A stretch of DNA of 64,000 nucleotides, taken from the NCBI GenBank assembly GCA_963771355.1, contig CAVYTA010000005.1, forward strand, positions 640,001 to 704,000. The letters are read 5' to 3'. Each line of letters begins with the position of its first letter. Within the stretch, counting starts at the first letter, position 1. The DNA is from an uncultured Candidatus Rokubacteria bacterium. Its GTDB lineage: Bacteria > Methylomirabilota > Methylomirabilia > Rokubacteriales > CSP1-6. Under the pieces are notes generated by a model, which worked only from the letters and a program-made list of their open reading frames with translations, made no database searches and was not told the DNA's origin. Positions 1 through 64,000 of this stretch are shown here, in pieces. Made by a program: the position numbers and the translations under genes.

Positions 1-231
1 GTGGACCATTCGGGCGGATTCCTCGACTATCTCGAGCACCACGGCCGGCGGCTGCCCGTGCAGGATGCCTTCCCCGGCACCCGCGACGAGCTGGTGCGCC
101 GCCGTCTCCTGCGGCGCCCGAGCCCGGCGCAGGTGGTGGCGCAGCGCCTTCGCCGGGCGACGCGCTCCCTGCCGCCCGGCTTCCAGGATGTGCTCGGGCG
201 CGTGTACCGGACGCTGCGGCGGCGGCGCTAG
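1..231 (+). CDS. 3' end of a gene entering from the left edge (unknown product)
   Basis: Open frame from base 1 with GC3-rich codon usage, ending at TAG 229-231, which overlaps the stop of the convergent gene. Arg-rich tail, no recognisable motif. Confidence 0.5.
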   Translation: MDHSGGFLDYLEHHGRRLPVQDAFPGTRDELVRRRLLRRPSPAQVVAQRLRRATRSLPPGFQDVLGRVYRTLRRRR

Positions 232-1079
232 TCGACGCCGAAGTCGAACATGCGGCCGCCGGCGCTGGTGCCGCTGAGCACGATGAACCCGTACTCACCC
301 GCCGGGAGCGCGGCGGCGGGGGTGATCCGGTAGAACCCGTTCGCCTCGCGCTCGCTCTTCACCGCGATGCGGTCCTCGCTCCGAACGCCCTGGCGTGAGC
401 TCCCCCCGAACGGGTGATAGCCCCCGCTGCCCATCTTGAGGTTGCGGTCGTTCTTCTTGTCGCCGGGCTTGAGCTTCACCAGGAGCGCCTCGGTGGGCGC
501 GTAGTAGCTGTAGAACTGCGGCTGCTTTTCGGTGATGCGGTACTCCGCCTTGTGTCCGCCGAGCACGACCTCGCTCTTCTGCGAGAAGAAGGCCATGTTC
601 ATCTCGATCTCGATGACCTGGGGCTGGAGCTCGGTGTACTTGGCGCCGTTCAGGTGATAGATCGAGTCGCGGGGCAGGGTCGCCGCCGCGCCGCCGGCGC
701 TGGTCCTCGCCCCCGTCGACACGGACGGCGCCGGCGCGGATCCGGACGATGGGGCCGCCGGGGCCGGCGCGGGCGCGGGTGCGGCCGCCGCGGCGGCTCC
801 GCTTCGCGGCGCGCTCACCATGGCCTCGATCACCTTGTCGGAGACGCCCGCCTTCTTGAGTGCCAGCAGGGAGTTGGTGCTGGTGTCGAAGTTGGCGGGG
901 CTGGAGCGAATGCGCGCGAGGACCACCGCCTCGCCGAGCCCGCCCTTGACCATGGAGATCACCGAGTCGTTGGTGAGAACCTCCTGCGCCACCGCGGGCG
1001 GCACCCCTCCTCCCACCATGAATCCCGCCAGCACGAGCACGGCGCCGAGCGTCCGCCAGAAGATGATCGAAGTGCGCAT
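228..1079 (-). CDS. Secreted hypothetical protein (signal peptide, helical LTND..LKKAGVS domain, Pro/Ala linker, C-terminal beta-rich domain)
   Basis: ATG at 1079 preceded by AGGAGG; hydrophobic N-terminus ending AVA-Q; APAPAPAAP linker. Confidence 0.8.
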   Translation of the reverse strand: MRTSIIFWRTLGAVLVLAGFMVGGGVPPAVAQEVLTNDSVISMVKGGLGEAVVLARIRSSPANFDTSTNSLLALKKAGVSDKVIEAMVSAPRSGAAAAAAPAPAPAPAAPSSGSAPAPSVSTGARTSAGGAAATLPRDSIYHLNGAKYTELQPQVIEIEMNMAFFSQKSEVVLGGHKAEYRITEKQPQFYSYYAPTEALLVKLKPGDKKNDRNLKMGSGGYHPFGGSSRQGVRSEDRIAVKSEREANGFYRITPAAALPAGEYGFIVLSGTSAGGRMFDFGVD

Positions 1080-1152
1080 CGTGTTCCTCCTGCGGACAGA
1101 AAACACCGGGGGGGCAGAAGTTGTCAAGCCGCCGGCTTCCGGGCGGCCGCTG

Positions 1153-1182
1153 TTGACCTCCCCCCGGACGCCATGTTAGCGT
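1153..1182 (+). promoter_or_regulatory. Putative sigma70-type promoter of the TCA operon
   Basis: TTGACC (1153-1158), 18 bp, TAGCGT (1177-1182) with an extended TG. Confidence 0.5.
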
Positions 1183-1305
1183 AACGCCTGGATTTCGACC
1201 CGTCGCCTCCCCTCCGAACGGGCGGGAGGCGATACGTCTGTGTAGGCCTGGAAGCGTAGGGGTTCCGCGGGGTTCGGGGCAGCGGCGGCGGCGAGGAGGC
1301 CCACC

Positions 1306-3552
1306 ATGGCAGCAGACCAGATCAAGCGGCTCTACGAATCCATGCCCGCCCGCCTCGAGCGGGCGCGCGGGCGCTTCGGCCGCGCGCTCACGCTGGCCGA
1401 GAAGATCCTCGTGTCCCACGCCGACGACTTCGACAAGCAGGAGTGGAGTCGCGGCAAGGCGCAGCTCCGGTTGCGGGTCGATCGCGTGGCGCTGCAGGAC
1501 GCCACCGGCCAGATGGCGCTGCTCCAGTTCATGCAGGCGGGGAAGAAGCAGGTGGCGGTGCCGAGCACGGTGCACTGCGACCACCTCATCCGCGCGCAGA
1601 GCGGGGCCCGCGAGGACATGGAGCGCGCGATCTCGGAGAACCGCGAGGTCTACAATTTCCTCCACTCCGCCTCGAAGAAGTACGGGATCGGCTTCTGGAA
1701 GCCGGGGGCCGGCATCATCCACCAGGTGGTGCTGGAGAACTACGCGTTCCCGGGCGGCCTCATGATCGGCGCCGACTCCCACACGCCGAATGCGGGCGGG
1801 CTGGGCATGGCGGCCATCGGGGTGGGCGGCGCCGACTGCGGCGAGGCCATGGCGGGGCTGGCGTGGGAGGTGCTCGATCCCAAGCTGATCGGCATCCGCC
1901 TCACCGGCAAGCTGTCGGGCTGGAGCTCGGCCAAGGACATCATCACCTACCTCTGCGGTCTCCTCACCGTGAAGGGCGGCACCAACAAGATCATCGAGTA
2001 CTTCGGCCCCGGCGCGGAGACCATCAGCGCCACCGGCAAGGGCACCATCTGCAACATGGGCGCGGAGCTGGGGGCCACCACCTCGCTGTTCCACTTCGAC
2101 GACCACATGGCCGCCTATCTCCGCGCGACTGATCGCGGTGATCAAGCCGCGCTCGCCGAGGCCCACCGCATGCATCTGGTGGGGGACCCGGAGGTCCTCG
2201 CGGACCCGAAGAAATACTTCGACGAGGTGGTGGAGATCAACCTGTCCGAGCTGGAGCCGCACATCGTGGGCCCGCACTCGCCCGACCGCGCGCGGCCGGT
2301 GAGCCGCCTGGCCGCCGAGGTGAAGAAGGAGGGCTGGCCCACCGCCATCAAGGCCTCGCTCATCGGCTCGTGCACGAACTCCTCCTACGAGGACATGCGC
2401 CGCGCGGCCCACATCGCCACCCAGGCGCTCAAGGCCGGGCTCAAGGCCAAGACCCCCTTCCTGGTCACCCCGGGCTCCGAGCGCATCTACCAGACCATCA
2501 AGCGCGACGGCATCATGAGCACCTTCGAGCAGATCGGCGGCACCGTGCTCGCCAACGCGTGCGGGCCCTGCATCGGACAGTGGAAGCGCTCGGACGTCGG
2601 GACGAACGAGGTGAACACCATCGTCTCCTCGTTCAACCGCAACTTCCCCGGCCGCAACGACGGCAGCGCGGCCACGATGTCATTCCTCACCAGCCCCGAG
2701 ATCGTGACCGCCCTGGCCTTCGCCGGGACGCTGGAGTTCGATCCGGTCAACGGAACCATCCCGGGGCCGGACGGCCGCCCCTTCCGCTTCACCGCGCCGG
2801 AGGGCGAGGAGCTGCCCACGCGCGGGTTCGCCAAGGGCGAGGAAGGCTTCGAGGCTCCCGCCGCCGACGGCGACCGCATCGAGGTCCAGATCCCGCCGGA
2901 CAGCGAGCGGCTCCAGCTCCTCCAGCCCTTCCCGCGATGGGACGGCCGGGACTTCACCGCGCTGCCCATCCTGGTCAAGACCAAGGGCAAGACCACCACC
3001 GACCATATCTCGCCCGCGGGGACCTGGCTCCGGTACCGCGGACATCTCGACAAGATCAGCGACAACATGTTCCTGGGCGCGGTGAACGCCTTCACCGGCG
3101 AGGCGGGCAAGGGTATCAACCCCATCACCGGCGAGACCGGCAAGACCTTCACCCAGGTCGCGCGCGACCTCAAGGCGCGGGGGATCTCCTGGATCGTCAT
3201 CGGTGACGAAAACTACGGCGAGGGCTCGAGCCGCGAGCACGCCGCCATGTCCCCGCGCTATCTGGGGGCCAAGGTCGTCATCGTCAAGAGCTTCGCGCGC
3301 ATCCACGAGACCAACCTCAAGAAGCAGGGCATCCTGCCCCTGACCTTCGCGGACCCCAAGGACTACGACCAGTTCGAGCGGTCGGACCGCGTGAGCGTCA
3401 CCGGGCTCGCCCTTCTCGCTCCCGGAAAGCCGGTCGAGGTCACCATCCAGAAGGCGGACGGCCAGACCGTCACCATCAAGTGCCTGCACACCCTGACCGA
3501 GGAGCAGATCGGCTGGTTCAAGGCAGGCTCCGCGCTCAATGCCCTCAAATAA
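1306..3552 (+). CDS. acn: Aconitate hydratase, mitochondrial-type family
   Basis: Motifs LTLAEKIL, DRVALQDATGQMALLQF, VHCDH, ADSHT, GSCTNSS, ANACGPCIG (Fe-S cysteines), TTDHISPAG, NYGEGSSREHAA; GAGGAGG RBS. Confidence 0.95.
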   Translation: MAADQIKRLYESMPARLERARGRFGRALTLAEKILVSHADDFDKQEWSRGKAQLRLRVDRVALQDATGQMALLQFMQAGKKQVAVPSTVHCDHLIRAQSGAREDMERAISENREVYNFLHSASKKYGIGFWKPGAGIIHQVVLENYAFPGGLMIGADSHTPNAGGLGMAAIGVGGADCGEAMAGLAWEVLDPKLIGIRLTGKLSGWSSAKDIITYLCGLLTVKGGTNKIIEYFGPGAETISATGKGTICNMGAELGATTSLFHFDDHMAAYLRATDRGDQAALAEAHRMHLVGDPEVLADPKKYFDEVVEINLSELEPHIVGPHSPDRARPVSRLAAEVKKEGWPTAIKASLIGSCTNSSYEDMRRAAHIATQALKAGLKAKTPFLVTPGSERIYQTIKRDGIMSTFEQIGGTVLANACGPCIGQWKRSDVGTNEVNTIVSSFNRNFPGRNDGSAATMSFLTSPEIVTALAFAGTLEFDPVNGTIPGPDGRPFRFTAPEGEELPTRGFAKGEEGFEAPAADGDRIEVQIPPDSERLQLLQPFPRWDGRDFTALPILVKTKGKTTTDHISPAGTWLRYRGHLDKISDNMFLGAVNAFTGEAGKGINPITGETGKTFTQVARDLKARGISWIVIGDENYGEGSSREHAAMSPRYLGAKVVIVKSFARIHETNLKKQGILPLTFADPKDYDQFERSDRVSVTGLALLAPGKPVEVTIQKADGQTVTIKCLHTLTEEQIGWFKAGSALNALK

Positions 3553-3567
3553 TTCTCAGGAGGCCTC

Positions 3568-5762
<2,195 letters not shown>

Positions 5763-5780
5763 GAGCCCGCCGCCTCTTCC

Positions 5781-6623
5781 ATGCGTACCCTCCACGTCTC
5801 GGCGATCACCGACGCGGTGAAGAAGCTCTGCATGGACGCCAACTACGAGCTCGAGCCCGACATGCTCCGGGCCTTCGACCGCGCGCTGGGTACGGAGCGC
5901 TCTCCCGCCGGGCGGCAGGTGCTCCAGATCCTGAAGGACAACGCCGCCCTCGCCCGCGACCAGCGCATTCCCTACTGTCAGGACACGGGCTTCGTGGTGT
6001 GCTTCGTGGAGGTGGGGCAGGACGTCCACGTGACCGGCGGGCTCCTCACCGACGCCATCAACGCGGGCATCCGTGCCGGCTACACCGAGGGCTACCTGCG
6101 CGCCTCGATCGTCCGCTCCCCCTTCGACCGCGTCAATACCGGCGACAACACGCCGGGCATCATCCACGTCTCGCTGGTGCCGGGGGCGACGGTGCGGGTC
6201 CAGATCATGGCCAAGGGCGGCGGCTGCGAGAACCGGTCCAAGTACAAGATGCTCACGCCCGCGGAGGGCGTGGACGGCGTGAAGGCCTGGGTGCTCGAGT
6301 GCATCAGGACCGCGGGGCCGGATGCCTGCCCGCCGCTCATCGCCGGGGTGGGGGTGGGCGGCACCTTCGAGCAAGCGGCCATCCTCTCGAAGAAGGCGCT
6401 GTTCCGCGAGCTGGGCTCGCCCAATCCCGACTCCACCCTGGACGCGCTGGAGCGCGAGCTACTCGAGCGGGCCAACCGCCTGGGCATCGGCCCGCAGGGG
6501 TATGGCGGTGACACCACCGCCCTCGGCATCCACCTGCTGACCTATCCCTGCCACATCACCAGCCTGCCCGTCGCGGTGACCATCGAGTGCCACGCGCACC
6601 GGCACAAGGAAGCGGTGCTGTGA
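5781..6623 (+). CDS. Fe-S fumarate hydratase (class I, split) alpha subunit
   Basis: PYCQDTG, YLRASIV, NTGDNTP, KGGGCEN, ACPP, GVGGT, CHITSLP, CHAHRH; TCA context. Confidence 0.9.
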   Translation: MRTLHVSAITDAVKKLCMDANYELEPDMLRAFDRALGTERSPAGRQVLQILKDNAALARDQRIPYCQDTGFVVCFVEVGQDVHVTGGLLTDAINAGIRAGYTEGYLRASIVRSPFDRVNTGDNTPGIIHVSLVPGATVRVQIMAKGGGCENRSKYKMLTPAEGVDGVKAWVLECIRTAGPDACPPLIAGVGVGGTFEQAAILSKKALFRELGSPNPDSTLDALERELLERANRLGIGPQGYGGDTTALGIHLLTYPCHITSLPVAVTIECHAHRHKEAVL

Positions 6624-7198
6624 TCCGCACCGCCCCGGACGGGATCAAGGAGGTCAGCCCGCCGCTCAGCGACGGGGACGTGGAGGCGCTCGCCGCCGGC
6701 GACCGCGTCCGCATCACGGGGGCGCTCTACACTGCGCGCGACGCCGCCCACGCCCGCCTCCAGCCTCTGGTGGACGCGGGCCGGCCGCTGCCCATCGACG
6801 TGCGCGGCCAGATCATCTACTACACCGGGCCCTCGCCCGCGCGGCCGGGCCAGGTGGTCGGCTCGGTGGGGCCCACCACCGGCGGCCGCATGGACCCGTA
6901 CACCCCGAGCCTGCTCGCGCTGGGGCTCAAGGGCACCATCGGCAAGGGCGCGCGGTCGCAGCCGGTGAAGGATGCCCTCGCCCGGCACAAGGCGGTGTAC
7001 TTCGGCGCCATCGGCGGAGCGGGCGCGGTGCTGTCGGGATTCGTCAAGAAGCTGGAGGTGGTGGCTTACGAGGACCTCGGCACCGAGGCCATCCGGCGCC
7101 TCGAGGTGGAGGGCTTCCCCGCCATCGTGATCAACGACTGCCGCGGCGGGGACCTGTACCAGGACGGCGTGAAGCAGTATTCCCGGGAGCAATCATGA
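6620..7198 (+). CDS. Fe-S fumarate hydratase (class I, split) beta subunit
   Basis: GTG in a GTGA overlap; ITGALYTARDAAH, GPTTGGRMD, IGKG, DLGTEAI. Confidence 0.9.
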   Translation: MIRTAPDGIKEVSPPLSDGDVEALAAGDRVRITGALYTARDAAHARLQPLVDAGRPLPIDVRGQIIYYTGPSPARPGQVVGSVGPTTGGRMDPYTPSLLALGLKGTIGKGARSQPVKDALARHKAVYFGAIGGAGAVLSGFVKKLEVVAYEDLGTEAIRRLEVEGFPAIVINDCRGGDLYQDGVKQYSREQS

Positions 7199-7992
7199 GC
7201 CAGCGGATTCTCGGCAACCAGCGCGGCGAGGTCATCCCCGGCGCGACCCTGCGCACGGACACCTGGTGGCTCCTGCCCGCCACCGTGGTCATCGTGCTGG
7301 GCGCCTTCATCGTGTACTCCACGTGGGCCGCGTTCCAGAACGCGCACTACTTCGTGGCCCCGTATCTGTCGCCGTTCTACTCGCCCTGCCTCTCGCAGTC
7401 GTGCCTGCACCCCACCTTCGGGGTGGGTCTGCCGGATATCCGGATGCCCATCATCGGCCTGGTGTCTCCGGCCTTCCTCATCCTCTGGGGCCCGGGCCTC
7501 TTCAGATTGACCTGCTACTACTATCGGAAAGCCTACTACCGCTCCTTCTGGCTCTCGCCGCCCTCCTGCGCGGTGCGGGACGCCCACGGCAGCTACGGCG
7601 GCGAGACGCGCTTCCCGCTCGTGCTCCAGAACCTCCACCGGTATGCGTGGTACGTGGCGGTGATCTTCATCGGCCTGCTCACCTGGGACGCGCTGCTCGC
7701 CTTCCGGTTCCCCGACGGCTTCGGCATCGGCGTGGGCACCCTGGTGATGTGGGTGAACGTGCTCTGCCTGGCCGGCTATACCTTCTCCTGCCACTCCTGC
7801 CGGCATCTCTGCGGCGGCAGCGTGAACGCCTTCCACAAGGCGCCCCTGCGCTACCGTCTCTGGCGCGGCATCACGAGCCTCAACGAGCGCCATCCCATGT
7901 TCGCGTGGCTCTCGCTCTTCAGCGTGGGCCTCACCGACCTCTACATCCGGCTCGTCTCCATGGGTGTCATCCGCGACCTGAGGATCCTCTAA
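7195..7992 (+). CDS. Succinate dehydrogenase membrane anchor, mycobacterial Sdh1 (Rv0249c-like) type
   Basis: Multiple TM segments; FRLTCYYYRKAYYR, PPSCAV, YTFSCHSCRH, NERH; lies directly upstream of sdhA. Confidence 0.8.
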   Translation: MSQRILGNQRGEVIPGATLRTDTWWLLPATVVIVLGAFIVYSTWAAFQNAHYFVAPYLSPFYSPCLSQSCLHPTFGVGLPDIRMPIIGLVSPAFLILWGPGLFRLTCYYYRKAYYRSFWLSPPSCAVRDAHGSYGGETRFPLVLQNLHRYAWYVAVIFIGLLTWDALLAFRFPDGFGIGVGTLVMWVNVLCLAGYTFSCHSCRHLCGGSVNAFHKAPLRYRLWRGITSLNERHPMFAWLSLFSVGLTDLYIRLVSMGVIRDLRIL

Positions 7993-9788
7993 TGGATGCG
8001 TACAAGACCTACGACTACGACGTGATCGTGATCGGGGCGGGCGGAGCGGGCCTGCGCGCGGCCATCGAGGCCCACGGCCAGGGGGTGAAGGTAGCCCTCG
8101 TCTGCAAGTCGCTCCTCGGCAAGGCGCACACCGTCATGGCCGAGGGCGGCATGGCGGCGGCGATGGGCAATGTCTGGAAGGAGGACAACTGGCAGGTCCA
8201 CTTCCGGGACACCATGCGGGGCGGCAAGCTCCTCAACAACTGGCGGATGGCGGAGCTGCATGCCAAGGAGTCGCCGGAGCGCGTGCTCGAGCTGGAGGAG
8301 TGGGGGGCGCTCTTCGACCGCACCAAGGACGGCCTCATCTCCCAGCGGGACTTCGGCGGCCACCGCTACGCGCGCCTCGCGCACGTGGGCGACCGCACCG
8401 GGCTCGAGCTGATCCGGACCTTGCAGCAGCGCGTGGTCGCGCTCGGCATCGACGTCTACATGGAGTGCAATCTCCAGCGCCTGATCAAGGACGGCGACCG
8501 CGTCGCGGGCGCGGTGGGCTACTGGCGCGCCACCGGTGAGCTCGTCGCCTTCAAGAGCAAGGCGATCATCCTCTCCACCGGCGGGGTGGGCAAGGCGTGG
8601 AAGTTCACCTCGAACTCGTGGGAGTGCACCGGCGACGGGATCAGCCTCGCGCTGGACGCGGGGGCCGAGGCGATCGACCTGGAGTGCATCCAGTTCCACC
8701 CCACCGGGATGGTGTGGCCGCCCAGCGTGCGCGGCATCCTCGTCACCGAGGGCGTGCGCGGCGACGGCGGCACGCTCAAGAACTCCGAGGGCGCGCGCTT
8801 CATGTTCAACTACATCCCCGAGTTCTTCAAGAGCGAGACCGCCGATAACGAGAAGGAAGCCGACGGCTGGTACGAGGACAAGAAGAGCAATCGGCGCACG
8901 CCGGATCTCCTGCCGCGCGACGAGGTCGCGCGGGCCATCAACTCCGAGGTGAAAGCGGGGCGGGGCAGCCCGCACGGCGGGGTGTTCCTCGATATCGCCT
9001 CGCGGCGGCCGGCCGACTATATCCGGAAGCGGCTGCCCTCCATGTACCACCAGTTCAAGGAGCTGGCGGGGGTGGACATCACCAAGGAGGCGATGGAGGT
9101 GGGGCCGACCTGCCACTACCTCAACGGGGGGCTCCGAGTCGAAGCCGACAGCGCCGCGACCCGCGTGGCCGGGCTCTTTGCCGCCGGTGAGGTGGCGGGC
9201 GGGCTGCACGGTGCCAACCGGCTCGGCGGCAACTCGCTGTCCGATCTCGTGGTCTTCGGCCGTCGAGCCGGGCTCTACGCCGCGGAGTACGTCAAGTCGC
9301 TCCGGAGCAGCGGGGCGCTGGACGGCGGCCAGGTCGAGACGGCCATCCGCACCCTCCTCTCCCCCTTCGACAGCAAGGGCCGGGAGAACCCGTACGCGAT
9401 CCACGCCGACCTGCAGGAATGCATGCAGACCCTCGTCGGGATCATCCGGACCGAGGGCGAGCTCCGCAAGGCGCTCGAGGAGATTGCCGTCCTCCGGCAG
9501 CGCCTGGCGCGCGCCAAGGTGGAAGGTGGGCGCGCGTTCAATCCCGCCTGGCATCTCGCACTGGACCTGCACTCCATGCTCACGGTGTCCGAGGCGACGA
9601 CGCTGGGAGCGCTCGAGCGCAAGGAGAGCCGGGGCGGCCACACCCGGGACGACTACCCCTTCGCCGACGACCGCTACGGGACGGTCAACATGGTGATCAA
9701 GCGGAAGGACGGCGTGCTCACGGTGACGCAGGAGCCGATTCTGCCGTTGCGCGAGGATCTCAAGGCGCTGCTCCAGGAGAAGAAGTGA
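7992..9788 (+). CDS. sdhA: Succinate dehydrogenase/fumarate reductase flavoprotein subunit
   Basis: IGAGGAGLRAA, AHTVMAEGG (covalent FAD His), QFHPTG, TEGVRG, PRDEVARA, LHGANRLGGNSL, ESRGGH. Confidence 0.95.
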   Translation: MDAYKTYDYDVIVIGAGGAGLRAAIEAHGQGVKVALVCKSLLGKAHTVMAEGGMAAAMGNVWKEDNWQVHFRDTMRGGKLLNNWRMAELHAKESPERVLELEEWGALFDRTKDGLISQRDFGGHRYARLAHVGDRTGLELIRTLQQRVVALGIDVYMECNLQRLIKDGDRVAGAVGYWRATGELVAFKSKAIILSTGGVGKAWKFTSNSWECTGDGISLALDAGAEAIDLECIQFHPTGMVWPPSVRGILVTEGVRGDGGTLKNSEGARFMFNYIPEFFKSETADNEKEADGWYEDKKSNRRTPDLLPRDEVARAINSEVKAGRGSPHGGVFLDIASRRPADYIRKRLPSMYHQFKELAGVDITKEAMEVGPTCHYLNGGLRVEADSAATRVAGLFAAGEVAGGLHGANRLGGNSLSDLVVFGRRAGLYAAEYVKSLRSSGALDGGQVETAIRTLLSPFDSKGRENPYAIHADLQECMQTLVGIIRTEGELRKALEEIAVLRQRLARAKVEGGRAFNPAWHLALDLHSMLTVSEATTLGALERKESRGGHTRDDYPFADDRYGTVNMVIKRKDGVLTVTQEPILPLREDLKALLQEKK

Positions 9789-10540
9789 TGGCCTCCCCCA
9801 ACGTGACGATGCGGGTGTGGCGCGGCGACGGCAAGGGCGGCGCTTTCAAGGACTACCAGGTCCCGGCGGCGGAGGGCATGGTGGTGCTGGACGTCATTCA
9901 CACGCTCCAGGCTACCCAGGCGCCCGACCTGGCCTGCCGCTGGAACTGCAAGGCGGGCAAGTGCGGATCCTGCAGCGCCGAGATCAACGGCAAGCCGCGG
10001 CTCATGTGCATGACGCGGATGGATACCTTCCAGCCGGGGGAGACGGTCACCGTCTCCCCGATCAAGGCCTTCCCGCTCGTGCGCGATCTCGTGACCGACG
10101 TCTCCTACAATTACGAGAAGGCGAGGGAGATCCCTTCCTTCAAGCCGGGGCCGAAGGAGGCGGACGGCACCCGGCGCATGTGGCAGGAGGACGTGGAGCG
10201 CAGCCAGGAGTTCCGGAAGTGCATCGAGTGCTTTCTCTGCCAGAACGTCTGCCACGTGATCCGCGACCATCCCGAGAACAAGACGCAGTTCGCGGGGCCG
10301 CGCTTCCTCATGCGCATCGCCGAGCTGGAGATGCATCCGCTCGACGTCAACGACCGGCTGGAGCTGGCGCGGACCAAGGCGGGGGTGGGCTTCTGCAATA
10401 TCACCAAGTGCTGCACCGAGGTCTGCCCGGAGCATATCCAGATCACCGACAACGCGATCATTCCCCTCAAGGAGCGCGTGGTCACCGAGAGCTACGACCC
10501 CATCGTCTGGCTCGCCCGCAAGCTGACAGGCAAAAAGTGA
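9788..10540 (+). CDS. sdhB: Succinate dehydrogenase iron-sulfur subunit
   Basis: CKAGKCGSC...LMC (2Fe-2S), CIECFLCQNVC, CNITKCCTEVCP. Confidence 0.95.
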   Translation: MASPNVTMRVWRGDGKGGAFKDYQVPAAEGMVVLDVIHTLQATQAPDLACRWNCKAGKCGSCSAEINGKPRLMCMTRMDTFQPGETVTVSPIKAFPLVRDLVTDVSYNYEKAREIPSFKPGPKEADGTRRMWQEDVERSQEFRKCIECFLCQNVCHVIRDHPENKTQFAGPRFLMRIAELEMHPLDVNDRLELARTKAGVGFCNITKCCTEVCPEHIQITDNAIIPLKERVVTESYDPIVWLARKLTGKK

Positions 10541-10561
10541 AGCCAAAGTCAACGGACGGGA

Positions 10562-10633
10562 GGAGAGCGGGGGCCACTTCCACGGCAAGGTCCGCGGATT
10601 GGGGGAGAGCGGGGGCCATTTCTGGGCCCCCGC
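10562..10633. repeat. REP-like element: two copies of GGAGAGCGGGGGCCA, the second completed as a hairpin
   Basis: Direct repeats at 10562-10576 and 10604-10618; stem GCGGGGGCC-atttctg-GGCCCCCGC at 10609-10633. Confidence 0.65.
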
Positions 10634-10667
10634 TGACGGCGAAGGTTGCCGAGCGGAGCGAGGCCCG

Positions 10668-11840
10668 GTGAAAATCCACGAATACCAGGGCAAGGCCATC
10701 CTGAAGGAGTTCGGCGTGCCGGTGCCGAACGGCGAGGTGGCCGACGCCCCGGCCCAGGCGCGCGCCATCGCCGAGCGGCTCGGCGGCAAGGTGGTGGTCA
10801 AGGCCCAGGTGCACGCGGGCGGCCGGGGCAAGGGCGGCGGGGTCAAGCTCGCCGACGATCCCGCCGGCGCGGAGGCGGCGGCGAAGCAGATCCTCGGCAT
10901 GATGCTCAAGACGCCGCAGACTCCGCCCGAGGGCATCCGGGTCCTCAAGGTGCTGGTGGAGGAAGCCTCGCCCATCGCCGGCGAGCTTTACCTCTCCATC
11001 ACGCTGGACCGCGCCCGCGGCGCGCATGCGGTGATGGCCTCGCAGTCGGGCGGCATGGACATCGAGGAAGTGGCGGCTGCCCATCCCGAGAAGATCATTC
11101 GCGAGTGGGCCGACCCCGCGCTCGGGCTCCAGGCCTTCCAGGCGCGCAACCTCGCCTATGGCCTGGGTCTCGCCGGGGACCAGTTCAAGGCCGGGGTGAG
11201 CCTCATCCTGGCCCTCTTCCGCGCTTACCTCGCCAAGGATTGCTCGCTGGCGGAGATCAACCCGTTGGTGGTCACGCGCGACGGTCGCGTGCTCGCGCTG
11301 GACGCCAAGCTCAATTTCGATGACAACGCACTCTTCCGCCATCCCGAGATCGTGGCCCTCCGCGACCTCAACGAGGAAGCCCCGCTGGACGTGGAGGCCT
11401 CGAAGTTCGGCCTCAACTACATCAAGCTCGACGGCGAGGTGGGCTGCATGGTCAACGGCGCCGGGCTGGCCATGGCCACCATGGACATCGTCAAGCTCGC
11501 GGGGGGCGCGCCCGCCAACTTCCTCGACGTGGGCGGCGGGGCCTCGCCGGAGCAGATCGAGGCCGCCTTCAAGATCCTGTCCTCCGACCCGTCGGTGAAG
11601 TCGGTATTCATCAACGTCTTCGGCGGCATCCTGCGCTGCGACCGGCTGGCCGAGGGCCTCATCAGCGCAGTGAAGAAGCTCGGGCTCAAGATCCCGGTGG
11701 TGGTCCGGATGGAAGGCACCAACGTGGAGATCGCCCGGACGATGCTGGCGGAGTCGGGGCTCAACTTCACCAGCGCCGACGACATGGGCTCGGGGGCCGA
11801 GAAGGCGGTGGCCCTGGCCCGGACGGCGCGGCAGCCATGA
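10668..11840 (+). CDS. sucC: Succinyl-CoA synthetase beta subunit
   Basis: GTG start giving (M)[61 protein letters not shown]. Confidence 0.96.
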
Positions 11841-12712
11841 GCATCCTCGTCGACAAGAGCACCAAGGTGTTCGTGCAGGGGATCACCGGCAAGGAAGGCT
11901 CCTTCCATGCCGCGCGCTGCAAGGAATACGGTACCCAGGTGGTGGGCGGGGTCACGCCGGGCAAGGGCGGCACCACCCACGAGGGCTTCCCCGTGTGGAA
12001 TACCGTCGCCGACTGCGTGAAGGCCACCGGCGCGGACTGCGCGCTCATCTTCGTGCCGCCGCCCGCCGCCGCCGACGCCATCATGGAGTCGGCCGCCGCC
12101 GGCGTGCCGCTGGTGGTGTGCATCACCGAGGGCGTGCCCGTGACCGACATGGTGCGGACGCGCGCCTTCCTCGCGGGCACGCGGAGCCGTCTCATCGGGC
12201 CCAATTGCCCCGGTCTCATCACGCCCGGCCAGGCCAAGATCGGCATCATGCCCGGGCACATCCACAAGGTGGGCTCGGCGGGGGTGGTATCGCGCAGCGG
12301 CACGCTGACCTATGAGGTGGTGCACCAGCTCAGCCAGCGCGGCATCGGCCAGTCCTCGTGCGTGGGCATCGGCGGCGATCCCGTGAACGGGACCAACTTC
12401 ATCGACGTCCTGCGCCTCTTCCAGGCCGATCCCCGGACCGAGATCATCATGATGATCGGGGAGATCGGGGGTAGCGCCGAGGAGGAGGCCGCCGCTTTCG
12501 TGAAGCAGCATGTAACGAAACCAGTGGTGGGCTTCATCTGCGGCCAGACTGCGCCGCCCGGCCGCCGCATGGGCCACGCCGGCGCCATCATCGCGGGCGG
12601 CAAGGGTACCGCCGCCGAGAAGATGAAGGCGATGGAAGCCGCCGGCATCACCACCGTCAAGAGCCCCGCGGACATGGGCGCCACCGTCGCCCGCGTCCTC
12701 GGCAAGAAATAG
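11837..12712 (+). CDS. sucD: Succinyl-CoA synthetase alpha subunit
   Basis: [45 protein letters not shown] (phospho-His). Confidence 0.97.
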
Positions 12713-12719
12713 GGGACCC

Positions 12720-13145
12720 ATGGCCATCGAGCGCACGCTCACCATCATCAAGCCGGACGCCGTCGCCAAGGGCGCGACCGGCCAGATCATCGCCCGCTTC
12801 GAGACGGCGGGACTCAGGGTGCTGGCCGCCAAGCTCGTCCACCTGAGCGCGGAGCAGGCGGGCGGGTTCTACGCGGTCCACAAGGCGCGGCCCTTCTTCG
12901 CGAGCCTCTGCGCTTTCATGACCGAGGGGCCGTGCCTGCCCATGGTGCTGGAGGGCGAGGGCGCGATCCTCCGCCTGCGCGATCTGATGGGAGCCACCGA
13001 TCCCGCCAAGGCGGCGGCGGGGACCATTCGAAAGGATTTCGCGGCCTCGATCGAGGCCAACGCCGTGCACGGGTCGGACTCGCCCGAGTCGGCCGCCTTC
13101 GAGATCCCGTACTTCTTCAGCGCCCTGGAGATCCACCCGAGATAG
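12720..13145 (+). CDS. ndk: Nucleoside diphosphate kinase
   Basis: [28 protein letters not shown]. Confidence 0.97.
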
Positions 13146-13690
13146 CTACGCGCGCGGGACGGGACGAGGACCTGTTCTTCCCCGCCACGCTGGGGACCCG
13201 CCAGCGCATCCTGGCGGGGATCTTCGCCCTGGGTCTCGGGGTAGCCGTGCCGTTCGCGCTGTCGGTATTCCTCGTCGCCACCACCAGCGATCCTCTCTTC
13301 GTGATCTTCCCGCTGCCCTTCCTGGGCCTGATGTGGACGCTGCAGGGGCTGGCGCCCGCCGGCTACACCCTCGAGGCGCGCGGCATTCGCCTCGAGCGGC
13401 GCTGGCTGTCGCGGCGGCTGCCGTATTCGGCGATCCGCTCGGTGGACCGGACGCCACGTCCCATCGGCGGCCTCCTGGCGCTCGGGCTCAACGGGCTCTT
13501 CGGCTCGCACGGCCTCCGCTGGAACCCGCGCAGCGGGCTCCACTATCTCGCCATCACCAATACCTCCGACCTCGTCTATCTTGAGACCAGCCGCGGGCTG
13601 GTGGTCATCTCGCCCACGAAACCCGACGATCTCGTGACGGCGCTCCGGGCCCGCCTGCCCGCGGCGCGGGGAGGAGAGGCTCCATGCTGA
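13142..13690 (+). CDS. Membrane protein with probable bacterial PH-like domain (start uncertain)
   Basis: Two TM helices, then [37 protein letters not shown]; no in-frame ATG ahead of the first TM after ndk. Confidence 0.6.
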
Positions 13691-14613
13691 GCTCGCGCAT
13701 TCCCCTGGCGGTGGCCATCCCGCAGACCTTTCTCGACGGGCGCGTGGACCCGGCGCGCCTCCGCCGCGTTCTCGGGCGCGCCGAGGCCCTCGGCTTCTCC
13801 GGGGCCTGGGTGGTGGAGCAGGTGATGGGAACGGCGGCGAGCCTCGAGCCCATCGAGTGCCTCACCTACGCGGCCGCGGTGACGGAGCGGATGCGTCTGG
13901 GCGTGGCGGTGCTGCTCACCGCGCTGCGCAGCCCGATCCACACCGCCAAGAGCCTGGCCTCCCTCGATCAGCTGAGTGGGGGCCGGCTCGACGTGGGCGT
14001 GGGGCTGGGGGGACAGCCCGCCGTCTACCCGGCCTTCGGGCTCACGCCGGAGCGGCGCGCCGCGCGCTTCGGGGAAGGTATTCGGGTAATCAAGCGGCTC
14101 TGGACCGAGTCGCGGGTGACCTTCGCGGGCGATTTCTATCGGCTCGACGGCGTGGACATGGAGCCGAAACCCCTCCAGCGCCCGCACCCGCCCCTCTGGT
14201 TCGGCGCGCACCACCCCAACGCCCTCCGGCGCGCGGTGGAGCTGGGCGACGCCTTCATGGGCGCGGGCTCGGCCTCGACGGCGGCCTTCGCCGAGCAGGT
14301 GACCGTGCTCCGCCGACATCTGGAAGCGGCGCGCCGCGACCCCGCGACCTTTCCCGTGGCCAAGCGCGTCTACGTGGCCCTCGACGCCGATCGCGCCCGC
14401 GCCGGCCGCCGGCTCGCGGAGTGGTTCGGCGCCTTCTACCGGCGTCCCGAGCTCGCGCACGAGGTGTCGGTGTGGGGCTCGGTGGACGAGGTGGCGGACG
14501 GCCTTCGCGCGGTCACCGCGGCGGGGGCCGGCATGCTGCTGCTCAATCCCGTCTTCGACGAGGAGGAGCAGCTCGAGCGGCTCGCCGCCGACCTCGCGCC
14601 GCGGCTCCGATGA
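13684..14613 (+). CDS. LLM-class (luciferase-like) flavin-dependent oxidoreductase
   Basis: AEALGFSGAW, TERMRLGVAV, LASLDQLSGGRLDVGVG, PKPLQRPHPPLWFG. Confidence 0.9.
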   Translation: MLSSRIPLAVAIPQTFLDGRVDPARLRRVLGRAEALGFSGAWVVEQVMGTAASLEPIECLTYAAAVTERMRLGVAVLLTALRSPIHTAKSLASLDQLSGGRLDVGVGLGGQPAVYPAFGLTPERRAARFGEGIRVIKRLWTESRVTFAGDFYRLDGVDMEPKPLQRPHPPLWFGAHHPNALRRAVELGDAFMGAGSASTAAFAEQVTVLRRHLEAARRDPATFPVAKRVYVALDADRARAGRRLAEWFGAFYRRPELAHEVSVWGSVDEVADGLRAVTAAGAGMLLLNPVFDEEEQLERLAADLAPRLR

Positions 14614-16172
14614 CCGTCGCGCAGTCCGTCCCCGAGCGCTTCAACGCCGCCGCCTTCTTCCTCGACCGGCACCTCGCCGAAGGGCGCGGTGACCGCACCG
14701 CCTTTCGTCATCGGGGCCGGCACGTCACCTATGCGGAGGTGGCCGCGCGGGCGAGCCGCGCGGCGGGCGCGCTGCGCGCGCGGGGGGTGGAGATCGAGCA
14801 GCGTGTGCTGCTCGCGCTGCCCGATGGCCCGGAGTTCGCAGAGGCCTTCTGGGGGGCCATCCGCATCGGGGCGGTGCCGGTGCCGCTGGACCCGGCCTCG
14901 CGCGCGGAGGAGTGCGCGTTCTTCGTGGAGGACAGCCGCGCGCGGGCGGTGGTGACGCACCCGGGGGCGGCGGCGGAGTTCCTCGCCGCCTCCGCGCGCG
15001 GCCCGCGCCGCCCGCCCGTGCTGGCGGTGGGCGTGGCGCCGCCCGGCGCCGAGTCGTATGAGGACGCGCTCGCCGCCGCCCTCCCGGTGCCCGAGCCCGC
15101 CGACACCACCCGCGACGACGTCGCGCTCTGGGGCTACACCTCCGGCTCCACCGGACGGCCCAAGGCCGCCGTGCACCGCCAGCACGATCTCGTGTACGCC
15201 GCCGAGCGGGTGGGGCGCGACGTCTTCGGCATCGGGCCGGACGATTGCATCCTCTCCGCCTCCAAGCTCTTCTTCGCCTTCGGTCTCGGCAACTCGCTCT
15301 ACTTTCCCGCCCTCACCGGCGCCGCCTCCCTCCTCGTTCCCGAGCGGCTCGATCCCGAGCAGTTGCTCGCCCTCGTGACCGCCGAGCGGCCGACGCATCT
15401 CTTCGCGGTGGCCACCGTGTACGCGCGTCTCCTCCAGGTGCCCGAGGCCGCGCGGCGCTTCGATCTGGGCTCGCTGCGCATGTGCGTCTCCTCCGGCGAA
15501 CCGCTGCCGGCGGCGGTGTTCCAGGGCTGGCGAGAGCGGTTCGGTCTCGAGCTGCTCGACGTGGTGGGCTCCACCGAGGCGCTGCACGATTACCTGGCCA
15601 ATCGGCCCGGGGCGGCGCGCGCGGGCTCCAGTGGGCAGGTGATCCCGGGCTTCGAGGCGCGGCTGGTGGACGGCGAGGGACGGCCCGTGCTGCCCGGCGC
15701 CACCGGCGAGCTATGGATCAAGGGCGAGTCCACCGCCGCCTGCTACTGGAACCGTCACGAGCAGAGCCGGCGCACCATGCAGGGGGAGTGGCTGCGAACC
15801 GGTGACATGTTCTACCAGGACACCGACGGCTATTTCTACTTCCAGGGCCGCGACGACGACATGCTGAAGGTGGGCGGGGTCTGGGTGTCGCCGGTCGAGG
15901 TGGAGGCCTGTCTGGCCGAGCATCCCGCGGTGCTCGAGGCCGGGGTGATCGGCCGCCGGGACGCGAGCGGCCTCATCCGCGCCCACGCCTTCTGCGTGCT
16001 CAAGGACGGCGCCGTCGGGGATGCCGCGCTTTCCGCCGCGCTCACCGAGCACGTGCGCCGCCGGCTCGCCGGCTACAAGGCGCCCCGCTGGATCGACTTC
16101 GTCGCCGCGCTGCCCACGACGCCCACCGGCAAGATCCAGCGCTTCCGCCTCCGCGCGGCGGGGGCGCGATGA
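14610..16172 (+). CDS. Benzoate-CoA ligase family (aromatic acid-CoA ligase)
   Basis: FNAAAFFLDRH N-terminus, YTSGSTGRPK, KLFFAFGLGN, SSGEPL, GSTE, TGD, GRDDDMLKV, TGKIQRF. Confidence 0.85.
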   Translation: MTVAQSVPERFNAAAFFLDRHLAEGRGDRTAFRHRGRHVTYAEVAARASRAAGALRARGVEIEQRVLLALPDGPEFAEAFWGAIRIGAVPVPLDPASRAEECAFFVEDSRARAVVTHPGAAAEFLAASARGPRRPPVLAVGVAPPGAESYEDALAAALPVPEPADTTRDDVALWGYTSGSTGRPKAAVHRQHDLVYAAERVGRDVFGIGPDDCILSASKLFFAFGLGNSLYFPALTGAASLLVPERLDPEQLLALVTAERPTHLFAVATVYARLLQVPEAARRFDLGSLRMCVSSGEPLPAAVFQGWRERFGLELLDVVGSTEALHDYLANRPGAARAGSSGQVIPGFEARLVDGEGRPVLPGATGELWIKGESTAACYWNRHEQSRRTMQGEWLRTGDMFYQDTDGYFYFQGRDDDMLKVGGVWVSPVEVEACLAEHPAVLEAGVIGRRDASGLIRAHAFCVLKDGAVGDAALSAALTEHVRRRLAGYKAPRWIDFVAALPTTPTGKIQRFRLRAAGAR

Positions 16173-16196
16173 CGGCCGCCCGGTGACGGGGGCCGC

Positions 16197-16979
16197 GTGC
16201 AGGTGATCGTCGATCGGCTGGCCAAGCGCTATCAGGACCGGCGTGGCCGGGACGTGATCGCGCTGGAGGACGTCTCCTTCTCCGCCGCGTCGGAGGAGTT
16301 CCTGGCCATCCTGGGTCCCTCGGGCTGCGGCAAGTCCACCCTGCTCGGCCTCGTCGCCGGGCTCCTGCCCGCCAGCGCGGGGGAGATCTTCTTCGAGGGC
16401 GAGCGGAGGGCGGGCCAGCCGCTCACCGCGACGGTGTTCCAGGAGTTCGCGCTCTTTCCCTGGCGCACCGCCCAGGCCAATGTCGAGCTGGGCCTCGAGG
16501 AGCTGGGGCTGCCCGCGGCGGAGCGGGCGGCGCGCGCCCGCCGGCACATCGAGCAGATGGGCCTCCGCGGCTTCGAGGACAAGTACCCGCATCAGCTCTC
16601 GGGCGGCATGCGGCAGCGCGTGGGTATCGCGCGCGCGCTCGCGGTGAACCCGGCGGTGCTGCTGATGGACGAGCCCTTCTCCGCGCTCGATGCGCAGACC
16701 CGCACCCTCATGATGGAGGAGCTGCTCGCCCTCTGGGAGCGGACGCGCAAGACCATCCTCTACGTCACGCACAATATCCAGGAGGCGGTGTTCATGGCCG
16801 ATCGCGTGGTCGTCCTCTCGCGGCGGCCGGGGCGGGTGCTGGACACGGTGGTGATCGACCTGCCGCGGCCGCGCACCGAGGCCATGCTGGGGGAGCCCGC
16901 CTTCGTGCGGGCGGCCGACCGCATCTGGAAGCTGATCCGGACGCAGGCCGAGGCCGCGCTCCTCGAGGGCGGCCCATGA
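16197..16979 (+). CDS. NitT/TauT-family ABC transporter ATP-binding protein
   Basis: GPSGCGKST, FQEFALFPW, LSGGMRQR, LLMDEPFSALDAQTR, VTH. Confidence 0.9.
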   Translation: MQVIVDRLAKRYQDRRGRDVIALEDVSFSAASEEFLAILGPSGCGKSTLLGLVAGLLPASAGEIFFEGERRAGQPLTATVFQEFALFPWRTAQANVELGLEELGLPAAERAARARRHIEQMGLRGFEDKYPHQLSGGMRQRVGIARALAVNPAVLLMDEPFSALDAQTRTLMMEELLALWERTRKTILYVTHNIQEAVFMADRVVVLSRRPGRVLDTVVIDLPRPRTEAMLGEPAFVRAADRIWKLIRTQAEAALLEGGP

Positions 16980-17773
16980 CGGCCACGCGGCTGACGGTGG
17001 AGAACCGGACGCGCTTCCTCGTGCGGCGCGAGTACCGGCCGCTGCGAGTGGCTGCCCTCGTCGGGATCGTGGTGATCTGGGAGGCGCTGAGCCGCTCCGG
17101 CTGGGTGTCGGCCCTCTTCCTGCCTTCGCCGCTGGGCGTGCTCGCCGAGGGCGTGGACATGGCACGCTCGGGCGAGCTGGCGGTGCACGTGGCGGCCAGC
17201 CTCAAGCGGCTGGTGACCGGCTTCGTGGTAGGCGGCGCCGCGGGCATCGCGGTGGGCATCGCGGTCGGCTTCTTCTCCGTGGCCGAGGCCCTGGGCACGC
17301 CGGTGATCGCCGCCACCTTCCCCATTCCCAAGATCGCGCTGCTGCCCCTCCTCATCCTCTGGCTGGGGATCGGCGAGACCTCCAAGATCGCGGTGATCGC
17401 GCTGGGGGTGTTCTTTCCCCTCGCGCTGAATACCTATGCCGGCGTGCGCCAGGCCGACCCGCTGCTCATCCGCGCCGCGGTGTCCTTCGGCGCCGGGCGC
17501 TGGAGCGTGATCCGCAAGGTGGTGCTCCCTGCGTCGCTGCCCATGGTCTTCGCCGGCCTCAAGCTCGGCGCGGGCACGGCGCTCCTCCTGCTCGTCGCCG
17601 CGGAGATGATCGCGGTGGAGTCCGGCATCGGCTTCCTGGTGTTGCACGCGGCCAACCTGATGGCGACCACCAAGCTCATGGTCGGCATCGTGCTCCTCTC
17701 GCTGTTGGGGATCCTGTCCCACTGGGCGCTGACGGGCCTGGAGCGGCTGCTCATCCCCTGGCGCGAGCGGTGA
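16976..17773 (+). CDS. NitT/TauT-family ABC transporter permease
   Basis: FLPSP, IPKIALLPLLILWLGIGE, EAA-like loop, VAAEM. Confidence 0.9.
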   Translation: MTATRLTVENRTRFLVRREYRPLRVAALVGIVVIWEALSRSGWVSALFLPSPLGVLAEGVDMARSGELAVHVAASLKRLVTGFVVGGAAGIAVGIAVGFFSVAEALGTPVIAATFPIPKIALLPLLILWLGIGETSKIAVIALGVFFPLALNTYAGVRQADPLLIRAAVSFGAGRWSVIRKVVLPASLPMVFAGLKLGAGTALLLLVAAEMIAVESGIGFLVLHAANLMATTKLMVGIVLLSLLGILSHWALTGLERLLIPWRER

Positions 17774-17844
17774 CGGAGACGGAGCCGATGGGATGGCGGG
17801 GTCGCTGTGATAGGTTAAGCGCCACTCTCGTCAAAGGAGACGCC

Positions 17845-18861
17845 ATGTCGCGCTCGCTCGCTCTCGTCATCTCGATTGTCCTGCTCCTCGCCGGAGGGCC
17901 CGCCCAGGCTCAGACCAAGGTCAAGGTGGGCGTCCTCAAGCTCACGTCTTCCGCGCCGGTCTTCGTGGGCGTCGAGAAGGGCTTCTTCAAGGAATTCGGC
18001 GTGGAGCCGGAGCTGGTCTACTTCCAGGCGGCGGCGCCCATTGCCACCGCGCTCGCGGCGGGCGCGGTCGAGGTCGGCGCCACCGGTCTCACCGCCGCGC
18101 TCTACAACATCGTGCTCCAGGGCGAGAAGCTGTGGATCGTCGCCGACAAGGGCCGCGAGTGGGCCGGCTTTCCGCTGGTGGGCATCGTGGTACAGAAGGA
18201 GCTCTGGGACTCGGGCAAGGTGCGCTCGATCAAGGACCTCAAGGGCCGGACCATCGGCGTGACCCAGCTCGGCTCTACCTTCCACTACCACATCGGCAAT
18301 ATCCTGGAGAAGGAAGGGCTCGCGCTCTCCGACGTGCGCATCGTCCCCCTCCAGGCCATGCCCGCCACGGTGGAGGCGCTCAAGGGCAAGTCGGTGGACG
18401 CCATCCTGGTGCCGCAGCCGTTTCCCGGCGCCACCGAGGCCCAGGGATTCGGCAAGGTGCTCTTCTGGGCCGGCGACCTCTACCCGTGGCAGATCGCTGC
18501 CGTCTTCTACTCGAAGCAGTTCGCCGCCGACCGCGAGAAGGCGGTGGCCTTCATGAAGGGGTACGTGAAGGCCTCGCGCTACTATCACGACGCCGCCCTC
18601 GTCACGAAGGACGGACGGCCGGCGCCCGGAGCCAACTACGAGGACGTGGTGGAGATCACCGCGAAGTACACCGGGGCCAAGCCCGAGCTGATCCGGGCCG
18701 GACTGCCCTACCAGGACCGCAACGGCCGGCTCTGGATCGCCGACGTCGAGAAGCAGATCAAGTGGTGGGTCGAGCACGGCTTCATGAAGAGCCTCCTGCC
18801 CGTCAAGGAGGTCGTGGATCCCAGCTTCGTCGAGGAGGCGGTGAAGCAGCTCGGCGGCTAG
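17845..18861 (+). CDS. NitT/TauT-family ABC substrate-binding protein
   Basis: AAGGAG RBS, signal peptide (AQA-Q), EKGFFKEFGV, SIKDLKGRTIGV. Confidence 0.88.
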   Translation: MSRSLALVISIVLLLAGGPAQAQTKVKVGVLKLTSSAPVFVGVEKGFFKEFGVEPELVYFQAAAPIATALAAGAVEVGATGLTAALYNIVLQGEKLWIVADKGREWAGFPLVGIVVQKELWDSGKVRSIKDLKGRTIGVTQLGSTFHYHIGNILEKEGLALSDVRIVPLQAMPATVEALKGKSVDAILVPQPFPGATEAQGFGKVLFWAGDLYPWQIAAVFYSKQFAADREKAVAFMKGYVKASRYYHDAALVTKDGRPAPGANYEDVVEITAKYTGAKPELIRAGLPYQDRNGRLWIADVEKQIKWWVEHGFMKSLLPVKEVVDPSFVEEAVKQLGG

Positions 18862-18889
18862 TCCGCGAACCTGCTATCATTTTCCCCGC

Positions 18890-20388
<1,499 letters not shown>

Positions 20389-20392
<4 letters not shown>

Positions 20393-20886
20393 AGTTCGAG
20401 GCGGAGGTCGAGGGCCGGGTGATTCCCGTGGAGGTGACGGGCGCGGCGGGCCGGTACCGGGTGACGGTCGCGGGCGAGACCCTGGAGGTGGACGCCCGCC
20501 GGGTGGGGGAGAGCGGCTGGTCGCTGCTGCTCGGCACCGCGTCGCACTGGGCCGACCTCAGCGAGGAGGACGGCGTCACCGTGGTCTCCGTGGATGGCGA
20601 GGTCCATCGAATCCGCGTGGAGGAGGAGACGCGCTATCTCATCCGCACCCGCGGGGGCACCGCCGCCGCGAGCGGCCAGGTGCTCAAGGCCCCCATGCCC
20701 GGGCGCGTGGTCCTCATCGAGGTCGCGGTGGGGCAGCGGGTGAGCCGCGGCGACGGGCTCGTGATCCTCGAGGCGATGAAGATGGAGAACGAATTTCGCG
20801 CCAGCGGGGAGGGGACGGTCAAGGAGATCCGGGTGCAACCCGGCCAGGCCGTCAACCCCGGCGACGTCCTGATCGTCATCGAGTAG
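20389..20886 (+). CDS. Biotin carboxyl carrier protein (with N-terminal BT-like domain)
   Basis: KAPMPG and the EAMKMENE biotinylation motif; ATGA overlap with accC. Confidence 0.9.
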
Positions 20887-20888
20887 CC

Positions 20889-21626
<738 letters not shown>

Positions 21627-21647
21627 CCGACACGCAGGAGGCTACGC

Positions 21648-22523
21648 ATGAAGAAGTCACTCGTGATCGTCCTCGCCCTCGCGCTGGTGGCGGGGGGCCT
21701 GGCGCCGGCCGTCGCCCAGCAGGCGGCGCCCGCCGGCGGCACCCTCGAGAAGATCGGCCAGTCCGGCACCCTCACCATCGGCACCCGTACCGGGTCGCCG
21801 CCCTTCGCCTACGTCAACGCCAAGAACGAGTGGGTAGGGTTCTCGATCGACCTCGTGGAGGAGCTGGTCAAGCCCGCCATCGAGAAGAAGATCGGCAAGC
21901 CCATCAAGCTGGAGAAGAAGGAATCCACTCCGCCTACCCGCATCCCGCTCCTCACCTCGAATGCGGTGGACCTGATCGCGGGGACGATGACCGACACGCG
22001 GACACGGCGGGAGAGCGCGGACTTCTCGCTCACCTTCTTCGTGACCGGCGCCCAGTTCCTCGTCAAGAAGGGGAGCCCCATCAAGGGCATCCAGAACATC
22101 GACGGCCGGCGCATCGCCGCCCAGCAGGGCTCGACCAACGCGCGGATCATCCGTGAAAAGGCCCCCAAGGCCCAGCTCCGCGAGTTCCCGGACCAGCCCG
22201 CCGCCTTCCAGGCGCTCCTCCAGGGCCAGGTGGATGCCTACACCAATGACGGCATCCAGCTCGCCGGTCTGAAGGCGAAGGCTCCGAACCCGGCCCAGTG
22301 GGAGATCGTCGGCGAGTTCTTCTCCTACGAGCCCTACGGCATGGCCATGCGGAAGGGCGACTCCGACTTCCGCAATGTCGTGAACGCAGGCCTCATGGAG
22401 GGTATCGAGTCCGGAAAGTACTTCGAGATCTACGACAAGTGGTTCGGGCCCAAGGGCGAGCTGCCGTATCCCATGAGCGCGGCGGTGCGCCAGTTCATGA
22501 TTTATCAGGTAGTTCCCAAGTAG
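21648..22523 (+). CDS. Polar amino-acid ABC substrate-binding protein (GltI-like)
   Basis: Signal peptide; GSPPFAY, GFSIDL, RIPLL, QGST, EPYGMAMRKGD. Confidence 0.88.
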   Translation: MKKSLVIVLALALVAGGLAPAVAQQAAPAGGTLEKIGQSGTLTIGTRTGSPPFAYVNAKNEWVGFSIDLVEELVKPAIEKKIGKPIKLEKKESTPPTRIPLLTSNAVDLIAGTMTDTRTRRESADFSLTFFVTGAQFLVKKGSPIKGIQNIDGRRIAAQQGSTNARIIREKAPKAQLREFPDQPAAFQALLQGQVDAYTNDGIQLAGLKAKAPNPAQWEIVGEFFSYEPYGMAMRKGDSDFRNVVNAGLMEGIESGKYFEIYDKWFGPKGELPYPMSAAVRQFMIYQVVPK

Positions 22524-22562
22524 TCCGCGCGTGGGAGGTGTCGGGGCAGGGCCGGGGGCGGG

Positions 22563-22644
22563 GGCGCGGCCGGGGGCAGGGGGCACACTCGCTTTGCTCA
22601 GTACAGCATTCGCCGCGAGCGTACCCCCTGCCCCCGGCCGCGCC
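22563..22644. repeat. Long inverted repeat (30-bp arms, 28/30 match) between the SBP and permease genes
   Basis: GGCGCGGCCGGGGGCAGGGGGCACACTCGC (22563-22592) pairs with GCGAGCGTACCCCCTGCCCCCGGCCGCGCC (22615-22644). Confidence 0.8.
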
Positions 22645-22676
22645 TCTGCTCTTCTGACAGACGCAGCTCAATACTT

Positions 22677-23399
22677 GTGAATTACAAGTTTGATTGGTCG
22701 GTGCTGTGGACGGGGCAGTCGGGGCAGTGGCTGCTCAGCGGCCTCATCACCACGCTCGAGCTGTCGGCGTGTGCCTGGGTGCTGGCGGTGGCGCTGGGCA
22801 TCCTCTCCGGCGCGCTCCGTACGATGCCGTTCCGGCCGCTGCGGGCGGTCGCCACCTTCTACGTGGAGTTCTTCCGGAACGTCCCCCTGCTGGTGTGGAT
22901 GTTCTTCTGGTACTTCGGCGTGCCGCCGTTCCTGCCCGCGGCCGTGCAGGAGTGGCTGTTCAGCCACGGACTCGAGTTCTGGGCGGCGGTGTGCGCGCTC
23001 GGGGTGTACAGCGGCGCGCGCTTCTCGGAAGTCCTCCGCTCCGGCATCCAGTCCATCCCGCGCACCCAGCTCGAGGCCTCGGTGGCCTCCGGGCTCACCG
23101 TCGCCCAGGCCTACCGGTACGTGATCCTCCCCATCGCGCTGCGCCTCATCATCCCGCCCGCCACCAGTGAGTCGCTCAACCTGCTCAAGAACTCCTCGGT
23201 GGCGCTGACCATCTCGGTGGCCGAGCTCACCTTCCAGACGCGGCAGATCGAGACCTACACCGCCAAGGCGATCGAGGCCCTCACCGCCGGCACCGTCATC
23301 TATCTCGTCCTCTGCGTCTCCCTCGCCTCCGTGATGGCGTGGGTGGAGCGGCGGACGGCGATTCCCGGCCTCATCGTGGGCGGACGGCGGCGCGCATGA
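22677..23399 (+). CDS. Polar amino-acid ABC permease (GltJ-like)
   Basis: YVEFFRNVPLLV, EVLRSGIQSIP, QLEA, LLKNSS. Confidence 0.9.
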   Translation: MNYKFDWSVLWTGQSGQWLLSGLITTLELSACAWVLAVALGILSGALRTMPFRPLRAVATFYVEFFRNVPLLVWMFFWYFGVPPFLPAAVQEWLFSHGLEFWAAVCALGVYSGARFSEVLRSGIQSIPRTQLEASVASGLTVAQAYRYVILPIALRLIIPPATSESLNLLKNSSVALTISVAELTFQTRQIETYTAKAIEALTAGTVIYLVLCVSLASVMAWVERRTAIPGLIVGGRRRA

Positions 23400-24076
23400 C
23401 GTTCGACTTCTCCGTGGTGTGGCGGAACCTCGACTTCCTCCTCCTCCAGGGATTCCTCGGCTTCGGCAACTTCGTGGGCGGCACCCTGCGGCTGGCCATC
23501 CCGTCCATCGTGCTCGGCTTCATCCTCGGGATCTTCATCGGGCTGGCGCGGCTCTCGAACCGGGTGTGGCTGCGCGTGCCGGCGACGCTCTACGTCGAGT
23601 TCTTCCGCGGCGTCCCGCTGGTCATGGTGATCTTCTGGATCTGGTTCATCATCCCCATCCTGCTCAAGACCAAGATCCCCGAGTTCGGCGTCGCGCTCAC
23701 CGCCTTCGTGATCTTCGAGGCCGCCTACCTGGGCGAGATCGTGCGCGCGGGCGTCCAGTCGGTGCCGCGGGGCCAGGTGGAGGCCGCCACCGCGGTGGGG
23801 CTCTCCTCCTCCCGGACCATGCGATACGTGGTGCTCCCGCAGGCGCTCAAGAACATGATTCCCTCGCTGGTGACCCAGTTCATCGTGCTCTTCAAGGACA
23901 CCTCGCTGGCCTCCATCATCGGGTTCATGGACCTGACCAAGGCCGCCCAGGTGGTGAACAACCGCGAGATCCGCCCCTTCGAGCTCTACCTGTTCATCGC
24001 GGTGGTGTACTGGGTGTGCACGTATTCGATGTCCCGCTACGCGCGCTCGCTGGAGAAGAGGCTGGGCCCTGCCTGA
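23396..24076 (+). CDS. Polar amino-acid ABC permease (GltK-like)
   Basis: YVEFFRGVPL, AYLGEIVRAG, GQVEAA, LFKDTSL. Confidence 0.9.
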   Translation: MTFDFSVVWRNLDFLLLQGFLGFGNFVGGTLRLAIPSIVLGFILGIFIGLARLSNRVWLRVPATLYVEFFRGVPLVMVIFWIWFIIPILLKTKIPEFGVALTAFVIFEAAYLGEIVRAGVQSVPRGQVEAATAVGLSSSRTMRYVVLPQALKNMIPSLVTQFIVLFKDTSLASIIGFMDLTKAAQVVNNREIRPFELYLFIAVVYWVCTYSMSRYARSLEKRLGPA

Positions 24077-24080
24077 GACG

Positions 24081-24893
24081 GTGCTGCCGTCCGGGGTGCG
24101 CCTGCACTGGCGCGCGGCCGGCGATCCCTCCCGGCCTCCGCTGGTGTGGATCCACGGGGGCTCGGTCGAGGATTCCTCCGTGATGCTGCCCGACGTGGAG
24201 CCGTTCCTCCACCGCATCTACGCGCTCCTCCCGGACACACGCGGTCACGGACGGTCGCAGCGCTTCGAGCGGCCCGAGGACTATGGCTACGGCGCCAAGG
24301 CGGCGGACCTGGTGGCCTGGCTGGACACCCTCGGGGTCCCCGCCGCCGTCTTCGGCGGCGCCTCCATGGGCGCGGCGCTTTCGCTGTGGTTGGCGGTGCA
24401 CCATGCCCCGCGCGTGCGAGGGGTCGTCTCGATCAGCGGACCGCCCTATGCGCCGCCGGAGGCGGATCGACGCTGGTGGGCCGCCCACCGGCCCCTGGTG
24501 GCCGCAGGCCGCTTCGACGAGTACTTCGACGCCAACGTGCGGCTGCGCATGGGCGAGGGGGCCCTGGCCCGGCTCAAGGCGCGTCCCGAGCGCTACGCCG
24601 AGCTGCTGGAGAGCCTGCGGCGACACTCGGTGGCCTCGCTCCTCGCGCTCCTCGACGAGACCTACTCGCGACCGGAGTGGCTGGCCGACTGCGCGGGCAT
24701 CCGCTGCCCGGTGCAGATCGTGGCCGGCGAGCGCGACCACTTTCCCACCGTGGAGATGTCCCGCCGCTTGGCCGAGACGATTCCCGGCGCCCGCCTGCAC
24801 GTGGTGGCGGAGGGGCCGCACTTTCCCAACCGCAGTCACCGGGCCGAAGTGCAGCAGGTGATGGACACGTTCCTGTCCTCGCTCGGCATCTGA
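24081..24893 (+). CDS. Alpha/beta hydrolase
   Basis: WIHGG, DTRGHGRS, GASMG nucleophile elbow, GERD, GPH. Confidence 0.85.
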   Translation: MLPSGVRLHWRAAGDPSRPPLVWIHGGSVEDSSVMLPDVEPFLHRIYALLPDTRGHGRSQRFERPEDYGYGAKAADLVAWLDTLGVPAAVFGGASMGAALSLWLAVHHAPRVRGVVSISGPPYAPPEADRRWWAAHRPLVAAGRFDEYFDANVRLRMGEGALARLKARPERYAELLESLRRHSVASLLALLDETYSRPEWLADCAGIRCPVQIVAGERDHFPTVEMSRRLAETIPGARLHVVAEGPHFPNRSHRAEVQQVMDTFLSSLGI

Positions 24894-25056
24894 CCCCCCC
24901 GGAATTCCCTCCCGACCGCGCGTGCTATCCTGAGGTGCCTTCCAAGAGACTTCAGGGTTGACGCCGTGGCGTCGAGCCTCATGGCATCTGGCGTGTTTGC
25001 AGTTCGGTCATGACGGCTCGGCGTGAGTATGCGGGTTGTCGACGGAAAGCCGGCGC

Positions 25057-25236
25057 ATGGTCGTCGAACGGCAGGACGAAAAGGATACCCGCCTCATCCA
25101 GTGTGAGTGGTGCAAGCTCAAGATCGCCCATCAGGACGGCCGCTACAACGTGGGCGACCTGAGTTACCACCCGGAGTGCTACGCGCGGATGCGGAAGGGG
25201 GACGTGCGCCCTCCGTTCGGTAGCATGCCTCGGTGA
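25057..25236 (+). CDS. Small protein with a CxxC-x18-HxxC zinc-finger (LIM-like half)
   Basis: CEWC-x18-HPEC; stop overlaps the next gene (GTGA). Start could be 25036. Confidence 0.6.
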   Translation: MVVERQDEKDTRLIQCEWCKLKIAHQDGRYNVGDLSYHPECYARMRKGDVRPPFGSMPR

Positions 25237-25532
25237 CCCGGCGCGGCCGGCTCGCCCGCTGGGAGACCTGGGTCACGGTCGGCGGTGTGCTCGTGCTCGC
25301 GCTCGTCGGCGTGGACATCGCGCTCTTCGAGCGGAACCGGGGCGTCCAGGCCGAGCTCGCCGCGCGCCAGCAGTTCATCCAGCAGACGGGGCAGCTCGAG
25401 ACGCTGCAGCGCGAGCTGATCAACGCCATCGCAAGCCTCGCGGCGCGCGACAACGACGACGCCCTGCGCGCCATCCTGACCGACCATGGGATCACGCCCG
25501 GCCCGGCGCCGCGGACGCCGGGGCGGCCATGA
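25233..25532 (+). CDS. Small single-TM coiled-coil protein
   Basis: TM segment VTVGGVLVLALVGVDIALF, heptad-like region, C-terminal HGIT plus Pro tail. Confidence 0.7.
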   Translation: MTRRGRLARWETWVTVGGVLVLALVGVDIALFERNRGVQAELAARQQFIQQTGQLETLQRELINAIASLAARDNDDALRAILTDHGITPGPAPRTPGRP

Positions 25533-25924
25533 GGGACGAGCCGCTCGACGACGCCCCCGCGGAGCCGTCGGGCCCGCGCGTCGCGATCAGTCCCTGGCCG
25601 CTCCTGGCGTTGCTGGTGGTGGGCCTCCTCGCCTGGTTCGGCGAGCAGGCCTGGCACCTCCAGCGGGAATACCGCAGCTTCGTCCAGATCCGGGCGAGCT
25701 CGGAGGCCCCCCTCGAGCAGGCCCGGAAGCGCCGCGCCCAGCTCGAGTCGATCATGCGGCGCACCTTCGAGCTGGCCCAGACGGGGAATCCTCGGGCGAC
25801 CCTCATCCTGCAGGAGCTGGCCCGGCGCGGCGTGACGATCAACCCCGCCCCCGGGGCGGGGACCACTCCCGGCGCGCCCGCGCCGTCCCCTCACGCTCCG
25901 GCGGCGCCGGCTCCCACGAAGTAG
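25529..25924 (+). CDS. Small single-TM coiled-coil protein
   Basis: ATGA overlap; TM WPLLALLVVGLLAWFG, coiled region, RGVTINP plus Pro-rich tail. Confidence 0.7.
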   Translation: MRDEPLDDAPAEPSGPRVAISPWPLLALLVVGLLAWFGEQAWHLQREYRSFVQIRASSEAPLEQARKRRAQLESIMRRTFELAQTGNPRATLILQELARRGVTINPAPGAGTTPGAPAPSPHAPAAPAPTK

Positions 25925-25934
25925 CGCGGTCCGT

Positions 25935-26924
25935 TCAGCGGGCCGGGAAGTGGGGCACGATCTCCTCGGCGATGCGGTCCAGCTGCTCCAGGTCGTAGTC
26001 GAGCGGCGCCAGCACGAGGTACTCGATGCCCGTCCGCTCGAGATCGCCGATGCGATCCACGATCTCCGCGGTGCTCCCCATGAAATAGGACTCCTGCAGC
26101 TGGTCGAAGGATCGGTGCGTCCCCATCACGCGCTCGAAGCGCGGGCGCTGGGCGGCCAGCGCGGCGGCGCGATCCCGCGCGTCCACCAGGTGCACGAAGT
26201 TGATGTGGCCGTACCGGAGGGTGGCGGGATCCCGGCCCTGGGCGGCGAGATGCGTCCGCACCGCCTCGACGTCCGCCTTGACCATGGCCTGGGTGCCGGC
26301 GGCGCGGGCGAGCCAGCCGTCGGCCCCGGCGATGCGCCGCAACACCGCGGGGTCGAGATAGGTCTTGTCGGGGGACAGCGCGGTCCGCACCTTGCCGCCC
26401 CCGCCCACCCAGACCTCCGGCATGCGCGGCAGCAGCGGCTCCATGGTGAGCCCGCGGAAGCGATAGTACTGGCCCTCGAAGCTCACGTCGCGCTCGGTGA
26501 GGAGGCGGCGCGTGGCGGCCAGGATCTCGTCGGTGCGAGGCCCGCGCTCCGCGAGCGGAATCGCGAGCGACTCGTACTCGCGCGCGTCCCACCCGGAGGC
26601 CACGCCCAGGACCACGCGGCCGCCCGAGAGGTGATGCAGGCTCTGGATCTCGCGCGCCAGCGTCACCGGGTGATGGTAGGGGAGCACGAGGACGCCGGTG
26701 GCAAGGCGGATGCGCGTGGTGACGGCCGCGACATGCGAGAGGCAGAGGAGCGGCGACATCCAGACCGCGCCGTAGAGGCCGGGCGCCACCAGGAAGTGCT
26801 CGCACACCCAGAGGGCGTCGAAGCCGAGCGCTTCCGCCTTCCTGGCAAAGTCGCGCATGCGCCCGGCCTTCTCGAAATCGAGGTCGGGCCAGGCGTAGGT
26901 GGGGAGGTAGAGGGCGAAGCGCAT
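25935..26924 (-). CDS. LLM-class flavin-dependent oxidoreductase
   Basis: Starts MRFALYLP; AEALGFDALWVCEH, TTRIRLATGV, LSGGRVVLG, WVGG. Confidence 0.9.
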   Translation of the reverse strand: MRFALYLPTYAWPDLDFEKAGRMRDFARKAEALGFDALWVCEHFLVAPGLYGAVWMSPLLCLSHVAAVTTRIRLATGVLVLPYHHPVTLAREIQSLHHLSGGRVVLGVASGWDAREYESLAIPLAERGPRTDEILAATRRLLTERDVSFEGQYYRFRGLTMEPLLPRMPEVWVGGGGKVRTALSPDKTYLDPAVLRRIAGADGWLARAAGTQAMVKADVEAVRTHLAAQGRDPATLRYGHINFVHLVDARDRAAALAAQRPRFERVMGTHRSFDQLQESYFMGSTAEIVDRIGDLERTGIEYLVLAPLDYDLEQLDRIAEEIVPHFPAR

Positions 26925-26934
26925 GCGCGGGGGA

Positions 26935-29214
26935 TCAGCCGCGAACGGCGCGCGGGCCGAAGGCGGCCTCGATGGCCGCGCGCACCCTCGACGGGGTGAC
27001 CGGCAGCGCAGTGACGCGCACGTCGAGGTCGCGGAGCGCGTCGCACACCGCGTTGGCGATCGCGGCGCCCAGGCCGGGATTGCCGCACTCGCCGACCCCG
27101 CGGAGGCCCAGCGGGTTGGTGTGGGCGGGGATCTCCTGGTAGAACGCCTCGATCGCGGGGACGTCGGTGAAGAGCGGCAGGGCATAGTCGAGCAAGGTGC
27201 CGGTGAGGAGCTGGCCCTCCGCGTCGTACTCGAGCGACTCCAGCATGGCGTTGCCGATCCCGAAGGCGGCGCCGCCCGCGAGCTGGGCCTCGATGAGGGC
27301 AGGATTGACCGCGCGGCCCACGTCGGCTCCCAGCACTACCCGGCGCACCCGCACCACGCCGGTGGCCTCGTCCACCTCCACCACCACCGCGACGCCGCCG
27401 CCCGCATAGGTGAGCTTGGGCACGCTGAAGGACGCGCCGGCGGCGAGCGGGCCGGCGGCGGCCAGCTCGGCGAGGCTGACCCGGCGCCCGCGCGCCGAGC
27501 ACGCCCCCGCGGAATAGGTGACCTCGTCCGCGGACACGCCGAGCAGGGTGGCGGCGCGGCCGCGCGCGTCCTCCTGGAGCTTGTCCGCCGCCATCTGTGC
27601 GGCATTGCCGGCGGTGACGGTGCCCCGCGAGCCGTAGGTGCCCACGCCGCTCTCGATGGCGGCGGTGTCAGGATGCCGCACGTCGAAGCGGTCGGCGGGG
27701 AGGCCGAGCGCGGAGCCCAGGATCTGGGCCAGCGCCGTCTCGAGTCCGGGCCCCATGGAGGAGGCGCCGGTGTCCACGCGGAAGCGGCCGTCCGGTCGCG
27801 CCTCCACGCGCGCGGTCTCGAAGGGCCCGAGGCCCGTCTTCTCCACGTACATGGCGAGCCCGATGCCCAGCCGCACCCCGCGCGCCGCCGCCGCCCGCTG
27901 CTCGGCCCGCGCGCCCGCGTAGTCCAGACGCTCGAGCAGACGCTCGAACAGGGCGGGGAAGTCCCCGGAGTCGTACACGGTCTTCACGCCGAAGGAGACG
28001 GTGCCGCAATCCCACGGCATCTCGTCGGCCCGGACGAGGTTCCGGCGGCGGATGGCGACGGGATCGAGGCCCAGCCGCGCCGCCGCCGCGTCGAGTAGCC
28101 GCTCGCGCGCGAAGTTGCACTCGGGACGGCCGGGAGAGCGCAGCGTGCCCACCGGCGTCTTGTTGGTGACCACGCTCCAGAGGTCGCAGGCATAGTCGGG
28201 CATGCGGTAGGGGCCGGGCAGCAGCGCGGCGCCGAACTCCGCCGGCACCAGCGCCGCGGTGCGCACGTAGGCCCCGATGTCGGCGCGGATCACCGCGCGC
28301 ACGCCGCGGATCGTCCCGTCGCGGTCGAAGCCCATCTCCAGCTCGTACACCGTCTCGCGGGCGTGATTGGCGGCCATGAGGTTCTCGCGCCGCTCCTCGA
28401 TCCAGCGGACGGGCCGGCCGCACGCGAGCGCAGCGAGCGGGACCAGGATGTCCTCCGGGTAGAGCTCGCCCCGCACCCCGAAGCCGCCGCCCACGTCCAC
28501 CTCGGTGAGGCGCAGGGCGCCCGGCGGCAGGCCGAAGATGGGCGCGAGGATACCGCGATTGATGTGGATGCACTTGGTGGAGCCGATGAGGTGCAGCTCG
28601 CCGCCGCTCGCGGCGGGCGGCACCGCCACCAGCCCGCGCGTCTCCAGCGCGGCGGCCGTCTGCCGCGGATGCGCGAACCGCTCGCGGAGCACCAGCGCGG
28701 CGGCGGCCAGCGCGGCGTCGGCGTCGCCCACTCGCATGCCGATCACGGCCACGTTGTTGGAGTCGGTACCGGGAAAGAGCCGGGGCGCTCCCGGGGCCAG
28801 CGCGGCCTCCACCGAGGCCATCACGGGAAGGGGCGCATACTCCACCTCGATCTGGTCGAGGGCGTCCTCGGCGATGTAGCGGGAGTCCGCGACCACCAGG
28901 GCTACCGGCTCGCCGACATACCGCACCACGCCCCGGGCGATGGCCGGCTGGAGATAGCGCGGCGCCCCTTCGGGGACCGGCACCCGGTTGGGAATGATGG
29001 CGCTCGCGGGCACGTCGTCGGCGGTGAGGACGGCCCGCACGCCGGGCATCGACCGGGCGCGCCGCGCATCCACTCGGACGATGCGCGCGTGCGCGTGACG
29101 CGAGCGCAGCACCACCGCCTCGAGCATGCCCTCCGCGCGCACGTCGGCCACGAAGCGGCCGTGGCCGGTGAGGAAGGGCTCGGCGCCCAGCCGTGCGAGG
29201 GCGGCGCCGATCAT
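26935..29214 (-). CDS. Xanthine dehydrogenase/CoxL-family molybdopterin-binding subunit (no adjacent S/M subunits)
   Basis: LTGHGRFVAD, RSRHAHARI, VRYVGEPVA, DVGGGFG, LRSPGRPE, SMGPGLET, GTYGSRG, GTLLDY, GLRGVGE. Confidence 0.9.
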   Translation of the reverse strand: MIGAALARLGAEPFLTGHGRFVADVRAEGMLEAVVLRSRHAHARIVRVDARRARSMPGVRAVLTADDVPASAIIPNRVPVPEGAPRYLQPAIARGVVRYVGEPVALVVADSRYIAEDALDQIEVEYAPLPVMASVEAALAPGAPRLFPGTDSNNVAVIGMRVGDADAALAAAALVLRERFAHPRQTAAALETRGLVAVPPAASGGELHLIGSTKCIHINRGILAPIFGLPPGALRLTEVDVGGGFGVRGELYPEDILVPLAALACGRPVRWIEERRENLMAANHARETVYELEMGFDRDGTIRGVRAVIRADIGAYVRTAALVPAEFGAALLPGPYRMPDYACDLWSVVTNKTPVGTLRSPGRPECNFARERLLDAAAARLGLDPVAIRRRNLVRADEMPWDCGTVSFGVKTVYDSGDFPALFERLLERLDYAGARAEQRAAAARGVRLGIGLAMYVEKTGLGPFETARVEARPDGRFRVDTGASSMGPGLETALAQILGSALGLPADRFDVRHPDTAAIESGVGTYGSRGTVTAGNAAQMAADKLQEDARGRAATLLGVSADEVTYSAGACSARGRRVSLAELAAAGPLAAGASFSVPKLTYAGGGVAVVVEVDEATGVVRVRRVVLGADVGRAVNPALIEAQLAGGAAFGIGNAMLESLEYDAEGQLLTGTLLDYALPLFTDVPAIEAFYQEIPAHTNPLGLRGVGECGNPGLGAAIANAVCDALRDLDVRVTALPVTPSRVRAAIEAAFGPRAVRG

Positions 29215-29478
29215 GCCCGGCGCGCCGGGACCACCGGAGGCAAGGACGTCACCGGCGGATGATAGCCTCTGCCCGGGGAGCGGGCAACGCCCCCGCGGCC
29301 GGTTCGGGATTGCGAAACGCGAGGGGTGGAGGTCGCGTAAGCGCGCGGCGTGCCTTGACAAATCGGAGACCGGTTGTTACCAATGGCTCCCACGGGGGAC
29401 GCGCCATGACCCTCTTCACTATGCGGATATTCATCGGTTCCACCAAGGCGTCCCGCGTCCGCCGGATGGAGTAGCCGC

Positions 29479-30654
29479 GTGTTTCCGCTCCCCCCGCTGG
29501 GCCCGGAGCAGCGGGGCCTCGTCGACGCGGTGTCCGCTCTCTCCCGCGAGCGGTTCGCCGGCCGGGCCGCCCGGTACGACAGCGCCGCCGCGTTCCCCAC
29601 GGAGAACTACGCGGACCTCCACCAGGCGGGCCTGCTGGGCCTGGTGGTGCCGCGCGAGTACGGCGGGCGCGGCGCGGACCCGCTCACCTACGCGGTCTGC
29701 CTCCTCGAGATCGCCCGCGGCTGTGGCGCCACCGCGCTGACGTTCAACATGCACTCGAACGTGCTGACCTTCATCGACGCGCTGGGCACGCCCGCGCAGA
29801 AGCGTCACTACTTCGGCGAGGTGGTGGAGCGGGGCCGGCTGTTCGCCTCCATCACCAGCGAGCCGGAGTCGTCCTTCCGCGACAAGTTCGTGCTCCAGAC
29901 GGTGTTCCGGCCCGCGGAGGGTGGCTATCACGTGAGCGGGCTCAAGCACTTCTGCTCGCTGGGCGACGCCGCCGACTATTATTTCCTCTCCGGCGTCCTC
30001 GAGGGCAGCGCCAGCGCGCGCGACGGCCTCCTCTCCGCGGTGATCAACCGCGGGGATCCCGGCGTCAAGGTCGAGGGGACCTGGAACGCGATGGGGATGC
30101 GGGGGACCATCAGCCACTCGATCCGCTACGAGACCTTCGTGGGCGCGGACCAGGTGATCGGGGGGCCGGCCGGGCTCCTGGACATCGATCTCTCCGGCTT
30201 CGCCCTGGGCTATGCCGCGACCTACCTCGGCATCGGCGAGGCCGCCTTCGACTTCATCCTCGAGTTCGCGCGCACCAAGACCTTCAAGCCGTCCCCGCTG
30301 CCGCTCTCGCACCATCCGCTCACCCAGCGCACGCTCGCCGAGATGGGAACGGCCATCCGGGCCGCGCGCCTGCTCCTCTGGGAGGCGGCGCAGATCAAGG
30401 CCACCGGCGACCGCGCCGCCGCCACCCTGGCGGTGAGCCAGGCCAAGTATCTGGGCGCGGAGACGGGCGCGCGCGTGACCACCGAGGCCATCCGCCTCGC
30501 GGGCGGGCGCGGTATCCTCCGGGAGCTGCCCCTGGAGCGCTGGCACCGGGACTCCATGGCGGGTCCCGTGATGCCGCCCTCCAACGATCGCTGTCTGGAA
30601 ACCGTGGGCAAGGCCCTGTGCGGGCTGGAGGCGAGGTCGCTCGAATTCGAGTAG
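29479..30654 (+). CDS. Acyl-CoA dehydrogenase-family flavoprotein (YdbM/DszC-like branch)
   Basis: VPREYGG, ALTFNMHS, ITSEP, SGLKHFCS, WNAMGMRGT, LERWHRD. Confidence 0.85.
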   Translation: MFPLPPLGPEQRGLVDAVSALSRERFAGRAARYDSAAAFPTENYADLHQAGLLGLVVPREYGGRGADPLTYAVCLLEIARGCGATALTFNMHSNVLTFIDALGTPAQKRHYFGEVVERGRLFASITSEPESSFRDKFVLQTVFRPAEGGYHVSGLKHFCSLGDAADYYFLSGVLEGSASARDGLLSAVINRGDPGVKVEGTWNAMGMRGTISHSIRYETFVGADQVIGGPAGLLDIDLSGFALGYAATYLGIGEAAFDFILEFARTKTFKPSPLPLSHHPLTQRTLAEMGTAIRAARLLLWEAAQIKATGDRAAATLAVSQAKYLGAETGARVTTEAIRLAGGRGILRELPLERWHRDSMAGPVMPPSNDRCLETVGKALCGLEARSLEFE

Positions 30655-30703
30655 CGGTCCCCATCGAAGGCTCACTCAACCACTAGTTCAAGGAGGCAAG
30701 ACG

Positions 30704-31939
30704 ATGGCGCCGATTACACGTCGCAAGTTCCTGGCCGGGACGGGCGTTGCCGCGGGCGCGGTGGCGGCCCAGGGTTGGTTCCCCGCGGTGCTGCGGGCCC
30801 AGACGGACCCCCTCCGCATCGGCTGTCCGCTGCCGCTGACCGGGCCCTTCGCGGCCCTCGCCGCGGACATGCAGCGGGGCGCCCAGCTCGCGCAGGACGA
30901 GCTGAACGGGAAGGGCGGCATCATGGGCCGCAAGGTGGAGGTGCTCTTCCGCGACGACCAGCTCAAGCCGGCGGTGGGCGCCCAGCGCACCAAGGAGCTG
31001 ATCGAGAACGAGAAGGTGCAGTTCATCGTGGGCGGACTCGCCGCGCACGTGCAGATGGCGATCAATGAGCAGACGAAGAAGTCCAACGTGCTGTTCATCT
31101 CCACCAGCCAGTCCGACGAGATCAGCGCCAAGCCCGACACCAGCCCCATCACCTTCCACGAGGCGCTCAATCCCACCATTACTTCCAGAGTGATGGGGAA
31201 ATGGACGTGCGACAACCTCGGCAAGAAGTGGTGGATCATCTACGCCGACTACGCCTGGGGCAAGCAGAACAACCAGGTGTTGCAGGACACGCTGAAGGCG
31301 AACGGCGGGACGCTGCTCGGCTCGACGCCGTACCCGCTGGGCAGCGCGGAGTTCTCGGCGCACCTCCCCAAGATCCAGGCCGCCAAGCCCGACGTGCTCA
31401 TGTCGGTCACGCCCGGCGCCGACAACATCGCCTTCCTCAAGCAGGCGCGCAGCTTCGGCATGGACAAGCAGATGAAGCTCGCCCAGCCGCTGCTGTGGAT
31501 CGCGTACCTGAAGGAAGGCGGCCCCGAGCTCTACCAGGACGTACACGGGGCGCTGAACTGGTACTGGGAGCTCCAGGAGAGCATTCCCACCGCCAAGAAG
31601 TTCGTGGAAGCGTCCATGAAGAAGTTCAACATGCCGCCCGGTGACTACGGCGCGTACTCGTACTCGGGCGTGATGGAAGTCGCGCGGGGCGTCGAGCTGG
31701 CCAAGTCCACCAACGCGGAGACGGTGGCCAACGCGCTGCGGAAGAGCCCCACCTACGATCACTTCAAGGGCAAGCAGTGGTGGCGGGCCTGCGACAACAA
31801 GTCCTTCCAGGATATGTGGATCATGAAGGGGCGCGGCCCCGGCAAGACCAAGGGGGAGTGGGGACTGGCCGACATCGTGGCCAAGGTGGCCGCCGACGAG
31901 AAGTACGACCGCACCTGCGCCGAGAAGGGCCACGCCTAG
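30704..31939 (+). CDS. Liv/HAAT-family ABC substrate-binding protein, Tat-exported
   Basis: TRRKFL twin-arginine signal; PLTGPFA, GGIMGRKVE, ADYAWG; AAGGAGG RBS. Confidence 0.9.
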   Translation: MAPITRRKFLAGTGVAAGAVAAQGWFPAVLRAQTDPLRIGCPLPLTGPFAALAADMQRGAQLAQDELNGKGGIMGRKVEVLFRDDQLKPAVGAQRTKELIENEKVQFIVGGLAAHVQMAINEQTKKSNVLFISTSQSDEISAKPDTSPITFHEALNPTITSRVMGKWTCDNLGKKWWIIYADYAWGKQNNQVLQDTLKANGGTLLGSTPYPLGSAEFSAHLPKIQAAKPDVLMSVTPGADNIAFLKQARSFGMDKQMKLAQPLLWIAYLKEGGPELYQDVHGALNWYWELQESIPTAKKFVEASMKKFNMPPGDYGAYSYSGVMEVARGVELAKSTNAETVANALRKSPTYDHFKGKQWWRACDNKSFQDMWIMKGRGPGKTKGEWGLADIVAKVAADEKYDRTCAEKGHA

Positions 31940-31959
31940 CGGCGGAGCCCACCCGCGCC

Positions 31960-32844
31960 ATGGGTGATCTTTCGCTCGCCGCCGTCCTGCCCCAGATCTT
32001 CACCGGGCTGGTGCTGGGGATGATCTTCGTGCTGCTCGCCATCGGTCTGTCGCTCATCTTCGGGCTGATGACGGTGGTGAACTTCTCCCACGGCGCGCTG
32101 TACATGCTCGGCGCCTACTTCACCGTGTTCGTGCTCACCTACACCAAGAGCTTCTGGCTGGCCCTGGTGGTGGCGCCGATCATCGTCGGGACGCTCGGGC
32201 TCCTCGTGGAGCGCTTCCTCATCCGGAGGCTCTACGGCCGGAGCCCGGACGACCCGCTGCTGCTCACGTTCGGACTCTCGCTCGTGCTCATCGAGACCGC
32301 CAAGCTCATCTGGGGGAAGGTCGGGCTCACCCTCGATCCCCCCCGGGAGCTGAGCGGCGCGGTGAACCTGGGCTTCATGGCCTTTCCCGCCTATCGCCTC
32401 TTCGTCATCGGCGTGACGGTGGCCGTGCTCATCGGCCTCTGGGCCTTCGTCACTCGCACCAATGTCGGCCTCATCATCCGGGCCGGCTCGCGCGACCCCC
32501 TCATGGTCCGCGCGCTCGGCATCAACCTCAACCGCATCTGGCTGCTCGTCTTCGGGATCGGCTGCGGGCTGGCCGGCCTGGCGGGCGCGCTGGCCGGGCC
32601 CATGCGCGGCGCCTATGCCGAGATGGGCGTGACCATGGTCATCGAGTCCTTCGTGGTGGTGGTGGTGGGCGGCATGGGCAGTCTCCTCGGCGCGGTGGTG
32701 GCGGGCATCATGATCGGGCAGGTGGTGGGCATCACCACCTTCTTCGCGCCCAAGCTCGCCGAGATCATGGTCTTCGTGGTGATGGCGGTGGTCCTCCTCA
32801 TCCGGCCCAGCGGGATCTTCGGCGAGGCCGGGCTGGCGGAGTGA
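31960..32844 (+). CDS. Liv-family ABC permease (LivH-like)
   Basis: GLSLIFG, VNFSHGALYMLG, GLIIRA, VVVGGMGS, RPSG. Confidence 0.9.
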   Translation: MGDLSLAAVLPQIFTGLVLGMIFVLLAIGLSLIFGLMTVVNFSHGALYMLGAYFTVFVLTYTKSFWLALVVAPIIVGTLGLLVERFLIRRLYGRSPDDPLLLTFGLSLVLIETAKLIWGKVGLTLDPPRELSGAVNLGFMAFPAYRLFVIGVTVAVLIGLWAFVTRTNVGLIIRAGSRDPLMVRALGINLNRIWLLVFGIGCGLAGLAGALAGPMRGAYAEMGVTMVIESFVVVVVGGMGSLLGAVVAGIMIGQVVGITTFFAPKLAEIMVFVVMAVVLLIRPSGIFGEAGLAE

Positions 32845-33863
32845 GCATGCGCATCTTCGCGCCCCTCGTGGCCGCGGTGGGCCGCCATCCCGTCCTCGCC
32901 TTCGCCGTCTTCTTCGCGGCCTTTCCATTCCTCGTGCCCTACAAGGCCCTCGCCGCGCAGGTGCTGATCTTCGGGCTCCTCGCCCTGGGCTTCAACCTGC
33001 TCTATGGCTACACCGGCCTCTTGTCGTTCGGCCACGCCGCCTACTACGGGCTGGGCGCGTACGGCACCGGCATTCTCCTCGCCAAGGTCAAGGTGGGGTC
33101 GTTGTGGCTGGGTCTGGCCGGCGGCCCGCTGCTGGCCATGCTGGGGGGCGCCGTCATCGGCTTCTTCTGTCTCCGCCGGCGGGGCATCTACTTCGCCATG
33201 CTCACGCTGGCCTTCTCGCAGCTCCTCTACTTCATCGCCTTCCACCTCGCGGACGTGACGGGGGGCGACGACGGGCTGCGGGGGATCCCGCTCCTGCCGC
33301 TCAACCTCTTCGGCTGGACCTTCAAGCTCGACGGCACCCTCGCCTTCTACTACTTCGCCTACGCGCTCGTCGTCCTCGCGGTGGCCGGGCTCAAGCGCAT
33401 CCTCGACTCCCCCTTCGGCACCGTGCTCCAGGCCATCCGCGAGAACAGCGACCGCGCCGCCGCCTGCGGCTACGACGTCAACCGCATCCGGCACCTGTCC
33501 TTCGTCTTCTCCGCGATGTTCGCCGGCCTCGCGGGCGGGCTCGACGCCCTCCGGCTCGCGGTGGTGCCGGTGGAGTCGCTGTACTGGACCACCTCGGGGC
33601 AGATCGTCATCATGACGCTCCTGGGCGGCGCCGGGACCTTCTTCGGTCCCTTCGTGGGCGCCGGCACCTATCTCGTCCTCGAGGACCGGCTGGCCGTCTA
33701 CACCGAGTCGTGGCCGCTGGTCATCGGCCTCATCTTCATGGCGTTCGTTCTCTTCCTGCCCAAGGGAGTCTGGGGCACGCTGGTCGGACGCCTGCCCGTC
33801 ACACCCCGCGCGCCGGTGGCCTCTGCGCCCGCCGCCGCCCCATCCCCCGCACGGAGGATCTGA
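32841..33863 (+). CDS. Liv-family ABC permease (LivM-like)
   Basis: GYTGLLSFGHA, IYFAMLTLA, TGGDDG, SPFG..AIREN, GGAGTFFGP. Confidence 0.9.
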   Translation: MSMRIFAPLVAAVGRHPVLAFAVFFAAFPFLVPYKALAAQVLIFGLLALGFNLLYGYTGLLSFGHAAYYGLGAYGTGILLAKVKVGSLWLGLAGGPLLAMLGGAVIGFFCLRRRGIYFAMLTLAFSQLLYFIAFHLADVTGGDDGLRGIPLLPLNLFGWTFKLDGTLAFYYFAYALVVLAVAGLKRILDSPFGTVLQAIRENSDRAAACGYDVNRIRHLSFVFSAMFAGLAGGLDALRLAVVPVESLYWTTSGQIVIMTLLGGAGTFFGPFVGAGTYLVLEDRLAVYTESWPLVIGLIFMAFVLFLPKGVWGTLVGRLPVTPRAPVASAPAAAPSPARRI

Positions 33864-33864
33864 C

Positions 33865-34326
33865 ATGGCCGTCACAGTGCTCGAGCTCCACCACCACGGC
33901 ATTCGCGTGAATCCCGACGAGACCGAGAAGTGCCTCGGTTTCTATCGTGACGTTCTCGGCTTGACGCCCGACCGCGGCCGGCCGAACATCCCCGGCATTC
34001 CCGGCTACTGGATGGACTGCGGGAACGATACGCAGATCCACATCATGGGCTGTGAGGGCCAGTCGCGGTACGCCAAGGGTCCCGACAAGGATCCCACCCA
34101 CTTCCACGTGGCCCTCGCGGTGGCGAACGTGCAGGAGACGAAGCAAGAGCTGGAGCGCATGGGAGTGCCCTTCTGGACCATCCAGTCCGTGGTGGGACCC
34201 CAGCTCGAGCAGATCTTCATGGACGACCCGCACGGCAACCTCGTCGAGCTACACCAGATCGACACCTGCCGCTGCCGCAAGTCCGCCCGCCCCGACGTGG
34301 TGACGCCGCCGGCATCGATGGCGTAG
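33865..34326 (+). CDS. VOC/glyoxalase-family protein
   Basis: LHHHGIRV, FYRDVLGL, QIH, HVALAV, DPHGNLVEL. Confidence 0.85.
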   Translation: MAVTVLELHHHGIRVNPDETEKCLGFYRDVLGLTPDRGRPNIPGIPGYWMDCGNDTQIHIMGCEGQSRYAKGPDKDPTHFHVALAVANVQETKQELERMGVPFWTIQSVVGPQLEQIFMDDPHGNLVELHQIDTCRCRKSARPDVVTPPASMA

Positions 34327-34329
34327 TCG

Positions 34330-35532
34330 ATGGGGGCAGGAGGGATGAGCCTCCCCGACGGCCCGCAGGCGCTCGTCGAGCGCGTCGACGAGCTCACGCG
34401 GGCCAAGATCGCTCCCCGCGCGGCGCACTACGACCGCGAGGGCAAGAACCCCGTGGAGAGCTGGCGCGATCTCTGGCGGGAGGGCATCCTCGCCGCGGCC
34501 ATTCCCACCGCCTACGGCGGGCTCGGGCTCGACATGAGCACCTACGTGGCCTGTCTCCGGGCGGTGGGGCGCGGCTGCGCCAATACCGCGATGACCCTGC
34601 ACATGCACTCGACGGTCATGCGCTTCATCGACGTGCTGGGCACGGAATCCCAGAAGCGGCGCTACTTCTCGGAGGTCGTGGACCACGGCCGCCTCTTCGG
34701 CTCCTGGGGGAGCGAGCCCGCGGTCAGCCTCTCCCGCACCTTCCAGATGGAGACCGTGCTCCGCCGCGACGGCGGAGAGTACGTGGTGGACGGAGTCAAG
34801 CACTTCTGCACCATGGCGCTGGGCGCCTCCTACTACATGGTCTGGTGCGCGCTCGACGGCGCCTCCGACATGTCCAAGGCCCTGCTCCAGGCTCTCGTGC
34901 CCGCGGGGACGCCCGGCCTCCACACCGACGGCAAGTGGGACACGCTCGGGATGCGCGCGACCTTCAGCCCGTCGGTGGAGTTCAAGGGCGCCCGCATTCC
35001 CGGCGATGCCGTGCTCGGGGAGCCGGGGTCCGCTCTCAAGGCCGGCGTGGTGGAGAGCTTCGCGCTGGGTTATGCCGCCATCTACGTCGCTCTGGCGGAG
35101 GCGGCGCTGGCCTTCGCCATGGACTACCTGAAGAAGCGCGTGGTGAAGCCGGAGAACATCGCGGTGGCCCACGACCCCGCCATCCAGCGTCACATCGGCG
35201 AACTGGAGGCGCGCCTCTACGCCGTTCTCCTCGTCCTGGAGGATGCCGCGGCGCGCTGGGATGCGGCGGACACTCCGACGCGCGGCCTCCTCGCCAACCG
35301 CGCCAAGTTCCTCGCCACCGAGGTGGGGCTGGCCGTCACCGCGCACGCCATCCAGACCGTCGGCGGCCGCGCCGCCTACAAGGACTATCCGGTGGAGCGG
35401 GCCTTCCGCGACGTCCGTACCGCCACGCTCATGCCGCCCACCATGGACCGCATGATGGAGGCCATCGGCAAGGCGGCGCTGGGACTCGAGTCCGCCATGT
35501 TCCGCTTCAGCGACGGGCCCCAGGGAGCCTGA
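34330..35532 (+). CDS. Acyl-CoA dehydrogenase-family flavoprotein, paralogue 2 (start may be 34345)
   Basis: IPTAYGG, AMTLHMHS, WGSEP, GVKHFCT, WDTLGMRAT, VERAFRD. Confidence 0.85.
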   Translation: MGAGGMSLPDGPQALVERVDELTRAKIAPRAAHYDREGKNPVESWRDLWREGILAAAIPTAYGGLGLDMSTYVACLRAVGRGCANTAMTLHMHSTVMRFIDVLGTESQKRRYFSEVVDHGRLFGSWGSEPAVSLSRTFQMETVLRRDGGEYVVDGVKHFCTMALGASYYMVWCALDGASDMSKALLQALVPAGTPGLHTDGKWDTLGMRATFSPSVEFKGARIPGDAVLGEPGSALKAGVVESFALGYAAIYVALAEAALAFAMDYLKKRVVKPENIAVAHDPAIQRHIGELEARLYAVLLVLEDAAARWDAADTPTRGLLANRAKFLATEVGLAVTAHAIQTVGGRAAYKDYPVERAFRDVRTATLMPPTMDRMMEAIGKAALGLESAMFRFSDGPQGA

Positions 35533-35536
35533 GCGC

Positions 35537-36496
35537 GTGGGCGCGGTCGGATTCGTGGGGCTCGGCGCCATGGGCACGCCCATGGTCAGGCGCCTGCTGG
35601 CCGGCGGGCACGACGTCACGGGCTACAACCGGACGCGGGCCAAGGCCGACGCGCTCGTCTCCGCGGGCCTCCGCGTGGCCGGCTCGCCACGCGAGGCCGC
35701 CGCTGCCGGCGAGGTCGTGCTCAGCATGGTCACCAACTCCGACGCCCTCCTGCAGATCGCGCACGGGCCCGACGGCATCCTGGCCGGACTCAGGCGGGGC
35801 GCGGTCTGGGCCGACATGAGCACGGTGAGCCCCGCGGTGACGCGCGCGCTGGGCGCCGAGGTGGCGGCGGCCGGAGGCGCCTTCCTCGACGCGCCCGTGT
35901 CCGGGAGCGCGGTGACCGTGGAGCAGGGCAAGCTCGCGTTCTTCGTGGGTGGAGACGCGGCCGCGCTCGAGCGCGTGCGGCCCTTTCTCCTCTCCATCGG
36001 TGCGTCGATCACCCCCATGGGCCCGCTGGGACTGGCCGTCACCATGAAGGTGGCCATCAATCTCGGCATCGGTGTTCAGCTCGCCGCCTTCTCGGAGTCG
36101 GTGCTCCTCGCGGAGAAGGCCGGCATCCCGCGAGCGCGGGCGGTGGAGGCGCTCCTCAAGAGCGTGCTCGCGTCCCCCATGCTCCAGTATCGCGGGGACT
36201 TCGTGCTGACCTCGCCCGCCGAGCCCCTCTTCGACTGCGCGATGATGCAGAAGGACCTGGGGCTCGCGCTGGAGATGGGCCGCACGGTGGGCGTGCCGCT
36301 GCCCACCACCGCGCTCGCTCACGAGCTGCTGGGCGCCGCGCGCGCCATGGGGCTGGGGCACCGCGACTGCGCGGCCATCTTCGACGTGCTGGCCTGCATG
36401 AGCGGCTTGCCCATCAGCGCGGGCGGGCCTCCGGGCGGGCCCTCGATCGGGCCCCCAGGGGGATCACCGACGGGACGCGCGGGGCCTCCGGCCTAG
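35537..36496 (+). CDS. Beta-hydroxyacid dehydrogenase (3-hydroxyisobutyrate dehydrogenase/GarR family)
   Basis: GFVGLGAMG, YNRT, DMST, LDAPVSG, MKVAIN, MQKD. Confidence 0.88.
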   Translation: MGAVGFVGLGAMGTPMVRRLLAGGHDVTGYNRTRAKADALVSAGLRVAGSPREAAAAGEVVLSMVTNSDALLQIAHGPDGILAGLRRGAVWADMSTVSPAVTRALGAEVAAAGGAFLDAPVSGSAVTVEQGKLAFFVGGDAAALERVRPFLLSIGASITPMGPLGLAVTMKVAINLGIGVQLAAFSESVLLAEKAGIPRARAVEALLKSVLASPMLQYRGDFVLTSPAEPLFDCAMMQKDLGLALEMGRTVGVPLPTTALAHELLGAARAMGLGHRDCAAIFDVLACMSGLPISAGGPPGGPSIGPPGGSPTGRAGPPA

Positions 36497-36504
36497 CGCC
36501 CCCG

Positions 36505-37305
36505 GTGTCCGTCGGCGCGTCCGGCCTCCTCTTCCTCAAGCTGCTGGTCACGCCCGCCCTGATCGGCGCGGCGAGCCTCGCCGGCCGGCGCTGGGGGCAG
36601 GGAGTGGGCGGGGTGATCGTGGCCCTGCCGCTCACCTCCGGGCCCATCGCCTTCTTCCTCGTGCTGGAGCACGGCGCGGCCTTCGCCGCCGGCGCTGCGC
36701 TGGGCTCGCTGGCGGGCGCGCTGGCTCAGGGCGCCTTTTGCCTGGGCTATGCCGTGCTCGCCTTCCGTTATGGCTGGCCCGTCGCCTTCGCGGGCGGGGC
36801 GCTCGCCTTCGCCGCGGCGGGCGCCGCGCTGCAGGTGCTGGCCCTGCCGCTCGCGCCGCTCACCGCGGTGGTGATGGGCGGCCTGGGCCTGGCCGTGCTT
36901 GTCATGCCGCGCGGCGCGGAGGCACGCCGGCCGACCCCGCCGCCCCGCTGGGACATACCCGCCCGGATGGTCGTCGCGACCGCTCTCGTTCTCGCGCTGA
37001 CGGCGGCCGCCGCCACGCTCGGCTCTCGGCTGAGCGGGCTTCTCGCGACATTTCCCGTCTACGCCGGCATCCTCGCCGTCTTCGCCCATGGGCAGGCGGG
37101 GCCAGGGCCGGCGACGCGCGCGTTGCGCGGACTGCTCGCCGGACTCTTCGGCTTCGGCGCCTTCTTCGTCGTCCTCGCCGCGCTCATCGAGCGCGGGGAA
37201 TTGGTCCACGCCTTCGGCGCGGCGCTGGCGGTGACCCTCGTCCTGCAGGGGGCCGCGCTCTGGATGGTACGCCCCCCTGCGCCTGGCGCAGCGCCGACTC
37301 GATGA
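36505..37305 (+). CDS. Hypothetical multi-pass membrane protein (internally duplicated)
   Basis: About 8-9 hydrophobic segments; RRWG..VGG..LPLTSGP in the first half echoed by LG.RLSGLLATFP in the second. Confidence 0.75.
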   Translation: MSVGASGLLFLKLLVTPALIGAASLAGRRWGQGVGGVIVALPLTSGPIAFFLVLEHGAAFAAGAALGSLAGALAQGAFCLGYAVLAFRYGWPVAFAGGALAFAAAGAALQVLALPLAPLTAVVMGGLGLAVLVMPRGAEARRPTPPPRWDIPARMVVATALVLALTAAAATLGSRLSGLLATFPVYAGILAVFAHGQAGPGPATRALRGLLAGLFGFGAFFVVLAALIERGELVHAFGAALAVTLVLQGAALWMVRPPAPGAAPTR

Positions 37306-37927
37306 GGGCGTCGACCATCCAGCGGGCCACCGTTTCCACCTCGCGATAGCTCGAGCCCCAGATGTCACGCAGCACCACGTACGACTCGATGCCGTAGATC
37401 AGCGACAGGGCCTTGATGAGCCGCCCGTAGGTCCGTTCGCCCAAGGTGGCGCGCAGGGGCGCGGCCGCCCGGTGCAGCATGTAGCGACGGTGACCTCGCC
37501 GGTAGGGCTCCTCCTCGAGCAGCCCCATGCGTTGCAGGGACTCGTGCTCCAGCGAGAGCTGGAGCGCCGCCCGCATGTGGGGCTCGAACTGCTTGAAGAG
37601 GGGGAAGGTCTTGTCGAACAGCTCGCGAACCCGCTGGAGGCCGTCGCGGGGGCCGGGCTCGAAGCGGCGCACGGGGGCGAGCGCCTGGCCCACCACGGCG
37701 GTGACGAGCGCGCTCCGGCTCGGGAAGTACCGGTAGGCGGTCGCGCGCGAGACGCGGGCCTTGGCCGCGACTTCCGGTACCGAGGGAATGCGGCCGCGCT
37801 GGACGAGGGTCATCGCCTGCGCGAGCAGGAGCCGGTAGGTCCGGGCGCGTGGACCGCGCTCGGCCCCGGGCGGCTGCACCCAGCCGAGGCCGGGCGGAGC
37901 AACAAGCGACTTGACAAAGGGCCCCAC
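37184..37927 (-). CDS. TetR/AcrR-family transcriptional regulator (start uncertain, may be GTG 37879)
   Basis: HTH motif SVPEVAAKARVSRATAYRYFPS; divergent from the amidohydrolase operon. Confidence 0.85.
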   Translation of the reverse strand: MGPFVKSLVAPPGLGWVQPPGAERGPRARTYRLLLAQAMTLVQRGRIPSVPEVAAKARVSRATAYRYFPSRSALVTAVVGQALAPVRRFEPGPRDGLQRVRELFDKTFPLFKQFEPHMRAALQLSLEHESLQRMGLLEEEPYRRGHRRYMLHRAAAPLRATLGERTYGRLIKALSLIYGIESYVVLRDIWGSSYREVETVARWMVDALIESALRQAQGGVPSRARPPAGRGSPPAPRRRRGPIPRAR

Positions 37928-37969
37928 CGGCCCCTAGTCTCGCACAGCCGCATGAGACACGTGTCTCAT
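37911..37969 (+). promoter_or_regulatory. Promoter plus perfect 18-bp palindromic operator
   Basis: TTGACA (37911-37916), 18 bp, TAGTCT (37935-37940), then ATGAGACACGTGTCTCAT (37952-37969). Confidence 0.75.
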
Positions 37970-38023
37970 TCTGCGCGGCACGACGCGGCGCGGCGCGCGC
38001 GGGTCACGCTCGAGGAGGAGCCC

Positions 38024-39310
38024 ATGGCCAACGTCCTCTTCACGAACGTCCGGATCCTGGATGCCGGCGGCGCCGTGCCTTACCCCGGCGAGGTGCTGGT
38101 GCAGGGCAATCGCATCACGCGGGTGGCACGGGGGGCGCGCGCGCTGCCCACCGGCGGGGTGACCACGGTGGACGGCGGCGGTGCCACCCTCATGCCCGGT
38201 CTGGTGGAGGCACATACCCACTTCTCCTGGAACGATCAGCCCGGGCTCAGCGAGATCCAGCGCATGCCCACCGAGGAGCACATCCTCTGGTGTGCCCACA
38301 TCGCCAAGCGCTACCTCGACATGGGCTGGACGTCCTGCATCGGCGCCGCCACCGCCAAGCCGCGGCTCGACGTGGTGATCCGGAACGCCATCGAGTCGGG
38401 CCAGATCCCCGGCCCGCGCTATCTCGCGGCCAGCCAGGAGATCACCGTGCCCGGCGGCCTCGGGGACGAGACCCTCCCGCACCTGCCCTATCCGGAGTTC
38501 AGCTTCGGCGCCATCGTCAACGGTCCCGAGGAGATGCGGAAGACGGTGCGGATGTTCCTCAAGTACGGCGTGGACACCGTGAAGCTGAACCTCTCCGGCG
38601 AGTACATCGCGGGCATCCCCGCGGAGTTCACGCCGATGACCGACGAGGAGATCGCGGTCGCGGTGAAGGAGGCCCACGTGCGGGGCAAGCGGGTGTCCGC
38701 CCACGCGCGGTCCGCGGAGTCGGTGAAACAGTGCGTGCGCCACGGCATCGAGATCATCTACCACGCGAGCTTCGCCGACGAGGAAGCGCTCGACATGCTG
38801 GAGGCGCGGAAGGACCGGCACTTCGTGGCCCCCGGCATCGCGTGGCTGATCAACACCTCGTTCCACGCCGCCGAGTGGGGCATCTCGCCGGAGTCGGCGA
38901 AGGCCATGGGCTATCACCGCGAGCTGGAGGTTGCCTGCGAGACGCTGAAGAAGATGCACAAGCGCGGCATCCGCGTGCTGCCCGGCGGCGACTACGGATT
39001 CGCCTGGATCAAGCACGGCACCAATGCCAAGGACCTCGAGTACTTCGTCTCCCACCTGGGCTTCACGCCCATGGAGGCGCTCCGCGCCGCGACCTTCTAC
39101 GGCGGGCAGATCATGCTGCGGGGCGGGGAGCTGGGCCAGGTCAAGGAGGGCTTCCTCGCCGACCTCCTCCTCGTGGACGGCGACCCCGTGGCCAACGTTG
39201 CTTTGCTCCAGGATCCCAAGCGCATCCTCGGCGTGATGAAGGACGGCGCCTTTCACAAGGACCCCCCGGGTCGCGCCGCGCGCAGTCGCTGGAGCCTCCC
39301 CGCCGCCTGA
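38024..39310 (+). CDS. Metal-dependent amidohydrolase, paralogue 1
   Basis: GAGGAGGAG RBS; MPGLVEAHTH, VKL, AHAR, IYHA, GGDYG, ADLLLVDGDP. Confidence 0.9.
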   Translation: MANVLFTNVRILDAGGAVPYPGEVLVQGNRITRVARGARALPTGGVTTVDGGGATLMPGLVEAHTHFSWNDQPGLSEIQRMPTEEHILWCAHIAKRYLDMGWTSCIGAATAKPRLDVVIRNAIESGQIPGPRYLAASQEITVPGGLGDETLPHLPYPEFSFGAIVNGPEEMRKTVRMFLKYGVDTVKLNLSGEYIAGIPAEFTPMTDEEIAVAVKEAHVRGKRVSAHARSAESVKQCVRHGIEIIYHASFADEEALDMLEARKDRHFVAPGIAWLINTSFHAAEWGISPESAKAMGYHRELEVACETLKKMHKRGIRVLPGGDYGFAWIKHGTNAKDLEYFVSHLGFTPMEALRAATFYGGQIMLRGGELGQVKEGFLADLLLVDGDPVANVALLQDPKRILGVMKDGAFHKDPPGRAARSRWSLPAA

Positions 39311-39375
39311 GGCGCGGCGCCGCGCATGCCGACCCAGTTCATCGCTATGCCCAGCGCATGTAAGAGGAGCGAGCC

Positions 39376-40665
39376 ATGACGAGCGTGCTCTTCACCAACG
39401 TACGGGTTCTCGACGGGACAGGCACGCCGCCCTATGCCGGCGAGGTGCTGGTACAGGGGAACCGGGTCGCGCGGGTGGCCCGGGGCACCCGGGCTCTCCC
39501 CGCCGCCGGCGTGACGGTGATCGACGGCGCCGGCGCCACCCTCATGCCCGGCATGGTCGAGGCCCACACCCACTTCTCCTGGAACGACGCGGCGGGGCTC
39601 TCCGACCTCCAGCGCCTGCCGCTGGAAGAGCACGTGCTCTGGTCGGCCACGGTGGCCAAGCGCTACCTCGAGGCCGGCTGGACCTCCTGCGTGGGCGCGG
39701 CCTGCGCCAAGCCGCGGCTGGACGTGGTGACCCGCAACGCCATCAACCAGGGGCTCATCCCCGGGCCGCGCTACCTCGCGGGCAGCCAGGAGATCACGGT
39801 GGCGGGCGGCCTCGGCGACGAGACGCTGCCCCATCTGCCGTTTCCCGAGTTCAGCTTCGGCGTGATCGTGAGCGGGGCCGAGGAGATGCGCAAGGTGGTG
39901 CGGATGTTCCTCAAGTACGGGGTGGACCACGTCAAGCTCAACCTCTCGGGCGACAACTTCACGCAGACCTCGCCCGCCGGCACCACCTGGATGAGCGACG
40001 AGGAGGTCGGCATCGCGGTGCGGGAGGCGAAGATGCGCGGCAAGCGCGTGGCCGCCCACGCGCGGTCGTGCGAGTCCGTCAAGCAGTGCGTGCGCCACGG
40101 CATCGAGATCATCTACCACGCGAGCTTCACCGACGAGGAAGCCCTCGACATGCTGGAGGCCAACCGCGACCGCCACTTCGTGGCGCCCGGTATCGGCATC
40201 CTCGTGGCCATGCTCGACCACGCCGCGCCCTGGGGCATCACCCGCCAGAAGGCGGTGGAGATGGGCTACGAGGTGGAGCTGGCCGCCGCCGTCGACTCCC
40301 TCCGGAAGATGCACAAGCGCGGCATCCGCGTGCTGCCGGGTGGCGACTACGGCTTCGCCTTCACCCCGCACGGCGAGAACGCCCGCGACCTCGAGTACTT
40401 CGTGAAGTACCTCGGGATGACGCCGATGGAGGCGATCCTGTCGGCCACGCGCCACGGCGGCGAGATCATGATGAAGGGCGGCGAGCTCGGCCAGCTCAAG
40501 GACGGCTATCTCGCCGACCTGATCCTGGTCGACGGGGATCCCCTCGCCAATCTGAGCCTCCTGCGCGACCCGTCCAAGCTCCTCGCGGTGATGAAGGACG
40601 GCGTGTTCTACAAGGAGCCCGAGATCCGCTCCGCCCAGTCCCGCTGGGGCCGCTCGGTGGCCTGA
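39376..40665 (+). CDS. Metal-dependent amidohydrolase, paralogue 2
   Basis: MPGMVEAHTH, VKL, AHAR, IYHA, GGDYG, ADLILVDGDP; collinear with the previous gene. Confidence 0.9.
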   Translation: MTSVLFTNVRVLDGTGTPPYAGEVLVQGNRVARVARGTRALPAAGVTVIDGAGATLMPGMVEAHTHFSWNDAAGLSDLQRLPLEEHVLWSATVAKRYLEAGWTSCVGAACAKPRLDVVTRNAINQGLIPGPRYLAGSQEITVAGGLGDETLPHLPFPEFSFGVIVSGAEEMRKVVRMFLKYGVDHVKLNLSGDNFTQTSPAGTTWMSDEEVGIAVREAKMRGKRVAAHARSCESVKQCVRHGIEIIYHASFTDEEALDMLEANRDRHFVAPGIGILVAMLDHAAPWGITRQKAVEMGYEVELAAAVDSLRKMHKRGIRVLPGGDYGFAFTPHGENARDLEYFVKYLGMTPMEAILSATRHGGEIMMKGGELGQLKDGYLADLILVDGDPLANLSLLRDPSKLLAVMKDGVFYKEPEIRSAQSRWGRSVA

Positions 40666-40674
40666 GGCCGACCG

Positions 40675-41619
40675 GTGCCGCGATTCTGGCGCTGGTTCTG
40701 GGTGGTGGTCCTGGGCGTGCCCGTGGCCGCGTTCACCATCTGGGGGCTGGTCGACAACGCCAAGCTCTTCTGCACCACCGCGCTCAACGGACTCACCCTG
40801 GCCGCGCTGTACTTCCTGGTGGCCAGCGGCTTCACCCTCGTCTTCGGGCTCATGCGCAACGTCAACCTGGCGCATGGCTCCCTGTATCTCCTCGGCGCCT
40901 ACGTGGGCTATATGGTCGGCGACAAGACCGGATCCTGGCTCCTCGCCGTCGCCGCCGGCTTCGCCAGCGCCGCGCTGTTCGGACTCGTCTTGCAGGTGAC
41001 GGTGTTCCGCTTCATGCAGGGGCAGGATCTGCGCCAGACCCTGGTCACCATCGCGCTCTCGATCATGCTCGCGGACGTGCTCCTGTGGATCTTCGGCGGC
41101 GAGATCTACCAGTTCGACCCGCCGCGCTGGATCTTCGGGCGGACGCCGCTGCCACTGGTGCAGGTGTACCCGACCTACCGGCTGGTGGTGCTGGCGATCT
41201 CGGCCGCCATCGGCGTCCTCCTCTGGCTGTTCCTCAACCGCACCCGCGTGGGGATGATGATCCGCGCCGGGGTGGACGATCGCGCCATGCTCGCCGCCGC
41301 CGGCGTCAACGTGCAAGCGGTGTTCGCCATCACCTTCGCCATCGGCGCTGGGCTGGCCGGATTCGCCGGGGTGGTGGGCGGCACCGCGCTCTCCATCGCG
41401 CCCGGCGAGGACACCCGCTATCAGCTCGCCTCGCTGGTGGTGGTGATCGTGGGCGGCATGGGCAGCGTGGTGGGCGCGGCCATCGGCGCCGCCCTCATCG
41501 GGGTGGCCGAGCAGTTCGGCCTGGCCTACGCGCCCACCTACAGCGTGGTGTTCACCTTCGTCATCATGGCGCTGGTGCTGGCCTTTCGGCCCCAGGGCAT
41601 CCTCGGGAGGCGCGCATGA
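40675..41619 (+). CDS. Liv-family ABC permease (LivH-like)
   Basis: GFTLVFG, VNLAHGSLYLLG, GMMIRA, IVGGMGS, RPQG. Confidence 0.88.
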   Translation: MPRFWRWFWVVVLGVPVAAFTIWGLVDNAKLFCTTALNGLTLAALYFLVASGFTLVFGLMRNVNLAHGSLYLLGAYVGYMVGDKTGSWLLAVAAGFASAALFGLVLQVTVFRFMQGQDLRQTLVTIALSIMLADVLLWIFGGEIYQFDPPRWIFGRTPLPLVQVYPTYRLVVLAISAAIGVLLWLFLNRTRVGMMIRAGVDDRAMLAAAGVNVQAVFAITFAIGAGLAGFAGVVGGTALSIAPGEDTRYQLASLVVVIVGGMGSVVGAAIGAALIGVAEQFGLAYAPTYSVVFTFVIMALVLAFRPQGILGRRA

Positions 41620-42764
41620 GCGCGTCCCAGTGGCGAAAGGCCATGAACGCCGGTGCCGGGCGCACCGCCTGGCCGCGCACCGCCGCCGCGCCGGCTCCCC
41701 CGGGGATGGCCGCGAGGCCCGTGCGAGGCGCCGCCACGGACCCTGGCGCGCACTGGCTCCGGTGGATCGGGGGGCGGGTGCGCGCGCGTCACGTGCTCGT
41801 GCTCCTCGCGGCGCTGGCCTACCCAGCGGTGGCGCCGCCGTTCTTCACCTTCCAGATCGGCGCGCAGGCGCTTGCCCTGGGGCTGATCGCGCTCTCCCTC
41901 ACGTTCCTCGCGGGCTACGGCGGCATGGTGTCGCTGGCCCAGATGACGGTGGCGGGCATCGCCGGGTACATGTACGCGATCTTCGCCACCAGCGGCACCG
42001 AGGTCAGCCTCGGCTGGCCGTGGGGGCTGGCGGTGGTTCTGGCCCTTGCCATCGCCACGGTGTGCGGGACCCTCATCGGCTGGTTCTCGGTGCGCACCGA
42101 GGGCATCTACACCATCATGATCACGCTCGCCATCGGGGTCGCCTTCTTCTATCTCGTCCAGCAGAACTACTCGCTCTTCAACGGCTTCCAGGGATTCCAG
42201 TCGGTGAAGTCGCCGCGCGTGCTCGGCGTGGAGCTGCGCGATCCGGTGCCCTTTTACTATCTCGCGCTCTTCTGGGCGCTCGCCGGGTACTTCGGCGTGA
42301 AGTATCTCCTGCGTGCGCCTTTCGGGGTGGCGCTGCAGGGCATCCGCGACAATCCACGGCGCATGGCCGCGCTGGGCTTCAACGTCACCGCTCACCGCGT
42401 CGCCGCCTATGCAGTGGCCGGCCTCATCGCCGCGGTGGGCGGGATCCTCATGGTCTGGTACAACGGGCTGGTGTCGCCGGGCTCGGTAGGCACGAGCTGG
42501 CTCATCAATATTCTCATCATCGCCGTGCTCGGCGGGATGCGACATCCCATCGGGCCCTTCATCGGGGCGATCGTGTTCGTGCTGCTCCAGACCTTCGCCG
42601 TCGATTTCGTGGACCGCGAGCGGTTTAACCTGCTCATCGGCGGCATTTTCCTGATCATCGTGCTGTTCTCGCCCGACGGCCTGCTCGGCTGGTGGGCGGG
42701 CGGCCGCGCCCGCCTGCGCGGGACATCGGCGCAGGGGCGATGGGGTCGCCGCGTCGAGACATGA
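41616..42764 (+). CDS. Liv-family ABC permease (LivM-like)
   Basis: GYGGMVSLAQ, IYTIMITLA, APFG..GIRDN, LGG..IGP, SPDG. Confidence 0.88.
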   Translation: MSASQWRKAMNAGAGRTAWPRTAAAPAPPGMAARPVRGAATDPGAHWLRWIGGRVRARHVLVLLAALAYPAVAPPFFTFQIGAQALALGLIALSLTFLAGYGGMVSLAQMTVAGIAGYMYAIFATSGTEVSLGWPWGLAVVLALAIATVCGTLIGWFSVRTEGIYTIMITLAIGVAFFYLVQQNYSLFNGFQGFQSVKSPRVLGVELRDPVPFYYLALFWALAGYFGVKYLLRAPFGVALQGIRDNPRRMAALGFNVTAHRVAAYAVAGLIAAVGGILMVWYNGLVSPGSVGTSWLINILIIAVLGGMRHPIGPFIGAIVFVLLQTFAVDFVDRERFNLLIGGIFLIIVLFSPDGLLGWWAGGRARLRGTSAQGRWGRRVET

Positions 42765-42820
42765 GCCGAAGCTTCCACCCACGCAGCCCCCGGGCTGCGT
42801 TCACCACGAAGGAGAAGACG

Positions 42821-44074
42821 ATGACGTCACTCACCAGGCAGTGCATGCGGATGCTCGCGGTCGCGGCGATCGCCGTGACGGTGGGGGGCACCGCCGACGC
42901 CCAGCAGGTGGTCAAGATCGGCCTGCTCGCCACCCTGGAAGGCCCCTTCGCGGCGGGCGGCCAGGACGGCATGCGGGGCGCGGAGCTGGCGGTGAAGCAG
43001 CGCTACGGCACGGTCGCGGGCAAGAAGATCGAGATCATCAAGGCCTCGTCGGACGCGAAGCCCGACGTGGCCGTCAACGCGACCCGGAAGCTCGTGGAGC
43101 AAGACAAGGTCGACATCATGGTCGGCCCCCTCTCCGGCTCCGAGGGCATCGCGGTGAAGAACTACTCGAAGTCGCAGCCGAACATCACCTTCATCAACGG
43201 CTCGTCGGGCGCGCAGGCCACCACGCTCCAGGATCCGTCGCCCAACTTCTTCCGCTTCAATACCGAAGGGGCGCAGTGGATGGTGGGCCTGGGCGAGTAC
43301 GCCTTCAAGGACAAGGGATACAAGAAGATGGCCCTGATCGCCGAGGACTACGCCTTCCCGTATTCCCAGGTGCAGGGCTTCATGACCGAGTACTGCAAGG
43401 CGGGCGGCCGCGTCACCCACAAGGCCTGGGTCCCGCTCGGCGGCAAAGACTACTCGTCCGTGATCGCCAAGCTGCCGGGCGACGTCGACGCGCTCCTGGT
43501 GGTGCTGGGCGGCGCGGACGCGGTGAACTTCCTCACCCAGTACGAGCAGGCGGGCGGCAACAAGCCCATGGTGGGCGGCTCCATCACCGTCGACCAGACC
43601 GTGCTCAACTTCAAGGGCAAGCGGCGCGAGTCGCTCCTCGGCACGCCGTCGGCGGGCCCCATCGCCGACAGCTACGAGGGCGGCGAGTGGAAGAATTTCG
43701 TGGCCGACTACAAGGCGAACTTCAAGGACGGCTTCCCCAGCCCGTCGCTCTTCGCCTACGTCTACTACATCAACATGAAGGCGGCGCTGGACGGTCTCGA
43801 CGCGGTCAAGGGCGACCTCTCCGGCGGCCAGGCGAAGTATCGCGAGGCCCTCAAGAACCTCAAGCTCCAGACGCCGACGGGTGTCGTGACCCTGGACGAA
43901 AACCGCCAGGCCATCGGCACCACCTTCGTCACCGAGGTGGCCAAGGGCGCCGACGGCGTCTACTACAACAAGGTCGTGAAGGTGGTGCCGAACGTCAATC
44001 AGCGGCTGGGCATGTCCAAGGCCGACTTCGACAAGATCGGGCTCGGCTCCCGGGACGTCCCGAACTGCCCGTAA
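42821..44074 (+). CDS. Liv-family ABC substrate-binding protein
   Basis: AAGGAG RBS; signal peptide (ADA-Q); KIGLLATLEGPFA, GPLSG, EDYAF. Confidence 0.9.
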   Translation: MTSLTRQCMRMLAVAAIAVTVGGTADAQQVVKIGLLATLEGPFAAGGQDGMRGAELAVKQRYGTVAGKKIEIIKASSDAKPDVAVNATRKLVEQDKVDIMVGPLSGSEGIAVKNYSKSQPNITFINGSSGAQATTLQDPSPNFFRFNTEGAQWMVGLGEYAFKDKGYKKMALIAEDYAFPYSQVQGFMTEYCKAGGRVTHKAWVPLGGKDYSSVIAKLPGDVDALLVVLGGADAVNFLTQYEQAGGNKPMVGGSITVDQTVLNFKGKRRESLLGTPSAGPIADSYEGGEWKNFVADYKANFKDGFPSPSLFAYVYYINMKAALDGLDAVKGDLSGGQAKYREALKNLKLQTPTGVVTLDENRQAIGTTFVTEVAKGADGVYYNKVVKVVPNVNQRLGMSKADFDKIGLGSRDVPNCP

Positions 44075-44081
44075 CTCGAGC

Positions 44082-44111
44082 GCGGGGGTGAGGCTCAGGC
44101 CTCACCCCCGC
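44082..44111 (+). repeat. GC-rich stem-loop after the SBP gene (possible mRNA stabiliser or attenuator)
   Basis: GCGGGGGTGAGGC-tcag-GCCTCACCCCCGC; no U-tract. Confidence 0.6.
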
Positions 44112-44117
44112 TTCGCC

Positions 44118-44912
44118 ATGGCATCCATCACCGAGCTACGTCGCGAGCACCAGACGCCGATCGCGTCGGGGGACGCTCTCGTCCTGGAGGGCGTCACCCG
44201 CACGTTCGGCGCGCTCAAGGCCATCGAGGACGTGTCGCTCTCCGTCGCCGCGGGCGAGCGCCGCGCCCTGATCGGGGCCAACGGCGCCGGCAAGACCACG
44301 CTCTTCAACGCCGTGACCGGCGACTTCCCGCCCACCGCGGGCACGGTGCGCTTCTTCGGCGAGGACGTCACCGCGCTGGCCCCGCACGAGCGGATCCGCA
44401 TGGGCCTGCGCCGCACCTACCAGTCCTCGCTCCTCTGCCGCGAGCTCACGGTCGCCGAGAATCTCTTTCTCTCGGTGCGGGGGGTGGCCCGTGGCCGCTT
44501 CGGCCTGCTGCGCCCACGGCCGTCGCACCCGTCCCGCGCCGCCACCCGGGATCTCCTCGACCGCGTGCGCCTGGGCGCGGTCGCTGACCAGCCGGTCGCC
44601 TCGCTCTCCCACGGCCAGCAGCGCCAGCTCGAGATCGGGATGGCGCTGGCAGGGGCGCCGCGCCTCATCCTCTTCGACGAGCCCGCGGCGGGACTGTCCC
44701 CCGGGGAGCGGCGGGAGCTGGTGGCGCTGCTCACCGCGCTGCCGCCCCACATGGGCTACATCATCATCGAGCATGACCTCGACGTCGCCTTGCGGGTCGT
44801 CGAGCGCGTCACCGTGATGCACAACGGGCACGTGCTCAAGCACGGCACGCCCGACGAGATCGCGGGCGACGCCGAGGTGCAGGCCATCTACATCGGCGGG
44901 GGACGCCACTGA
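44118..44912 (+). CDS. Liv-family ABC ATP-binding protein (LivG-like)
   Basis: [27 protein letters not shown]. Confidence 0.9.
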
Positions 44913-47206
44913 TGGCCTGGTTCTCGCGCGGGCGGACGCGGCGGACCGCGCGTCCGGTCCTCCAGGTGGAGCGACTCGACGTCCACTACGGCCGCGCCCA
45001 TGCGCTCCAGGAAGTATCGCTCACCCTGGACCACGGCGTGATCGCGGTGGTCGGCCGCAACGGCATGGGCAAGACCACGCTCTGCAACGCCATCACCGGG
45101 CTCGTGCCCGCCGCCGGCAGCGTGCGGCTCGCCGGCGAGGAGATCCTCGGCCTGCCCCCCCACGTCATCACCGAGCGGGGTGTCGGCTACGTGCCGCAGG
45201 GCCGTCGGGTCTGGCCGTCGCTCAGCGTCGACGAGCATCTCCGTCTCGCCGCGGGCGGCCAGGAGGGGCCGTGGACGGTGGCCCGCGTCTACCAGATCTT
45301 CCCGCGCCTGGCCGAGCGGCGGCGCAACGGCGGGGCAGAGCTGTCCGGGGGCGAGCAGCAGATGCTGGCCATCGCGCGCGCGCTCCTCTTCAATCCTATG
45401 CTCCTGGTGATGGACGAGCCCACCGAGGGCCTGGCCCCGGTGATCGTCCAGCAAGTTGCGGACATGCTGAAGCACCTGGCGGGGGATGGCGAGATCTCGG
45501 TGCTGCTCATCGAGCAGAACCTGGGCGTGGCCATCGACGTGGCCGACACCGTCGACGTCATGGTCAACGGACGTATCGCGCGCTCCATGCCGGCGGCCGA
45601 GCTGGCGGCCGACCGTGCGCTCCAGCAGCAGCTCCTCGGCGTGAACTCCGGAACCGACGATGCGCCGGATGAGACGCCCGCGCTTGCGGACGGCGCCTTT
45701 CCACCGCGCGCGGAGACGGACGAGGTGCGGGTCTACACCGTGCGGCGCTCCGCCGACGACACGCCGGCGGGAGAGGCCGCCGCTGCTCCCGCTGAACGGG
45801 CGGTCCGCGGCTTCACCCGCTGGAACTCGGCCGACGCGCTGGGGGCGCCGCGCGACCGCTTGCTGGAGGGGCGGTCCGACACCATGACCCCGCCGCCGTC
45901 GCTGACCGATGCCGCCGCCACCCTGGCCGCCAGCGGGCGCGAGGCACGAGTCATCGAGTTCCCGGTGGCCGCCACCATCGGCCGCGCCGCCTACATCGCG
46001 GGGACCTTCGACACCAAGGGTCGCGAGCTCTTCTTCCTGCGCAATTGCCTCGAGAAGCTGGGCATGCGCACGGTGACGGTGGATCTGGCCACCTCGGGCA
46101 AGCCGTCTCCCGCGATGATCAATCCCCGGGAAGTCGCGCGACATCACCCCCGGGGCGAGCGGGCCGTGTTCACGGGGGATCGGGGCACCGCGGTGAGCGA
46201 GATGGCGGTGGCCTTCGAGCACTTCGTGGTCCGGCGCCGCGACCTCGGCGGCCTCATCTCCGCGGGCGGCTCGGGCGGCACCGCGCTGGCCACCCCGGCC
46301 ATGCGCCGGCTGCCCATCGGCGTGCCCAAGCTGATGGTCTCCTCGGTGGCCTCCGGCGACGTGCGGCCCTACGTGGGCCCCTCCGACCTCTGCATGATGT
46401 ACTCCGTCACCGACGTCGCCGGCATCAACCGGATCTCCGAGCGGGTGCTCGCCAATGCCGCCCACGCGCTGGCCGGGATGATCGCGTACGCGCGCCCCTC
46501 CGACGCGCCGTCCGACGCCAAGCCGGCGATCGGGCTCACCATGTTCGGCGTCACCACGCCCTGCGTGCAGGCGGTGACCCGGGCCCTCGAGGAGCGTTAT
46601 GACTGCCTCATCTTCCACGCCACCGGCACCGGCGGGCAGTCGATGGAGAAGCTCGTCGACTCGGGGCTCCTCGCCGGAGTGATCGACGTCACCACCACCG
46701 AGATCGCCGACGAGATCGTGGGCGGCGTGCTCTCGGCCGGGCCCGGCCGTCTCGACGCCATCGCCCGCGCCCGCGTGCCCTACGTCGGCTCGTGCGGCGC
46801 GCTCGACATGGTGAACTTCTGGGCCATGGACACCGTGCCCGCGCAATTCCGCGCGCGGAACCTCTACCGGCACAATGCGAACGTGACCCTGATGCGCACC
46901 ACTCCCGAGGAGTGCGCGCGCATCGGCCGGTTCATCGCCGACAAGCTCAACCGCATGGAGGGACCGGTGCGCTTCCTCATCCCCGGCGGCGGCGTCTCCC
47001 TCATCGACGCGCCCGGCCAGCCCTTCTGGGATCCCGCCGCCGACACGGCGCTCTTCGACGCCATCACCTCCGGCGTGCGCGCGACGTCGAGCCGCCAGAT
47101 CATCCGGCTGCCGCACAACGTGAACGATCCGGAGTTCGTGGACGCCCTGGTGGCGGCGTTCGGCGAGGTCTCCCGCGAGCCGGTGGCGGCGGCGGGGGCG
47201 AGGTAG
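44912..47206 (+). CDS. LivF-like ABC ATPase fused to a Tm-1-like (UPF0261) domain
   Basis: N-terminal [24 protein letters not shown]; low-complexity linker; C-terminal [65 protein letters not shown]. Confidence 0.88.
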
Positions 47207-47210
47207 AGCC

Positions 47211-48041
47211 ATGGCGCGCATTCCCCGCCAGGACATTCTCAAGCGCTTCCGCGGCATGATCCGCCGCCGCGAGCCCATCATCGGCGGCGGGGCGGGCACG
47301 GGCCTCTCCGCCAAGTGCGAGGAGGCCGGCGGCATCGACCTCATCGTCATCTACAACTCCGGCCGCTATCGCATGGCCGGCCGCGGCTCGCTCGCCGGCC
47401 TCATGGCGTACGGCAATGCCAACGACATCGTACTGGACATGGCCCGGGAGGTGCTGCCGGTGGTCAAGCGCACCCCGGTGCTCGCGGGGGTCAACGGGAC
47501 CGACCCCTTCATGATCACCGAGGACTTCCTGCCGCGGCTGGCCGCGCTGGGCTTCTCGGGGGTCCAGAACTTCCCCACCGTGGGCCTCTTCGACGGCACC
47601 ATCCGCGCCCAGCTCGAGGAGACGGGCATGGGCTACGGTCTCGAGGTCGAGATGATCCGCGCCGCCCACGCCCTCGACCTCCTCACCACGCCCTATGTCT
47701 TCTCGGAGGAGAGCGCGGCGGACATGGCCAAGGCGGGCGCGGACATCGTGGTCTGTCACCTCGGGCTCACCACCGGCGGCGCCATCGGCGCGGAGACCGC
47801 GCTCACCCTGAAGGACTGCGTGGGACGCATCGACGCGTGGGCGGAGGCCGCCCGCGTGGTGAATCCCGACGTGATCGTGCTCTGCCACGGCGGGCCCATC
47901 GCCCGTCCGGCCGACGCGCGTTACATCCTCCGGCACTGCCGGCGGTGCCACGGCTTCTACGGCGCCTCCAGCATGGAGCGGCTGCCCACCGAGGCGGCTC
48001 TGACGGAGACGACCCGAAAGTTCAAGCGCATCCGGCGCTAA
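47211..48041 (+). CDS. PEP-hydrolase-like TIM-barrel protein (Tm-1 C-terminal homologue)
   Basis: [65 protein letters not shown]. Confidence 0.9.
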
Positions 48042-48102
48042 AGGAAGGAACCCACAGCGATGACAACCAGAGAACACCGTCTGAAGAAGGTGGTGGGGGG
48101 GA

Positions 48103-48133
48103 ATGGGGGAGGAGCGGCGCCGCTCCCCCCCAT
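48103..48133. repeat. REP-like hairpin
   Basis: ATGGGGG-A-GGAGCGG / CCGCTCCCCCCCAT arms with one bulged A. Confidence 0.55.
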
Positions 48134-48151
48134 CTCCAAAGGAGGCCTGTC

Positions 48152-49858
48152 ATGACCGGAGCACAGTTCGGCGCGGTGATCCTCGGGCTGATCGCGGTGG
48201 CCGTGGTGGTGGCGGTCATCGTGTGGCTGATGAACTGGCTGTACCTGCGCTCATCCAAGGAGCGCGCCTTCGTGCGCACCGGGCTGGGCGGCCAGAAGGT
48301 GGTCATGAACGGCGGCGCGTTCGTATTGCCCATCGTTCATGAAGTCGTGCCGGTCAACATGAACACCCTGCGGCTCGAAGTGTCGCGCGGCCGGGACAAG
48401 GCGCTCATCACCAAGGACCGCATGCGGGTGGACGTGGTCTCCGAGTTCTACGTGCGCGTCCAGGCGGGGGTGAACGCCATCGCCTCGGCCGCCCAGACCC
48501 TGGGTCAGCGGACGCTGGAGCCGGAGACGCTCAAGGAGCTGGTCGAGGGCAAGTTCGTGGACGCCCTTCGTACCGTCGCCGCGGAGATGACCATGGAGGA
48601 GATGCACGAGAAGCGCGGGGAATACGTCAAGCGGGTGAAGGCGGTGGTGGCGGGCGACCTCCTGCAGAACGGGCTGGAGCTGGAGGCGGTGTCGCTCACC
48701 CAGTTCGACCAGACGGGCATGGAGTTCTTCAATCCCTCGAACGCCTTCGACGCGGAAGGCCTCACGCGGCTCACCGACCAGATCGAGCGTCGGAAGAAGA
48801 TCCGCAACGACATCGAGCAGGACACCATGATCCAGGTCCGGAACAAGAACCTGGAGACCGAGCGCCAGGCCCTGGACATCGACCGCGAGCTGGAGTACGC
48901 GCGGCTGGCCCAGGAGCGTGAGCTCGAGGTGCAGCGCGCCACCCAGCGGTCCGACGTGGCGCGGCAGCGGGCGGACCGGGAGCAGGAGGCCGAGCGCGCG
49001 CAGATCTCCGCCCGGGAGGCGGTGGACCGCGCCCGCATCGCCGCGGAGCGTTCGGTCGAGGAAGACCGCATCACCCGGGAGCGCGAGGTGCAACAGCTCG
49101 AGATCGCGCGGCGGCAGGCCATCGAGCTGGCGGAGCAGCATCGCGCCATCGCGGTGGCCGAGCAGTCCAAGGCCCAGTCGGAGGCGCAGGGCGCCGCGGA
49201 CTTCGCCCGGGCCAAGGCGGTGGCGGAGGAGGAGCGCGTCTTCACCACGCGTGAGACGGAGATGGCGGAGCGCCGCAAGCGCATCGACCTGATCGGCGCC
49301 GAGCAAGAGGCGGAGCGCCACGCGCTCCGGGTTCGGATCGGGGCCGAGGCGGAACGGGCCGCCGCGGGCGACCGGGGCGCGGCGGTGCGCGCCGAAGCCG
49401 AGGCCCATGCCGATGCGGAGAAGGTGAGGGCCCTGGCCTCCCGCATCCGGAACGAGGTGGAGGCGGAAGGGCTGCGGCTCATGAACGAGGCCGCCAATAT
49501 CTTGACGCCGGAAGCGCGCCTCTCCGCGATGCGCATCCGGCTCATCGACAAGCTCGAGGGCATCGTGCGCGAGTCGGTGAAGCCCATGGAACGGATCGAG
49601 GGCATCAAGATCCTCCAGGTGGACGGGCTCGGCGGCGGGGGCGGAGGGCGCGGCGACGGGCGCGAAGGGGCAGGTCTCGCCGACAGCGTGGTCAACTCGG
49701 CCCTCCGCTTCCGGGCCCAGGCTCCGCTGGTGGACCAGCTCCTGCGCGAGATCGGCGTGGATGCCGGCGACGTGGGCAAGGCCGCCCGCGGCCTCCTCGA
49801 CCGCAGCCAGACCGCGCTCCCCACCACCCCCGCCCCAAACGGCCCCACCGAAGAATAA
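48152..49858 (+). CDS. Flotillin/SPFH-domain protein (YqiK-like)
   Basis: AAGGAGG RBS; N-terminal TM; AFVRTGLGG, LITKDRMRVDV, GKFVDALR, NAFDAEG; Ala/Glu coiled coil; SVKPMERIEGIKILQ. Confidence 0.9.
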   Translation: MTGAQFGAVILGLIAVAVVVAVIVWLMNWLYLRSSKERAFVRTGLGGQKVVMNGGAFVLPIVHEVVPVNMNTLRLEVSRGRDKALITKDRMRVDVVSEFYVRVQAGVNAIASAAQTLGQRTLEPETLKELVEGKFVDALRTVAAEMTMEEMHEKRGEYVKRVKAVVAGDLLQNGLELEAVSLTQFDQTGMEFFNPSNAFDAEGLTRLTDQIERRKKIRNDIEQDTMIQVRNKNLETERQALDIDRELEYARLAQERELEVQRATQRSDVARQRADREQEAERAQISAREAVDRARIAAERSVEEDRITREREVQQLEIARRQAIELAEQHRAIAVAEQSKAQSEAQGAADFARAKAVAEEERVFTTRETEMAERRKRIDLIGAEQEAERHALRVRIGAEAERAAAGDRGAAVRAEAEAHADAEKVRALASRIRNEVEAEGLRLMNEAANILTPEARLSAMRIRLIDKLEGIVRESVKPMERIEGIKILQVDGLGGGGGGRGDGREGAGLADSVVNSALRFRAQAPLVDQLLREIGVDAGDVGKAARGLLDRSQTALPTTPAPNGPTEE

Positions 49859-49862
49859 CTGC

Positions 49863-50300
49863 ATGATCAAGGTCTACGTTTCCAGCGTCATCGAGGCGCC
49901 GGCGGACGCGGTATGGGCGCAGATTCGCGACTTCAACGGCCTGCCGAAGTGGACGCCGTTCGTGGCCGAGTCCCGCATCGAAGGGGGACTCGCCGCCGAC
50001 AAGATCGGCTGCATCCGGAACTTCCGTCTCAAGGATGGCGGCGTCATCCGCGAGCAGCTCCTGACGCTGTCCGACTACGACTTCCAGTGCACCTATTCCA
50101 TTCTCGAGAGTCCCATGGGCGTGGCGAACTACGTGGCCACGCTCAAGCTCACCCCGGTGACGGACGGCGACCGCACCTTCGCCGAGTGGTGGGCGGAGTT
50201 CGATTGCGCCCCCGAGCGGGAAGGGGAGCTCGCGCAGTCCATCGGTCAGGGCGTGTTCCAGGTGGGACTGGACGCGCTCAAGGGTCTGTTCCGGCGGTAG
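49863..50300 (+). CDS. SRPBCC/START-like (polyketide cyclase 2/MxaD-like) protein
   Basis: VIEAPADAVWAQIRDFN, GCIRNF, IREQLL, PVTDGDRTF. Confidence 0.88.
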   Translation: MIKVYVSSVIEAPADAVWAQIRDFNGLPKWTPFVAESRIEGGLAADKIGCIRNFRLKDGGVIREQLLTLSDYDFQCTYSILESPMGVANYVATLKLTPVTDGDRTFAEWWAEFDCAPEREGELAQSIGQGVFQVGLDALKGLFRR

Positions 50301-50310
50301 CCGGCGCCCC

Positions 50311-51780
50311 GTGGTCCGCGTCACCCGCTCGGCCGTGATCGACGCACCCATCGGACGCGTCTGGGCGGTGCTGCGCGACTTCAATAGCCATACCGCGTGG
50401 CATCCGGCGGTGGCCGAGTCCGAGATCGAGGGGGGCGATCCCCCGGATCAGGTGGGCTGCGTGCGCCGCTTCACCCTCCGGGACGGCCACCTCATCCGCG
50501 AGCAACTCCTGGGACTGTCCGACCAGGAGCACGTCTCCACCTACTGCATCCTCGACGCTACCCTGCCCATGCGGCGCTACGTGGCCACCGTCCAGCTCAA
50601 GCGGGTGACCGACGGCGACCGCACCTTCTGGCACTGGCAGTCCACCTTCGACGTGCCCCGCGGCCGGGAGCGGGAGTTCGAAGATCTCGTCGGCGTCGGC
50701 GTCTACGAGGGCGGCTTCGAGGGCCTGCGCGCGTATCTCCGTCGAGGAAACGATCAGCGCCGCACCGGATCGCCCGCGCATGCGTCGGGCGCATCCGGCG
50801 CTCTGCCCTCCCACGGCATCATCGTCTCCCGCTTCGGCGGCCCCGAAGTCTTGCAGCATCAACCGCTCTCCGCGCCGGCTCCCGGGCCCGGCGAGGTGCG
50901 CATTCGCCAGACCGCCGTCGGTGTCAACTACATCGACGTGTACGTGCGCGCCGGGCACTATCGCATGCTCGAGCCGCCGGCGCCCCTGGGCATGGAGGCG
51001 GCGGGCGAGGTGGTGGACGTCGGCGACGGCGTGCCGCACCTTCTGCCCGGCGACCGCGTGGCCTATGCCTGCCCCCCGCCCGGCGCCTATGTGAGCGTGC
51101 GCACCATGGCCGCCGCCCAGGTGGTGGTGCTGCCGGATCACGTCGGCGATGAGACGGCCGCCGCGGTGATGCTCAAGGGGATGACCGCCGAGTATCTGCT
51201 GCATCGGACGCATCGCGTGCGCGCGGGCGACACCGTGCTGGTGCACGCAGCCGCGGGCGGTGTCGGGCTCTTCCTGTGCCAGTGGGCACGCGCCCTGGGC
51301 GCGCAGGTGCTCGGCACGGTCTCCACCGAGGACAAGGCGCGGCGGGCGCGCGACCACGGCTGCGAGGCGCCCATCGTCACGCGGGATCACCGCTTCGCGC
51401 GCGCGGTGCGGGAGGCCACCGGCGGCCGCGGCGCCGACGTGATCTTCGACGGCCTCGGCCGCGCCGCCGCGGAGGAGAACCTGGAGGCCCTCGCCCTCTG
51501 CGGTCACTGGGTGAGCTACGGCCAGGCCACCGGGCCGCTGGAGGCGATCGCTGCCGAGCGGCTCAGCGCCAAGTCAGCGACCTTGAGCCGCCCCGTCCTC
51601 TTCCACTACACGGCCCAGCGCCCGGCGCTCGCCGAGATCGCGGACCGGGTCTTCACCGCGCTTCGCGACGGCGTGCTCCGTGTCGAGGTGCGCCATCGCT
51701 ACCCGCTCGCCGCCGCCGCGGAGGCGCACCGTGATCTCGAGGCCCGGCGAACCACGGGCCCGCTGCTGCTGCTGCCGTAG
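50311..51780 (+). CDS. SRPBCC domain fused to NADPH:quinone oxidoreductase (MDR, Qor-like)
   Basis: N-terminal IDAPIGRVWAVLRDFN...VTDGDRTF; C-terminal FGGPEVL, VGVNYID, GMEAAG, LKGMTA, HAAAGGVG, YGQATG. Confidence 0.88.
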   Translation: MVRVTRSAVIDAPIGRVWAVLRDFNSHTAWHPAVAESEIEGGDPPDQVGCVRRFTLRDGHLIREQLLGLSDQEHVSTYCILDATLPMRRYVATVQLKRVTDGDRTFWHWQSTFDVPRGREREFEDLVGVGVYEGGFEGLRAYLRRGNDQRRTGSPAHASGASGALPSHGIIVSRFGGPEVLQHQPLSAPAPGPGEVRIRQTAVGVNYIDVYVRAGHYRMLEPPAPLGMEAAGEVVDVGDGVPHLLPGDRVAYACPPPGAYVSVRTMAAAQVVVLPDHVGDETAAAVMLKGMTAEYLLHRTHRVRAGDTVLVHAAAGGVGLFLCQWARALGAQVLGTVSTEDKARRARDHGCEAPIVTRDHRFARAVREATGGRGADVIFDGLGRAAAEENLEALALCGHWVSYGQATGPLEAIAAERLSAKSATLSRPVLFHYTAQRPALAEIADRVFTALRDGVLRVEVRHRYPLAAAAEAHRDLEARRTTGPLLLLP

Positions 51781-51794
51781 CGTGTCGGCCCGCG

Positions 51795-52109
51795 CTACGG
51801 TGATCGGGTCGAGGGGCCGGGACCAGGGGCCCGTACGTCGAGCGTGTTCACGACCCGACGGACGCCCCCCACGGTCCGCGCCACGCTCTCCGCCCGCGTC
51901 TTCTGCTCGACCGACACGACGTCGCCGGTCAGGTACACCACCGACTGCCGGCTCAACACGCCGAGCCGGGTGAGGTTGGCGTCCTTCTCGGCCACGAGGC
52001 GAGCCTTCACCTCACTCTCGATCCGGGCATCCTGCCAGGGATCGACGGTGGCGCAGGCGCCGACGGCGACAACCAGACAGACGAGGAAGAGCGAGGTGCG
52101 CCGGTCCAT
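51795..52109 (-). CDS. BON-domain lipoprotein
   Basis: Lipobox-like VGAC; DARIESEVKARL, VYLTG, GVRRVVNTL. Confidence 0.85.
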   Translation of the reverse strand: MDRRTSLFLVCLVVAVGACATVDPWQDARIESEVKARLVAEKDANLTRLGVLSRQSVVYLTGDVVSVEQKTRAESVARTVGGVRRVVNTLDVRAPGPGPSTRSP

Positions 52110-52110
52110 C

Positions 52111-55100
52111 TCAGTTCAGCGCGGGGCGGCCGTCCGGCCCGGCTTGCCCGAGGAGTCGACGAAGCAACCCGGGACGCCCCGGCGGGCCCGGATTCTCCGG
52201 CTCGACCAGGTCCACCTTGACCTGACCTTCCGCGCTCTCCGCCGTGGAGAGGGCGGCTATCTTCAGTCGCCCGCCGTCGCCGCCGGCCTTCTTGATCCCT
52301 TCGCGCACCGCTTCGAGGCGCCGGGCAGCGAGGTCGGCGAGCTCCGTCTTCGACAGGCCTTTGTCTCCGACGCCGGTGTCGGCGAGTCCCGCGCGTGGCT
52401 CCTCCGCCCCCTCCGTCACGGACTGCGGCGAGGTCTTCCGCGCGCGGCCGGCCGCGGGCTCCCGCGCCTTCTCTTCGAGCGCTGCGCGGTCCCGCGAGGA
52501 CACCACCGGCATGAGGGACAGCCGCACCGCGGGCACCTGCTCGAGAAAGGCCGCCAGCCGGGCCACTTGCTCCTGGGCCTCCGCCGCCAGTGTGGCCGAG
52601 CCCGGCGCGAATGGGATGGGGTCGACCTCCACCCGCTGGATCCGCGAATCCGACCCGACCTGCACGCGGCCGATCCAGCTCACCGGCGCCGTGATCGCCT
52701 TGACGGCCACGTTCCGCACCGTGCTCCAGAGAGCCTCGCTCATGTCGAAGCGTGGATCGCTCAGCCGTCCCCCCACCGGCAGCGACAGCCGGATATCGCC
52801 GCGGCGATCCTTCATCAGCGCGACGATCATGCCGAGGGGCAGTCCGATGCGCGCCTGCGCCCCGTCGCCGCCGCCCGCCCGCGCCACCTCGAGCTGACTG
52901 AGCAGGATGTCCGTCTTCGCGTCGAGGACATCGCCGTCGATCCGGCAGCTCACGCTCGTGGTCAGCCGTCCCCCCCGCGCCTCCCAGGCCACCTGCTGCA
53001 CGAGGTACGGGTTCGTGCGCGGCACCGCGAAGCCCCGGAGCTCCGCGTTCATGTCGAGACGGAGGGGGCCCCCCAGCGAGCCCACGGTCCCGCGGAGGGC
53101 GAGATCGGAGTCGGCGCCGACGCGCCCCGTCATGTCCAGGCGGGCGGGTTTGGCCCTGGGGTCCGTCGAGAGCCCGTCGATGCGCCCCGACAGCCGCTGC
53201 GTGTCGAGCGCAATCGGCGGCGCGACGCGATGGTCGACGGTCCGGGCGCCCCCGTCCGCGACGACGAGATGGTCGACCGTGATGGGGACGGTCGAGCCGC
53301 CGCTCGATGCCGGCAGCGGACGGATGGGCGCCGACGCACTCGGGGCGGAGCCGCCGGGCCCGGACCCGTCCGGTGCGCGCGGCGAGAGCAGCGCGCGCAG
53401 GGTCAGGGCTCCGCCCTGGTCCCGCTCGAGCAGGACCCAGGGCCGCTGCAAGGTCACGTCGCGGACGGCCACGCGCCGGGGCCAGTCGATGTCGACGCCG
53501 GTCGCCTGCGCCCGCTCCACTCGCATCACCGTGCGCTCGCCATCACGGACGTCGATCAACGATGCTGCGGCGCGTCCCCGCACGGTAGCCCGTCCCTCCG
53601 CCACGGGTGGCAGCGCCACGGCGAGGTCGAAGTGCACGCGGCCGCCGATCCTCGCCGGCAGGGGAGCATAGGCCTGATAGGGCGCGAGATCAGCGTCGTT
53701 GCCGGTCACCCGCCCCTCCGCGGTGATCGGATCGACACCCACCCGGCCGTCGAACTCGACCCGGCCGCCGCCCGGCGGGCGCACCCCCATCCGGACGCCC
53801 AGCGGGCCATGGAGGGGCCAGGCCACCCCGGTGACCTTGGCCTCGAGGCCCGCGAACTCGAGAGCGACGTCCGGCTTGACCGCGCGATCGCGCCACACGA
53901 GGCCGCCGTCCTTCACGAGGATCTCGCCGACGGCCAGCGCGAGCGGGGCCGCGGGGGCTGCGGGCGGCGCGCCCGCGGCCCCGGGCTCGGCCTGACCTGG
54001 CAGGCCCGACGGCAGGGCGATGCCCCCGGTGCTGTCCCGCTCGATCGTGCCCCGGGGCCCGGTGATGACGAGCTGCCGTGCGGCGAGCCGCGAGGGCCAG
54101 TCCACCTCGATCCCCTTCGCTTCCACCCGTCGGGCCCGCAGCAGCTCCCCGCGCGCATCCTTGACCCCGAGCTGATTGACCGCGATCGCGCCTTGCACAT
54201 GGCTCGGCACCGCGGGAACGAGGGGCTCGTCGATTTGCAGATTGGCTTCCACGAGGCCCTCGACGCGGAGGGGGCTCGGCGCGAGGCTCGCCCACTTGCC
54301 GAGATCGACGCGCTCGAGCCGCAGGCGAAGCTGGCTGGCGGCGGGGGGCGGGCTCAGCTGGCCGGTGAGATTCAGCAGGCCCCCGCCCGGGACGCTGCTC
54401 CGGACGTCCACGCGGCCGGGCCGGACCACCGGCCACGTGACGTCGGCGATACTGGCCCGCAGCGTCGACACCTGGAAGCGGCCGCCGCCGCGCGCGCTCG
54501 GGTCCTTGACGCTCGCCGAGCCCGCGAGCTCGAAGCGGCCGACCTGGAGCTTCTCGTCCTGGAACTGGAAGTCGGCGAGCTCCACGGTGAGCTCGGGCAC
54601 GAGCGCGACGGGGTCGCGCTCCCCCCGCCTCACCAGCACGACGTCTTCGAGCGCGCCCGTGACGTTCGCCCGCAAACCCGCCCGCGCGTCGAGCGCGACC
54701 TGGAGGGTCGAGCTCGCCCGTCCTTGCTCCAGCACGACCGCCGCGTCGCGCGGGAAGTAGAGGCGGGCGAGCGAGAGGTCGAGCCCCGAGGTCGTCACCG
54801 CGGCCTCGAGGTGAATGGGATAGAGCCGCACGTGCCGCATCTCGAGCAAGACCGGTGCGCCCACCGTCACGGACCGCGCCACCGCGCGCCCGTCACCGCG
54901 GCGGGTCGAGAGGTTGTGGGCGTCGATCTCGATGTTCTCCGAGTACCACGTGCGGGGCTCGGCCAGGGCCCGGTCCTCGAGCGCGACGGTGCCCTTCGTG
55001 ACGACGAGGCGGTCCACGGTGACGTCGAGCGTGCGGCCGCTTCCGCCCGAGGTCGGGATCAGATCCGAGATGTTGAAGCCCTCGGCGAATCGGATGATGC

Positions 55101-55452
55101 GCACGGTCGAGCCCTCGAGCGTCACCTCGCGGATCCAGAGGTGCCCGCGCAAGAGGGAGAGGGGGCGAATGCGGACGTCGAGGCGGTCGAAATCGGTGAA
55201 CGGGGTTTTGCCGTCCGGCTCCTGGAGGCGGAACCCGCGCACGACCAGCCGTCCCGTGAATGGATTGAGCGAGACGGCATCGATGCTGACGGAGCGGTGG
55301 GTCCTCGACTCGATCTGCGCGATCAATAGGTTCCGTACCAGCGCCGGGGATGCGTAGAAGGCGGTCACGCCGGAGGCGAGCGCCAGGATCGCGCACGCGA
55401 CGACGATGATCCACCGGCCCGAGCCAAGCGCTTTCATTCGGAGTCTAGGCAT
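52111..55452 (-). CDS. DUF748 (AsmA-like) domain protein with C-terminal OmpA-like remnant
   Basis: N-terminal TM; VSLNPFTG, FNISDL, repeated beta-rich modules, ALMKDRRGDIRLSLPVGG...DPRF, AITAP, FAPGSATL. Confidence 0.85.
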   Translation of the reverse strand: MPRLRMKALGSGRWIIVVACAILALASGVTAFYASPALVRNLLIAQIESRTHRSVSIDAVSLNPFTGRLVVRGFRLQEPDGKTPFTDFDRLDVRIRPLSLLRGHLWIREVTLEGSTVRIIRFAEGFNISDLIPTSGGSGRTLDVTVDRLVVTKGTVALEDRALAEPRTWYSENIEIDAHNLSTRRGDGRAVARSVTVGAPVLLEMRHVRLYPIHLEAAVTTSGLDLSLARLYFPRDAAVVLEQGRASSTLQVALDARAGLRANVTGALEDVVLVRRGERDPVALVPELTVELADFQFQDEKLQVGRFELAGSASVKDPSARGGGRFQVSTLRASIADVTWPVVRPGRVDVRSSVPGGGLLNLTGQLSPPPAASQLRLRLERVDLGKWASLAPSPLRVEGLVEANLQIDEPLVPAVPSHVQGAIAVNQLGVKDARGELLRARRVEAKGIEVDWPSRLAARQLVITGPRGTIERDSTGGIALPSGLPGQAEPGAAGAPPAAPAAPLALAVGEILVKDGGLVWRDRAVKPDVALEFAGLEAKVTGVAWPLHGPLGVRMGVRPPGGGRVEFDGRVGVDPITAEGRVTGNDADLAPYQAYAPLPARIGGRVHFDLAVALPPVAEGRATVRGRAAASLIDVRDGERTVMRVERAQATGVDIDWPRRVAVRDVTLQRPWVLLERDQGGALTLRALLSPRAPDGSGPGGSAPSASAPIRPLPASSGGSTVPITVDHLVVADGGARTVDHRVAPPIALDTQRLSGRIDGLSTDPRAKPARLDMTGRVGADSDLALRGTVGSLGGPLRLDMNAELRGFAVPRTNPYLVQQVAWEARGGRLTTSVSCRIDGDVLDAKTDILLSQLEVARAGGGDGAQARIGLPLGMIVALMKDRRGDIRLSLPVGGRLSDPRFDMSEALWSTVRNVAVKAITAPVSWIGRVQVGSDSRIQRVEVDPIPFAPGSATLAAEAQEQVARLAAFLEQVPAVRLSLMPVVSSRDRAALEEKAREPAAGRARKTSPQSVTEGAEEPRAGLADTGVGDKGLSKTELADLAARRLEAVREGIKKAGGDGGRLKIAALSTAESAEGQVKVDLVEPENPGPPGRPGLLRRLLGQAGPDGRPALN

Positions 55453-55493
55453 GTGGAGGTCCCCCCTCAAGGGAACGCATCACCCTGTGGAAC

Positions 55494-55508
55494 GCATCAC
55501 CTGTGCCA
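55494..55508 (-). promoter_or_regulatory. Putative sigma54 -24/-12 promoter of the DUF748-BON pair
   Basis: Minus strand TGGCAC-AGGTG-ATGC (GG-N10-GC), about 40 bp upstream of the ATG. Confidence 0.65.
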
Positions 55509-55687
55509 GCGTCGGCCCGGCGAATCGGCGGCTCCAAGCGGCCATTTTCGGGCCCGCGCGGCGGGCCGGGGGGCCATCGAGCGGGTACGAATTGCCAGCC
55601 CTGTGTAGAAGCTACCGGGAGAGATTGACGGGCCGTACGAGCTGCGCCCGATGGGATGGTGCTTTAGGTGAAACCTGTGGTCCGCGG

Positions 55688-56410
55688 CTAGACGCCCAGG
55701 AAGCGCTGCTGGATGGCGGGGTCGGCGCGCAATGCCTCGGGCGTCCCCTCGAACTGGATACGGCCCTGGTCCATGACGTAGAGCCGGTGGGAGAGCGCGA
55801 GCGCGACCTCGAGGATCTGCTCGACCAGCAGGATGGTGGTGCCGCGACGGTTGATCTCGCGCAGGATCTTGGTGAGGCTCTCCACGATGATGGGTGAGAG
55901 CCCTTCGGTCGGCTCGTCCACCAGCATGAGCTTGGGGCTCGCCACGAGCCCCCGTGCGATGGCCAGCATCTGCTGCTCGCCGCCGGAAAGGCTCTTGCCC
56001 TTCTGGGCCAGACGCTCGCGCAGGCGCGGGAAGTGGCCCAGCACCTCCTCCGTCACCGCATCGCCGTCGTTTCTGGAGCCGCCCGCGCCCAGCCGGCCCA
56101 GCCGGAGGTTCTCCTCCACGCTGAGGTTCGGAAGGATGCGGCGCTCCTCCGGCACGTAGGCAATCCCACGTTGAGCGATCGTGTGCGTGGGGAGACCGGC
56201 CAGCTCGAAGCCGTCGAAGGTGACGTGTCCGCCGCGCGGCGCCACGATGCCCATGATGCTGCGAAGGGTGGTGGTCTTGCCGGCGCCGTTGCGGCCGATG
56301 AGGGTCACCACCTCGCCGGCTTGTACGGCCAGCGACACGCCCTGGAGGATATGCGCCTCGCCGTAGTAGGCGTGCAGGTCCTGAATCGCGAGTAGCGGGC
56401 CGGCGGTCAC
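55688..56410 (-). CDS. livF: Liv-family ABC ATP-binding protein (LivF-like)
   Basis: [38 protein letters not shown]. Confidence 0.88.
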   Translation of the reverse strand: MTAGPLLAIQDLHAYYGEAHILQGVSLAVQAGEVVTLIGRNGAGKTTTLRSIMGIVAPRGGHVTFDGFELAGLPTHTIAQRGIAYVPEERRILPNLSVEENLRLGRLGAGGSRNDGDAVTEEVLGHFPRLRERLAQKGKSLSGGEQQMLAIARGLVASPKLMLVDEPTEGLSPIIVESLTKILREINRRGTTILLVEQILEVALALSHRLYVMDQGRIQFEGTPEALRADPAIQQRFLGV

Positions 56411-57153
56411 TTGTTCACCCCGAGATAGGTCTGCTGGACGAGGGCATTGGCGCGGATCTCGGCGGGCGAACCCTCGGCGAGCACCTGGCCCTGGTGGAGC
56501 ACGGTGATCTTGTCCGAGATGTTCATGACCACCTTCATCTTGTGCTCGACGAGGATGACCGTGCGCCCGGCGGCGATCCGACGGATCAGCAGGATCGTCT
56601 CGTCCGTCTCCTCGGGGCTCATGCCCGCGGTGGGCTCGTCGAGCAGGAGCAGGCTCGGCTCGGTGGCGAGCGCGATGCCCAGCTCGAGGTGGCGCTTCTC
56701 CCCGTGGGAGAGATTGGCGGCCAGCAGCTCCGCTTTCTCCGCGAGCGCGACCTCGCGCAGGATGCCGGCCGCCTTGTCGCGCACCCCGGCGAGGTCGGAC
56801 GCACGGGACCAGAAGTTGAACGAGTAGCGGTAGGACTGCACCGCCACCCGCACGTTTTCGAGGACGGAGAGGTGGGGGAACACGTTGGTGATCTGGTAGG
56901 ACTTGGACACCCCGAGCCGCGACACGCGATGCTGCGGCATGCCCGTCACGTCCTGGCCCTTGAAGACGATACGGCCCTCGGAAGGCACCATCTCGCCCGA
57001 GATGAGGCGGAAGAAGGTGGTCTTGCCCGCGCCGTTGGGGCCGATGATGGCGCGCAGCTCACCCGCGCCCACGGCGAAGTCCACCTGGTTGACCGCGGCC
57101 AGGCTGCCGAAGCTCCGGCTGAGCTTCGTCGTCTCGAGAATGAGGTCCGACAT
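56407..57153 (-). CDS. livG: Liv-family ABC ATP-binding protein (LivG-like)
   Basis: [31 protein letters not shown]. Confidence 0.88.
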   Translation of the reverse strand: MSDLILETTKLSRSFGSLAAVNQVDFAVGAGELRAIIGPNGAGKTTFFRLISGEMVPSEGRIVFKGQDVTGMPQHRVSRLGVSKSYQITNVFPHLSVLENVRVAVQSYRYSFNFWSRASDLAGVRDKAAGILREVALAEKAELLAANLSHGEKRHLELGIALATEPSLLLLDEPTAGMSPEETDETILLIRRIAAGRTVILVEHKMKVVMNISDKITVLHQGQVLAEGSPAEIRANALVQQTYLGVNK

Positions 57154-57170
57154 GGGGGGAGTCGCGCCGT

Positions 57171-57200
57171 AACATAGCAAGCCGTTTTTCCGGGTGTCAA
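57171..57200 (-). promoter_or_regulatory. Putative sigma70-type promoter of livG-livF
   Basis: Minus strand TTGACA, 18 bp, TATGTT with an extended TG. Confidence 0.55.
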
Positions 57201-57227
57201 GGTAGACTTCCCCCCGGTGCCGTTCCG

Positions 57228-58088
57228 ATGAAGCCCGCGCCCTTCGCCTATCACCGTCCCGCCACGCTCGACGAGGCCTTCCATCTGCTCGAGCGCTACG
57301 GGAGCGACGCGCGGCTCCTCGCGGGCGGTCAGAGCCTGGTGCCCGCGCTCAACATGCGGCTGGCCACGCCGGCGGCCCTGGTGGACATCAACCGTCTTCC
57401 CGGTCTCGACGGCATCGCCGTCGCTCCGGAGGGACTCACGATCGGTGCCCTCGCCCGTCAGGAGGCGGTGCTCCGGTCCCCGCTGGTGGCGCGGCACGCC
57501 CCCCTGGTGGCGCAGGCGATGCCGCACGTCGCGCATCTGGCGCTCCGCACCCGCGGCACCGTGGGCGGCAGCCTGGCTCAGGCCGATCCTGCGGCCGAGC
57601 TGCCTGCCTGCGCGGTGGCGCTGGAGGCGGTGCTCCGCGTGGCCCGCCGGGACGCCGCGCGCGAGATTCCCGCCGCGCGCTTCTACCTTGGCATCTACAC
57701 CACCGCGCTCGAGCCCGGCGAGATCCTCACCGGCGTGGTGATCCCTCCGCTCGGTGCAGGCTGGCGCTCCCACTTCGGGGAGCTGGCCCGTCGCCACGGC
57801 GACTATGCCCTCGTCGCGCTCGCCGCGCATGCCCGGATCGCCGACGGCGCCATTGCGGAGGCCCGCCTGGTCTTCGCGGGGGTCGGCCTCACGCCGGTGC
57901 GTGCCGGACGTGCGGAGGCCGCGGTGAGCGGCCGCCGGCCCGACGCCGCCGTGCTCGCGGAGGCCGGGCGCGCGCTCGACGCCGACCTGGATCCGCCCCC
58001 GGACGTTCACGCCAGCGCGGCGCTGCGCCGCCAGCTCGCGCGCGTCCTGCTGAGCCGCGCCCTGGCCGCGCTCACCGCCGGCGGCTAG
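57228..58088 (+). CDS. Xanthine dehydrogenase/CoxM-family FAD-binding subunit
   Basis: MKPAPFAYHRP, LAGGQSL, RGTVGGSLA, DPAAE, RRHGDYA. Confidence 0.9.
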   Translation: MKPAPFAYHRPATLDEAFHLLERYGSDARLLAGGQSLVPALNMRLATPAALVDINRLPGLDGIAVAPEGLTIGALARQEAVLRSPLVARHAPLVAQAMPHVAHLALRTRGTVGGSLAQADPAAELPACAVALEAVLRVARRDAAREIPAARFYLGIYTTALEPGEILTGVVIPPLGAGWRSHFGELARRHGDYALVALAAHARIADGAIAEARLVFAGVGLTPVRAGRAEAAVSGRRPDAAVLAEAGRALDADLDPPPDVHASAALRRQLARVLLSRALAALTAGG

Positions 58089-58103
58089 CCGGAGGAGGAG
58101 ACC

Positions 58104-58619
58104 CTGGACACCACCCTCGAGATCGCGCTGACCGTGAACGGCGAGGCGGTGCGGCGCCGCGTCGAGCCACGGAAGAGCCTCGTCGATTTCCTCCGGGAAG
58201 ACCTCGAGCTCACCGGCTCGCACGTGGGCTGCGAGCAAGGCGTGTGCGGCGCCTGCACCGTGCGCGTGGACGGCGCGCTCGCGCGGGGCTGCCTCACCCT
58301 GGCCGTCCAGTGCGACGGGGCTGCCGTCGAGACCATCGAGGGCGTGGCCGCATCGGGCGAGATCGCCGATCTCCAGGCGGCCTTCGCGGCGGCCAACGCG
58401 CTGCAGTGCGGCTTCTGCACCCCCGCGATGCTGCTGACCGCGCACGAGCTCCTGCGCGCGAACCCCGCGCCGAGCGGCGCTGCGATCCGCGTGGGCCTGT
58501 CCGGGAACTACTGCCGCTGCACCGGCTATCACGCCATCGTGGAGGCCATCCTGGCGACCGCCACCACGCGGGCCGCCACCCATCCGGTCGAGCAGACACC
58601 CCGATCAGCGAAGGCATGA
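58104..58619 (+). CDS. CoxS-family [2Fe-2S] subunit (probable CTG start)
   Basis: GCEQGVCGACT..C, QCGFCTP, NYCRCTGY; GGAGGAGG just upstream of the in-frame CTG at 58104. Confidence 0.9.
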   Translation: MDTTLEIALTVNGEAVRRRVEPRKSLVDFLREDLELTGSHVGCEQGVCGACTVRVDGALARGCLTLAVQCDGAAVETIEGVAASGEIADLQAAFAAANALQCGFCTPAMLLTAHELLRANPAPSGAAIRVGLSGNYCRCTGYHAIVEAILATATTRAATHPVEQTPRSAKA

Positions 58620-60991
58620 AGAACCGCGACGTGATCGATCAGGCCGACAGCTACATTGGAAAGTCCGTCGTCCGGCCTCAGGCGGCGCGACTCCTCGCCG
58701 GCCGCGGCGTGTTCACCGACGACCTCCGCCTCCCGCGCATGCTTCACGTGGCCTTCCTGCGCAGCCCCCACGCCCATGCCCGCATCGTGTCGCTGGACGC
58801 GCGGGCGGCGCTGGCCGTGGCCGGCGTGGCACGGGTAGTGACCGGCGACGAGCTGGCAAGGGTCTGCGCCGGCTGGGTGGGCACGCTCGCCCACTTCCAG
58901 GGGATGAAGTCGGCCATGCAGCATCCGCTGGCGCGGGGGCGGGCCACCTGGCAGGGGGAACCGGTGGCCGCGGTGGTGGCCGACACTCGCGCGCTGGCCG
59001 AGGACGGCGTGGGTCGGCTCGCCGTGGAGTGGGAGCCGCTGCCGATGGTGACGGATCCCGAGACCGCGCTCGACCCGTCCACCCCCGTCATTCATCCGGA
59101 GCTGGGTGACAACCTCGCCTTCGCGCTCGAGCTGAAGTCGGGCGACCCCGACGGAGCCTTCGCCGGCGCCGACCACGTCTACCGCGATACCTTCTGGATG
59201 GGACGCCACACCGGCGTGACGCTCGAGCCCCGGACCATCCTGGCCGACTTCGATCCGAGCGAGCGGCGCCTCACCGTCTACCACTCGTTCCAGGCGCCGA
59301 ACATGATGCAGGACATCCTGGCGCGGCACCTCAACCTGCCCGAGCACGACGTCCGCGTGATCTGCAAGGATGTCGGCGGCTCCTTCGGCATCAAGGTCCA
59401 CATCTATCCCGACGAGATGGCCACCTGCGCGCTCGCGGTGCTGCTGGGGCGCCCGGTGAAGTTCACGGCGGACCGGCTCGAGTCCTTCCAGTCCGACATC
59501 CACGCGCGCGACCATCGCGTCGACGCGGAGATCGCGGTCCGGCGCGACGGGACGATCGTGGGGATGCGGGTGGACGACCTCACCGGCATCGGGCCCTACT
59601 CCGTGTATCCCCGGACCAGTGCGGTGGAGGGCAACCAGACGATCCGGCTCACGCCGGGCGTGTATCGCTTCCGCGACTACGCGGGGCGCCTCCGCGTCGT
59701 GTTCCAGAACAAGACGCCCATGTGCCAGTACCGCGCGGTGGGCCATCCCATCGCCTTCGCGGTGATGGAGGGCATGGTGGACCGCGTGGCGCGGGAGCTC
59801 GGCCTCGACCCGGTGGAGGTGCGCCGGCGAAACTACGTCACCGCCGACATGTACCCACATACCTCGCAGACCGGCTACTTCTTCGAGCGGCTCTCGCACG
59901 AGGAGTGCCTGGACACGCTCCTCGCGATATCCGGCTATCGGGCGCTGGCCGCCGAGCGCGACGATCTCCGGAAGCAGGGGGTGTACCGGGGGCTCGGCCT
60001 CTGCGCCTTCATCGAGCTGACCACGCCGGGCCCCGCCTTCTACGGCGTGGGCGGCGCCCGCATCTCCTCGCAGGACGGCTGCACGCTGAAGCTCGAGCCG
60101 TCGGGCGCGGTGACCTGCGTCACCGGCGTGACCGAGCAAGGGCAGGGAACGGACGCCATGCTCGCCCAGGTGGTGGCCTCCGCGGTGGGAGTGCGGATCG
60201 AGGACGTGCGCGTGCTCACCGGCGACACCCTCGTTTCGCCGTATGGCGGCGGCACGTGGGCCTCGCGCGGCGCCGGCATCGGAGGCGAGGCGGCGCTGCA
60301 GACGGGCAAGGCGCTCAAGGGGAACGTGCTCAGGGTGGCGGCCGCCATCCTCCAGACGGAGCCGGAGGATCTCGATCTCCGGCGCGGGAAGGTTGTGGAC
60401 GCGGACACGGGCGAGGTGCGGCTGGACCTGGCCGAGCTAGGGCGCATCGCATACTTCCGGCCCGACACGCTTCCGAAGGATTTTCAGTCGGAGCTGACGG
60501 TGACGCGCCACTATGTGCCCCGCCACCAGGGCTTCGCCTTCACCAACGGCATCCAGCTCTCCCACGTGGAGGTGGACGGGGATACCGGCTTCGTCCGGCT
60601 GCTCGGCCACTGGGCGGTGGAAGATTGCGGCCGCATCATCAATCCGCGGCTGGTGGACGAGCAGGTTCGCGGCGCCATCGTCCAGGGCATCGGCGCCGCG
60701 CTCTTCGAGCACTGCGTCTATGACGAGGCGGGGCAGCTCCTCACCGGCACCATGGCCGACTATCTCGTGCCCATGGCGGCCGAGATGCCGGACATCGTGG
60801 TGGGCCACGTGGAGACGCCCACCGCCTTCGCCGAGGGTGGCTTCAAGGGCGCGGGTGAAGCCGGTACCGCGGGCGCCCCCGGCGCCGTGCTCAACGCGGT
60901 GAACGACGCCCTGGCGCCCTTGTCCGCGCGCATCACGCGCCAGCCCATCACTCCCGATGTGGTGCTGCGCGCGCTCGGCCGTCTGCCATGA
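58616..60991 (+). CDS. Xanthine dehydrogenase/CoxL-family molybdopterin subunit
   Basis: RSPHAHARI, DVGGSFG, CQYRAVGHP active-site loop, EQGQG, WASRG, GTMADY, KGAGEAG. Confidence 0.92.
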   Translation: MKNRDVIDQADSYIGKSVVRPQAARLLAGRGVFTDDLRLPRMLHVAFLRSPHAHARIVSLDARAALAVAGVARVVTGDELARVCAGWVGTLAHFQGMKSAMQHPLARGRATWQGEPVAAVVADTRALAEDGVGRLAVEWEPLPMVTDPETALDPSTPVIHPELGDNLAFALELKSGDPDGAFAGADHVYRDTFWMGRHTGVTLEPRTILADFDPSERRLTVYHSFQAPNMMQDILARHLNLPEHDVRVICKDVGGSFGIKVHIYPDEMATCALAVLLGRPVKFTADRLESFQSDIHARDHRVDAEIAVRRDGTIVGMRVDDLTGIGPYSVYPRTSAVEGNQTIRLTPGVYRFRDYAGRLRVVFQNKTPMCQYRAVGHPIAFAVMEGMVDRVARELGLDPVEVRRRNYVTADMYPHTSQTGYFFERLSHEECLDTLLAISGYRALAAERDDLRKQGVYRGLGLCAFIELTTPGPAFYGVGGARISSQDGCTLKLEPSGAVTCVTGVTEQGQGTDAMLAQVVASAVGVRIEDVRVLTGDTLVSPYGGGTWASRGAGIGGEAALQTGKALKGNVLRVAAAILQTEPEDLDLRRGKVVDADTGEVRLDLAELGRIAYFRPDTLPKDFQSELTVTRHYVPRHQGFAFTNGIQLSHVEVDGDTGFVRLLGHWAVEDCGRIINPRLVDEQVRGAIVQGIGAALFEHCVYDEAGQLLTGTMADYLVPMAAEMPDIVVGHVETPTAFAEGGFKGAGEAGTAGAPGAVLNAVNDALAPLSARITRQPITPDVVLRALGRLP

Positions 60992-60992
60992 G

Positions 60993-61022
60993 TTGACATT
61001 CCGCCCGTCGCCCCCCGATAGT
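60993..61022 (+). promoter_or_regulatory. Putative promoter giving a leaderless DUF898 mRNA
   Basis: TTGACA (60993-60998), 18 bp, GATAGT (61017-61022), 6 bp, ATG 61029; no SD. Confidence 0.55.
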
Positions 61023-61028
61023 GCGGGC

Positions 61029-62222
61029 ATGGCGGGGCCAGCGTCACCCGGGCCGGAAGACCGGCCCAGCTTCTTCCGCAAGCCGGTATCGCCCCCATCG
61101 TCGTCCCTGCCGCCACCCGCGCCGCCGGTCGCCGTGACGACCAGCTCGGCCCCGCCGCCCCCGGCCGACATCGCGCCGCCCTCGCCGCCTCCGCCGATTC
61201 CCACTCCGCCCCCGCCGCCCCCCCCGCCGCCGCCGTCCGCGCCCGCCGCCCGAGAGCCGGGTCCGCCGTGGGCGGGCGCGGAGGTGCATCGCCTCACCTT
61301 CCATGGCGTGGGTGGCACGCTCTTCGGCATCCACATCGTCAACGTGTTCCTCACCATCGTGACGCTGGGAATCTTCTACTTCTGGGGCAAGGCGCGCGTG
61401 CGCCGCTATCTCTGGAGCCAGATGGCCATCGCGGGCGACCGCTTCGCCTTCCACGGCACCGGCCGGGAGATGCTGATCGGCTTCCTCAAGGCGATGCTCC
61501 TCTTCGCGGTCCCCCTGATCGCGCTCAGCATCCTGCAGAACCTCGACTGGGTGTGGCGGATCGTGCGGGTGCTGGCCTATCTCCTCGCCTACGTGATCGT
61601 GGCGGTGTTCTACCCGCTCGCCATCGTGGGGGCGCGGCGTTACCGGCTGAGCCGGAGCTCCTGGCGGGGCATCCGCTTCTCGTTCCGCGGCTCGGCCCGC
61701 GAGTTCATCAAGATCTTCGTCGTCAACTCCCTCATGACCTCGGTGACGCTCGGGCTCTGGTATCCGGTCCTCGACACGAAGCGCTACGCCTTCCTGACCT
61801 CGAACTCGTGGTTCGGGAACCGGCGCTTCGGCTTCGACGGAGGCCACTTCCGCCTCTTCGGGTCCTTCCTCCTCGCGCTCATCCTCACCCCGTTCACGCT
61901 GGGGCTGTGCTGGTTCTGGTACGTGGCGAAGAAGCGCCGCTTCTACTGGGGGCACACGACCTTCGGTGCCGCCCGCTACCAGTACAGCGGAACGGGCGGC
62001 GCCATCCTGTGGCTCATGGCGTTGAACCTCGTCATCGTGCTGGGGACGCTCGGACTCGGGTGGCCCTGGGCCAAGGTGCGGACGGCGCGCTTCCTCGCCC
62101 GGAACCTGACCCTGGTGGGGCCGCTCGAGCTGGAAAGCATTCAGCAGGACGCGCAGGCGGCCAGCGCCACCGGGGAGGGCCTGGCCGGCCTTCTCGACGC
62201 CGGCGGCCTCGACCTCGGCTGA
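61029..62222 (+). CDS. DUF898 (YjgN-family) membrane protein with N-terminal polyproline tract
   Basis: LTIVTLGIFYFWGKAR, FAFHGTG, SSWRGIRF, TLGLGWPWA. Confidence 0.88.
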   Translation: MAGPASPGPEDRPSFFRKPVSPPSSSLPPPAPPVAVTTSSAPPPPADIAPPSPPPPIPTPPPPPPPPPPSAPAAREPGPPWAGAEVHRLTFHGVGGTLFGIHIVNVFLTIVTLGIFYFWGKARVRRYLWSQMAIAGDRFAFHGTGREMLIGFLKAMLLFAVPLIALSILQNLDWVWRIVRVLAYLLAYVIVAVFYPLAIVGARRYRLSRSSWRGIRFSFRGSAREFIKIFVVNSLMTSVTLGLWYPVLDTKRYAFLTSNSWFGNRRFGFDGGHFRLFGSFLLALILTPFTLGLCWFWYVAKKRRFYWGHTTFGAARYQYSGTGGAILWLMALNLVIVLGTLGLGWPWAKVRTARFLARNLTLVGPLELESIQQDAQAASATGEGLAGLLDAGGLDLG

Positions 62223-62239
62223 GCCCCACCGCCGCCCCG

Positions 62240-63355
62240 ATGCGCACCGACTGGGAGGGCCACTATCTCGACGGACGCACGCCCACCCGCCGTCGTGCCA
62301 CCGTCCGACTCATGCGCGGCGGGCTCGAGATCACGCCCGAGGGCGCGGCGACGCAGTTCTGGCCCTACGGCGAGCTTCGCCAGACCCAGGGCTCCTATGC
62401 CGGCGAGGAGGTGCGCCTCGAGCGGGGCGGCCCACTGCCTGAGGCCTTCGTGGTGGCCGACCCGGCCTTCCTGGCGGATCTCCGCGAGATCTCGCAGACG
62501 CCGAGCGCGCGCTTCCACGACCCGCGCGGCCGTAGCCGGCGCCGGCAGCTCACCGTGCTGGCGGGGCTGGCGGTGGTGGCCATCGTGGCCGCCATCTATC
62601 TCTGGGGGATTCCCATCGTCGCGGAAGTGGTGGCCGCGCGCGTGCCCATCGCCTGGGAGGACCGGCTCGGCGGCTCGGTCGTCGAGAGCCTGGTCCCGCC
62701 GGAGAAGCGCTGCCGCTCGGAGGCCGGGCAGCGGGCGCTCGACGAGCTCGTCGCCACCCTCGTCGCGGCGGCCCCGCCCTCCGGCTACACGTTTCGCGCG
62801 CAGGTCGCGAACAACAAGGTCGTGAACGCCTTCGCCGCGCCGGGCGGCTACATCGTGGTGCTCCGCGGCCTCCTCGACGAGATGCGCACCCCCGAAGAGC
62901 TGGCGGGCGTGCTCGCCCACGAGATCCAGCACGTGCTGCGGCGCCACTCGACCAAGGCGCTGGTGCAGCACCTCTCCACCGGCTTGCTGCTCACGGCGGT
63001 GAGCGGCGACGTGAGCGGGGTCATGGCCTATGGCCTCGAGGGGGCGCGCGTGCTCGGCCAGCTCCGCTACGGACGCGCCGCCGAGGAGGAGGCCGATGCC
63101 CTGGGCATGCAGCTCATCATCGCGGCCGGGCTCGATCCGCAAGGGATGATCGCCTTCTTCGAGACGACCCAGAAGAAAGGGGGAGGGGGGTCGGGCCGGC
63201 CCGTCTACCTTTCCAGCCATCCCGGCGCGGCCGACCGGATCGCGCGCCTCACCCGGCTGGCGCAGGCGGCCCCACCACCCCGACGGCCCGCGCTCGGTGA
63301 GGCCGCGTGGGCGGCCCTCCGGGCCATCTGCGCCAAGCCCGGCGCGACCCCCTGA
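62240..63355 (+). CDS. M48-family metallopeptidase
   Basis: YLDG N-terminal domain, TM, VNAFAAPGG, LAHEIQH, EEEAD, YLSSHP. Confidence 0.9.
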   Translation: MRTDWEGHYLDGRTPTRRRATVRLMRGGLEITPEGAATQFWPYGELRQTQGSYAGEEVRLERGGPLPEAFVVADPAFLADLREISQTPSARFHDPRGRSRRRQLTVLAGLAVVAIVAAIYLWGIPIVAEVVAARVPIAWEDRLGGSVVESLVPPEKRCRSEAGQRALDELVATLVAAAPPSGYTFRAQVANNKVVNAFAAPGGYIVVLRGLLDEMRTPEELAGVLAHEIQHVLRRHSTKALVQHLSTGLLLTAVSGDVSGVMAYGLEGARVLGQLRYGRAAEEEADALGMQLIIAAGLDPQGMIAFFETTQKKGGGGSGRPVYLSSHPGAADRIARLTRLAQAAPPPRRPALGEAAWAALRAICAKPGATP

Positions 63356-63507
63356 CCGCGCCTGTTCCGTCGCCGACACCTCCGGTGTCAAACCTGTCAC
63401 CTCGGCGGGATCATCGGTCCCGGGGCGCACGACTCCGCCGTTGAGCACAAAAGGCATGTGGTTGATCTGAAAGAGTCCTCGCCGCCAAAACCCCCCGAAT
63501 TGGTCCT

Positions 63508-63523
63508 TGGTATCCGCCTTGCT
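63508..63523 (+). promoter_or_regulatory. Putative sigma54 -24/-12 promoter of the bactofilin gene
   Basis: TGGTAT-CCGCC-TTGCT (GG-N10-GC) downstream of a locally AT-richer tract. Confidence 0.65.
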
Positions 63524-63536
63524 CCTGGTCGTGGCC

Positions 63537-63941
63537 ATGTGGTTTAGAACGAAACACGCGCGTACGCTCCGGGGCAACCTGAGCGCCTTCCTGGACGAGG
63601 GCTCGGAGATCGAGGGCCGCTACGTGTGTGCCGGCACCGTGATGTTCAATGGCCGGCTGCGCGGCGAAATCGAGTCCAGCGGCACCCTCATCGTGGGGGA
63701 GCGGGGCCGCATCAATGGCACGCTCCGGGCCGGCACGGTGATCGTGCACGGCGAGATCACCGGCAACGTGACCGCCACCGATCGCGTGGAGCTCAAGGGC
63801 ACCGCGCGCGTCACCGGCGACATCGAGGCCGCGGTGATCATCATGGAGGAAGGCGTCTTTCTCGACGGGCGCTGCCACATGACGCGGCTGCGGCCCGCGG
63901 AGGAGCCCACTGCGCTGGCCGTCATGGCGGTGGGGCGATGA
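63537..63941 (+). CDS. Bactofilin (polymer-forming cytoskeletal protein)
   Basis: GSEIEG, FNGRLRGEI, LIVGERGRING, VELKGTARVTGDI, MEEGVFLDGRCHM. Confidence 0.9.
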   Translation: MWFRTKHARTLRGNLSAFLDEGSEIEGRYVCAGTVMFNGRLRGEIESSGTLIVGERGRINGTLRAGTVIVHGEITGNVTATDRVELKGTARVTGDIEAAVIIMEEGVFLDGRCHMTRLRPAEEPTALAVMAVGR

Positions 63942-64000
63942 GCTGGTACGTCGCGCGTCAGAACCGCGGACGCCTGTTCCACCACCTGCTCCTGGTGCGC
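63938..64000 (+). CDS. 5' fragment of the next gene (truncated by window end)
   Basis: ATGA overlap with the bactofilin stop; open to the end of the window (MSWYVARQNRG...). Confidence 0.4.
   Translation, partial: MSWYVARQNRGRLFHHLLLVR

What the first reader, a model, noticed from the sequence alone, without database searches (positions are those of the whole stretch)
44912..47206. ABC transporter ATPase covalently fused to a Tm-1-like domain
Seen: a complete LivF-type ATPase (Walker A, signature, Walker B), a roughly 100-aa low-complexity linker and a full UPF0261 domain in one 764-aa frame with no internal stop. Inference: the Tm-1-like domain sits at the cytoplasmic face of the importer, either acting on the substrate as it enters or regulating transport.
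Basis: partly seen in the sequence, partly recalled or inferred. Interest (0 to 1): 0.7.

Follow-up and report, generated by a model that had tools for sequence, protein, structure and literature searches.

The report
Importer motor tethered to orphan kinase
One of the two ATP-burning subunits of a bacterial nutrient importer is joined by a long, predicted-floppy tether to a complete Tm-1/MarK-family domain that likely phosphorylates the imported compound as it enters, an arrangement conserved in many soil and water bacteria that gives a concrete setting for finding out what this poorly understood enzyme family does.

Summary
The fusion is real. 44912-47206 is one 764-aa frame: an intact LivF-type ABC ATPase, a ~110-aa linker predicted to be disordered, and a full UPF0261 domain. 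An independent assembly spans the linker, there is no excess of internal starts, and 70 of 81 related loci are fused. It likely arose once, in a conserved operon (amidohydrolases, LivHMKG, PF09370 TIM barrel, flotillin, SRPBCC, quinone reductase) of Methylomirabilota and Proteobacteria. The domain keeps the ATP-site and phenol-binding residues of MarK, the only UPF0261 protein with shown activity (an aromatic kinase), but has a Tm-1-type pocket, so the substrate probably differs and is unknown. Best reading (0.5): an importer-tethered kinase that phosphorylates the incoming solute or its first product for the TIM barrel. The tether is dispensable: two-gene versions of the operon exist, and the kinase half decayed at least twice while the ATPase stayed intact. 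Flotillin accompanies 69 of 69 fused and 0 of 14 unfused loci. I found no paper describing the architecture, though databases hold it (often mislabelled 'permease'). This scan reported the same fusion earlier on other genomes.

The parts
44912..47206 (+). Fusion gene, 764 aa: LivF-type ABC ATPase + linker + UPF0261 (Tm-1/MarK family) domain
44957..45643 (+). LivF-type nucleotide-binding domain (aa 16-244), all catalytic motifs intact
   Evidence: 1JI0, 40% identity, TMt 0.90
45644..45976 (+). Ala/Pro/Arg/Glu-rich linker, predicted disordered (aa 245-355; 80-159 aa in relatives)
45725..45823 (+). Two conserved islands inside the linker (aa 272-279 and 299-304, the latter ending in Arg-Trp); binding partner unknown
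45986..47170 (+). UPF0261 domain (aa 359-753); D367/T368/K369, G546, H569, H654 match MarK D14/T15/K16, G195, H219, H304
47211..48041 (+). PF09370 PEP-hydrolase-like TIM barrel (68% identical to Mll9387, PDB 2P10; ICL/PEP-mutase superfamily fold); C-terminal half of plant Tm-1
48152..49858 (+). Flotillin (Band_7 + Flot); accompanies fused forms only
49863..50300 (+). SRPBCC / Polyketide_cyc2 protein
50311..51780 (+). SRPBCC domain fused to a quinone-oxidoreductase-like (ADH_N/ADH_zinc_N) domain
44088..44912 (+). LivG-type ATPase; its stop codon overlaps the fusion's ATG
42821..44074 (+). Peripla_BP_6 substrate-binding protein
41616..42764 (+). LivM-type permease
40675..41619 (+). LivH-type permease
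39376..40665 (+). Amidohydrolase 2 (nearest solved: Cc2672 carboxypeptidase / ochratoxinase group)
38027..39310 (+). Amidohydrolase 1 (71% identical paralogue of amidohydrolase 2)
37184..37927 (-). Divergent TetR regulator, conserved with the operon in close relatives

Best explanation
The gene encodes the LivF subunit of a branched-chain-type ABC importer carrying, on a tether predicted to be flexible, a complete UPF0261 domain that is likely an active small-molecule kinase and would phosphorylate the imported compound, or its first hydrolysis product, at the inner face of the membrane for the neighbouring TIM barrel to process. Shown: the architecture, the intact motifs and the operon. From the literature: one family member, MarK, turns ATP plus a phenolic OH into ADP plus an aryl phosphate and is a homodimer. 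Inferred: that this Tm-1-type subfamily is also a kinase; that its substrate carries a phenol- or enol-like OH but is not acetovanillone; that the PF09370 barrel (ICL/PEP-mutase fold) acts on the phospho-product; and that the tether stops a small membrane-permeant solute from leaking back out and fixes kinase:importer stoichiometry. The domain is an optional accessory, not a required part of the pumping cycle.
For: D367/T368/K369, G546, H569 and H654 align with MarK D14/T15/K16, G195, H219 and H304 (MarK residue roles read in PMC12624787). They are invariant in 70 of 70 close fusions and in all 37 fused rows of the tree set. DTK plus the His motif is present in 120 of 120 top homologues, and DTK in all 25 unbroken fused frames. 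The fold matches Tm-1 (TMt 0.86-0.90) and MarK 9MPY (TMt 0.63). All 37 fused domains fall in one 39-row clade, SH-aLRT 99. The operon is conserved from 93% down to 48% domain identity, with catabolic accessories: amidohydrolases, FAA hydrolase, alpha/beta hydrolase, SRPBCC, QOR, and Mo-hydroxylase genes in some loci. The TIM barrel lies within 6 kb of 66 of 69 fused loci. Several alphaproteobacterial loci carry a divergent regulator whose N-terminal domain is a distant PF09370-like barrel, which suggests the barrel binds a pathway metabolite. In the one decayed locus with context (L195), the kinase motifs, the C-lobe and the adjacent TIM gene were lost together. Phosphorylation as a trap after transport has precedent in PnuT (PMC5749112, search listing and start of abstract only).
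Against: No activity is shown for any member of the Tm-1-type subfamily. MarK is only the third-best structural relative (183 bits against 319 for Tm-1), and four MarK pocket residues differ (T196>V, F283>M, I285>N, H348>I). In MarK the ATP and substrate sites lie about 25 A apart and the mechanism is unresolved. ABC import is already ATP-driven and one-way (general knowledge), so trapping is needed only for a leaky solute. Two-gene versions of the same operon exist (L148, L184, L204, L205). Three fused loci with intact kinase motifs lack an adjacent TIM gene (L131, L132, L268). The substrate could not be identified.
Confidence: 0.5

Rival explanations
1. Passive operon fusion: the same kinase, but the join is a frozen stop-codon loss between adjacent genes that only keeps their expression coupled, and the location at the importer does not matter.
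For: Abutting two-gene operons exist; in L148 the LivF stop meets the UPF0261 start with no linker. Linker length varies 80-159 aa. The kinase half has decayed in-frame at least twice, which could reflect selection only to keep translation coupled to the downstream gene; in L195 the shortened fusion's stop overlaps the flotillin ATG.
Against: A ~110-aa linker with near-invariant Arg-Trp and Val-x-Arg islands was built and kept. Fission is rare: 1 clear case (L056) and 1 unresolved (L141) in a 39-row clade. Flotillin arrived with the fusion, in 69 of 69 fused against 0 of 14 unfused loci.
Confidence: 0.2
2. Allosteric regulator: the UPF0261 domain senses ATP or a cytoplasmic metabolite and tunes the ATPase, like the C-terminal regulatory domains of MalK, MetN or ModC (recalled), perhaps by docking through the linker islands.
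For: It sits at the C-terminus of an NBD. Seven full-length fusions keep the whole fold but have lost the catalytic residues (P0131, P0133, P0136, P0140, P0151, P0152, P0176), as a non-catalytic role would allow. Several keep the Arg-Trp island.
Against: Known regulatory domains are packed against the NBD (recalled), whereas this linker is predicted disordered, with pTM 0.53. The decayed domains are 19-45% identical to each other while their NBDs are 76-82% identical, which looks like relaxed selection. None turned up among the fused loci from the genome searches. Free LivF occurs in otherwise equal operons.
Confidence: 0.15
3. Assembly device: UPF0261 proteins are homodimers but each importer has one LivF, so tethered domains would dimerise between neighbouring importers and, with the flotillin, cluster them into a membrane microdomain; catalysis is secondary.
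For: MarK is a homodimer through its N-lobes (PMC12624787). Flotillin accompanies fused loci only (also absent from unfused L204 and L205). In L195 the N-lobe remnant and the flotillin were kept while the C-lobe and TIM were lost.
Against: The flotillin link rests on about one gain and one or two losses on the tree, not on 69 independent cases. Dimerisation of this subfamily and any contact with flotillin were not tested. Only one decayed locus has context.
Confidence: 0.12
4. Assembly artefact or internal start giving two proteins.
For: An ATG at 45884 has GGAGG 14 nt upstream. Three related loci are split inside the linker (L007, L010, L069).
Against: Those three are frameshifts with the linker still present, one with an intact copy in the same MAG, and L007 and L010 have other split genes too. 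An independent contig spans the linker. M325 is not conserved, and internal starts are at chance level. An ESM Atlas cluster of 2003 members carries both domains.
Confidence: 0.02

Closest known systems
MarK (Saro_1862), multiple aromatic kinase of Novosphingobium aromaticivorans, PDB 9MPY (PMC12624787)
   Same: Same two-lobed UPF0261 fold (E 7e-53; TMt 0.63). D14/T15/K16, G195, H219 and H304 are kept.
   Different: MarK is a stand-alone homodimer in an acvCDEF carboxylase operon, and its paper does not mention a transporter. Here the domain is fused to LivF and followed by a TIM barrel, and four pocket residues differ (T196>V, F283>M, I285>N, H348>I).
Tomato Tm-1 and plant Tm-1-like proteins (PDB 3WRV-3WRY; PMC5028733)
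   Same: Closest solved relative (E 3.5e-94; 41-43% structural identity), with the same pocket signature. The domain plus the next gene reproduce the UPF0261 + TIM-barrel order of the plant protein.
   Different: Plants fuse UPF0261 to the barrel; here it is fused to an ABC ATPase and the barrel is a separate gene. Tm-1's native metabolic role is unknown.
LivF ATPases of HAAT (branched-chain amino acid type) ABC importers, e.g. PDB 1JI0
   Same: All NBD motifs, and a LivH/LivM/SBP/LivG operon.
   Different: Ordinary LivF ends at about 240 aa; this one carries about 520 aa more. The substrate is probably not a branched-chain amino acid (inference from the operon).
Mll9387 of Mesorhizobium loti (PDB 2P10), PF09370
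   Same: 68% identical to the downstream TIM barrel.
   Different: A structural-genomics target titled 'putative phosphonopyruvate hydrolase'; no function was found in my searches.
Transport coupled to phosphorylation: PnuT/PnuC metabolic trapping (PMC5749112, listing only); PTS group translocation (recalled)
   Same: Phosphorylation of a solute right after entry.
   Different: Those are facilitators or PTS permeases, not ABC importers, and the Pnu kinases are separate proteins (recalled).

Membership tests
LivF / HAAT ABC importer ATPase | Intact Walker A, Q-loop, signature, Walker B, D-loop, switch | tested here: met
LivF / HAAT ABC importer ATPase | Operon with two BPD_transp_2 permeases, a Peripla_BP_6 binding protein and LivG | tested here: met
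LivF / HAAT ABC importer ATPase | ATP-driven uptake of a defined solute | not testable with these tools
   needs transport assays
UPF0261 (PF06792 + PF23189) | Both lobes above Pfam cut-offs; Tm-1/MarK fold | tested here: met
   (204 and 310 bits, cut-off 27)
MarK-type acetovanillone kinases | ATP-site D14/T15/K16 | tested here: met
   D367/T368/K369
MarK-type acetovanillone kinases | Phenol-binding G195, H219, H304 | tested here: met
   G546, H569, H654
MarK-type acetovanillone kinases | Acetovanillone pocket T196, F283, I285, H348 | tested here: not met
   V547, M633, N635, I698
MarK-type acetovanillone kinases | Co-localisation with acvCDEF/hpeCBAD carboxylase genes | tested here: not met
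   none among the 16 proteins of 33865-51780 scanned; the rest of the genome was not searched for them
MarK-type acetovanillone kinases | ATP-dependent phosphorylation of a phenol; homodimer | not testable with these tools
   needs biochemistry
Tm-1-like subfamily (TIM-barrel-linked UPF0261) | Tm-1-type pocket signature and an adjacent or fused PF09370 barrel | tested here: met
   in the 93-row set an adjacent barrel occurs almost only with this signature
Plant Tm-1-like proteins | UPF0261 and TIM barrel in one chain | tested here: not met
   separate genes, stop at 47206 and start at 47211

The most novel reading that the evidence does not exclude
A 'phosphorylating ABC importer': PTS-like group translocation built from an ABC pump and a tethered kinase. 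Obligate dimerisation of the kinase would cross-link neighbouring importers into a flotillin-scaffolded membrane metabolon that hands the phospho-product to a TIM barrel. Its substrate would also point to the unknown native function of the Tm-1-like gene found in nearly all land plants.
Probability: 0.2. Interest if true: 0.8.

Novelty: new variant of a known kind. Interest (0 to 1): 0.52.

Why it matters
UPF0261 got its first catalytic function only in 2025. Its TIM-barrel-linked branch, which includes the near-universal plant Tm-1-like gene, still has no known substrate. This fusion ties that branch to one importer with one binding protein and a fixed set of catabolic genes, so a ligand screen on the binding protein can name the substrate for the whole module. 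It would also be an unusual case of an enzyme covalently attached to an ABC importer's motor. Natural controls exist: two-gene operons, a fission product and independently decayed copies. Cultured carriers exist too (Variovorax paradoxus VAI-C, Shinella zoogloeoides Teo12, Yoonia sp. SS1-5). NCBI records name the protein 'ABC transporter permease', which is wrong.

Tried and rejected
(1) Complex prediction of the UPF0261 domain with the TIM barrel gave 'no answer', score 0.00; it is no evidence either way. (2) An internal start in the linker was rejected. The raw count first looked high (47 of 86 linkers against 18 in a control stretch), but synonymous resampling explained it. (3) The substrate could not be read from the binding protein. 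Nearest solved structures are 4ZPJ (E 1.5e-40), 4EY3/4EYG/4EYK, 8TG1 and 4EVQ. That the 4E-series bind hydroxybenzoates is recalled; a paper search did not confirm it, and similarity is low. (4) The idea that decayed fusions anchor a free active copy was not supported in the one context seen: L195 has no second UPF0261 gene in the 17.9 kb held. Searches for more decayed loci found none in the 401, 301, 44 and 286 genomes searched (motif checks). The decayed half of P0151 found only itself; a plasmid search gave 3 intact fusions. (5) The promoter/terminator scan was uninformative: 0 promoters, 4 terminator-like sites against 3.3 expected. (6) RNA run X15 holds scattered short contigs and shows neither expression nor strand. 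(7) The wide VIA-align fold search on the TIM barrel could not be run, and no NCBIfam scan was completed. (8) Literature searches: 'UPF0261' 8 papers, 'Tm-1-like' 10, 'phosphoenolpyruvate hydrolase family' 0, Tm-1 + ATP-binding + TIM-barrel + bacterial + ABC transporter 0, COG5441/COG5564/PF06792/PF09370/y4oU/mll9387 2, 'TIM-barrel signal transduction' 5. None of the listings or passages seen describes the fusion; subscription journals and supplements were not seen. The Tm-1 structure paper was not held, so Tm-1 ATP contacts come second-hand from the MarK paper. (9) MarK itself is not in the trees, because no call gave its full sequence as a record; it was compared through the alignment only.

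Full report
Observation. The stretch 44912-47206 is one open frame of 764 codons. Pfam places ABC_tran at 32-171 and the two UPF0261 lobes at 360-527 and 537-752. An AlphaFold2 model built on a 58-sequence alignment folds both domains confidently, leaves 245-329 and 343-355 under pLDDT 50, and has pTM 0.53, consistent with no fixed orientation between the domains. Foldseek matches the C-terminal part to tomato Tm-1 (TMt 0.86-0.90) and MarK (0.63), and the N-terminal part to LivF-type 1JI0.

It is not an artefact. A contig of run X1 covers the whole linker without a gap, and none of 4 runs lists an indel (contigs, not raw reads, and X1 may be the source sample). The 120 best of 7802 database hits are all 750-771 aa with both domains (the 7802 may include single-domain matches and were not counted as fusions). 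An ESM Atlas cluster of 2003 members carries both families. A search of GTDB with the UPF0261 domain alone kept the best 80 of 577 loci. With the window's own locus, 70 of 81 are fused, 7 are cut by contig ends, 3 are frameshifted inside a complete linker and 1 (L056) is a true stand-alone gene. M325 is not conserved, and SD-preceded starts in linkers are at chance level, 46 of 83 against 47.4.

Range and origin. A UPF0261 gene was found in 24 of 151 genomes of the window's phylum (the closest named records are Methylomirabilota/Rokubacteria). It was found in 48 of 401 genomes of Reyranella's class, 19 of them fused, and in 13 of 401 of an Alcaligenaceae MAG's class, 2 fused. Searches with whole fusions matched 8 of 301 genomes in that MAG's order, all fused, and 26 of 286 in one alphaproteobacterial family; of its 27 places, 25 are unbroken fused frames, 1 is broken and 1 is a free LivF. 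In a tree of 93 domains (close fused loci thinned to every fourth, partial domains left out), all 37 fused rows lie in one 39-row clade with SH-aLRT 99; L056 is nested inside and L141 is unresolved at its base (quick tree). In an ATPase tree of 76 rows, the free LivF proteins of two-gene operons (L148, L184, L204-L209) lie outside a 51-row fused group with support 93, one fused row (L123) being unresolved. One fusion followed by rare fission fits both trees; it was not formally tested with a root.

Neighbourhood. The order amidohydrolase(s), LivH, LivM, binding protein, LivG, fusion, PF09370 barrel, flotillin, SRPBCC, SRPBCC-QOR is kept almost unchanged in the close loci and, with some shuffling, down to 48% domain identity. 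Frequent additions are an FAA hydrolase (12 of the 41 loci), an alpha/beta hydrolase (11), a GntR regulator (10), Mo-hydroxylase genes, and a divergent regulator that begins with a distant PF09370-like barrel. This reads as a catabolic operon for one small, probably aromatic or heteroaromatic compound (inference). Among loci with at least 48% identity and enough flank, flotillin lies within 6 kb of 69 of 69 fused and 0 of 14 unfused domains (3 frameshifted loci set aside), and the barrel near 66 of 69 and 11 of 14. Because the fusion likely arose once, this is about one joint gain, not 69 independent cases. Unfused domains also sit beside other importers (a different HAAT system in L152/L153, sugar-type ABC genes in L143/L151), so the enzyme pair follows imported substrates whether fused or not.

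What the domain likely does. MarK of Novosphingobium aromaticivorans is an ATP-dependent kinase for phenolic ketones and aldehydes, a homodimer, and the first UPF0261 protein with a shown activity (PMC12624787; I read parts 1-4 of 8: abstract, results, discussion and start of methods, plus term searches). Its ATP-site D14/T15/K16 and phenol-binding G195/H219/H304 align with D367/T368/K369 and G546/H569/H654, which are invariant in 70 of 70 close fusions and all 37 fused tree rows. Its T196, F283, I285 and H348 do not match. The pocket is instead that of Tm-1 and of barrel-linked bacterial proteins. So it likely works like MarK but is not a MarK orthologue. The barrel is 68% identical to Mll9387 and folds like ICL/PEP-mutase enzymes. 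Its partnership with UPF0261 is known from plant fusions and co-evolution (PMC5028733, part 1 of 5 and passages) and from fungal phylogenetic profiles (PMC8963296, one passage). An aryl or enol phosphate would be a plausible ligand for a PEP-type barrel (inference).

Decayed copies. Among the 150 best 50%-identity representatives, seven full-length fusions of 672-720 aa keep an intact ATPase but have lost the catalytic Lys and both His equivalents. In four decayed pairs the ATPases are 76-82% identical and the UPF0261 lobes 19-45%; three intact pairs give 59-61% and 49-58%. Nine decayed rows (these seven plus two shortened ones) need four changes on the ATPase tree, at least two forced by strong branches, and a single origin is rejected (p-AU 0.002). 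They are rare: none appeared among the fused loci of the genome searches. The one with context, L195, has lost the C-lobe and the adjacent barrel, SRPBCC and QOR genes, but keeps the importer and an intact flotillin whose start overlaps its stop. This shows the pump can be kept without an active domain and ties catalysis to the barrel, on a single example. Three intact fusions without an adjacent barrel (L131, L132, L268) weaken that tie; all three genomes hold a second UPF0261 gene.

Mechanism. Most likely (0.5), the importer brings in a small solute, the tethered kinase phosphorylates it or its first hydrolysis product at the membrane, and the barrel takes the product on. Tethering would matter most for a neutral, membrane-permeant phenol or enol that otherwise leaks back. 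Rivals are a passive fusion (0.2), an allosteric regulator (0.15), a dimer-driven clustering device working with the flotillin (0.12, not exclusive) and an artefact (0.02).

Novelty. The parts are known, and the architecture is in databases under automatic names. My ten paper searches found no description of it (listed under Tried and rejected; subscription journals and supplements unseen). Earlier notes of this scan report the same fusion on other genomes. I had reached the MarK link before reading them; the prompt to count flotillin in fused against unfused loci came from e1-5133251. A word search of those notes found none on decayed copies. Verdict: a real, new variant of known kinds, mechanism inferred, interest 0.52.

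Noticed in passing
P0131, P0133, P0136, P0140, P0151, P0152 (WP_386911075, Agrobacterium sp.), P0176; L195:10731-12245: Fusions with an intact LivF but a catalytically decayed or shortened UPF0261 half, arisen at least twice; L195 lost the adjacent TIM barrel but kept flotillin.
   Followed up: partly
L148:8640-10618, L184, L204, L205: The same importer operon with LivF and UPF0261 as two abutting genes, no linker and no flotillin; likely the ancestral state.
   Followed up: yes
L125, L128, L129, L130, L137, L148 (e.g. L130:581-2317): Divergent regulators of about 560-630 aa that begin with a distant PF09370-like barrel followed by what looks like a sigma-54-type ATPase region (by eye, not scanned), next to a second ~230-aa barrel-like gene.
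   Followed up: partly
P0163: UPF0261 fused to a C-terminal Cupin_5 (DUF985) domain, another fusion partner of the family.
   Followed up: no
L157-L180 and L188-L193: At least five further UPF0261 subfamilies with distinct pocket signatures and no adjacent TIM barrel, several beside HAAT importers; candidate kinases for other substrates.
   Followed up: partly
L140, L155: Tandem pairs of UPF0261 genes around a TIM barrel, both with altered His304-equivalent sites; a possible heterodimer.
   Followed up: no
window:33865-37305: Glyoxalase-like, acyl-CoA dehydrogenase-like, 3-hydroxyisobutyrate-dehydrogenase-like genes and a 266-aa membrane protein with no Pfam hit lie just upstream; only the membrane protein recurs, in L043.
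   Followed up: no
window:52111-55470: A 1119-aa ORF that by eye resembles DUF748/AsmA-type proteins, preceded by a 104-aa BON-like lipoprotein (51795-52109); not scanned.
   Followed up: no
L213 (CP063167.1, Variovorax paradoxus VAI-C), L211, L212: Cultured strains carry the full operon; NCBI names the fusion 'ABC transporter permease'.
   Followed up: partly
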